Origin: Cuniculiplasma divulgatum | GTDB taxonomy: Archaea; Thermoplasmatota; Thermoplasmata; Thermoplasmatales; Thermoplasmataceae | DNA: 32,000 bases | NCBI RefSeq assembly: GCF_900083515.1 | Contig: NZ_LT671858.1 | Location: 900,001-932,000 of the forward strand | Reading direction: 5' to 3' | Shown: positions 1 to 32,000 of the stretch, in pieces | Position numbering within the stretch: the stretch's first letter is position 1 | How the letters are laid out: each line of letters begins with the position of its first letter | Program-made: the position numbers and the translations under genes | The notes under the pieces: model-generated | Told to the model about the DNA's origin: nothing | Seen by the model: only the letters and a program-made list of their open reading frames with translations | Database searches by the model: none

Positions 1-387
1 CAGAGAAAAAAAGGTTTTACAATGATAATGATCACTCATGATTTATCTATCCTTTATGAAATATCCGACCAGCTTGGCATGATGTATGCAGGTGAATTAA
101 CCGAATATGGGGATAGGGAATCTATGATTAAGTCATCTGCTCATCCCTATAATTATCTTTTGTTGAAAAGCATTCCGAGAATAGGAGTTAGGAAATATGA
201 TGGAATAAGACTAACGGGGAACCCTTCGAACTATGATGAAAACTTCAAAGGATGTCAGTTTAGTACAAGGTGCCCTTATAAAACTTTTGAGTGTGAATTG
301 ACACACCCAGAGTTAAAGAAAGTTCCTAACGAGAATCATTACTATCGCTGTTTAAGATATCCAGACTGGGTTAGAGATGAAAAATAG
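1..387 (+). CDS. Opp/Dpp-type ABC transporter ATP-binding protein, C-terminal fragment (5' end outside window)
   Basis: Frame 1 is open from base 1 (QRKKGFTMIMITHDLS...). ITHDL H-loop region is followed by the oligopeptide/dipeptide ABC C-terminal domain pattern (HPYNYLLLKSIP ... GCQFSTRCPYKTFEC). Confidence 0.85.
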   Translation, partial: QRKKGFTMIMITHDLSILYEISDQLGMMYAGELTEYGDRESMIKSSAHPYNYLLLKSIPRIGVRKYDGIRLTGNPSNYDENFKGCQFSTRCPYKTFECELTHPELKKVPNENHYYRCLRYPDWVRDEK

Positions 388-430
388 TCAATTGTACATC
401 ATTCTAATTTTTAGTTAACATTCAACTATA

Positions 431-438
431 TTTATAAA
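431..438 (+). promoter_or_regulatory. Archaeal TATA-box candidate for the trmB-like gene
   Basis: TTTATAAA lies 21-28 nt upstream of the GTG start at 459. There is no Shine-Dalgarno motif, consistent with a leaderless transcript. Confidence 0.4.
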
Positions 439-458
439 CTGAAATAACATAAGATAAT

Positions 459-1475
459 GTGGAGGAAAAAATTTTTGAGGGATTATCCAAGTTTGGACTT
501 ACAGCCTATGAGATCAAAATCTATGAAGTTTTGATACTAAAGGGTCCATTGAATTCCACCAGTATTGTAAAGGAAACCGGTATACCTCAGCCCAGAGTTT
601 ATGACCTATTCAGTTCAATGGAGCGTAAGGGTTTCATTGAAAGTAGCTTTGGGAAAAGAAAAACGTACAAGGCAATACCTGTTTCAACCATTATGGAAAG
701 AGAAAAAAAGTGGCTAGACACCTATAGTTTCAATCTTGAACATTTTGTTCAGAATAAAAGGATATATAATCAGAATAACGGATCATTTCTTTCCCTTCTA
801 GAGGGAAATACACAGGTAACTGAAAAAATGGCATCACTTATTTCACACACTGAGGACGAACTAATTTTATCCACAAGCTATGAAAGATTCAAGGAACTTT
901 ACCCATATATTGAAAAACTGAGTTCTTCGAACGTTACTATGTGTATTATTATTTTCAAGGAGCAGAGACAGAGACTCACGGAAAAAATAGATGGTAATTG
1001 TTTTATTCGCACAATGTCAGGAAAACCGGTTGAAATTCTTATTTCGGATAGGAAATCCTGTACAATGAAAATAGAAACAAGAGAGAGGAAGGATGATTTA
1101 GCCCTATATTTTGAGGAGGACAACTTCATTCATGTAGTATCGTATTACTTTAATCAGTCATTGTGGAAATATGCAGATATATATACTGATCAGATCAACG
1201 ACAACTGTATCAGATTCAGAACCATATGGCTGGCTTGTGATATAATAGAATACTATCTTAACAACGGAGCAAAACTCAAATCTCATCTTGAATGTTATTA
1301 TAAGGACGATTACAGAGAAATTGATGGTGAAATAGTGAAAGTTGAAAAAATCCCATTTGTCAGGAACACTTTTTTTATAAGGTCAGGAAATGAAGAGTAC
1401 TCCGTTGGGGGCAAAACTTCCTCAATTGAGAAATTGAGAATGTTATTTCTCAAGATAAATCCTGAATTACTATAA
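459..1475 (+). CDS. TrmB-family sugar-responsive transcriptional regulator
   Basis: N-terminal winged HTH typical of TrmB (LTAYEIKIYEVLILKGPLNSTSIVKETGIPQPRVYDLFSSMERKGFIE). The 338-aa length matches two-domain TrmB. It sits between a sugar-type ABC ATPase and a GH1 glycosidase. GTG start. Confidence 0.85.
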   Translation: MEEKIFEGLSKFGLTAYEIKIYEVLILKGPLNSTSIVKETGIPQPRVYDLFSSMERKGFIESSFGKRKTYKAIPVSTIMEREKKWLDTYSFNLEHFVQNKRIYNQNNGSFLSLLEGNTQVTEKMASLISHTEDELILSTSYERFKELYPYIEKLSSSNVTMCIIIFKEQRQRLTEKIDGNCFIRTMSGKPVEILISDRKSCTMKIETRERKDDLALYFEEDNFIHVVSYYFNQSLWKYADIYTDQINDNCIRFRTIWLACDIIEYYLNNGAKLKSHLECYYKDDYREIDGEIVKVEKIPFVRNTFFIRSGNEEYSVGGKTSSIEKLRMLFLKINPELL

Positions 1476-1529
1476 GATAGAGTATAAGCTTTGAAAAAAC
1501 CTTAAAATAACAATAGAAAATTATAAAAA

Positions 1530-2984
1530 ATGTTTCCAAAAAATTTTAAGTTCGGTTTTTCAGAGGCTGGATTTCAGTTTGAAATGGGTGTCAGTGATAT
1601 TGATACCAACACTGATTGGTATAAATGGAGTCATGATTCAGAAAATATCAAGAATCACATTGTTTCTGGAGACAGGCCAGAAGAAGGTGTTGGATACTGG
1701 GACCTGTATCCCAAAGATCATGATCTTGCAGAATACATTGGAATGAATGCAGCTAGAATAGGTATAGAATGGTCAAGGATATTTCCCGTTTCTACCGAAC
1801 GTGTCACGGTTGAAGTAATAGAAGAAAATGGGGATATTCTTGAAATTAAAATAACCGAGAAAACCATAAAAGAACTGGACTTATTGAGTGATAAAAATGC
1901 AATGCAGCACTACACCAATATTTTTAATGATATAAAAAAGAGGGGATGGTTTCTTGTCATCAATCTCTTTCACTGGTCACTCCCACTATGGATAAATGAT
2001 CCCAGTAATCGAAATAGTGAGAAAGACAATGCCCTCGGAAACTGTATGAATCGTAGTTCTGTTATTGAATTTGTAAAATATGCAGCCTATATATCATATT
2101 ACTTTGGTTCCATAGCTGACAGATTTGCAACCATGAATGAACCAAATGAGGTATTTAAGACTTGCAGTGAGGATAAAAGAGTAGAGTCCTATCACATTAG
2201 AATGAAATGGTTTGTTGAGGCACACGCAAGATCATACGATGCAATGAAGCAGTTTACTAATAGACAGATCGGAGTGATATACGCGAATGGCGATGTACAA
2301 TCATTTGAAAACAAGGATCCAAAGTTAAAAGAGGAAGTGGAATATGAACAAAGATATTCATTCTTTGATGCCCTTATTCACGGTGATGTTCACTGGTATG
2401 TGGGTGCTTGCAGAAAAACAAATCATGTTCACGGGAAATCGATTAGGCCTGATTTGAGTAATAGAATAGACTGGATTGGGGTAAACTATTATAGCAGAAA
2501 TGTGGTTAAAAGAAAAGAGGATGGATATGAAAATGTTCGGGGTCTCGGATACGATACAGGATGGGTTTCATATGAGAAGTCTCTTGATGGTAGATCAGTA
2601 AGTGAAACAGGTTGGGAAATTTATCCAGAAGGAATATATAATATTGTTATGAGCTACCACAAGAGATATGAATTACCAATGATGATTACCGAAAATGGCA
2701 TGGCCGATGATAATGATCGATTCAGACCCAGATATCTGGTATCGCACCTTAAAAATCTGGAGAGGGCTATTAATGATGGAGCCAAAGTTGACGGTTATCT
2801 TCACTGGGCTCTTACTGATAACTTTGAATGGGGGAGTGGTTTTTCAAAGAAATTTGGGTTGATAAAAGTAGACTATAAAACCAAAAAACGATATTTAAGA
2901 CCCAGCGCACTCATTATGAAGGAAATTACAAAACACAATGGAATCCCGGAGGAACTTGAATGGTTAGGGGAGGATAAATTCTAA
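1530..2984 (+). CDS. Glycoside hydrolase family 1 beta-glycosidase (beta-glucosidase/galactosidase type)
   Basis: GH1 hallmarks are present: acid/base motif TMNEPNEV and nucleophile motif ITENGMAD. N-terminus FKFGFSEAGFQFE and C-terminal HWALTDNFEW also fit. 484 aa. Confidence 0.95.
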   Translation: MFPKNFKFGFSEAGFQFEMGVSDIDTNTDWYKWSHDSENIKNHIVSGDRPEEGVGYWDLYPKDHDLAEYIGMNAARIGIEWSRIFPVSTERVTVEVIEENGDILEIKITEKTIKELDLLSDKNAMQHYTNIFNDIKKRGWFLVINLFHWSLPLWINDPSNRNSEKDNALGNCMNRSSVIEFVKYAAYISYYFGSIADRFATMNEPNEVFKTCSEDKRVESYHIRMKWFVEAHARSYDAMKQFTNRQIGVIYANGDVQSFENKDPKLKEEVEYEQRYSFFDALIHGDVHWYVGACRKTNHVHGKSIRPDLSNRIDWIGVNYYSRNVVKRKEDGYENVRGLGYDTGWVSYEKSLDGRSVSETGWEIYPEGIYNIVMSYHKRYELPMMITENGMADDNDRFRPRYLVSHLKNLERAINDGAKVDGYLHWALTDNFEWGSGFSKKFGLIKVDYKTKKRYLRPSALIMKEITKHNGIPEELEWLGEDKF

Positions 2985-2987
2985 AAT

Positions 2988-3281
2988 TTAAGGTCCAAAA
3001 AGAAAACCTACACCGCTCTCTGCAGCCTCTTCCTCATCCTTTATTTTTTTATAGACAACAGAAGCGTCCTTTTCTGAAAGAGGTTTTACTTTGTTTTCAA
3101 GAAGACTATCGAGTCTTGAAAAAATTTCAGCCTGCCCTTCAACGACCAGAATTATCTTTTCATCATACCCCAGTGTCGATCCATCTTTCTGAACGATTGT
3201 CTGTCTGCCCATAATGTCATCTGACAATATCTTATCTATCAAAGATCTTTGATCCTTATTTAAGGCAAATATCTTGAACAT
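2988..3281 (-). CDS. Small acidic hypothetical protein with ribosomal-stalk-like C-terminal tail
   Basis: 97-aa ORF with coding-like composition. It ends ...KIKDEEEAAESGVGFLFGP, resembling the acidic-linker plus G-hydrophobic-LFG tail of archaeal stalk protein aP1. The N-terminal part is not P1-like. Confidence 0.6.
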   Translation of the reverse strand: MFKIFALNKDQRSLIDKILSDDIMGRQTIVQKDGSTLGYDEKIILVVEGQAEIFSRLDSLLENKVKPLSEKDASVVYKKIKDEEEAAESGVGFLFGP

Positions 3282-3365
3282 AAACCCTTATTTTCTTGGT
3301 GGCTTTAACGTTTTCCATTTAGGCTCGGAAAATGAATTGCAATAACAAAAATTTGGTAATATTAT

Positions 3366-3896
3366 TTACTCCATATGACCACAGCTTTCGTTATTGCACT
3401 TGAAGACTGTAATTTCACCCTTTGCATTGTACACTGGCTCCATAGTTCCTACCATACAAACAGGACATCTAAATTTGAACTTCCTGCTCCTGTGCGATAG
3501 TAGAACCTCAGAAACGCTTTGTACTGAAAGGTGTCTCGAGAGATCGGTTATTGTAATTATTCCCAACAATTTATCATTCCTGTCGAAAACAGCACATCTG
3601 CTTAGTCCGCTATTGGCAAGAAAACTTGCAACATCCTTAACATCATCATCTCCCATCACTCTTGGCAGCGGCGTTCTCATTACTGACTTAACAAGAACTT
3701 CAGATGCAGGCACATTTCTAAGGACAAATCTGTTAATTATGCTTCTTTCACTTATTATGCCAACATAATGATTATCACCATTGGTAACCAGAAGTCCATA
3801 TAGGCCATTTTCATTCATCATTTTGACAGCATCGAACACAGTAGCGTTCTGGTCTATTGTTTTGAAGTTTTTCTGTACTATATTTCCAACTTTCAT
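3366..3896 (-). CDS. CBS-domain pair protein with C-terminal zinc ribbon
   Basis: Two CBS repeats (VQKNFKTIDQNATVFDAVKMMNENGLYGLLV ... GIITITDLSRHL). The C-terminus has two Cys pairs, CPVC...CNNESC. Confidence 0.85.
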   Translation of the reverse strand: MKVGNIVQKNFKTIDQNATVFDAVKMMNENGLYGLLVTNGDNHYVGIISERSIINRFVLRNVPASEVLVKSVMRTPLPRVMGDDDVKDVASFLANSGLSRCAVFDRNDKLLGIITITDLSRHLSVQSVSEVLLSHRSRKFKFRCPVCMVGTMEPVYNAKGEITVFKCNNESCGHME

Positions 3897-3962
3897 GAAT
3901 AAGGATTTTAACTAATATTATAAAGACTATGAATGAAAATTGAACAATTTTAAATAAAATTT

Positions 3963-4292
3963 CTAAAAGCCCTTAACCTTTATTTTACGATTTAATGATT
4001 TATAAAGCCTAACTGTTTTTCTTCCCTTATCAACTGAATCAAGGAAAGTTTTATCAGCTGCAATATTCAATTTGATGTTATTATCTATTATAACCATTCC
4101 TTCTAAAGGAGAAACCGATATTTTTACATCAACCTCTTCTATTAACTGGCAAACTTCATCCTTACATGGTCCCTTCCTTTGTGTTACCTGTATGAGTATC
4201 CAGAAGTTACCTAAATCTCTCGAAATTGAATCTGGTATCATGAGTTTGCCCTTTCCAATTTTCACTTCATTCTCAACGTTCATTTTTAACAC
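3963..4292 (-). CDS. Hypothetical protein, possibly with an AbrB/SpoVT-like N-terminal segment
   Basis: 109-aa ORF 20 nt downstream of the cop regulator on the same strand. VKIGKGKLMIPDSISRDLG resembles a swapped-hairpin AbrB motif, but this is weak. Start could be Met4 (4283). Confidence 0.45.
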   Translation of the reverse strand: MLKMNVENEVKIGKGKLMIPDSISRDLGNFWILIQVTQRKGPCKDEVCQLIEEVDVKISVSPLEGMVIIDNNIKLNIAADKTFLDSVDKGRKTVRLYKSLNRKIKVKGF

Positions 4293-4312
4293 CTCAGAAA
4301 CTATTCTTCAAA

Positions 4313-4840
4313 TTACTGACTCTCGATCCTCAGCGTTTCTCTCTTTCTAAGGTCCTTCTCACAGTTAGGGCAACATGCATACATCGTTTTACCACCGAGT
4401 TCAAATACCACATTTGGTTTATCCATTATCTTTCCGCAGTAGTCACACTTCACATTCAAAACCCTACCAAGAGTATTATTCAGCCTCTTTTCCCTGGCAA
4501 ATTTGATATCAATAACATCAGCTACTTTTAATTTCGGAAGAGATTCATAATATACTACAACAAAGTAGGTTCCATCAAATAATTCAAATTGCTCCAAAAT
4601 TAATTCTTCATCTATATTTTCTAGGGTTTTAAGGTGAATTATTACAAGATTTTTTTGATCCTCCTCTGTAAATACTGTAAAATGAGTTATTTTTCCAGAA
4701 CTAATGAGGTTAGAAAGGGTTTTGCTTGCCGTGATTCTACTTATATTCAACTCATCAGCCAGTTCCAGTATACTGGCCCTTGAGTTTCTTCGTAGTATAT
4801 TTATCATTCTTTGCTCAATTTCCCTTGCATCTTTATTCAT
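4313..4840 (-). CDS. Lrp/AsnC-type HTH regulator fused to a C-terminal TRASH metal-binding domain (copper-responsive regulator type)
   Basis: N-terminal AsnC-type HTH (ILRRNSRASILELADELNISRITASKTLSNLISSGKI). C-terminal Cys cluster CDYCGK...YACCPNCEKD. Divergent from the TRASH chaperone and P-type ATPase genes. Confidence 0.85.
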   Translation of the reverse strand: MNKDAREIEQRMINILRRNSRASILELADELNISRITASKTLSNLISSGKITHFTVFTEEDQKNLVIIHLKTLENIDEELILEQFELFDGTYFVVVYYESLPKLKVADVIDIKFAREKRLNNTLGRVLNVKCDYCGKIMDKPNVVFELGGKTMYACCPNCEKDLRKRETLRIESQ

Positions 4841-4914
4841 ATTGTAAAATTACTAATGAATATTTAATCATTTTGTATAGAATAGCCTTTTAATAAGGGA
4901 AGTAATGAGTACGA

Positions 4915-5055
4915 ATGGCAATAGATGTCATTTGTGGAATGAAAGTAAAAGAAGACACCAAATTTGTTAGCGAGTTTCAGGGAAAGAAATTCTATTTTTG
5001 CAGCGAAAGTTGTAAAAAAGAGTTTGATAAGAATCCTTTAAAACATAGCAGATAG
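4915..5055 (+). CDS. 46-aa TRASH/YHS-domain metallochaperone (not in supplied ORF track)
   Basis: Hand translation gives MAIDVICGMKVKEDTKFVSEFQGKKFYFCSESCKKEFDKNPLKHSR, stop TAG at 5053-5055. It shows the CGM...YFCSxxC TRASH signature. It ends 10 nt upstream of the ATPase, and a TATA-like TTTTAATAA lies about 23 nt upstream. Confidence 0.8.
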   Translation: MAIDVICGMKVKEDTKFVSEFQGKKFYFCSESCKKEFDKNPLKHSR

Positions 5056-5065
5056 GCGATAAGAT

Positions 5066-7135
5066 ATGCCAACAGATCCTGTCTGCGGTATGTTTGTATC
5101 GGAGGACAGTGAACTTTATACAGACATTGACGGTAAAAGATATTATTTCTGTTCAAAATCATGTATGGATAGATTCAAGTCCCCAGAAATAGAAGCTCGT
5201 AAATTGAAACGTAAACTTACTGTTGGTTGGGTTTTTTCCATCATAATTATGTCAATGATGTATTTCACTTCAAACTTTCAATACAAGGATTATATCCTCT
5301 TATTATTTGCAATACCAGTTCAGTTCTATTCTGGATTGAATTTCTATTCTGGTGCAGCTCAATCAATAAAAAACAAGAGCAGCAATATGGACCTCCTGAT
5401 AGCAATTGGAACATTGACCGCATTCTTTTTCTCTCTATTTGTAACAATATTTCCTGATGCTATTCATGGAGCATCCGTTTATTACGATGCTTCGTCATTT
5501 ATAATTACACTTATTCTCACGGGAACATTTATAGAAAATCTGTCAAAGAGGAGAGCAAATGGATCCGCCGTTAAACTTCTGGAATTGATGCCAGACAGGG
5601 TTCATGTAATAATCAATGATAAGGAAGTTGAAAAGCACAGAAATGAAGTAGATGTTGGGGAATTAATCCTTGTAAAGCCTGGAGAGATAATCCCTGTTGA
5701 TGGGGTAGTTCGTTCTGGAGCATCAGAAATAGACCAGAGTATGATTACAGGAGAACAGGACCCTGTGCTTGTTTCAAAGGATAGCAACATTTTCTCAGGG
5801 TCAAGAAACCTTAATGGAGCACTTCAAGTTGAAGTTTTAAAGAAATCTTCAGATAGTACCGTTAATAGAATATACGACCTCATTCAGGGTGCAATTTCAG
5901 GCAGGGTAAAGATTCAGAAGGTAGCAGATACATTTGCATCTGTGTTCGTACCGGTTGTTCTTTCAGTTGGAGCTGCATCAGGCTTATTCTGGTATTTCTA
6001 TCTTTCAAGTGTCTCCAATGGCCTCGATATTGAGATAGCTATTCTCGCATTCGTTTCAGTTGTTGTTATAGCATGTCCCTGTGCAATAGGCCTGGCCGGT
6101 CCAATTACATTACTCATATCATCTTCCGTATCGTCACAGAACGGAATAGTGGTTAAGAACCCCAGTTCAATTGAGAGGATGTCGAAGGCAACAACTGTTC
6201 TATTTGATAAGACTGGCACACTCACAGAATCGCAACCTGAGATTCTGGGAATTGAACCACAATTATCAGTTGATTCATCTGAACTTATTTCCATCGCAGC
6301 ATCCATGGAAAGATTTTCAACCCATCCAGTTGGAAAGGCGATCTATTCCTATGCGGTTAGGGAAAATATTCCCTTACAAGAAGTACATGATTTTATGGAA
6401 ACTCCTGGAACTGGCGTTGAAGGTACAATTAATGGTATAAAGGTTAAGGTCCAGAGGTCTAAAGACTCAGGTATTTCGTCGGTTTTAGTAAAACGTGGTG
6501 ATGAGGAAATAGGCAATATAAAATTATCCTATTCAATTAGAAAGACTGCAAAACAGGCAGTAAGCGATTTAAAAGGTCTCGGCCTTAAAGTAGGAATGGT
6601 TACCGGTGATTCCGTAAATGAGGCAAAGCGTGTTGGAAGCCTACTTGGTTTGGATCTAATACATGCAGAGCTTAAACCAGACGAAAAGTCAAAGGTTATA
6701 TCTGAATATCAGGAGAGAGGAGAATATGTAGTCTTTGTTGGGGATGGAATAAACGATTCTATTGCCCTGGAGACAGCAGATGCGGGCTTTGCCATGTCAA
6801 CTGGAAGTGATATTGCAAAGGATACAGGAGATATAATTTTAATAAACGATGATCTGACAAATGTTCCAGCCTCAATTGTGATCTCAAGGGATACAGTATC
6901 CAAGGTCAGACAAAACATAGGCTGGGCAATTGGATACAACACAGTATTAATTCCCGTAGCCGCTGGAGTTCTAGTTCCCTTTTTTTCCCTTTCGATATAT
7001 TCTTTCTTACCAATACTCAGTGCACTGGCCATGGGTCTTAGCTCCACTTCAGTAGTTATGAATTCTCTTCTCTTAAAAGGGAAAATCGGAAAGGACCTCA
7101 ATGCTAAGCTACAAAAAAAGCTACCAGAGGTTTGA
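5066..7135 (+). CDS. copA: Copper-translocating P1B-type ATPase with N-terminal TRASH domain
   Basis: N-terminus DPVCGMFV...YYFCSKSCMDRF (TRASH). Also TGEQDP actuator motif, CPCAIGLAGP transmembrane metal site, DKTGTLT phosphorylation site, THPVGKAI and VGDGINDS hinge. Confidence 0.95.
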   Translation: MPTDPVCGMFVSEDSELYTDIDGKRYYFCSKSCMDRFKSPEIEARKLKRKLTVGWVFSIIIMSMMYFTSNFQYKDYILLLFAIPVQFYSGLNFYSGAAQSIKNKSSNMDLLIAIGTLTAFFFSLFVTIFPDAIHGASVYYDASSFIITLILTGTFIENLSKRRANGSAVKLLELMPDRVHVIINDKEVEKHRNEVDVGELILVKPGEIIPVDGVVRSGASEIDQSMITGEQDPVLVSKDSNIFSGSRNLNGALQVEVLKKSSDSTVNRIYDLIQGAISGRVKIQKVADTFASVFVPVVLSVGAASGLFWYFYLSSVSNGLDIEIAILAFVSVVVIACPCAIGLAGPITLLISSSVSSQNGIVVKNPSSIERMSKATTVLFDKTGTLTESQPEILGIEPQLSVDSSELISIAASMERFSTHPVGKAIYSYAVRENIPLQEVHDFMETPGTGVEGTINGIKVKVQRSKDSGISSVLVKRGDEEIGNIKLSYSIRKTAKQAVSDLKGLGLKVGMVTGDSVNEAKRVGSLLGLDLIHAELKPDEKSKVISEYQERGEYVVFVGDGINDSIALETADAGFAMSTGSDIAKDTGDIILINDDLTNVPASIVISRDTVSKVRQNIGWAIGYNTVLIPVAAGVLVPFFSLSIYSFLPILSALAMGLSSTSVVMNSLLLKGKIGKDLNAKLQKKLPEV

Positions 7136-7190
7136 AAAAATTCATTATATAGAATGATAATATTTTTAATCTTTAACATATTGGTTCATA

Positions 7191-8159
7191 ATGACTATGA
7201 AAGTCGTTGAAGATGAAATTGAGGCAGTTTCACTTAAAAACAATTATCTCAATGATCCCTGGAAGAGAAAGATCACAATAATAGAGCACAATGTAAATGA
7301 TACCACACCCATACTCATAGGTCTTGCGGGATTTTATGGTTCATCCTCAAGCTTTTTTAACCGAAGTTTTACATCTATAGATTTCATGGGCGTGTTAAAT
7401 AAGATCATTAATCACGATAGAGTTAATTCATTTATAATAGCCTTGCCTGATTCGATGACATCACTTGGTGGAAATCAGTATCTTAATTCTATTGCCGTTG
7501 GTAATTATGAGGATTATATAGTTAATGATGTAATGGGATATCTCGAAACCAGGTATGGAATAAGGAATACGGGCCTTTTTGGGAAGTCCTCTGGAGGCTT
7601 TGGTGCGTACAATCTCACCATAAGGAATCCTGAAAAATTTCAGGGTTTTATCGATGTATCCGGTGATTGCGGATTTGAATATTCATATATAAGAGATTTT
7701 CCAGATGCGATCAGGATGATCAGAAACAATGGGCTCTCTGAAATAATCAGGCAATTCAAGGAAAAGGACTTTCACACTATGGCAGAACTAAATACCATGA
7801 ATATTATAGCAATGGCTGCGTTTTATTCTCCAGATAACGGAGAGGAAAGAAAAATTTCATTGCCCTTTAATGTGAATACTGGTGAGATTAAGAGTAATAT
7901 ATGGTTTAGGTGGAAAGCTTATGATCCTTTAGTAAACGTTTATGACCATTTTGAGAAACTGAGGGAGAAAAAGATAATCCTGCAAACTGGAAAAAATGAT
8001 GAATTCTCTCTTAATTTAGGTATTGAGGGATTGAGCAAGATTCTGTTAATGCATTCAGTAGATCATGTTAGTCAAACATATGAGGGCGGTCATTTTGGTA
8101 TTGATTACCTATACCTGGATTCAATTCCAGAGCTAATAAGTTATTTAAGGGAATTTTAA
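7191..8159 (+). CDS. Alpha/beta hydrolase, esterase D / putative-esterase family
   Basis: Nucleophile elbow GKSSGGFGA after a beta strand (NTGLF). Overall length and the late GGHFG motif are typical of PF00756-like esterases. Confidence 0.7.
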   Translation: MTMKVVEDEIEAVSLKNNYLNDPWKRKITIIEHNVNDTTPILIGLAGFYGSSSSFFNRSFTSIDFMGVLNKIINHDRVNSFIIALPDSMTSLGGNQYLNSIAVGNYEDYIVNDVMGYLETRYGIRNTGLFGKSSGGFGAYNLTIRNPEKFQGFIDVSGDCGFEYSYIRDFPDAIRMIRNNGLSEIIRQFKEKDFHTMAELNTMNIIAMAAFYSPDNGEERKISLPFNVNTGEIKSNIWFRWKAYDPLVNVYDHFEKLREKKIILQTGKNDEFSLNLGIEGLSKILLMHSVDHVSQTYEGGHFGIDYLYLDSIPELISYLREF

Positions 8160-8182
8160 AAATAATAGTAAGGAGGTTTTTC

Positions 8183-9688
8183 TTACTCTGACTGCCCTGC
8201 AGATTCTACAAAGCCGGTTTCCCCTTTTGCAACATGCTTTAACCCCTCCGCTACTTCTGTTCCAACAGAACGTTTACCGAGTATTTCCCTGGCAAATATA
8301 ACCAGAAATGCTGATACAATGAAAGATACACCACCAATTAGGAACGCATAGAAATACGCTGTATTTGTTGGAAAAGAGAAACTTACAGTACTGCTGACAG
8401 CAGATGTCACCACAAATGCAGAAAGTACTGCTCCTGCTATTGGTGCCCCTACACTGCTTCCAAGGTACCTGAATGTACTGTTCATTGATGTTGCAAGTCC
8501 CATATTTTTTGCTTCAACAGAAAGAACTAGAAGATTTATCAGTGAAGCATTCATTACGGACATTCCTGAACCAATGATAAATTCATCTATCAGTGTCATG
8601 TCATAACCAGGTGCCATTGCAAGAAGGAAGAATCCGAGTCCTGAAACAATTGAGCCTATAATGGCAAGTGGCTTTATCCCAAATCTTGAGATCACCTTTC
8701 CGGTTACTACTGAAAATACGATCATGCCCAGGGCAAAAGATACCATAGATAGTCCTGTATCAAGAATAGAAAGCCCGAACCCATATGGTGCCGGTGTTTC
8801 AAATTTATATGAAAGTGCCTGCATTGAAAGATACATCCCAAGACCGGCTATTGTAAGTGTGACGTTGGTAACCAGTACATTCCTATTTGACAGGAGTTTA
8901 AGATCAAATATTGCCTCGCCACCTTTTCTGTGATATCTGGCTTCATACAGGAACATAGGAACGAAAAGGAATACACCAAGAATGGACATTCCAAGTGTTA
9001 GAGGAGATGTCCAGCCCCATTGAGAACCCTCAGAAAGAGCAAGTACTATAAGTGTCAACGGGGTTGCAAGGGCTATGGCCCCTATGTAATCTACCTTAAC
9101 CTCTGGTCTTCTATATCTTGACTCCTTTACCTTGACGATTGTAAGTATGGCCAGGATCACAATAAATGGTATAGCAGAATGGTAAGTCCATCTCCATCCG
9201 TAGGTATCAGAGATAAGGGAACCAAGTGGAAGGCTGATTGCAAATCCTGCTCCAAACATACCGCTTATCAGTGCCTGAGCTTTTGGCACCATATCTCTTG
9301 GAAACTCCTCCCTAATGAGTGCCATACCCAGAGGCATAATCGTAAGTCCTACACCCTGTACCGCCCTGGAAATAACCATAAATGTGAAATTGGGGGAAAA
9401 ACCCGTTACCGAAACTGCTGCTGCGTATATGAGCATTACCATACCCATCATCTTCTTTTTTCCATATATATCCCCAAGCTTTCCAACGATTGGACTAAGT
9501 GCAACTCCAGTTATCAGATATGTGGACAGAACAAGACTTACCTGACCTACGGTTACGCCAAATCCCTCTGCAATTGATGGTAATGATGGTGTTAGCATTC
9601 CCTCAACATACATTACCGCAACTATAATCATTGCGAGAAGAATCATAACAAAGTTAGCATATTTTTTATCATAAATTTCATTTTCCAC
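8183..9688 (-). CDS. MFS transporter, DHA2 (14-TMS drug:H+ antiporter) type
   Basis: About 14 hydrophobic segments in 501 aa. MFS motif A-like GKLGDIYGKKKMM. Forms an operon with the upstream MarR gene (3-nt spacing). Confidence 0.9.
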   Translation of the reverse strand: MENEIYDKKYANFVMILLAMIIVAVMYVEGMLTPSLPSIAEGFGVTVGQVSLVLSTYLITGVALSPIVGKLGDIYGKKKMMGMVMLIYAAAVSVTGFSPNFTFMVISRAVQGVGLTIMPLGMALIREEFPRDMVPKAQALISGMFGAGFAISLPLGSLISDTYGWRWTYHSAIPFIVILAILTIVKVKESRYRRPEVKVDYIGAIALATPLTLIVLALSEGSQWGWTSPLTLGMSILGVFLFVPMFLYEARYHRKGGEAIFDLKLLSNRNVLVTNVTLTIAGLGMYLSMQALSYKFETPAPYGFGLSILDTGLSMVSFALGMIVFSVVTGKVISRFGIKPLAIIGSIVSGLGFFLLAMAPGYDMTLIDEFIIGSGMSVMNASLINLLVLSVEAKNMGLATSMNSTFRYLGSSVGAPIAGAVLSAFVVTSAVSSTVSFSFPTNTAYFYAFLIGGVSFIVSAFLVIFAREILGKRSVGTEVAEGLKHVAKGETGFVESAGQSE

Positions 9689-9690
9689 TA

Positions 9691-10125
9691 TTAATCACTT
9701 CTCTCTCTAATTTCATGAACATTTTTGGCCAGCATATTTACAAATTGCAGGAAACCTTCTATTGTTTGCTGATCCATCTCTCCCATAGCCTTAAGAGCCA
9801 TTGACTTTACATTGTATAGCTTTTCAAGCATGAGTTTACCTTTTACTGATAGGTCTATATATATTGCTCTCCTGTCATCCATTCCATACTGCCTGATAAC
9901 CAGGCCTTTACTTTCAAGATTATCAATTATGTGCGATATGGATGGTTTTGTGACACCCAGTCTAAGTGCCAGATCAGAAGATTTCATTCTTCCGCCCTTT
10001 GAAAGAGTTGAAAGAACGAAGAATCCCGTAAAGGAAAGATTCTCTTTCTTCATGATTTCTTCCCTGTAAAGCATCAGTTCATAGGTCAATCCCTCTAATG
10101 CATTTTCAATGCTTTCAATGTTCAC
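9691..10125 (-). CDS. MarR-family transcriptional regulator
   Basis: Winged HTH core SSDLALRLGVTKPSISHIIDNLESKGLVIRQYGMDDRRAIYIDLSVKG is typical of MarR. 144 aa. Confidence 0.9.
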   Translation of the reverse strand: MNIESIENALEGLTYELMLYREEIMKKENLSFTGFFVLSTLSKGGRMKSSDLALRLGVTKPSISHIIDNLESKGLVIRQYGMDDRRAIYIDLSVKGKLMLEKLYNVKSMALKAMGEMDQQTIEGFLQFVNMLAKNVHEIRERSD

Positions 10126-10150
10126 AATAGGTAATTATAGATCAGTATTT

Positions 10151-10170
10151 AATAGTTAACAATAGTTAAT
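10151..10170. promoter_or_regulatory. Tandem 10-mer AATAGTTAAC/AATAGTTAAT in the marR / O-methyltransferase divergent intergenic region (candidate operator)
   Basis: Two adjacent 10-mers are identical at 9 of 10 positions and lie 26-45 nt upstream of the marR start. The first contains the GTTAAC palindrome. Confidence 0.25.
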
Positions 10171-10295
10171 CATTTTTTACTATATTAAATACAAAGTCTA
10201 ATTATCAAACAAATTAAGTTTAAAGAATAAATGATTAATTGACGTTTATCTTATTTGGTAAGAAAACTTAAATATAGCACTTTGAATGTTTATTT

Positions 10296-10961
10296 ATGAA
10301 CAATGAAAAGAAATGGGAAAATGTGGAGGAATTTATTAATAAGAAGGTTGTAAAACCATCATTATTTCTCTCCGACACATTAGAAGTTAGCCAGAGAGAA
10401 GGTTTACCATCAATAAATGTCCAGGCACCTGAAGGAAAACTTATGTCAATTCTTGTCAGATCGATTAACGCTAAACGGGCACTGGAAATTGGGGTTCTTG
10501 GTGGATATAGCGGATTGTGGATTCTTTCAGGAATGAAAAATGGAAAGCTCGTTGGTCTTGAAAAGAGTGAAAAACACGCCACGATAGCGACCGAAAATTT
10601 CATAAGAGCTGGATATGGGGAGGACGTTAACATAATAGTAGGTGAGGCCTTAACTTCACTCAACAATATGATCAAAGAACACGTTCAGGCATTCGATTTT
10701 ATACTAATAGATGCAGACAAGAAACCCTATCTTCATTATTTTGAGAGAGCAATGGAGCTTTCACATCCTGGAACGATTATCTACATTGATAATATGGTTT
10801 GGAACGGAGAAATAATAAATTCTGAGAACGAAAGTGACGATAATGCTGGTATAAAAAGACTCTATGATCATCTTGAAATAGAGGAGAGGGTCGAAGCTAC
10901 GGTAATCCAAACAGTGGGATCAAAAGGTTACGATGGATTTGCTGTTTTGAGAGTCCTGTGA
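10296..10961 (+). CDS. Class I SAM-dependent O-methyltransferase (caffeoyl-CoA O-methyltransferase-like, family 3)
   Basis: SAM motif I ALEIGVLGGYSGLWI and metal/catechol-type motif FILIDADKKPY. Length 221 aa. Confidence 0.9.
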   Translation: MNNEKKWENVEEFINKKVVKPSLFLSDTLEVSQREGLPSINVQAPEGKLMSILVRSINAKRALEIGVLGGYSGLWILSGMKNGKLVGLEKSEKHATIATENFIRAGYGEDVNIIVGEALTSLNNMIKEHVQAFDFILIDADKKPYLHYFERAMELSHPGTIIYIDNMVWNGEIINSENESDDNAGIKRLYDHLEIEERVEATVIQTVGSKGYDGFAVLRVL

Positions 10962-11237
10962 CAAAATAATTTTTGAAAATTTTCAATATTTTCACCTATT
11001 TATTAAATAAGTTTCATTTTACTTCAATTTTCATGGAAGCCATCGTTTCATTTCAATCCTTGTAAATTATATTAATGCAGCCAGAAATGAAACACCCGCT
11101 CCAAGGAATATTATAACTATAAGTATGGTTACCACCTGTTTCGCATTTGGCATTTTCATATGGTATTATTACATCCAACACTTAAAGGATTGCTTTCGTT
11201 TTTTATGTTTTTTCTAAATAGGTTTAAAAATTTTCAA

Positions 11238-11504
11238 TTATATCATTCGTTTGGCAGCTGCTTTTTTAACTAAATTATACGTATGGTCCATTGCTTCCTC
11301 GCTCATATTTCCAATAGTACCGATTAATATTCTTTCTTCGCCCACATCTGCATAGATCTGACCTGAATCAGAATGAAAATGCAATATCCCCAGACCTTTA
11401 TAGTAGAAATGATTTTGAGTACGCTCTTTAATGCCTTCTATTGACCTTACTTTATCCAGTAATTCTTCGAGTTCCTTAAGTTCATCTTGTTTTGCATGCC
11501 TCAT
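11238..11504 (-). CDS. Hypothetical protein (88 aa)
   Basis: Clean ORF with balanced charged composition. No motif I can name. Confidence 0.55.
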   Translation of the reverse strand: MRHAKQDELKELEELLDKVRSIEGIKERTQNHFYYKGLGILHFHSDSGQIYADVGEERILIGTIGNMSEEAMDHTYNLVKKAAAKRMI

Positions 11505-11698
11505 ATTAAAGACTTATATGAAATAGCCAGTATGATTTAAACCTATTGTACTGGTAAATTTCAACCATATTAAATTGAAAATCTACAATACTTTTGTACT
11601 AAATAATTCTTTAATAAATTTCTTATAACAAGCTTCAATTCCTAAGTATGGTAGAACAGAAGTGGATTGCACTATAGAACACCACACTGGGACAACTG

Positions 11699-13363
11699 GT
11701 GGCAACAATTAATACCAGTATAATCATTGTTGCATTACCTCCCATATTTCGTGGAATTCATTTAAATCCTTTATTACCGGACTCCTTCCCATATCTTCTA
11801 TGGGTAATTATGAGCTATATGATTGTAGTATCAGTTCTTCTTCTTACAATAGGGAAACTTTCAGATATATTTGGAAGGGTAAGATTATTCAATTTAGGGT
11901 TTCTGATATTCACCTTAGGTTCAATTCTCCTATATCTGACTCCTAATACGGGTGATATAGGTGCTCTGGAACTCATTTTATTTAGAATAATTCAGGCAGT
12001 AGGTGGTTCTTTCATAATGGCTAACAGTTTTGCCCTAATAACCGATAATTTTAAGGAATCAGAAAGGGGTTTCGCAATATCAATAAATAGCCTGGCTTCG
12101 GTTTCAGGGGTAAGCATAGGAATTGTTGTTGGAGGTGTCCTTTCCGTAATATACTGGAGGGACATATTCCTCTTGAGCGTTCCTCTGGGTATATTTGGTA
12201 CAGCATGGTCTTATCTTAAGCTTAAAGAAACCTCACCCAGAAAGAAACAAAAAATAGATGTGATGGGAAATGTTTTAATGGCTGCTGGGTTGATCTCTTT
12301 GCTTATTGGTGTAACTTACGGAATAACTCCATATAAGCAATCCCCAATGGGTTGGACAAATCCCATGGTAATTCTGGCACTCATAATTGGCACCCTTCTG
12401 ATTGTATTCTTTATTCTTTGGGAAGGAAGGATAGAAAGTCCTATGTTAAACATACATCTGTTCAGGAATAGAACTTTAGCCATTGGATCATTTACTGCCT
12501 TCATATCAGCGATGGGAATGATGGGTCTATTATACATGCTCACACTTCTATTTCAGGGAGTCTGGCTACCACTTCACGGATATAGCTTTTCTATAACTCC
12601 TTTGTGGGCAGGCATTTACATGCTTCCCTTAACTGTAAGTATGGGTATATTTGGAATTATTGCTGGTCGACTGGCAGATCGCTCTGGTGCTAAGTGGCTT
12701 GTCATTTTTGGATTGCTACTGAGCGGGGTATCTCTTTTCATTTTATCATTTCTTTCCTATAACTTTCTGTATTACAAAATGATGATTCTTCTCATTTTAT
12801 TTGGTTTAGGCTATGCTTTCTTCAATTCTCCAAATATTGCGTCAGTTATGTCCACAGTACCACCTCAGGAACGTGGTTCCGCCTCTGGTACCTTAAATAA
12901 TATGAGAAATACAGGATATGTTGCAAGTATGGGCATATTTTTCAGTATTCTTATTGCGGGCATTTCAACCACCCTTCCCTCTGCAATTACTTCCGCGATA
13001 AATAGTGCGGGAGCATCATCACTTGATAAAACGGTTAGCAACATGCCACCTACAGTCGCCATATTCGGTTCATTTCTTGGAATTAATCCAATTCCGTCTT
13101 TCATTCCGAATGGCATAAATCTTCCCGCATCTACTATTTCCATAATTGAAGGAAACACATGGTTTTCAGAGGTTTTTTCAGGACCATTTATGTCTTCGCT
13201 GGATGTAGTATTATTCTTTGCATCCGGAATTACTATTATTGCTGCACTGATCTCTATCTTGAGAAAAGACAGAAGGTATGAAGATTCTCTAGAAACTATT
13301 GCAAGGACCAAAAAAGAAAGCGAGAACAACAGTAATAAACTGGATAACCATGGTAAACTATGA
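11699..13363 (+). CDS. MFS transporter (DHA2-like), N-terminus disrupted by an in-frame TAG; the remaining ORF starts at a GTG
   Basis: The 554-aa ORF has about 14 TMS and the motif GKLSDIFGRVRLF. In the same frame upstream, ATG 11648 reads MVEQKWIAL, then TAG (11675-11677), then NTTLGQLV. This supplies the usual start of TM1. A TATA-like TCTTATAA sits about 20-27 nt upstream of ATG 11648. Confidence 0.85.
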   Translation: MATINTSIIIVALPPIFRGIHLNPLLPDSFPYLLWVIMSYMIVVSVLLLTIGKLSDIFGRVRLFNLGFLIFTLGSILLYLTPNTGDIGALELILFRIIQAVGGSFIMANSFALITDNFKESERGFAISINSLASVSGVSIGIVVGGVLSVIYWRDIFLLSVPLGIFGTAWSYLKLKETSPRKKQKIDVMGNVLMAAGLISLLIGVTYGITPYKQSPMGWTNPMVILALIIGTLLIVFFILWEGRIESPMLNIHLFRNRTLAIGSFTAFISAMGMMGLLYMLTLLFQGVWLPLHGYSFSITPLWAGIYMLPLTVSMGIFGIIAGRLADRSGAKWLVIFGLLLSGVSLFILSFLSYNFLYYKMMILLILFGLGYAFFNSPNIASVMSTVPPQERGSASGTLNNMRNTGYVASMGIFFSILIAGISTTLPSAITSAINSAGASSLDKTVSNMPPTVAIFGSFLGINPIPSFIPNGINLPASTISIIEGNTWFSEVFSGPFMSSLDVVLFFASGITIIAALISILRKDRRYEDSLETIARTKKESENNSNKLDNHGKL

Positions 13364-13875
13364 GATCATTCATTGGTTCACCCATAGAAAATAGTGAGGA
13401 CTTTAGCAAACTTTTGGAATCTCTAAGTTTCCATAGAGAAATTAATCCCGTACCAGTGAATAATCTTCACCTTACCTACCTTTTTCTCTCAGATATTAAC
13501 GATTCTAAGAAAAATATTGCCATAAAAAGACTTCAGCAATTAAAATTCAGGGCTCTGACATGCAAGGTAAACTCCCTCAAAACGCTCCCTGAAAGATCTA
13601 CACCAAGGGTAATAGTTGTGGTTTTAGATTGTCCTGAATTAAGTGATATAAGCAATGCATTAAAAGAAACCTTCTCAGTAAATATTAACCGTACACAAAG
13701 TTTCTTACCTCACATTACCGTAGGAAGGTACAGAAAGCACAGTAATCCAATTTCACTGGAATCGGTAAAACTTGATATTTCTGCAGTAAAGCTCAGGCAG
13801 ATCTGCCTTTATAAAAGTACGCTTACGGAAAGTGGTTCTATTTATGAGAAACTATACTGCAAAGAACCTGTCTAG
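13360..13875 (+). CDS. thpR: 2H-phosphoesterase family protein (RNA 2',3'-cyclic phosphodiesterase / LigT-ThpR type)
   Basis: Two H-x-T motifs at the expected spacing (NNLHLTYLFL and LPHITVGRY). 171 aa. Its ATG overlaps the MFS stop (ATGA). Confidence 0.8.
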   Translation: MRSFIGSPIENSEDFSKLLESLSFHREINPVPVNNLHLTYLFLSDINDSKKNIAIKRLQQLKFRALTCKVNSLKTLPERSTPRVIVVVLDCPELSDISNALKETFSVNINRTQSFLPHITVGRYRKHSNPISLESVKLDISAVKLRQICLYKSTLTESGSIYEKLYCKEPV

Positions 13876-13917
13876 TTAGTATTATCGCTAATACTTTCAA
13901 TCTAATTAATTCATTTT

Positions 13918-14244
13918 TCATTTTAGTCTTTCTACGTCAATACCCTCTTCTTTGAGCATCTTTCTCTTTTGTTCCCTTCCACCTTCTCCTGAATAGTTCC
14001 CAATTTTTCCATCCTTTCTAACGACTCTGTGACATGGAATAAGCGGTGCAAAAGGATTCTTTCTTACTGCACTTCCCACTGCCCTGCTTGCATTCCTGTG
14101 TCCGATTGTCTCTGCGATTTGTGAATATGTTCTCGTTTCTCCCATGGGAATTCGGTAAACTTCCAAAAGTACATTAATCTCAAAATTACTGAATCCTAAA
14201 GCCTTCAGCTTACTTTCCATTTCTGCTTCGTTAAGAACGTTCAT
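13918..14244 (-). CDS. ogt: Methylated-DNA-protein-cysteine methyltransferase, single (C-terminal/active-site) domain
   Basis: Active-site motif IPCHRVV and the helix-turn-helix region YSQIAETIGHRNASRAVGSAVRKNP. Only 108 aa, so the usual N-terminal domain is absent. Confidence 0.8.
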   Translation of the reverse strand: MNVLNEAEMESKLKALGFSNFEINVLLEVYRIPMGETRTYSQIAETIGHRNASRAVGSAVRKNPFAPLIPCHRVVRKDGKIGNYSGEGGREQKRKMLKEEGIDVERLK

Positions 14245-14363
14245 AAGTGAAAGTAGGTCAGGTATTAAAAATTTATCCGGTGACTTTATTGAGGAGGTTT
14301 ATACTTTGTATAAATCAAATGACCTGCAATAGTTTTTTATAGTAACTGTGATATGCAAAATAG

Positions 14364-15101
14364 TTGAAAAAAAGTGATGCTGCATGGATTATTTCCTTTA
14401 TTTACATAGCTTATCTATTTATAGGACAAATACCGTTCCTAAAAAATAACTCAATTTTCTCTTCCTTAACCGTTTCAATTTTATTAATTATTGTTTATTT
14501 CATTTCATCGTTTTCCATTATGGGGGAAAAAAATTCTGCGTATTTCTTTATAATAGCTGCTGTAGTAGGCTCCTTGCTTGAGCTGCTCAGTCTGAATACT
14601 GGTATACCATTCGGTAAATATGTTTATACTGGAGAGTTAGGTCCAAAAATCGGCCAATTGCCAATCTTCATTCCTTTACTCTGGGCATCATTAAGTTTTT
14701 ATTCATACCGTGCTGGAGGAAAATTCCTTATGCCCATATTTATGGTTGTTTTAGATCTTTCATTTGATCCGAGATATTCCGGTCATCTCTGGATCTGGAT
14801 TTCAAAAACACAATATTTCGGAGACCCATGGACTAATTTTCTTGGCTGGTTCATAACTTCTGTTATTATTATTGCCCTTTATTCACTCATCTCCGGGGGC
14901 AAGGATATTCCAGACGTAAGAGCAGTAATATTTTTTATCCTATTTGGAATCGATAACTGCATTTCTGATATATACGATAAATTGTTCATTCCAGCTTATG
15001 TATCTCTATTAATATTTCTGATTCTGGGAGTTTCTCTGCTGTTCATAAGCTTCAGAAATATGCGCTCGGTGAAACTGAAGACTAAAACAATTTCATCATA
15101 A
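14364..15101 (+). CDS. Integral membrane protein, DUF422 / carotenoid-biosynthesis-protein (CruF-like) family
   Basis: About 7 TMS. NTGIPFGKYVYTGELGPKIGQLPIFIPLLW and DPRYSGHLWIW resemble the PF04240 signature. TTG start. Confidence 0.55.
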   Translation: MKKSDAAWIISFIYIAYLFIGQIPFLKNNSIFSSLTVSILLIIVYFISSFSIMGEKNSAYFFIIAAVVGSLLELLSLNTGIPFGKYVYTGELGPKIGQLPIFIPLLWASLSFYSYRAGGKFLMPIFMVVLDLSFDPRYSGHLWIWISKTQYFGDPWTNFLGWFITSVIIIALYSLISGGKDIPDVRAVIFFILFGIDNCISDIYDKLFIPAYVSLLIFLILGVSLLFISFRNMRSVKLKTKTISS

Positions 15102-15157
15102 AATGGTTAAAAATTTGTTCACTCCAGTAGAGCCTTTACCTTTTATAAAAGGGGAGG

Positions 15158-16228
15158 TTAGTTTAAAGTAATACCTTCCGAAAGGATTTCCTGGTAGGTG
15201 TTAATAAATTCAGCTGCGATCTTTTCCGAAACCAATCCCATATTGCCCACTCTTAAAATTTTTCCATTAAGTTCACCCATTCCATTTGCTACCTCAATAT
15301 TTCGTTTTAACAGTTCAGCTCTTAATTTTGTTGCTGGAATAGAGGGCTCAAAGGCTATTACAGTGTCTGAATAATTTAACTCGTTTCCGTATATTTTTGA
15401 ACCTGATTCCTTGAGTTTTCCTCTTAAAAAAGATGCAATTTTAGCATGCCTTTGATTTCTTGCATCTATGGTCTCACTTTCCAGTTCATTCAATGCATTA
15501 TGTAATGCATTAAATGCACCGGTAGAAGGTGTAAATGCGGTTTCACCCTTATTAAGAAAATCAATTCCTATTTTAGCATCCAAATATTTTGGAATGTCAT
15601 TTGATTGAATTAAAGATTCATTTGCCTCTTTGCCTATAAAAACAATTCCAATACCTGGAACAGAGGCAATTCCTTTCTGACTACAGGAAGCCATTACATC
15701 TATACCCCATTCATTGATCTTCACCGGTAAACCTGCAAAACTTGAAACCCCATCGACTAAAACTTGCAATCCATTTTCCTTACTTTCTCTGACAACATTC
15801 TTAAGGTTCTTTATAGCAGTCCCATTTCCTGTTTCGTTATGAATTATGAAAATTGAACCTATTTCTCGATGAGATGAAACATAATCTGTTATTTCTCCGA
15901 CCTCTAAATGCTCACTAATAGATTTATTAATTCTATGAACCTTAAGTCCCCTCCTCTGGGAACTTTCAATCAGTCTATTTCCGAATTCTCCAAAGGTAAC
16001 TGCCAGTACATTATCCTTTGGCTTTGTAAATGAATAAATCATTGATTCAACTGCAAGTGTTCCTGACCCAGTGATCATTAGTGAATGTGTAGAATCTGAA
16101 AATTTATTAAGCAATTTTTCTGAATTTCTCACAATGTTCTTAAAGGACTCAGATCTGTGGTTGGTTACAAGCCTGGATGCTTCCATTGTCTTTTCTGACA
16201 CCTCTACAGGTCCTGGTATTAACATCAT
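15158..16228 (-). CDS. Class V pyridoxal-phosphate aminotransferase (phosphoserine / serine-pyruvate aminotransferase type)
   Basis: N-terminus LIPGPVEVSEKTMEA and PLP-lysine region SCSQKGIASVPGIG. 4-nt overlap with the upstream dehydrogenase gene. Confidence 0.85.
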   Translation of the reverse strand: MMLIPGPVEVSEKTMEASRLVTNHRSESFKNIVRNSEKLLNKFSDSTHSLMITGSGTLAVESMIYSFTKPKDNVLAVTFGEFGNRLIESSQRRGLKVHRINKSISEHLEVGEITDYVSSHREIGSIFIIHNETGNGTAIKNLKNVVRESKENGLQVLVDGVSSFAGLPVKINEWGIDVMASCSQKGIASVPGIGIVFIGKEANESLIQSNDIPKYLDAKIGIDFLNKGETAFTPSTGAFNALHNALNELESETIDARNQRHAKIASFLRGKLKESGSKIYGNELNYSDTVIAFEPSIPATKLRAELLKRNIEVANGMGELNGKILRVGNMGLVSEKIAAEFINTYQEILSEGITLN

Positions 16229-17223
16229 ATTCCCATCTCACTAATTTTGGCAAAAAGGTTATTCAATGTATATTCGGCCACACGTTTCTGTGCCTCAACT
16301 GTTTGTGCTCCTATGTGTGGTGTCACAATTACATTTGGTTTTGATATTAGAGTCTTTTCCCATTCTTCTGTAGGAGGTTCGTTCCAAAGCACATCTGTAG
16401 CATATCCCTTAATTCGACCACTCTCAAGATAATTTAGCAATACTCTTCCATCAATCACTTCAGATCTGCTTGTATTAATCAGGAAAGATCCACTCTTTAC
16501 CATTTTCATCTGTTCTTCGCCTATTATATTGGACGAGGAGTCGCTGAGAGTGACGAGGATGAAAATAAAATCTGAGTTTGAAAGAAGTTCGTTCATTGAA
16601 ACAAAGTGACCTCCCACTTCCTTAATGGCTTCTTGGTTTTCAAAAATATCGTAGGCTAAAATTTCCATACCAATAGATTTTAGTATTTTTGCAGTGCTCA
16701 GTCCTATCCTTCCAAAGCCTATTATGCCTGAAGTCTTTCCACTGAGTTCAAAGCCTGTATCCTTTATCCAAATTCCATTTTTAGAATTTATATCCAGAGG
16801 GATAAGATTTCTCGCAAGACTCACAGCCAAGGCAACATTTAATTCAGCCACAGAATGAGTAGAGGAACCTGCTGCAGTTATTACCTGAATGTTTCTGGAT
16901 TTAGCATACTTCGTATCTATGTTATCAACACCGATTCCAGCTCTGGCTATAATTTTAAGGTTTACAGCTTTCTCAAGAATATCCTGAGTTAATTTTGTTC
17001 TACTCCTTAAAATGACAATATCATATTTCTCAATTGAGTCCTTTAATTTCATTGAGGTAATTTCAGGTTCGTAATTAACATCAAATTCTCTTTTATTAAG
17101 TTCATCGAGCATCAAACTGTCCACCTTATCGCATATAAGAACTTTTTTTTTCTTGGTTATTCCTTTCATTGCTGAGGAATTGATGCTATGGTATATATGC
17201 TCTATGTGACCAAAAGAGTTCAT
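16225..17223 (-). CDS. serA: D-isomer-specific 2-hydroxyacid dehydrogenase, D-3-phosphoglycerate dehydrogenase type
   Basis: NAD fold GIIGFGRIGLSTAKIL and catalytic region VTPHIGAQT. The true start is probably Met19 (17169, MKGITKKKKVLICD). Operon partner of the aminotransferase. Confidence 0.85.
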   Translation of the reverse strand: MNSFGHIEHIYHSINSSAMKGITKKKKVLICDKVDSLMLDELNKREFDVNYEPEITSMKLKDSIEKYDIVILRSRTKLTQDILEKAVNLKIIARAGIGVDNIDTKYAKSRNIQVITAAGSSTHSVAELNVALAVSLARNLIPLDINSKNGIWIKDTGFELSGKTSGIIGFGRIGLSTAKILKSIGMEILAYDIFENQEAIKEVGGHFVSMNELLSNSDFIFILVTLSDSSSNIIGEEQMKMVKSGSFLINTSRSEVIDGRVLLNYLESGRIKGYATDVLWNEPPTEEWEKTLISKPNVIVTPHIGAQTVEAQKRVAEYTLNNLFAKISEMGI

Positions 17224-17252
17224 TATGACGAAAAATACCCTCTTTTTAAAAT

Positions 17253-18461
17253 TTACCTGTTAATGTTCATTACAATGCCAGAACAGACCTTAGGAAAGAA
17301 ATAGGTTGATTTTTGAGGTAGAAAGCCATTTTTCACTATGAGATTAAATAATTTTTCCTTATTCCAGGGAGGCATGACAAAAACGATTGAGCTCTCACCA
17401 GAATCTATCATCCTTTTACACTCTTTTATGTCGTGGGTATAATATATCATGGCATCTAATTCTTCATCTGATAAACCGAGTATTTCTTTTAGGACTACGT
17501 TTTGAATAAGATGTATAGCAGAAATTGCAGATATACCTCTCTTCTTTATCTTCTCCTGATCAATAATCATATTATCCTCTTGTGATAAAATAAGAACATT
17601 TTCATCCTTTGGTCCTTCTGAATCTGCTTTTACAGAATTACATACTGACCGTAAGTTGTTTAGTTTCTCATTATCAATTCTGCACTTCAAAGCCCTGTGA
17701 ATACCATTAATTAGGAGTGAATCTGAATCTATATTAGTTGTATACGCCATTATTGAAGACCAGAATACCTCATCATTTTTATTTGATGATTGAGCCATTT
17801 GCATTGTTGCAGCCAATCTGTGATGGCCATCTGCAACAATTGCCACATCAGTTTTTAGTATCTCCGAAATTGTATGAGAATCATTTAGTGGTATCTTAAA
17901 GATTTTGTATTTTACACTATCTGTATCAGTAAATTCTAACCATGGTTGTAGTTTACTGGAGAGGAGAATCAATTTCCGGTCAAACTGTTTGTTATTTACC
18001 ACAAGGAAAATCGGTTCGAGCTGTGCATTCGTATCCTTCAAAACTTTGACCCTATCGGAAACTTTACCAGGAAAGGTTTTTTCATGAGGCTGTAACAAAC
18101 CATCTTCTGGATATATATCTACAAGTGAAATAACTCCAAACCTTTCTCTAATCCTACCGTTAATCCAGGATTGTTGGTTAATTAAAATCATACCTGCTTC
18201 CTCCTTTTTTTTAAGTACGCCTGAATCAATCCATTTATCTATTAACATAGTACCCTGTGATTCTTTTTCTGGTAGAGTCAAGTGAGTTATGTTAAAGGGA
18301 AATGACTTCAATTCAGATTCTAATGATTTTGAGATTGAATCAAATGGTGGAGATATGGATTTTTCTACATTATCACAAAAATAATAAGGTTCAAATTCCC
18401 GAAGTCTGACCATTCTAACACTCCCTTTCAATAGAAGGATAGATTTCTTTAATGATTGCAC
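17253..18461 (-). CDS. DUF1015-family protein (ParB/Srx-like fold, function unknown)
   Basis: Signature IVADGHHRLAA, about 400 aa. The likely true start is MVRLREFEPYYF (18413). First gene of the serA-aminotransferase cluster. Confidence 0.75.
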   Translation of the reverse strand: MQSLKKSILLLKGSVRMVRLREFEPYYFCDNVEKSISPPFDSISKSLESELKSFPFNITHLTLPEKESQGTMLIDKWIDSGVLKKKEEAGMILINQQSWINGRIRERFGVISLVDIYPEDGLLQPHEKTFPGKVSDRVKVLKDTNAQLEPIFLVVNNKQFDRKLILLSSKLQPWLEFTDTDSVKYKIFKIPLNDSHTISEILKTDVAIVADGHHRLAATMQMAQSSNKNDEVFWSSIMAYTTNIDSDSLLINGIHRALKCRIDNEKLNNLRSVCNSVKADSEGPKDENVLILSQEDNMIIDQEKIKKRGISAISAIHLIQNVVLKEILGLSDEELDAMIYYTHDIKECKRMIDSGESSIVFVMPPWNKEKLFNLIVKNGFLPQKSTYFFPKVCSGIVMNINR

Positions 18462-18858
18462 TCTGAATATTTTGTTTCTTCATAACCTGAATCACATCCT
18501 CATACCAACTACCCACCATATAAATTTTGATTCGCAAATGGCAACATATTGAATACTAGTATTACTGCAAATTTAATATTCATACTTCAATTCTAAAACT
18601 TTAATGAAACATAGTCTCAGTCTTGTCAGAACGGGGTTATCTATTTTAATGGAAAGAATTAATTCGTCGAAATCTGTTCATAGATCGTTCTGCCATATTT
18701 CCATTGAACTAAATTATAAAAATGTAAATTAAGGTAACTGTCCATAAGGCGTTTCTCGCTCTATTTATAAAAAAATGAGGGGAAATAAGTTTATATGAAG
18801 TAACAACCTGACAGCCAATGACTTTAATACAATCAAGAAATGACATTATCTGTCAGTT

Positions 18859-19971
18859 ATGGATACAAAGAGAGTTTTTACCATAGGCGAAAAAATTAAA
18901 TCAACTCTTGAAAAAGAGGGACTGTATCAGCAGATAGAATATCCTGAACCATCACCGGATGATGGAAATATTTCTTATGGTTTAAGTTACCCTATAAAAG
19001 CCTTTGAGAAATTTCTGGGATATTATGATTCAGCTGAAAAGATTGCGTTTAATCCATCTATTTCATTCAACACAGATTTTTCCTTTTGTCTTTCTGCGTG
19101 TAAATATACAAAGACTGCAAAAACAGACTCTGTTGTTCTCGATGGTGTTACAAATGACAGCTATACCCTTAAGGCTACATCTGCGCTGCAGAGCTTCAAG
19201 AAAAAATTTAAGATAGAAGGAAGTTTTCAATTTTATCTAAAGAGATACAGGAAATATACTGAAGCAAAAGGAATGAGTGAATCCTCTGCGGTTGCCTCGG
19301 CAGCTTCAAGATCCCTGATTAACAATCTGTTTAACGAAAAGAAACCTGTCATGGATCATCTCACTTCAAGATTTGCACGACTTGTATCAGGATCAGGTAC
19401 AAGGGCAAGCATAGAAGGCCTGTCCATCTGGTTATCATATCCCGGTTTGGATAGTGACCAGTCCTTTGCAGTTAAGATCAGGGATAATCCAAAGGAAATT
19501 TATTATGGGATTTTTCCAAAAAGGAATTCCATAAAAACCGATCAGGCCCATAATAATGTAAAAAATTCAATCTTCTATGATACCTGGATATATGATAAGA
19601 TGGATGCTGTCAAGAATGCTACTGAGAATAATTTTAACACTTCGTTTCTCATAGAACGTGGTCAGAAGGATTCTTTGAACCTTCATTCAGTGCTCATTTC
19701 ATCTGGTATGTTCGCTCAAACCGGGGAAAGTATAGAATTGCTGAGAAAAATAATGAAGTTTCAATCTGATAGTGAAGGGATATATTTTAACGCCGATACT
19801 GGTCCTTCCATTATGATTTCCTCTCTTGATAGAAATTTAATTCTTGAATGCAAATCATATGTTAATGAGAATTTCCTTGAAGGTGGAATGAAGTACGATG
19901 ATCATGTTAAAAAAATGAACGACTTTAAAAAAGAGAGTGAGGCATATTTTAATTCAATAAGTAGAGAATAA
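18859..19971 (+). CDS. GHMP-superfamily protein of the diphosphomevalonate decarboxylase family (mevalonate 3-kinase or mevalonate-3,5-bisphosphate decarboxylase candidate)
   Basis: MDD-like N-terminal motif YPIKAFEKFLGYYDSAEKIAFNPSISF (compare IKYWGK...NxSIS). Degenerate GHMP motif II KGMSESSAVASAAS. Confidence 0.7.
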   Translation: MDTKRVFTIGEKIKSTLEKEGLYQQIEYPEPSPDDGNISYGLSYPIKAFEKFLGYYDSAEKIAFNPSISFNTDFSFCLSACKYTKTAKTDSVVLDGVTNDSYTLKATSALQSFKKKFKIEGSFQFYLKRYRKYTEAKGMSESSAVASAASRSLINNLFNEKKPVMDHLTSRFARLVSGSGTRASIEGLSIWLSYPGLDSDQSFAVKIRDNPKEIYYGIFPKRNSIKTDQAHNNVKNSIFYDTWIYDKMDAVKNATENNFNTSFLIERGQKDSLNLHSVLISSGMFAQTGESIELLRKIMKFQSDSEGIYFNADTGPSIMISSLDRNLILECKSYVNENFLEGGMKYDDHVKKMNDFKKESEAYFNSISRE

Positions 19972-20433
19972 TGTTAAATTAACGCATAAACTCGAAGCTC
20001 GCTTTAGCATTTAGAAAATGAGAGTATTAAACTATTACACATAGATAAGGCCGTAGATTTCATTTTTTTAGCCATAAGAAGTTCTAAAAAATGCATATTA
20101 GTTTACTACTCATTTGAAGAGTTATATAAGAATTAAATTTAAATAGCGATTGCTTTACTTTAAATAACAAATGGTTCAGCATGATTAAAATACCTGGAAT
20201 CGAACTTAATGAGTCCTTTTTTGGTGCAGGTATCAGGTTTCTTTGTGGGAGGTAAAATCAAAAATCGAAATAAATATCTGTGTTATATAGTTACTTGTGA
20301 AAAACACTATGTGTTAACAGTAAAGATTCGTAAAATATAATATTAGTCATATGGGTTTAAATTTATAATTATAATATATTTCTAAAGAGTTTTCTGGTAG
20401 GTGGTTTGATCACCATTTTTTTCACCTTGGAAA

Positions 20434-21162
20434 CTAGTACAATCCATAATCGTTATCAGATTTAGCATAATTTTGTGGATTGGTAAGAAGTTCATGACCA
20501 CTGTAGAAGAATAGAACTAAAAGAATGATAGCACTAAGAATAGAAAACAAAGAGTATAGATTAATGGAGTGGGCCTTTATTAGGTTTATAGCGGATTCAG
20601 CAGAAGACAAAGTTGTAATTGAGGATAAGGTAGCAAAGACAGTTTCCATTTCACCAATAAATCCGATTAATGTGAACGCAAGTGATGTTAAAAGGGCAGC
20701 GATAAGTAATTTAAACTTATTATTCTTAAAAAATTGGATGTTCAATAAGTAGTAGGAAATATAATATAAAAGCGAGGGGATAACCGTAATAATTACTGTA
20801 TTTACTATAAGGGAGGAAATAACACCGTCAGGTATGTTTCCAGATGGATATTCCGTTACTATTGAAAAAGCAACCGATACAACATAGATAGTAGCGCCTA
20901 AAATTGCTATTATTGCAAATAGTATATAAATGCTAATTCCGTTAATTAAATGTCTTCTAAAATCATGTTTAAGTGACTTTCTTGATACTATTACAATTAC
21001 AAGACCAGCGAAGCCTATTAAAATTGAAATATATGAAAGGAAACTGATTTCAGTTAGAACACTTATTATGCTTATCAAAAAAGTAAGGCTGAATAGTATG
21101 TACGCATATCCAACGTTTCTAACTCCCTCATTTCTCAAATTATTTGATTGTTCTGGATTCAC
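20434..21162 (-). CDS. Hypothetical polytopic membrane protein
   Basis: 242-aa ORF with about 6 long hydrophobic segments. No recognisable motif. Confidence 0.55.
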   Translation of the reverse strand: MNPEQSNNLRNEGVRNVGYAYILFSLTFLISIISVLTEISFLSYISILIGFAGLVIVIVSRKSLKHDFRRHLINGISIYILFAIIAILGATIYVVSVAFSIVTEYPSGNIPDGVISSLIVNTVIITVIPSLLYYISYYLLNIQFFKNNKFKLLIAALLTSLAFTLIGFIGEMETVFATLSSITTLSSAESAINLIKAHSINLYSLFSILSAIILLVLFFYSGHELLTNPQNYAKSDNDYGLY

Positions 21163-21336
21163 TTATTATTAATGTATTATATATAATAAATATTTTGGTG
21201 TTGAATATCCTTAGTATGAAAACTGTTACAAATAGATGATTGAATCGTCTATTATATTTTTCCTGCAGTCATTAAATATTATAATACTTGGAGATAAAGA
21301 TAAGTATAAGTTATTACATTTAAGACTGGGAAAAAA

Positions 21337-21987
21337 GTGATAAGACCAAATCCCTATAGAAATGAAGGTGACCCAGACATCAACTTTATTATGGCCGGTG
21401 CTGTTGAATTTAATCCTTCCCCGATTCTTCTTAAGAAAATCAGAATGAACAAAATAGAGGGCTTCTTTTTTGGATTATTTTTTACTTTCCTGAGTATCTT
21501 TATTTCCATACTTACTTCCAATATATATTATCTATTTCTTGCCTTAATCCTATTTGGATTGAGTTTTTCTTCAGTTGGGCTGGTTTATATACATTCAGAA
21601 TTGATGTTCAGTCAGAAATATGTTATTAATGCCTATGGACTTGGGCTGATACGTGGGGAAAAAATATATTATTATCATTCATTTAACCAGTTACAATCCT
21701 CAATTATCGTGCACACTGTGAAGGGGAATCTTGATTATTATTCTGTTTTCTTTTTGCCCATTGATTTGAAATTAAAATTACCAGGGAATTTAGATCAAAT
21801 AAGTCTTGAAATGCTAAAGAATCTATTACATGAAGCACGAAAAAACAGTGATAATAGATTTACTTTGAAAACATTAAAGCGTTACTACACTTTTCCTTAT
21901 CTAGATTTGAATTTGGCCATAGAAGTTAGGAAGTATTATATCAGGATGTATGAAGGCTGGTCAGTGCCTTACAAATATTTTACCTGA
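21337..21987 (+). CDS. Hypothetical membrane-anchored protein (TM hairpin + soluble C-terminal domain)
   Basis: Two adjacent TM helices (FFFGLFFTFLSIFISILT / YYLFLALILFGLSFSSVGLVYI) are followed by about 130 soluble residues. GTG start; the alternative is Met19. Confidence 0.5.
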   Translation: MIRPNPYRNEGDPDINFIMAGAVEFNPSPILLKKIRMNKIEGFFFGLFFTFLSIFISILTSNIYYLFLALILFGLSFSSVGLVYIHSELMFSQKYVINAYGLGLIRGEKIYYYHSFNQLQSSIIVHTVKGNLDYYSVFFLPIDLKLKLPGNLDQISLEMLKNLLHEARKNSDNRFTLKTLKRYYTFPYLDLNLAIEVRKYYIRMYEGWSVPYKYFT

Positions 21988-22002
21988 AATTGTATAACAA
22001 AT

Positions 22003-22419
22003 TCAGATATCTTCAACGGTCTTAGCAGTTATATCCAGTTCAACAGCAGCCTTAGAAATCCTCTGGCTATCTGTAATTAGAATGAGCTTATTTTCCTTTG
22101 CAGCCCACAAATAACTTACTTCCTTAAAATTAAGTTTTTTGTAAATTGCAATGTTTAGCATTGTTTTAAAATCATCCCAGAGAACAGGGACGATTTCTAC
22201 ACTTTTGAGTATATCAATAAGGTCATCACCAAGAGATGTAATTCTTGCTTTTTCATCTTCCGCTTCTTCCATTGAGCACCTGTTAGAAATCAGATCTCCA
22301 ATCTCACTGTAACATGACTCTATGATACAGGAATTTTCTATAAAATCAATTGCACTATCAGGCTTTATTAAAAAAATTTTAATAAGTGATGCCCCATCAA
22401 TTAGGTATTTCTTTTCCAT
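22003..22419 (-). CDS. vapC: PIN-domain toxin (VapC-like)
   Basis: N-terminal beta1 acidic residue (KYLIDGASL) and C-terminal LILITDSQRISKAA motif. 138 aa. Begins 2 nt after the stop of a ribbon-helix-helix gene. Confidence 0.65.
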   Translation of the reverse strand: MEKKYLIDGASLIKIFLIKPDSAIDFIENSCIIESCYSEIGDLISNRCSMEEAEDEKARITSLGDDLIDILKSVEIVPVLWDDFKTMLNIAIYKKLNFKEVSYLWAAKENKLILITDSQRISKAAVELDITAKTVEDI

Positions 22420-22421
22420 TC

Positions 22422-22646
22422 CTATTTATCCCTCTTTGCGTTTTTATTTACCATAAGGAAATCACTGGGTGACTCATTCCTGAACCTCTCTGACAGATCC
22501 CTTATTTTTTTGACCAGAATTTCTCTTTGGATACTTGATACCTCCTCTTCCAGGGATTTTCTTATAACTTCTGACAGGTTAACATTGAGCCTTTTTAATT
22601 CCTCATATAAGCTATCATCGATCCTAACACTTATAATTTGAGTCAT
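22422..22646 (-). CDS. vapB: Ribbon-helix-helix (CopG/VapB-like) antitoxin
   Basis: The N-terminus IISVRIDDSLYEELKRL is a typical RHH strand-helix. 74 aa, immediately upstream of the PIN gene. Confidence 0.65.
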   Translation of the reverse strand: MTQIISVRIDDSLYEELKRLNVNLSEVIRKSLEEEVSSIQREILVKKIRDLSERFRNESPSDFLMVNKNAKRDK

Positions 22647-22656
22647 CGTTTTTTGT

Positions 22657-22670
22657 ATACGTAATACGTA
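22657..22670. promoter_or_regulatory. Tandem ATACGTA ATACGTA (two TACGTA palindromes) just upstream of vapB; candidate autoregulatory operator
   Basis: Exact 7-mer duplication 11-24 nt upstream of the vapB start codon. RHH antitoxins typically bind repeated or palindromic sites in their own promoter. Confidence 0.25.
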
Positions 22671-22798
22671 CTTTAACGTTGTTAAACGTCATTTCTTTGT
22701 TAATATTTTTAACAGATAACTAAAAACTGTTTCTAAGGCCTGATAATTTATGAAGAATCTAGTTAGTAATGGACTGGATATATGTTAGTTGTATGTGT

Positions 22799-24094
22799 CT
22801 ATATAATTGCTATTATTCCAAAGATCGGGACGAAAATTAGACTTGACCAGTAGGCCATTTCTCTTATACCAGATGAAGAATATTCTCTCATGATGTTTCT
22901 GTTTCTTGCTATCATCCCCATTAGTACACCCGGACCTATAAGCACAAAGACAAATATCACGAGAAGATAAAGAACGCTACTAATTAGATAGGATTTTGGT
23001 AGAATCAGAGCTATAATTACAGCAGGCAGACTTTCCATAATATATATCAAGGATGATTTTTCCCTCCCTATTCCCAGTGCTTCCATGAACCCCCATGCAC
23101 TGCCCATAGATATGACGACAAGAACTAAAAAAGCGGCTCCTATGAGACCAATACCAAATCAATAGGGTGAATATACGCCGGCAATGGCAGTTAAGCCACC
23201 AGCCAGCTGGGATATTGACGCAAAATTCATATTTGGGCCAATACCACTCATCACCATTTCCACTACTACCATTAACATTTCTGATACTACTGCTCCAAGA
23301 AGCGTTTCAAGTCTCATTGATTTCATAGCAGTTTTTGTAAATTTGTCTCTCACTATATTGCTATTGATTTCCGTGCTATTATTGATCTGAAACTTCTTCC
23401 TGGTGTGAATAACCTTTTCTGCTGTTGCTGATGCCTGAAAAAAGAGCATAAATGGCATTATGACTGCGTCAACATTTACAGCTAGCATAAATAGAAATGT
23501 TGGAGATGGGACAAAATACAGTGGACTATATGGCTCTATTCCTCGAACTGTAAGTGCAGCAATGAAGGCAACAATTAGCATACCTGAAATTACGAGAAGA
23601 ATGGATTCAGTTAGTCCATACTTTCTGTGTATGACCACTGCTATATGAATCACATAAAAAACTGGCAGCGAAAACAGTATGGGGATATTGAATAGAGATA
23701 ATCCTACTGCAATTCCAAGATATTCAATAACATACGTAACAATGTCGGTTAGGACCATTGGAACTGTTGCAATCAAGGTAAGTGAGTGCGAATAATTATT
23801 CCTGATTACCTCCCCTAACCCCATTTCAGTAGCAACTCCAATTCTGCCGGAACTTTCCTGGACTAAATAAAGTGGGATTACCAGAACAATAGTAAACCAT
23901 ATTAATCCGTACTTGAATAATGCACCCGTTTCAGCAGCTCCAAGCGTGCTGCTGGCATCCATGTCGGCTATCATAACCAGCCATGCTGGCCCAAAAAATT
24001 TAAAAATATTTCTTACTCTTATCATGTGACTCATTTTACCAGCCAGGGATAAGAGAAATCTGGATAATCCCAGAGAAATATTGATCAAGCACAA
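22799..24094 (-). pseudogene. Nramp/MntH-family divalent metal transporter interrupted by one in-frame TGA
   Basis: The ORF 23159-24094 (FGPAWLVMIADMDASSTLGAAETGALFKYGLIW, Nramp TM1 region) ends ...AGVYSPY-TGA. The same frame continues FGIGLIGAAFLVLVVIS into ORF 22799-23107 (MGSAWGFMEALGIG..., Nramp MEGF-like region). The joined length of about 431 codons matches full-length Nramp. The likely true start is MSHMIRV (24034). Confidence 0.85.
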
Positions 24095-24197
24095 GTATGA
24101 TTGTCATTTTATCACGTAAGGACTCCCTTACAGTATAGGGCAATACTTAAGTTTTCCTTAATTAAAAAATTTTTCATATGCAGAGGAAAGAATTTGA

Positions 24198-25217
24198 TTA
24201 CTCTGACATAATCTCTGAATGTTCGGTGAAATTTTGTTTTTCGCTTTGAAGAACATATAATATGAATTCCATAATGATACCTATGAGCACTAATATGGCC
24301 AGAAAAGTAAAAAAATATGACAAATCATCAAAGAATTGAACATGATATATTTCTGACATTGAATAGTAACCGATAGAATCAACCCCTAAAGGAAATAATG
24401 CTCCCCATGATGAAATTTTATATTTTTTATTAAACAATCCATTTTTAATTTTTACAATAAATACAATGAACATGAACAGAGCTATGAAGATTGAAGCTAT
24501 TATATCAACGGTTGCCATATAATGAAAAATATAACCTATTGTCATTTGGATAATATCATATACGGGAGTTCCCAATATTGAATATCCAAGTAGTGAAAGA
24601 ATTCCAGAATAAATCATGTAATAACCATTTATATCTTGAATATGCACTGGTCTTTTATGGTTGTATATCAACGAATAAGTAATGACTAAAATAGTACCTA
24701 TTTGTGATATTATTACCAGAAGAAACTCTAAACTTACGAAAATGAATGGAATCTGATTCTGTGTAACACCGATCAAAATGGAAAAACTCAAGAAAGAAAT
24801 AAGAGGCAAAAACAGCAAATAGTTTTCCTTTTCTTTATTATGAAAATTAAGTGTAAGCAGATATAATGAAATAAACAATATTGTAACTCCAAGCAAGACA
24901 ATAACAATGACCAAGGGGTATATGGATATGTGAGATTCATATAGTCGAGTGAACAGTACTGAGGTACCAGCTATGAATGTAAATGCCTGCATTACAGTTT
25001 TAGAGCTATATTTAAATATGTTACCCTTTAAGAGAAATAATTTCAATAAAAAGGATCCTATTAAACCAATATATATGGATATAGATAAAAACATTAATAA
25101 ATAAGAAAGAGCCATCATTCCGAGATGAAAAAGAGCATCTGATAGTATACCTGTTCCCATTACCGAAGCAAAGGAAGAATTTGGTAATGTTGAAAGATTT
25201 TTTTTAAATCCTTTCAT
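24198..25217 (-). CDS. TDT-family (TehA/Mae1/Ssu1-like) anion transporter
   Basis: About 10 TMS in 339 aa. The N-terminal FASVMGTGILS motif is characteristic of the tellurite-resistance/dicarboxylate transporter family. Confidence 0.6.
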   Translation of the reverse strand: MKGFKKNLSTLPNSSFASVMGTGILSDALFHLGMMALSYLLMFLSISIYIGLIGSFLLKLFLLKGNIFKYSSKTVMQAFTFIAGTSVLFTRLYESHISIYPLVIVIVLLGVTILFISLYLLTLNFHNKEKENYLLFLPLISFLSFSILIGVTQNQIPFIFVSLEFLLVIISQIGTILVITYSLIYNHKRPVHIQDINGYYMIYSGILSLLGYSILGTPVYDIIQMTIGYIFHYMATVDIIASIFIALFMFIVFIVKIKNGLFNKKYKISSWGALFPLGVDSIGYYSMSEIYHVQFFDDLSYFFTFLAILVLIGIIMEFILYVLQSEKQNFTEHSEIMSE

Positions 25218-25340
25218 TATGTTAAGATATCACAGAAGTTGTTATAAGACTTCTTTATTAGGTACTAAAAATATGAAGGCATGTTGTATATAAAAATTTT
25301 AATAGCTATTGAAACAACAATTTATAAATATGAATCTAAT

Positions 25341-25352
25341 AATCTTAAGATT
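25341..25352. promoter_or_regulatory. Perfect 12-bp palindrome AATCTTAAGATT nested in inverted repeat TGAATCT-N9-AGATTCA, downstream of a TTTATAAATA box
   Basis: Read directly from the sequence. The TATA-like box is at 25321-25330 and the palindrome at 25341-25352, 49-60 nt upstream of the first paralog start (25401). Confidence 0.3.
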
Positions 25353-25400
25353 CAGAATTATATCATAGTATAACTAAGTTGAATTTGCAGGATTGATAAT

Positions 25401-26339
25401 TTGCGTATAGAGAAGTTAAACTGGAAAAACTGGAAAAAGTGTACCATTGCAATAAAGGTAGATAGTGGTATTTTTAAACTTCTTGGGAGTAATATGGGTA
25501 AGATTCAGGCCTTTGTCTTTAATGAAGGAATGAAATCATTCGTGCAGCTTTATTTTGATGATAAAACGATAAGTTCAGGGGGAATCAGCAGAATTCTATC
25601 CAGAAAGGACGTTGTAAGATCAGATGGTTATATTTCCATATCAGAGGAACTGCAATCTTCAGATGCTGCAAAACTTATTTTTGATCTTACTGAGATGCCC
25701 TCTGTTCTAATAGAACAAACATATGTTATAGGTAATGAGATTTATTTTATCTTCCGCTTTCACAATTCATTTCTCTCTAAAATAAGCAGTTTGCTTACCG
25801 ATTATATCGCAGAAGATCTGAAGGTTAGGATAGTCGAGCTAGTGAATGCAGACAGTATAATAGACGCAGTAAATAATATTAAAAAAAATACAGAGGTATT
25901 GGTGGTTCAGATATCCACTCTCATAACCAAAGGGAGGAGTACGCTTGAATTTGTTAGGAGTAACTATCCGGATATTCTATCAATGCCTGAAACGAGAAGC
26001 CGTGACGACAATGGCTATAGAGTGATAATATTCTCCAAAAAAGAGCTCAACATGAAAGGTATGAATCCTATTTCGTTAAAAGAAGGACTGTACGAGGGGA
26101 GGCTGATTGACCCATATCTAGTTAAAAAGAGAAAGCTAACAAATGATTCGAGAATACCAAGATTTGGAGCGTTTTATTATATTAATGAAAACAGGTTAGT
26201 TGATACTACATTTATACCAAAAGAAATGGCACAAAACTATATTAGAACATACTTTGAGGCCATTGGTGACCTGGATACTTACAAAGCTATAATAGAGGTT
26301 TTCTCGGAGGCAAATGACGAAGTTTGGAAGCAGATTTAA
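25401..26339 (+). CDS. Uncharacterised protein, paralog 1 of a tandem triplet (312 aa)
   Basis: A TTG start is required because the N-terminus aligns with paralog 3 before the first ATG (KCTIAIKVDSGIFKLL vs RCLISIRGEDEIFEIM). Shared family motifs are PSV..., F(R/K)(F/Y)H, V(V/L)Q(I/T)S, RIPR and a C-terminal (V/I)W. Confidence 0.75.
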   Translation: MRIEKLNWKNWKKCTIAIKVDSGIFKLLGSNMGKIQAFVFNEGMKSFVQLYFDDKTISSGGISRILSRKDVVRSDGYISISEELQSSDAAKLIFDLTEMPSVLIEQTYVIGNEIYFIFRFHNSFLSKISSLLTDYIAEDLKVRIVELVNADSIIDAVNNIKKNTEVLVVQISTLITKGRSTLEFVRSNYPDILSMPETRSRDDNGYRVIIFSKKELNMKGMNPISLKEGLYEGRLIDPYLVKKRKLTNDSRIPRFGAFYYINENRLVDTTFIPKEMAQNYIRTYFEAIGDLDTYKAIIEVFSEANDEVWKQI

Positions 26340-26379
26340 GGAGATTTATAGTTGAACTTCAGTGAAAGGAGGTTTTGGT

Positions 26380-27318
26380 ATGGACTTCAGTCTTATGGAT
26401 GGAAAAGTTGAGTGTGGCGTTAGCTTAAGCATTAAGTTAAAGGGTGAATTATTCAATCTCATGAAAAATGCTGATGAAAGGATAGAGACATTTCTTTATG
26501 AGGATCACGAAGAACTTTTCATCAATCTTTATTTTAGCAAGTTTTCAAACAATTTGGGAAAATATAACTTCATCCTATCTCATAGAAACTTAAAGGAATC
26601 TGAATCATTTTTTACAATATCTGCAAAAATAGAGAATCCAACTCATTTTGATTTCGTGAAGAAAATTCTAAATTTTCCATCTGTAATTGTAGCCGGAACT
26701 TTCATGAAGCGGGATACTCTTTTCATACTGTACAGGTATCACGAAAATTATAAAGAAGAGATGAACTCATTACTGAATCTTTATATTGTGGAGCATGAAG
26801 GTATTGCAATTTCAGAAATAAGGAAATCCTATTCATTTAGAGACAGGATGATGAGAATTAATAAATTGTTCCCACTTGCAGTTTTGCAAACCTCAAGTAA
26901 ATACATTTCCAATAAACTGATCTCCTATATTTACAAGAATTCACCAGGATTTGTGGCAGAATTAGAAGGGAGAGGACTTACATCAGATGGAGTCAGGGCC
27001 TTAATATATTCTAATAGGAATTTGAATTTCAAAGGATTGATCGAGATTTCCAGAAATCAAAATATTTACGAGGCAAGGCATTATGAAAGTCTTTTTGTGG
27101 AAAGAAGAAGACTTGCCAATATGGAACGAATCCCAAGGATCGCCATTCTGTTTAGTGTTAAGGATGATAGAGCCTATATAACTTCGTTCCTGCCAGTGGA
27201 GGAAATGGATAACTATATGAGGATCTATTCAAAAACAGTAAATAAGGAATCAAGTTATGAACCTAACATTGAAGTGCTTTCTAAAATGAGGGAGGATATA
27301 TGGAACTGGCTGGAATAA
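26380..27318 (+). CDS. Uncharacterised protein, paralog 2 of the tandem triplet (312 aa from ATG 26380; ORF open from GTG 26362)
   Basis: GGAGG lies 8 nt upstream of ATG 26380. This start gives exactly the same length as paralogs 1 and 3. C-terminus RIPRIAILFSVKDDRAYITSFLPVEEMDNYMRIYSK... aligns with paralog 3 RIPRLATMLELKNGRLFNTTIVPSENSDEYIGIYSK... Confidence 0.75.
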   Translation: MDFSLMDGKVECGVSLSIKLKGELFNLMKNADERIETFLYEDHEELFINLYFSKFSNNLGKYNFILSHRNLKESESFFTISAKIENPTHFDFVKKILNFPSVIVAGTFMKRDTLFILYRYHENYKEEMNSLLNLYIVEHEGIAISEIRKSYSFRDRMMRINKLFPLAVLQTSSKYISNKLISYIYKNSPGFVAELEGRGLTSDGVRALIYSNRNLNFKGLIEISRNQNIYEARHYESLFVERRRLANMERIPRIAILFSVKDDRAYITSFLPVEEMDNYMRIYSKTVNKESSYEPNIEVLSKMREDIWNWLE

Positions 27319-27390
27319 TCGGGAGTAAATTTGGGGAATATTTCACTTATATTCTGTATGGCGAGATGTTTCATTTGTGGGTGAGATAGT

Positions 27391-28329
27391 ATGAACTTCA
27401 ACACAATTGATCATAAGATTGATCGCAGATGTTTAATCAGTATTCGTGGAGAAGATGAGATATTTGAAATAATGAAGGAAAATATGCAAAAATATAATGT
27501 TTTTCTATATAAAAATGAGGGTAAAATGTTCCTACAGGTTTACATTGAAAAGAAGTCTTTTGCTCCCAGATTTTTTTCAATGATCAAACTTATATCAACA
27601 TTCAGGGAAACTGAAAATTATTACAGCGTAATGGTGGATATTACAGAAAACAGTGGTGTTGGAATTATAAAAGAACTTCTTTCTATTAGATCAATTACAC
27701 TTGGTGAAACCTATCTTCTTGGAAATAGGATATATCTCACTTTCAAGTATCATCATGATTATTCAATTTCTCTTACAACAACACTTATAAAATGGATCGA
27801 TAGGAAAGAAAATATTCGGTTAGAAAACATCAGGCATTCCAGAACTTTTATTGAAGGGATGACTCTCCTGGTTAAATCCCTACCACTTACAGTAATACAG
27901 ACATCTACCATAATGCCTGAGGGTCATGGACCGCTCTATGAAATTGCCAGACAATATCCTGAAACAGTAACAGAAGTAGACGTCCGAAGTATGTCAATCA
28001 CATCGATAAAATGCCTATCCTATGCACAGCAGAAAATAGAAATTCCTGATATAAGTACAGTTTCAAATAGAGATTTTATTTATGAAACTATTGAACTGTC
28101 TGGTAGCCTTATGGATCGTGTTTTGAAACTAAACGAACTGAGGATACCAAGGCTGGCGACAATGCTTGAACTTAAGAATGGAAGACTGTTTAATACAACA
28201 ATTGTTCCTTCAGAAAATTCTGATGAATATATAGGTATTTACAGCAAATTTATGAAGAATGTATCACAGTATGATCCACGTATTGAAATATACAGCAATA
28301 TAAATGAAAAAGTGTGGTCGATGCTATAA
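27391..28329 (+). CDS. Uncharacterised protein, paralog 3 of the tandem triplet (312 aa)
   Basis: ATG is preceded by GGTGA (anti-SD complementary) at -8 nt. Colinear similarity to paralogs 1 and 2 along the full length. Confidence 0.75.
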   Translation: MNFNTIDHKIDRRCLISIRGEDEIFEIMKENMQKYNVFLYKNEGKMFLQVYIEKKSFAPRFFSMIKLISTFRETENYYSVMVDITENSGVGIIKELLSIRSITLGETYLLGNRIYLTFKYHHDYSISLTTTLIKWIDRKENIRLENIRHSRTFIEGMTLLVKSLPLTVIQTSTIMPEGHGPLYEIARQYPETVTEVDVRSMSITSIKCLSYAQQKIEIPDISTVSNRDFIYETIELSGSLMDRVLKLNELRIPRLATMLELKNGRLFNTTIVPSENSDEYIGIYSKFMKNVSQYDPRIEIYSNINEKVWSML

Positions 28330-28413
28330 CAACTATTGGTATGATTGCACTGTAAGTTCTTTATTTTATTTAATGGTAGGAAAATATATTATACTATTAT
28401 ATTGTGTTATTTT

Positions 28414-30195
28414 GTGAACAATTCATTATTTTATACTAACAACCTTGGGAGTCTTGAATTAAATTACGTAATAGATGAACTCAGAAGAAACTATGCACTT
28501 AAATACAGAGACCAGCCAGATATTAAACAGACTAACGCATGGAAGGGAAGCATTAAGGCATTAAAACAGTACATAAATCCAGGAACATGGGTATTTATGG
28601 AGTACGGTTTCCCCATAGGTTTGGAGAGGGTAGATTTTTTGATTGCCAGAAAGGGTCATGCATTTATTGTGGAATCCAAGGGATGGAATAACTACAGGAA
28701 AATTAATGAAATAGTCTCAATGGGAGATAATCAGGAAGTTGTCAATCCATGCTACCAGATGGAGAATTATGTTGCAAAGATGAGAAATTTTCACACTTCA
28801 TCCAGCTTGATTTCCTTTGATGGTTTCGTTTATATGTATAATACAAAGGATGGGAAAGAATGCAAAATTCTGTATAATGGCAGAGAGGTTGAAAGTGAAT
28901 TACAAATACTTCCTGTGGAAGTTTCCTCACAAGAAGAGGTGGATGCCATTGAGAACGGCACATTTAGAACAAGCAGAGAATTGATCGATTTTATTTCCGC
29001 AAATAGAGATCATATAATGGAAGATGTATCAAGAAAATTCCTGAATGCTGGATTTGGTCTTTCAGAGGAACAGGCAATAATAGTAGAAAAAATAATGAAT
29101 AGTATCAGGAAAGGAGAGAAAAAGAAGTATTTCATAAGCGGAGGAATGGGTTCGGGAAAAACACTTATGGCCATAAACCTTCTATTCATGGCATTAAGTG
29201 AAGGATATCAGGCACTTCTTGCTTATAGAAATAACAGGCTCATCAATACGTTAAGAAGGGTATTCGGTCCATCATATTCGTCATTGCTGTGCTTTTATTC
29301 CATGGGATTCAATGGACACTTTAAGGGTCTGGGCGAGGAAAACTTTGATCCTGAAAGACTTCAGCTTCAGAAACTACTTATATATGATGAGGCACAGCGT
29401 ATGACTATGGATGTAATTAGGAAGACTCTATCCTATGATAAAACTTCAGTTTATTTCTTTGACGAGAATCAAATTTTGATTGATGATGAATCTGGTGGAA
29501 AGGCTGTATTCAAATCTGAAGCTGAAAGATCAGGCACTGAGTTTGAATTCATATCCTTGAGCGGTTTTTTTAGGATGATAGACGGTGATAAATATGGTAG
29601 TTTTGTTGATGGTCTTTTCTCTAAAAGTAATTATTCTAATCCTGGTGAATATGACCTGAGACTGTTTGACAACATTAATAATATGATTGATGACCTGAAA
29701 CGTAAAGAGGAGAACGGGAATACAAGAATAGCCTTACTTGCATCATACACATTCAGTGATGGCAGGAAGGAAAAGAGGAGAGTTATTAATCCTGAAATAA
29801 AGTGGCTTATGGATCCAAAGACAGAGTACCCACAGTACTGGATGGGAATCCATGAAAACCCTTTCAAATACTGTGCTTCAATATATGGTTCCCAGGGATT
29901 TGAAACAGATTATGTTGGTCTGATATGGGGTGAGGACCTTGTGTGGAGAGGTAAATGGGTTGTGCAGCCAGAAAAAATTACCGATACAATAGGTGGGAGA
30001 TCATCATTAAAAAGTGTTTGCAGAAACAACCCTGACAGGGGAAGGGAGATGCTATTCAATAGATACAGGATTTTACTTACAAGAGGAATGAAAGGTACTT
30101 CTGTTTATTTTGAGGATAGGGAAACATATGAGCATGTAAGATCAATTTTGAGTCAGAGTGTTAACATTGTGTCATCCAGAGGGATTATAAAATAG
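28414..30195 (+). CDS. PD-(D/E)xK nuclease-like N-terminal domain fused to a DUF2075 / Schlafen-group-3-type P-loop helicase
   Basis: N-terminus TNAWKGSIKALKQYI ... ERVDFLIARKGHAFIVESKGW (D-x12-E-x-K). Walker A FISGGMGSGKTLMA, Walker B LLIYDEAQRM and C-terminal ILLTRGMKGTSVYF. The ORF is open from TTG 28345. I prefer GTG 28414 because an AAAATATATTATA box is centred about 27 nt upstream. TTG 28402 is also possible. Confidence 0.8.
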   Translation: MNNSLFYTNNLGSLELNYVIDELRRNYALKYRDQPDIKQTNAWKGSIKALKQYINPGTWVFMEYGFPIGLERVDFLIARKGHAFIVESKGWNNYRKINEIVSMGDNQEVVNPCYQMENYVAKMRNFHTSSSLISFDGFVYMYNTKDGKECKILYNGREVESELQILPVEVSSQEEVDAIENGTFRTSRELIDFISANRDHIMEDVSRKFLNAGFGLSEEQAIIVEKIMNSIRKGEKKKYFISGGMGSGKTLMAINLLFMALSEGYQALLAYRNNRLINTLRRVFGPSYSSLLCFYSMGFNGHFKGLGEENFDPERLQLQKLLIYDEAQRMTMDVIRKTLSYDKTSVYFFDENQILIDDESGGKAVFKSEAERSGTEFEFISLSGFFRMIDGDKYGSFVDGLFSKSNYSNPGEYDLRLFDNINNMIDDLKRKEENGNTRIALLASYTFSDGRKEKRRVINPEIKWLMDPKTEYPQYWMGIHENPFKYCASIYGSQGFETDYVGLIWGEDLVWRGKWVVQPEKITDTIGGRSSLKSVCRNNPDRGREMLFNRYRILLTRGMKGTSVYFEDRETYEHVRSILSQSVNIVSSRGIIK

Positions 30196-30521
30196 GAAAA
30201 ATTTCTTTTTAAAACAAGTGAGATTGCGAACAAGGTTAAGCAATTTAGATCAAACTTGAAAATTACAGATGAAGATGACCTGCCAAATGATATTAAAAAA
30301 AATATACACTCATCTGATAAAAATAAGGAAAAGAATATATTATGGATTATGCTGAGTAAACCTATAGTACCTAAGGCCTACTGTGTGGTTTTTCTAAACT
30401 ATATTGAGTATGCAAGAAGAACTGATGATAATTCTAAAGCTCAAAAAGGGAAATTTAATCAACCTTTCTCAGTCTAATAATTTTTAGTGATTCTTTAAAA
30501 GGCCATTTAGACTTAATGATA

Positions 30522-31046
30522 TTATTTTGGGAAGTATTCTCCTTTCTCAAGTATTACCTTTAATGGAACATTAACCGTACTTGACCCAATATTTACCTGT
30601 AGTATTCGCGTAGTCAGATTACTTAGAAAAGGTTTTATAATATCTTCATTTTTAAAGACTAAAACGTATTCGAACTCTACATTTAGACCTAGGTTTAACA
30701 GATTGTTCAATCCTAGTTTGCCTTCTTCTATCTTTTTCCCTAAAAAAAGATCAATGGTTGGTTGAAGTTTACCTTTGATTCTATTTATTAGTTGTTTCAA
30801 TTGATTATCCTTAAGAGAAGCGTTAACTCCTTTCATTTCGAATATAATGACTTTATTTTTCTTACTTCGATAAATTAGAGCTAGATCAGCATGTGGGGTA
30901 CTTTTCCCAAAACAGACCTCCTCCAGGTTCATAAGAGATACAAAGTTTTCTACCTTTTTAATTGTAACACTACAATTACAGTCCTTAAAATTAGTTGAAT
31001 AAGATCTTGCGTCATGATTTAATGTTCCACTCATAATTTCAATCAC
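30522..31046 (-). CDS. Small PD-(D/E)xK-like (Hjc/restriction-endonuclease-fold) hypothetical protein
   Basis: Motif HADLALIYRSKKNKVIIFEMKG (D-x15-E-x-K) in predicted strand context. 174 aa from GTG 31046, or 170 aa from ATG 31034. It lies 93 nt downstream of the ATPase gene on the same strand. Confidence 0.55.
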   Translation of the reverse strand: MIEIMSGTLNHDARSYSTNFKDCNCSVTIKKVENFVSLMNLEEVCFGKSTPHADLALIYRSKKNKVIIFEMKGVNASLKDNQLKQLINRIKGKLQPTIDLFLGKKIEEGKLGLNNLLNLGLNVEFEYVLVFKNEDIIKPFLSNLTTRILQVNIGSSTVNVPLKVILEKGEYFPK

Positions 31047-31139
31047 TCATCATTCTGTTCCTTCTACTAAGGTTACTGTCCAGTCTAGCAACTTCATAAG
31101 AACTTCATCTGTTATACCTGGTATTCCATTCTCAAACTC

Positions 31140-32000
31140 CTAGAGATTAATTTTCTTTACCCCCTTTATCCTATCAACAAAGTATGAATCAAATTCACAT
31201 TCCTGTAAAGATTTGGAAACCTGTTTGGCCAAGTCACTTATTTCAATCTTATCACTCCCTTTTCTTTCAACATTCATTACATTGTCAATTAAAGTCTGTA
31301 TCTTTTCTGGATTCGGTTTATACTTGTGGAGTAAATAAAAAACCTGACCTATGATGCTACTATGAGTCGAAAATACAATTCTTTTTCCCATTGAAGACAA
31401 TACAATCAGCGTTAGTGCCATTATAACTTGAGATGAAGGATGTAATTGAGATTCAGGTTCCTCTATTATTAGTAGTCCATTCTTCATAGACTTCGCCAGA
31501 AGGAGTATACCAGACACCTCACTAGCCATTGCTGAAGCGTATTTTAGATCGACCTTAACATTCATATTGTCCGTATAAAACAAACGTTTTGTTAGTTCAT
31601 CATATGATAAGTTACCTTGAAGAACTGTGAATGTATCAAATGGGAAATCTTTTTCGATGGAAACCATCTTCTCTGAAAAATCTATCCAATCAATAAAAGC
31701 CCTATATATGTACTCTGTAGAATCGTACAATAAATCATTATTTTCAAAGATGTTATAATTCTTAAAATAGCGATGAGAAATAATAAGAGGGGTTTTTCCA
31801 AAAGGTACAAAACGAACTTCACTAATGCTTGAAGAGAATTCTATTAAGGAATGCATATGAGCTAGGAAATAATCTACCATTGCCATAGAAATGCTCTTTG
31901 AGAAAGCTTTCGGAATCTCCCTAATCTCAAATAGACTGTATTTCGAAATTTTAACATTTCTAACTTGTGATACTATGCTTTTCGTCAATTGATTTAAGTT
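31140..32000 (-). CDS. ABC/AAA_21-AAA_15-type ATPase (OLD/Septu/Gabija-class ATPase fold), C-terminal part; N-terminus outside window
   Basis: Walker B/D-loop NGLLIIEEPESQLHPSSQ, signature-like ASEVSGILLLAKS and H-loop VFSTHSSIIG. The reading frame stays open to base 32000, so the Walker A region lies beyond the window. Confidence 0.8.
   Translation of the reverse strand, partial: NLNQLTKSIVSQVRNVKISKYSLFEIREIPKAFSKSISMAMVDYFLAHMHSLIEFSSSISEVRFVPFGKTPLIISHRYFKNYNIFENNDLLYDSTEYIYRAFIDWIDFSEKMVSIEKDFPFDTFTVLQGNLSYDELTKRLFYTDNMNVKVDLKYASAMASEVSGILLLAKSMKNGLLIIEEPESQLHPSSQVIMALTLIVLSSMGKRIVFSTHSSIIGQVFYLLHKYKPNPEKIQTLIDNVMNVERKGSDKIEISDLAKQVSKSLQECEFDSYFVDRIKGVKKINL

Follow-up and report, generated by a model that had tools for sequence, protein, structure and literature searches.

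Nhi, the S. epidermidis protein SERP2475, has Dda, Upf1 and Dna2 as its reported structural relatives (Bari et al., bioRxiv 10.1101/776245). The sequences of Nhi and Nhi-like share no identity (Millman et al., bioRxiv 10.1101/2022.05.11.491447). Both act alone, as a single protein (bioRxiv 10.1101/776245; bioRxiv 10.1101/2022.05.11.491447). Here, we analyzed a window of 32,000 nucleotides from Cuniculiplasma divulgatum S5 (Thermoplasmatales), in which inspection of the open reading frames identified three co-directional genes for 312-aa paralogs, followed by a gene whose product joins a PD-(D/E)xK nuclease to a DUF2075/Schlafen-type SF1B helicase. A first-pass annotation had proposed that the four genes form an undescribed defence or surveillance system, with the paralogs as a hetero-oligomeric sensor or scaffold licensing the nuclease-helicase. 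We instead favor, at a probability of about 0.72, a locus of two independent units that came to lie side by side within the Cuniculiplasma lineage, namely a trio operon of the Ta1207 family and a stand-alone nuclease-helicase, and not a new four-gene defence system.

Organization of the locus and its surroundings

As first described, the four genes share one strand and are closely spaced, with gaps of 40, 72 and 84 (or 72) nt:

25401..26339, + strand: paralog 1 of the Ta1207 family, trio position A, 312 aa, starting at TTG
26380..27318, + strand: paralog 2 of the Ta1207 family, trio position B, 312 aa from ATG
27391..28329, + strand: paralog 3 of the Ta1207 family, trio position C, 312 aa
28414..30195, + strand: nuclease-helicase, 593 aa from GTG (RefSeq call), with a NERD-like PD-(D/E)xK N-terminal region and a DUF2075/Schlafen-type SF1B helicase

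The TTG start of paralog 1 is backed by the family alignment and by a confident model of the N-terminus. For paralog 2, an in-frame GTG at 26362 gives a 318-aa alternative, and for the nuclease-helicase a TTG at 28402 gives 597 aa (ENA call). Ratios of dN/dS (0.06–0.13) indicate purifying selection on each of the four genes.

The surroundings had been read as an island with a VapBC pair, a decayed transporter and an ATPase–nuclease pair. The antitoxin (CcdA/RHH-like, E 9e-7) and the transporter (an Nramp gene, split in S5 and intact in PM4) stand, whereas the PIN match adjoining the antitoxin is weak (E 0.011, below cutoff) and the genes downstream of the helicase encode a 174-aa protein with weak nuclease-like matches only and an AAA_15/AAA_21 ATPase represented by its C-terminal half. 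The window holds neither a repeat array nor an Rfam match. As had been anticipated, PADLOC recovered no complete multi-gene system at the locus, and the paralogs yielded no match even at E up to 1.

The paralogs are members of the Ta1207 family

Pairwise identity among the three paralogs is 23–26% across their full length, and their cross-matches (E 1e-37 to 1e-45) are well past chance, consistent with their initial description as diverged copies of one family. That family, initially considered assignable to no known domain, is already known: all three proteins match Pfam PF19020 (Ta1207 family) over profile positions 1–275 of 277, i.e. at full length, with 143.1 bits (E 1.2e-41), 112.6 bits (E 2.3e-32) and 99.5 bits (E 2.2e-28) for paralogs 1, 2 and 3, respectively, against a cutoff of 26.3. 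Structure comparison led to the same place. The AF2 model of paralog 1 (pLDDT 93, pTM 0.90) shares its whole-chain fold with 5m86_A in Foldseek (TM 0.78/0.76, E 1.3e-14), the runner-up reaching a TM of 0.17, and a profile-to-PDB search with the A2 profile retrieved 5m86 at E 1e-18. Nearly all of 183 representatives of the family have 295–335 aa, and every named member comes from Thermoplasmatales or Thermoplasmatota. The paralogs are cytosolic, of ~312 aa, and consist of repeated beta-alpha-beta-beta-alpha-beta (ferredoxin/ACT-like) units, with no residue invariant across the family; a natural 654-aa fusion of two Ta1207 units has 22 cluster members.

Repeated ferredoxin-like folds in three paralogous subunits adjoining a nuclease-helicase could also point to RAMP/Cascade-like RNA-binding subunits (ferredoxin/RRM folds) with a Cas3-like nuclease-helicase, i.e. 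a degenerate or novel CRISPR-related module, and PADLOC gave the helicase a type IV DinG match, albeit a very weak one (E 0.0036). This reading is left with a negligible probability and is effectively refuted by the missing Cas and PADLOC matches of the paralogs, by the top 50 fold matches listed for paralog 1, which include no Cas structure, by the window without array or Rfam match, by solitary Ta1207 genes in housekeeping contexts, and by the helicase itself, which is of SF1B whereas Cas3 is of SF2 type.

A further alternative is that the trio forms an ACT-like regulatory complex sensing small molecules such as amino acids, next to a housekeeping Dna2-like repair or replication enzyme. On the side of the trio, the partial fold matches ranking below 5m86 are mostly ACT-type (aspartate kinase, CASTOR1/2, 2nyi, ATP-PRT and the IlvA regulatory domain), and Ta1207 genes often lie near peptidases (M1, M20, M24, M50), amino-acid permeases, aromatic ammonia-lyase, amidase and aminotransferase. 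However, the ACT matches reach TM values of ≤0.2 for the whole protein, so that only the repeat unit is held in common, and a ligand-binding motif was not identified. Thermoplasmatales genomes are moreover rich in peptide-catabolism genes, and the peptidase and permease neighbors may therefore be background.

The trio recurs without a helicase and predates the pairing

Position-matched trios were recovered in two other Thermoplasmatales lineages. In L013/L014, three tandem Ta1207 genes adjoin DUF1015, 2-Hacid_dh and Aminotran_5 genes, as they do in the window, and downstream of them lie an aldo-keto reductase and glycosyltransferases, without a helicase; the array in L005 consists of A, a decayed remnant of the middle gene B (E 1e-5) and C. 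Paralog 1 groups with L013_a and L005_a (bootstrap 54%), paralog 2 with its positional counterpart in L013, the second of three genes (96%), and paralog 3 with the last gene of both the L013 and the L005 array (100%), with order and triplication kept at ~30% identity. The retention of a position-matched trio over family-level divergence, together with the natural two-unit fusion, supports the three paralogs acting together, and the conserved three-subunit operon probably encodes a hetero-oligomer.

Elsewhere, Ta1207 genes are solitary or otherwise arrayed amid housekeeping genes (L006, L007, L009, L011, L097 and L098), the one in L009 bringing the number of paralogs in C. divulgatum itself to four. 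Not one of the eight distinct Ta1207 contexts outside the cluster, a small sample, has the helicase. The trio neighborhood is syntenic, vertically inherited and core-like rather than a mobile island, at odds with the earlier placement of the paralogs in an island, and the trio is older than its pairing with the helicase.

Domain architecture and distribution of the nuclease-helicase

The composite architecture first described for the fourth protein was upheld. It matches PF09848 (SLFN-g3_helicase/DUF2075) with 195.7 bits (E 1.7e-57), and its match to Pfam NERD is weak (18.5 bits, under the cutoff of 22.1). The motifs below were judged in alignment A4, comprising 35 homologs that are 33–85% identical:

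28633..28680, + strand: PD-(D/E)xK nuclease core, D74 ... E87-S-K89 (RVDFLIA...FIVESKGW); D74, E87, K89 and W91 invariant
29140..29163, + strand: Walker A (G243-M-G-S-G-K249-T); G243, G246, S247, G248 and K249 invariant
29386..29397, + strand: Walker B / motif II (DEAQ, 325–328); D325, E326 and Q328 invariant

The AF2 model (pLDDT 89.7) has an SF1B fold, with SLFN11 as the first Foldseek match, Dna2 as the third, and RecD2, Upf1 and Dda also among the top matches. In PADLOC, the protein matches PDC-S41 (E 2.1e-21), Nhi (E 2.1e-13) and AbiO (E 3.5e-13).

Helicase orthologs are solitary in Oxyplasma (52% identity), L016 (47%) and T. acidophilum (39%), and none of these three genomic contexts outside Cuniculiplasma, again a small sample, has a Ta1207 gene next to the helicase. 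Likewise, none of 78 metagenomic helicase loci contains a Ta1207 HMM match; many of these contigs are short, with at least 1 kb upstream in 39 and at least 3 kb in 27. No recurrent partner family was detected among 132 neighboring proteins.

The repair half of the sensing-and-repair alternative draws on Dna2 and RecD2 as fold matches and on the MutS_V genes that adjoin some helicase orthologs. Against it, the orthologs are patchily distributed in shifting contexts and full-length homologs occur on plasmids and in a few phages, so that an accessory gene fits better than a core repair gene. We regard this alternative, taken with its amino-acid-sensing half, as unlikely as a whole; for the helicase by itself, a repair role would be equally as compatible with the sequence as virus defence.

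Transcription and translation signals

The upstream regions contain the following signals:

25321..25330, + strand: candidate TATA box (TTTATAAATA) in a putative promoter for the trio operon
26368..26372, + strand: SD-like GGAGG, 7 nt ahead of the paralog 2 ATG; shared by S5, PM4 and L008
27380..27384, + strand: SD-like GGTGA before paralog 3; GGTGAGA invariant in three lineages
28381..28393, + strand: TATA-like box (AAAATATATTATA), centred ~27 nt before the GTG of the helicase

The SD-like motifs reported earlier for the internal genes, GGAGG and GGTGA, are thus present and also conserved in two other Cuniculiplasma lineages. Upstream of paralog 1, ATTTATAA forms a block conserved in three lineages. 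The helicase differs from the internal genes of the trio: no SD motif was found before it, and the TATA-like block is near-invariant in S5, PM4 and L008, with conservation exceeding that of flanking coding DNA. Solitary helicase orthologs show the same geometry, a TATA-like box at about -27 without SD. The box at 28381..28393 is hence a candidate promoter of the helicase alone, which would yield a leaderless mRNA, and the gene appears to be transcribed from its own promoter; read-through from paralog 3 may also reach it.

Trio-helicase pairing within Cuniculiplasma

The pairing of trio and helicase was found in Cuniculiplasma only, at one syntenic site. S5, PM4, other C. divulgatum-type assemblies, G-plasma-type MAGs and a second Cuniculiplasma species all have the four genes side by side, and the arrangement persists in three Cuniculiplasma lineages with near-saturated synonymous sites (dS 1.3 to >2.5). 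Between S5 and PM4, the block 25127–30117 has a single, elevated level of divergence along its length (81.8% nt), which would fit inheritance or exchange of the block in one piece. Variable presence between close strains was not borne out for the block, which occupies the same site throughout; what is specific to S5 is limited to a SLAC1-like gene in the flank and the ATPase/nuclease-like pair downstream.

Co-direction, short spacers, retained adjacency and the single level of divergence count against two independent units, and the same features could be expected of one novel four-gene system in which a paralog hetero-oligomer senses and licenses the nuclease-helicase. The defence-type architecture of the helicase and the S5-specific ATPase fragment and nuclease-like gene directly downstream also speak for such a system. 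Several observations weigh against it: co-occurrence outside the genus is absent both ways (0/8 Ta1207 and 0/81 helicase contexts), contrary to the expected linkage of the family to DUF2075 genes elsewhere; the trio predates the pairing and has core-like synteny; the helicase carries a conserved TATA-like box without SD; Nhi and Nhi-like, of the same domain organization, act alone; and the paralogs have no PADLOC match. We consider a four-gene system improbable, and possible only as a Cuniculiplasma-specific recruitment. The licensing hypothesis finds support in one part, the paralogs acting together (conserved trio, two-unit fusion), and none in the other, the partnership of trio and helicase (no pairing outside Cuniculiplasma).

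Under the two-unit reading, the first unit (25401–28329) would be an ancient three-gene operon of position-specific paralogs A, B and C of the Thermoplasmatota-restricted Ta1207 family, whose products most likely join in a hetero-oligomer, a complex for binding or scaffolding rather than catalysis; sensing of amino acids or other small molecules by this complex is a guess. The second unit (28414–30195) would be a stand-alone, separately transcribed nuclease-helicase of Nhi/Nhi-like architecture, which most likely translocates along DNA at the expense of ATP and so brings its nuclease domain to nucleic acid that is foreign or aberrant, in a putative defence role and with no partner needed.

Comparison with known systems

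The best PADLOC match of the nuclease-helicase, the single-gene candidate PDC-S41 (73.9 bits), is of comparable overall length and aligns over the nuclease domain and into the first part of the helicase (residues 42–304, counted along a 616-aa ORF query starting at 28345, to profile positions 21–282 of 657). The score is moderate, the aligned coverage partial, and PDC-S41 is itself only a predicted candidate; a literature search found no paper on it. SLFN11 (PDB 7ZEL) and Dna2 are likewise single proteins with both a nuclease and an SF1B helicase, and PF09848 represents the Schlafen group-3 helicase domain. However, the SLFN nuclease domain differs in type and position, the whole-chain TM is only ~0.35, and the biological context is another.

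With Nhi and Nhi-like, the protein shares its single-chain layout, an N-terminal PD-(D/E)xK-type nuclease followed by a DUF2075 SF1B helicase, and the lack of a conserved partner; its fold relatives Dda, Upf1 and Dna2 are those reported for Nhi. It differs in its NERD-like N-terminal region and archaeal host, the likeness being one of architecture, and the PADLOC Nhi model aligns only the helicase core (residues 230–467, to profile positions 174–386 of 470). The architecture is that of an already named single-protein antiviral defence, Nhi/Nhi-like, and, like the PDC-S41 match, does not support the novelty first proposed.

For the trio, tandem ACT-domain regulators (CASTOR1, aspartate kinase regulatory domains) have the same beta-alpha-beta-beta-alpha-beta repeat unit, and the four-ACT CASTOR1, at ~330 aa, is near the paralogs in size; they differ in global TM (≤0.2), with neither sequence similarity nor an identified ligand site. 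Closest is Ta1207 of Thermoplasma acidophilum (PDB 5M86), which shares the family, the whole-chain fold (paralog 1) and the length class of ~300–335 aa, at only ~10% sequence identity to the paralogs of the locus. Entry 5M86, which we take to be a homo-oligomeric ring, contains one protein in 10 identical chains, whereas the locus encodes three position-specific paralogs in a conserved operon, and it is this three-subunit Ta1207 operon that remains the feature of interest.

Gene content of the four-gene cluster

The cluster most plausibly comprises an ancient Ta1207-A/B/C operon that, in Cuniculiplasma only, adjoins a stand-alone Nhi-like nuclease-helicase. ORF calls bore out the four genes described in the first-pass annotation, together with the intergenic spacers of 40, 72, and 84 nt between them.

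Genes of the cluster and its neighborhood (coordinates in the window, strand, description)
22003-22646, minus: CcdA/RHH-like antitoxin (E 9e-7) and a 138-aa partner (weak PIN match, E 0.011, below the Pfam cutoff)
22799-24094, minus: Nramp transporter, split in S5 into 311-aa and 102-aa ORFs; intact (411 aa) in strain PM4 and in the second Cuniculiplasma species
24198-25217, minus: SLAC1/TehA-like anion-channel protein (PF03595, E 5.8e-16), between the Nramp gene and the trio
25401-26339, plus: Ta1207 paralog 1 (position A; ORF call)
26380-27318, plus: Ta1207 paralog 2 (position B; ORF call; alternative GTG start at 26362)
27391-28329, plus: Ta1207 paralog 3 (position C; ORF call)
28414-30195, plus: nuclease-helicase, 593 aa (RefSeq call, GTG start; alternative TTG start at 28402)
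30522-31046, minus: 174-aa protein with weak VRR_NUC/HSDR_N-type matches (E ~0.1)
31140-31988, minus: 282-aa ORF, matching only the C-terminal part of AAA_15/AAA_21 (OLD, GajA, AriA or PD-T4-4-like) ATPases

The three paralogs, each of 312 aa, share pairwise identities of 23-26%, and paralog 1 matches a C. divulgatum protein at 100% identity; the window derives from strain S5 of that species (Thermoplasmatales). Across S5, PM4, and the second species, dN/dS lies between 0.06 and 0.13 for all four genes, indicating that all are functional. None of their UniProt accessions occurs among the entries listed in the accessible part of the proteomics supplement PMC7285479.

Two local irregularities were observed within the trio. 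Across the stop of paralog 1 and the start of paralog 2 (26338-26391) runs a near-tandem duplicate of 28 nt (81% match), such that a copy of the paralog 2 SD and start-codon region, AAGGAGatttatagTTGAACTTCAGTGA, sits before the real one, AAGGAGgttttggtATGGACTTCAGTCT; PM4 keeps part of this duplicate, and the second species less so. The G-plasma metagenome assembly annotates paralog 3 as a pair of fragments, 219 and 72 aa long (EQB69974.1, EQB69975.1), a sign of a frameshift, an assembly error, or decay of that copy.

Identity and fold of the Ta1207 family

The paralogs had been described as fitting no known family, which profile and structure searches contradict. Each of the three aligns along the entire PF19020 (Ta1207 family) profile, with scores of 143, 113, and 100 bits for paralogs 1, 2, and 3 against a cutoff of 26.3 bits, and the family profile recovers PDB entry 5M86, the Thermoplasma acidophilum protein Ta1207, at E 1e-18. 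Paralog 1, modeled with AlphaFold2 on a 117-sequence alignment (pLDDT 93, pTM 0.90), consists of repeated beta-alpha-beta-beta-alpha-beta units and retrieves 5M86 with Foldseek at TM 0.78 (E 1.3e-14), the runner-up reaching TM 0.17; weak, partial matches ranked after 5M86 come mostly from ACT-type regulatory domains and designed ferredoxin folds. Ta1207 is thus an already described family whose structure has been solved but which has no known function. A literature search found no paper naming Ta1207 or PF19020, no PADLOC or NCBIfam family matched the paralogs, and no viral structural relatives of them were found. A CRISPR/RAMP module was also considered and rejected, there being no Cas match, no array, and no Cas fold among the top 50 fold matches listed.

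When 1.84 billion representative proteins were searched exhaustively with a profile, 183 members were recovered, nearly all of 295-335 aa; every named member belongs to the Thermoplasmatales or Thermoplasmatota. A word-indexed homolog search with the 117-sequence profile returned close relatives only, and a genome collection scanned with the alignment of the three paralogs gave no match, not even from the source species, which that collection apparently lacks. Divergence within the family is extreme, and the 117-sequence alignment contains no invariant column, which argues against a conserved catalytic site.

Phyletic distribution of the trio and its separation from the helicase

The same four genes occupy the same site in PM4, in several metagenome assemblies, and in the second Cuniculiplasma species (helicase 80% identical), flanked upstream by the Nramp gene and a CcdA-like/PIN-like pair and downstream by glycosyltransferase and carotenoid genes. 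In another Thermoplasmatales lineage (L013/L014), three tandem Ta1207 genes adjoin DUF1015, 2-hydroxyacid dehydrogenase, and class-V aminotransferase genes, which are ~57% identical to their window counterparts at 15158-18461, and are followed by aldo-keto reductase, epimerase, and glycosyltransferase genes; no helicase gene is present at these loci. The L005 lineage shows an L013-like layout in which the middle Ta1207 gene has decayed to a remnant ORF (E 1e-5 against the family HMM). In a neighbor-joining tree, the array genes group by position: those in third place share a clade with 100% bootstrap, those in second place one with 96%, and those in first place one with 54%. These position-specific clades imply that the triplication and its A-B-C order are older than the split of these lineages.

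The Ta1207 contexts of this analysis come from 12 individual look-ups. Elsewhere, Ta1207 genes are solitary or otherwise arrayed among housekeeping neighbors: amino-acid permeases beside a fourth C. divulgatum paralog (L009), M24 and M50 peptidases (L011), pyrimidine-synthesis genes (L097), and ftsZ and transketolase nearby (L098). At none of these loci, nor at L006 or L007, does a helicase neighbor occur. In the contexts sampled, homologs of the paralogs outside the genus are unlinked to DUF2075 or nuclease genes, an outcome that the first-pass annotation had itself named as refuting its proposal, and the four-gene defence system proposed in the first-pass annotation is unsupported, as its two units part company outside Cuniculiplasma.

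The family also forms arrays unlike the A-B-C trio: L007 carries four Ta1207 genes within 8 kb (8001-15960), on both strands and interleaved with aromatic ammonia-lyase and M20 peptidase genes. In both non-Cuniculiplasma lineages, a ~667-aa protein with a 4Fe-4S domain (Fer4_10/Fer4_7; L005 1829-3829, L013 4876-6879) is encoded immediately before the trio in the same orientation, and is a possible conserved partner; downstream, L005 and L013 share an aldo-keto reductase, an epimerase, and two glycosyltransferases. Carriage of the trio by a mobile element was rejected, since neither a plasmid match nor a viral structural relative came up for it, the window holds no tRNA, and the flanks are syntenic.

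Predicted role of the Ta1207 proteins

SD motifs are typical of operon-internal archaeal genes. Those reported before the internal genes are indeed present for paralogs 2 (GGAGG) and 3 (GGTGAGA), are conserved in three lineages, and point to coupled expression of the trio. The A-B-C order is itself kept at ~30% identity. In addition, a natural 654-aa fusion of two Ta1207 units is found in another Thermoplasmatota lineage (P0137 cluster, 22 members from independent assemblies, e.g. MCL5667927.1), its C-terminal half in register with the family HMM (E 1e-8). On the strength of gene order, SD motifs, and fusion, Ta1207-A, -B, and -C are most likely three distinct subunits of one hetero-oligomeric complex, and the proposal that the paralogs act together survives. 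Since no residue is invariant, binding or scaffolding is suggested rather than catalysis; that the trio senses amino acids or other small molecules is speculation, drawn from the ACT-like repeat unit and the frequent peptide and amino-acid metabolism neighbors. That the operon is conserved in three or more Thermoplasmatales lineages, and that a fusion exists, predicts a complex that offers an experimental handle on this lineage-specific family.

Genomic contexts and transcription of the nuclease-helicase

The helicase likewise occurs without the trio. Solitary orthologs were recovered from Oxyplasma meridianum (52% identity), T. acidophilum (39%), and a further lineage (47%), where the gene adjoins a ribosomal-protein operon. 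Among 78 metagenomic loci encoding relatives 30-92% identical, none contained a Ta1207 HMM match (39 with at least 1 kb and 27 with at least 3 kb of upstream sequence). No partner recurred among 132 helicase-neighbor proteins, no family appearing more than 4-6 times; these neighbors comprise mixed metabolic genes and some AAA_21, PIN, TnpB, methyltransferase, and MutS_V proteins.

No SD motif occurs between paralog 3 and the helicase. The most conserved block of this spacer, AAAATATATTATA (28381-28393), is better conserved than the adjoining coding DNA, is centered ~27 nt before the helicase GTG, and has the geometry of a putative archaeal TATA box for a leaderless mRNA. An A/T-rich box lies at a similar distance in four solitary orthologs (L015, L018, L020, and L022) and further upstream in the 47% ortholog. 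From these signals, we infer that the helicase probably forms its own transcription unit.

Neighboring genes and divergence between strains

The surrounding island proposed earlier fared unevenly. The split Nramp gene stood, and is a probable frameshift pseudogene in S5. The supposed VapBC pair did not hold as an island gene: the distant L005 lineage also carries the CcdA-like/PIN-like pair ahead of the trio (885-1558, 35-37% identity), making it syntenic rather than a recent acquisition. Downstream, the nuclease matches are weak and the ATPase match is partial. The 282-aa ATPase ORF has no Walker A and meets an in-frame stop in the final 12 nt of the window; the gene may be split or carry on in another frame beyond. 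Two segments are specific to S5, namely an insertion at 24175-25126, absent from PM4 and the second species, and 30118-32000, with no homology in the PM4 locus examined past 30117. The insertion encodes the SLAC1/TehA-like protein, and the second segment holds the 174-aa protein and the ATPase ORF.

Nucleotide identity between S5 and PM4 is 90.3% over 14559-24174 and 81.8% over 25127-30117, so 14559-30117 is far more divergent than the genome-wide ANI of 98.8% (PMC5155288). Within it, dS reaches 0.7-1.2 in the four genes (dN/dS near 0.1), whereas the aminotransferase and dehydrogenase genes show 0.05-0.09. An amino-acid identity of 81-85% despite such ANI suggested diversifying selection, an idea rejected on dN/dS of 0.08-0.13 and the high dS; these values indicate instead that the block looks like an old divergent haplotype, introduced by recombination in a mosaic pattern.

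Relation of the two units and comparison with known systems

Adjacency conserved in the genus and the shared S5/PM4 divergence of the block keep alive a lineage-specific functional coupling of trio and helicase, which we nonetheless regard as improbable. Its more specific form, in which the hetero-oligomer was recruited in the Cuniculiplasma lineage to sense for or regulate the adjacent nuclease-helicase, is likewise improbable; if true, it would constitute a lineage-specific four-gene archaeal defence system and the first function for the Ta1207 fold. Such a system would have mattered, but the comparative evidence speaks against it.

Considered as a stand-alone protein, the helicase scores E 1.7e-57 against PF09848 (DUF2075, Schlafen group-3 helicase) and has a weak match to NERD. 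Residues D74, E87-x-K89, Walker A GSGK249T, and DEAQ 325-328 are invariant in 35 full-length homologs spanning Thermoplasmatales, Sulfolobales, Nitrososphaerota, and bacteria. Its AF2 model (pLDDT 89.7) matches the folds of SLFN11, RecD2, Dna2, Upf1, and Dda, identifying an SF1B helicase. In PADLOC, the single-gene candidate PDC-S41 ranks first (2.1e-21), ahead of Nhi and AbiO (~1e-13, helicase core only); literature searches on DUF2075 with NERD and on PDC-S41 found no papers. Full-length homologs at 22-27% identity reside on bacterial and archaeal plasmids and in a few phages. Most likely, the protein would translocate 5'-3' on DNA, driven by ATP, and deliver its own PD-(D/E)xK nuclease to foreign or aberrant DNA, probably acting without a partner. 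Its nuclease-helicase architecture and patchy distribution lead us to infer a role in defence, though it may serve in repair instead.

An N-terminal nuclease joined to DUF2075 constitutes single-protein anti-phage defence in Nhi (bioRxiv 10.1101/776245) and Nhi-like proteins (Millman et al., 10.1101/2022.05.11.491447), and both preprints name Dda, Upf1, and DNA2 as structural relatives. The window helicase, like these, combines both modules in one protein. It extends with archaeal members, from Thermoplasmatales, Sulfolobales, and Nitrososphaerota, the Nhi-like/DUF2075 nuclease-helicase group that connects prokaryotic defence with the eukaryotic Schlafen proteins.

Follow-up and report, generated by a model that had tools for sequence, protein, structure and literature searches.

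The window, a 32,000-nucleotide stretch of the Cuniculiplasma divulgatum genome, encodes a tandem array of three paralogues belonging to the Ta1207 family (PF19020). As a whole, the locus is best explained as an ancient array of specialised paralogues whose products may form ring-shaped homo-oligomeric, or possibly mixed, particles, a reading that we consider somewhat more likely than not. The three genes add to a known family and do not represent a new kind of system; they are already annotated with this Pfam family. A literature search on Ta1207 and 5M86 found no description of a three-gene Ta1207 array. The first gene of the array (copy A, 25401–26339) starts with TTG, while the second (copy B, 26380–27318) and third (copy C, 27391–28329) start with ATG. 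All three lie on the forward strand, and translation from TTG 25401, ATG 26380 and ATG 27391 gives exactly 312 aa for each, as the initial annotation had proposed. The copy A product is identical to the C. divulgatum hypothetical protein P0001. The mechanical ORF of copy B begins at GTG 26362, but ATG 26380 is favoured as the start due to the presence of a GGAGG SD-like element (26368–26372, forward strand) 8 nt 5' of this codon, which is also conserved in strain PM4 and in L003.

Upstream of the array, a TATA-box-like sequence (TTTATAAATA, 25321–25330, forward strand) is located approximately 70 nt before copy A and is the putative promoter element; it is also found in PM4 and, as TTTATAAGTA, in L003. 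The TTG of copy A is preceded by a purine-rich SD-like element on the same strand (25390–25396), which reads ggattga in the window, ggggatga in PM4 and ggtggata in L003, at an equal distance from the conserved TTG. A further SD-like element, GGTGA (27380–27384, forward strand), precedes the ATG of copy C and is conserved as GGTGAGA in PM4 and L003. An oligo-T tract on the forward strand (ttctttattttattt, 28357–28371) follows the stop codon of copy C by approximately 30 nt and is predicted to mark the end of the transcript, and no oligo-T run occurs between the three genes in the window strain. The SD-like elements, the lack of internal oligo-T runs and the oligo-T tract after copy C suggest that the three genes are probably carried on one transcript, from which all three proteins would be translated. 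The spacer between copies B and C of PM4 has a different sequence that is T-rich and AT-rich, and gene C may have its own promoter in that strain.

Each of the three products matches nearly the full length of the 277-position PF19020 profile: copy A over positions 1–275 (E 1.2e-41, 143.1 bits), copy B over positions 4–275 (E 2.1e-32, 112.7 bits) and copy C over positions 1–274 (E 2.2e-28, 99.5 bits). These scores lie above the gathering cut-off of 26.3 bits, which places all three proteins in the family. The family is small, with 183 representatives among 1.84 billion (1.84e9) proteins; word-indexed protein searches recovered close relatives only. The taxonomic and copy-number census covered 12 contigs and 30 clusters, and the named members of the 30 clusters all belong to Thermoplasmatota/Cuniculiplasma. 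The initial annotation had named single-copy orthologues of variable length as evidence against a constrained set; singletons are indeed frequent in the family and a fourth paralogue is encoded elsewhere in the window genome, but length is not variable, with 100 of 150 representatives measuring 300–320 aa. One further candidate, P0089 (1361 aa, 13 "stretches"), was discarded as a low-complexity false positive.

The AlphaFold model of copy A (pLDDT 93.3, pTM 0.91) consists of three beta-alpha-beta-beta-alpha-beta modules with an insert, which bears out the earlier suggestion of repeated alpha/beta modules. A Foldseek search of the PDB with this model returned 5m86_A, the Ta1207 structure, at E 5e-15 and TM 0.79 over 317 columns, and no other PDB chain above TM 0.35. 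The N-terminal half of copy A alone aligns to 5m86_A with a TM of 0.76 and an rmsd of 3.0, and the family profile matches the 5m86_A sequence at E 3e-10. Sequence-level signs of internal repeats are no more than suggestive, as hhalign comparison of sub-profiles gave P-values of 0.0025 for m1–m2, 0.0023 for m1–m4 and 0.055 for m2–m4, each with a probability below 6%. Each gene is predicted to encode a soluble, cytosolic alpha/beta protein of approximately 36 kDa with the Ta1207 fold.

Pairwise BLASTP identified 26% identity between copies A and B (E 7e-45, one gap), 23% between A and C (E 1e-39, no gaps) and 27% between B and C (E 1e-43, one gap). The homology is therefore real at roughly a quarter of residues, as had been estimated by eye, and the E-values fall approximately 40 orders of magnitude short of the 0.01 above which the similarity was to be regarded as insignificant. 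The copies are colinear with zero or one internal gap per pair, a one-residue deletion in copy B being balanced by one additional residue at its C-terminus, and the proposal of a tightly constrained fold is supported. Over the last 60 residues the copies share 28, 30 and 38% identity, compared with 21–25% elsewhere, so the rise to about 40% described in the initial annotation holds for the B–C pair and not for the other two. The motif list contained a few small errors. The [PR]S[VI]xxxxT[YF], [LV]xVxQ[IT]S, IYE and RIPR motifs are present, but the F[RK][FY]H motif assigned to all three copies reads YRYH in copy B, the N-terminal Cys is in register only in copies A and C, and the C-terminal Y..Y[SF]K and Y.P.IE patterns appear in copy A as Y..YFE and Y.A.IE. 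Polar positions retained by all three copies are found in [FY][RK][FY]H, PS[VI], IYE, RIPR and the C-terminal Trp. Among 6854 pairs of family members sharing less than 30% identity, 0.6% align without gaps and 2.2% with at most one internal gap, and these near-gapless pairs fall mainly within the subclade to which the window array belongs. A singleton clade is equally colinear, so the tandem set is not alone in its near-perfect colinearity.

The triplet is also present in PM4 (312/312/312 aa), in the MAG clean327 and in the distant metagenomic lineage L007. Between the window strain and PM4 there are no indels in any copy and dS is 0.7–0.9, while the dN/dS analysis that the initial annotation had recommended gave 0.134 for copy A, 0.113 for copy B and 0.131 for copy C, indicating that each copy is under purifying selection. 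Together with the retained polar positions, these ratios point to specialised functional paralogues that are neither redundant nor decaying. The best outside match of copy B is the position-2 gene of L007 (179–187 bits), and copy C matches L007_3, L015_3 and L016_2 with 183–219 bits, aligning to its position-3 orthologues without gaps at 31–35% identity. These matches argue for clear orthologues of positions 2 and 3 in the distant L007 triplet; for copy A, the support for orthology with position 1 of L007, L015 and L016 is one-directional. The claim that the duplication is ancient rather than recent holds on the strength of these orthologues and the dS values. In L015, positions 1 and 3 flank the decayed remains of position 2 (HMM positions 160–311, E 5e-9, 22 bits), and L016 encodes positions 1 and 3 only, with position 2 cleanly absent. 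The proposed conserved core of the array thus consists of positions 1 and 3, and some lineages can do without position 2. Another lineage encodes a fused double-Ta1207 protein of 654–657 aa (22 cluster members, many assemblies) that adjoins a single copy, again giving three units in a distant clade. Genome and metagenome pattern scans with two alignments returned nothing beyond the already known locus; three other alignments varied too much for a pattern to be designed.

The paralogues may be subunits of ring-shaped cytosolic particles, homo-oligomeric or possibly mixed, by analogy with Ta1207. This ring analogy rests on the 10 identical chains of PDB entry 5M86, a homologue that is approximately 10% identical, and on the pentamer that Ta1207 is reported to form in a 2017 Acta Cryst F paper. 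As to function, we would guess at a particle found only in Thermoplasmatales that acts as a non-enzymatic scaffold or binds a ligand. The initial annotation had gone further and proposed non-redundant subunits of one complex; in its strictest form, the three proteins would be non-interchangeable parts of a single mixed particle, with colinearity preserving their quasi-equivalence. The tight, co-oriented array with its SD-like elements, the retention of the triplet across genus-level divergence with purifying selection on each copy, and the exceptional colinearity are in keeping with such an obligate hetero-oligomer, and the fused double protein beside a single copy lends it indirect Rosetta-stone support. 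However, the paralogues do not co-occur wherever the array is found, as position 2 has decayed to a remnant in L015 and is missing from L016. Singletons are frequent, including the fourth paralogue of the window genome, and their clade is equally colinear. The crystal entry of the solved homologue holds identical chains only, and a 1:1:1 stoichiometry does not fit the ring if this is pentameric, as reported. The proposal of non-redundant subunits is not upheld by these observations, and an obligate hetero-oligomer appears doubtful.

The fused double protein of the other lineage does speak for co-assembly. We tentatively suggest, with limited confidence, that positions 1 and 3, with position 2 optional, could co-assemble as mixed Ta1207-type rings, of which the fused doubles would be a covalent version. 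If so, the Ta1207 family would amount to a modular ring system confined to this lineage, not a collection of unrelated homo-oligomers, and the array would encode a previously unrecognised hetero-oligomeric cytosolic particle of Thermoplasmatales.

Another reading is that the three proteins are small-molecule-sensing regulators built from ACT-like repeats, with paralogues differing in their ligand. The string of beta-alpha-beta-beta-alpha-beta units in the copy A model is consistent with this, as is the weak tail of the Foldseek results, in which aspartokinase ACT regulatory domains, other ACT proteins and ferredoxin-fold designs are over-represented. Family singletons are also located near permeases, formamidase, histidine ammonia-lyase and TenA, but no neighbour is conserved across loci. 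The best ACT-type structures (3l76, 2nyi, 3tvi, 3c1n, 2re1) reach TM values of 0.19–0.32 at E 1e-3 to 0.1, and the ACT matches stay at or below TM 0.35 with probabilities mostly of 0.1–0.6, compared with TM 0.76–0.79 for 5M86. No ACT-clan Pfam match was found for any of the three copies even at E<=1. Membership among ACT domains is rejected at the fold level, and a ligand-sensing role of this kind is unlikely.

The array is followed by a helicase gene (28414–30195, forward strand) that does not belong to the family and encodes an SLFN-g3/DUF2075 domain (PF09848, E 1.7e-57). Its NERD match is sub-threshold (0.0029, 18.5 bits against a cut-off of 22.1 bits). The oligo-T tract is followed by an AT-rich TATA-like stretch at 28381–28404 and then by GTG 28414, a start that gives a 593-aa helicase of the same length as in PM4; on this arrangement the helicase is probably a separate unit from the array. 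An anti-virus defence cassette formed by the triplet and the helicase was considered, since three genomes of the Cuniculiplasma lineage (S5, PM4 and L003) have the helicase after the triplet, and the helicase matches the PADLOC models PDC-S41 (2e-21), Nhi and AbiO. In addition, the region is far more diverged between strains than the genomes as a whole, with approximately 82% nucleotide identity against a genome ANI of 98.8%, and strain-specific genes lie after 30117, namely an AAA_15/AAA_21 ATPase and a small gene with very weak nuclease-domain matches. However, the array occurs without the helicase in L007, L015, L016 and L017, the oligo-T tract and TATA-like stretch separate copy C from the helicase, and dN/dS values of 0.11–0.13 give no sign of diversifying selection. 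Searches of PADLOC-DB 2.0 at E<=1 matched only the neighbouring helicase and ATPase and no family for copies A, B or C. A virus or plasmid origin of the three copies was likewise rejected, with no PHROG match, no BFVD structure above TM 0.21 and no plasmid tblastn match. A defence cassette is very improbable. A recent duplication, or a set of redundant or decaying copies, has only the tandem arrangement in its favour and is refuted by the 23–27% identity, the absence of DNA-level repeats linking the copies (which also indicates no recent gene conversion), the orthologues of individual positions in distant lineages, and the intact state of all copies with similar HMM scores (269–292 bits) and dN/dS of approximately 0.12.

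Ta1207 is an orphan fold with one crystal structure, restricted to extremely acidophilic archaea that lack a cell wall. Its genes occur in tandem arrays that are old and maintained by selection. In one subclade there are hardly any indels across 312 residues despite an identity of approximately 25%, and a fused double version exists. Testable assembly hypotheses follow, setting homo-oligomeric against mixed rings, and established concepts are left unchanged by these results.

Compared with known systems, the window proteins resemble ACT-repeat and aspartokinase regulatory domains in their repeated beta-alpha-beta-beta-alpha-beta secondary-structure units, and ACT-type domains make up most of the weak Foldseek matches, but the TM values of at most 0.35 reflect a different packing of the modules. 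The thermosome alpha/beta and proteasome alpha/beta subunits form paralogous subunit rings in Thermoplasma-type complexes. Like these, the array encodes anciently diverged, length-conserved paralogues that would be able to hold quasi-equivalent ring positions; unlike these, to which it has no homology, it includes a paralogue that relatives can lose, and its family often occurs as singletons. The closest counterpart is Ta1207 of T. acidophilum (5M86), which shares with the window proteins a full-length PF19020 match, the fold (TM 0.79), the taxonomic order and the size class (321–333 residues versus 312). Ta1207 is nevertheless only about 10% identical to copy A in the structural alignment and falls outside the best 150 relatives. 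It also lacks the near-invariant His, reading VRFIS instead of FRFH, so this conserved site may not be universal in the family. Unlike Ta1207, the window genes belong to the almost indel-free subclade of 312-aa proteins and lie in a conserved three-gene array.

The Ta1207 array falls within known categories: its three members, which diverged long ago, belong to a family that has been described but not functionally characterised. The three genes, A (25401–26339), B (26380–27318) and C (27391–28329), lie in tandem on the forward strand and each encode a protein of 312 aa. Gene A begins with a TTG codon and genes B and C with ATG, the mechanical ORF of B extending from GTG 26362. Conserved SD-like elements back the chosen starts of B (GGAGG upstream of ATG 26380), C (GGTGA upstream of ATG 27391) and A (a purine-rich element upstream of the TTG, which is kept in two other genomes). 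Pairwise BLASTP bears out the initial annotation of three consecutive, colinear genes, with identities of 26% for A-B (E 7e-45, one gap), 23% for A-C (E 1e-39, no gaps) and 27% for B-C (E 1e-43, one gap). In the three-way alignment, B exhibits one single-residue deletion and one additional C-terminal residue. A rise in similarity had also been described for the C-terminus; over the last 60 residues the pairwise identities are 28, 30 and 38% versus 21–25% elsewhere, so that the rise is present but the proposed 40% is neared by the highest pair only. The accompanying motif list is mostly right, with a few details slightly off. No DNA-level repeats link A, B and C, and recent gene conversion is thereby excluded.

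All three proteins match Pfam PF19020, the Ta1207 family, over approximately the whole 277-position model (A 143, B 113 and C 99.5 bits; cut-off 26.3), and none matches NCBIfam, PADLOC or PHROG. A hypothetical protein of the Thermoplasmatales archaeon Cuniculiplasma divulgatum, from which the window therefore derives, has exactly the sequence of A. When A was modelled with AlphaFold2 from a 90-sequence alignment (pLDDT 93.3, pTM 0.91), the model had a single real match in the PDB, Thermoplasma acidophilum Ta1207 (5m86_A; E 5e-15, TM 0.79, 317 columns, 10% identity), with all other Foldseek matches to this model below TM 0.25. The N-terminal half modelled separately (pLDDT 88.8) also matches only 5m86_A (TM 0.76, rmsd 3.0), and the family profile reaches the 5m86_A sequence at E 3e-10. 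No relatives of the array proteins were found among viral structures, and no plasmid homologues were found. The weak tail of the Foldseek search contains many ACT/aspartokinase regulatory domains and ferredoxin-fold designs, all at TM ≤0.35; as no ACT Pfam model is matched either, A, B and C are not classed as ACT proteins. The model of A contains beta-alpha-beta-beta-alpha-beta modules at residues ~8–76, 75–151 and 226–312, while residues 150–228 form an insert unlike the modules. The repeated alpha/beta modules proposed from the sequence are therefore reasonable, although the hhalign signal for an internal duplication (P 0.0023–0.055, probability below 6%) is only suggestive.

An HMM built from A, B and C, searched exhaustively against 1.84 billion cluster representatives, identified only 183 family representatives at E ≤1e-3, of which 96 reach E ≤1e-10. 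Named members in the 30 clusters looked up all belong to Thermoplasmatota. A length of 300–320 aa is found in 100 of the 150 best representatives; shorter members look like fragments, a 1361-aa match was discarded as a low-complexity artefact, and one 654-aa match is a real fusion. The positions most conserved across the family (A numbering) are F118-R119-F120-H121, P100-S101-V102, E195, S225, Y231-E232, I252-P253-R254 and P273. All three copies share most of these residues, including H121, S101, S225, Y231-E232, I252-P253-R254 and P273. At a few positions a single copy differs: the family Glu is Met in A, Pro100 and Arg119 are replaced by Arg and Lys in C, and Phe118 is Tyr in B.

Family pairs at 20–30% identity carry about seven internal gaps. 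Gapless alignments make up only 0.6% of the 6854 pairs below 30% identity, and those with no more than a single gap 2.2%. These pairs cluster in a subclade to which both the array positions and a singleton clade, 'D', belong, and position-3 orthologues align without any gap at 31–35% identity. The strict colinearity noted initially is real and unusual; it is a trait of the whole subclade, singletons included, rather than a mark of the tandem arrangement.

Three copies are also present in C. divulgatum PM4 (312/312/312 aa, with spacers as in the window except between B and C), in MAG clean327 (L003) at ~70% aa identity, and at a syntenic place in a more distant metagenomic lineage (L007), near genes for DUF1015, a 2-hydroxyacid dehydrogenase and an aminotransferase. 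In a neighbour-joining tree and a BLAST score matrix, position 2 of L007 pairs with B (179–187 bits), and position 3 of L007 and its relatives L015 and L016 pairs with C (183–219 bits). The best Cuniculiplasma match of L007 position 1 is A (141 versus 97–99 bits), although A itself is about equidistant from several clades. This position-wise pairing places the triplication before the split of these lineages, in agreement with the earlier proposal that the duplication is not recent. Within Cuniculiplasma, all three copies are kept by selection, as the dN/dS values between strain S5, the source of the window, and PM4 are 0.134, 0.113 and 0.131 for A, B and C (Nei-Gojobori) with no indels. In some other lineages the middle copy is dispensable: in L015 it is a decayed, N-terminally truncated remnant of ~740 nt (5017–5760; HMM positions 160–311, E 5e-9, 22 bits) split into 83-aa and 109-aa ORFs, and in L016 it is wholly absent, leaving positions 1 and 3 alone, 37 nt apart.

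Nucleotide identity to PM4 is 97–99% at 14500–17000 and falls to 75–92% over ~17000–30117, a tract holding DUF1015, an MVD-like gene, the Ta1207 triplet and a helicase; the genome-wide S5–PM4 ANI is 98.8% (PMC5155288). The dS to PM4 is 0.5–1.1 in the tract versus 0.05–0.09 for flanking genes. The tract looks like an old allele brought in by recombination rather than the product of diversifying selection, because the array genes combine a dS of 0.7–0.9 with a dN/dS of ~0.12. The helicase (28345/28414–30195, forward strand) adjoins the array downstream and contains an SLFN-g3/DUF2075 domain; its match to NERD is weak and below threshold. PADLOC matches to PDC-S41 (2e-21) and Nhi/AbiO (1e-13) make it a candidate for a defence gene that acts on its own. 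Its called start, TTG 28345, reads through an AT-rich promoter-like stretch, and the true start is probably GTG 28414, which yields the 593-aa length of the PM4 protein. The helicase gene is treated as a separate unit, since it lies behind the array in the Cuniculiplasma lineage alone and a promoter of its own seems to precede it.

Several reverse-strand genes surround these units. Adjacent ORFs at 22003–22419 (138 aa, no Pfam match) and 22422–22646 (74 aa, weak CcdA-like match) may be a toxin-antitoxin pair; they are retained next to the array, on its left, in Cuniculiplasma, L003, L015 and L016. An Nramp transporter gene (22799–24094) is split by an in-frame TGA at 23159–23161, where the intact 411-aa gene of PM4 has TTA (Leu); the remainder aligns in a single frame at 94.6% aa identity, pointing to a nonsense mutation or sequencing error and not a frameshift. 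Between it and the array lies a SLAC1/TDT-family anion-channel gene (24198–25217; segment 24175–25126), a strain-specific insertion given its absence from the equivalent place in PM4 and MAG clean327. Region 30118–32000 likewise has no counterpart in either genome. It encodes a 174-aa ORF (30522–31046) with very weak VRR-NUC/HSDR_N-like matches and an ATPase-like 282-aa ORF (31140–31988) that matches just the C-terminal part of AAA_15/AAA_21 ATPases and, in PADLOC, AriA, OLD, GajA, PD-T4-4 and similar; no N-terminal Walker A region is discernible in this ORF. The region may represent a small defence module specific to this strain.

The three array genes are predicted to share one transcript, based on a conserved TATA-like element upstream of A, an SD-like element for each gene, the absence of an oligo-T run between the genes in the window strain and an oligo-T tract downstream of C. 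The B-C spacer of PM4 (L012 11916–11994) is unrelated to that of the window (27316–27393) and is T-rich and AT-rich; it could act as a terminator and promoter, and operon structure may differ between S5 and PM4.

Other family members stand alone in unrelated contexts, and no conserved neighbour was found across the singleton loci. At least one further paralogue is encoded elsewhere in C. divulgatum, beside a formamidase and amino-acid permeases. In a distant clade (L017), a 319-aa member (6509–7468) precedes a 657-aa double-Ta1207 protein (7642–9615), giving three Ta1207 units in a row. The fused proteins (P0137/P0278, 654–657 aa) have a very divergent second unit (HMM 92–284, E 4e-8), and the fusion is real, as 22 near-identical cluster members derive from many independent assemblies.

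Homology, fold, age, purifying selection and variable copy number are established for the array genes; their joint transcription, assembly and role are inferred. The proteins would assemble into Ta1207-like oligomeric rings, by analogy with Ta1207, which is reported to form a pentamer and whose PDB entry 5M86 holds ten identical chains; a non-enzymatic scaffold or ligand-binding role is a guess. The initial annotation favoured non-redundant subunits. Three findings weaken the case for an obligate A:B:C complex: position 2 has been lost in relatives, singleton members exist, and the crystal of the solved homologue is homomeric. The fused double-Ta1207 protein leaves some form of co-assembly plausible. 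A mixed assembly is rated unlikely. The scarcity of indels, the conserved array and the fusion merit a structural biologist's attention. Ta1207 of T. acidophilum is itself a distant member of the family, carrying VRFIS where the family has FRFH.
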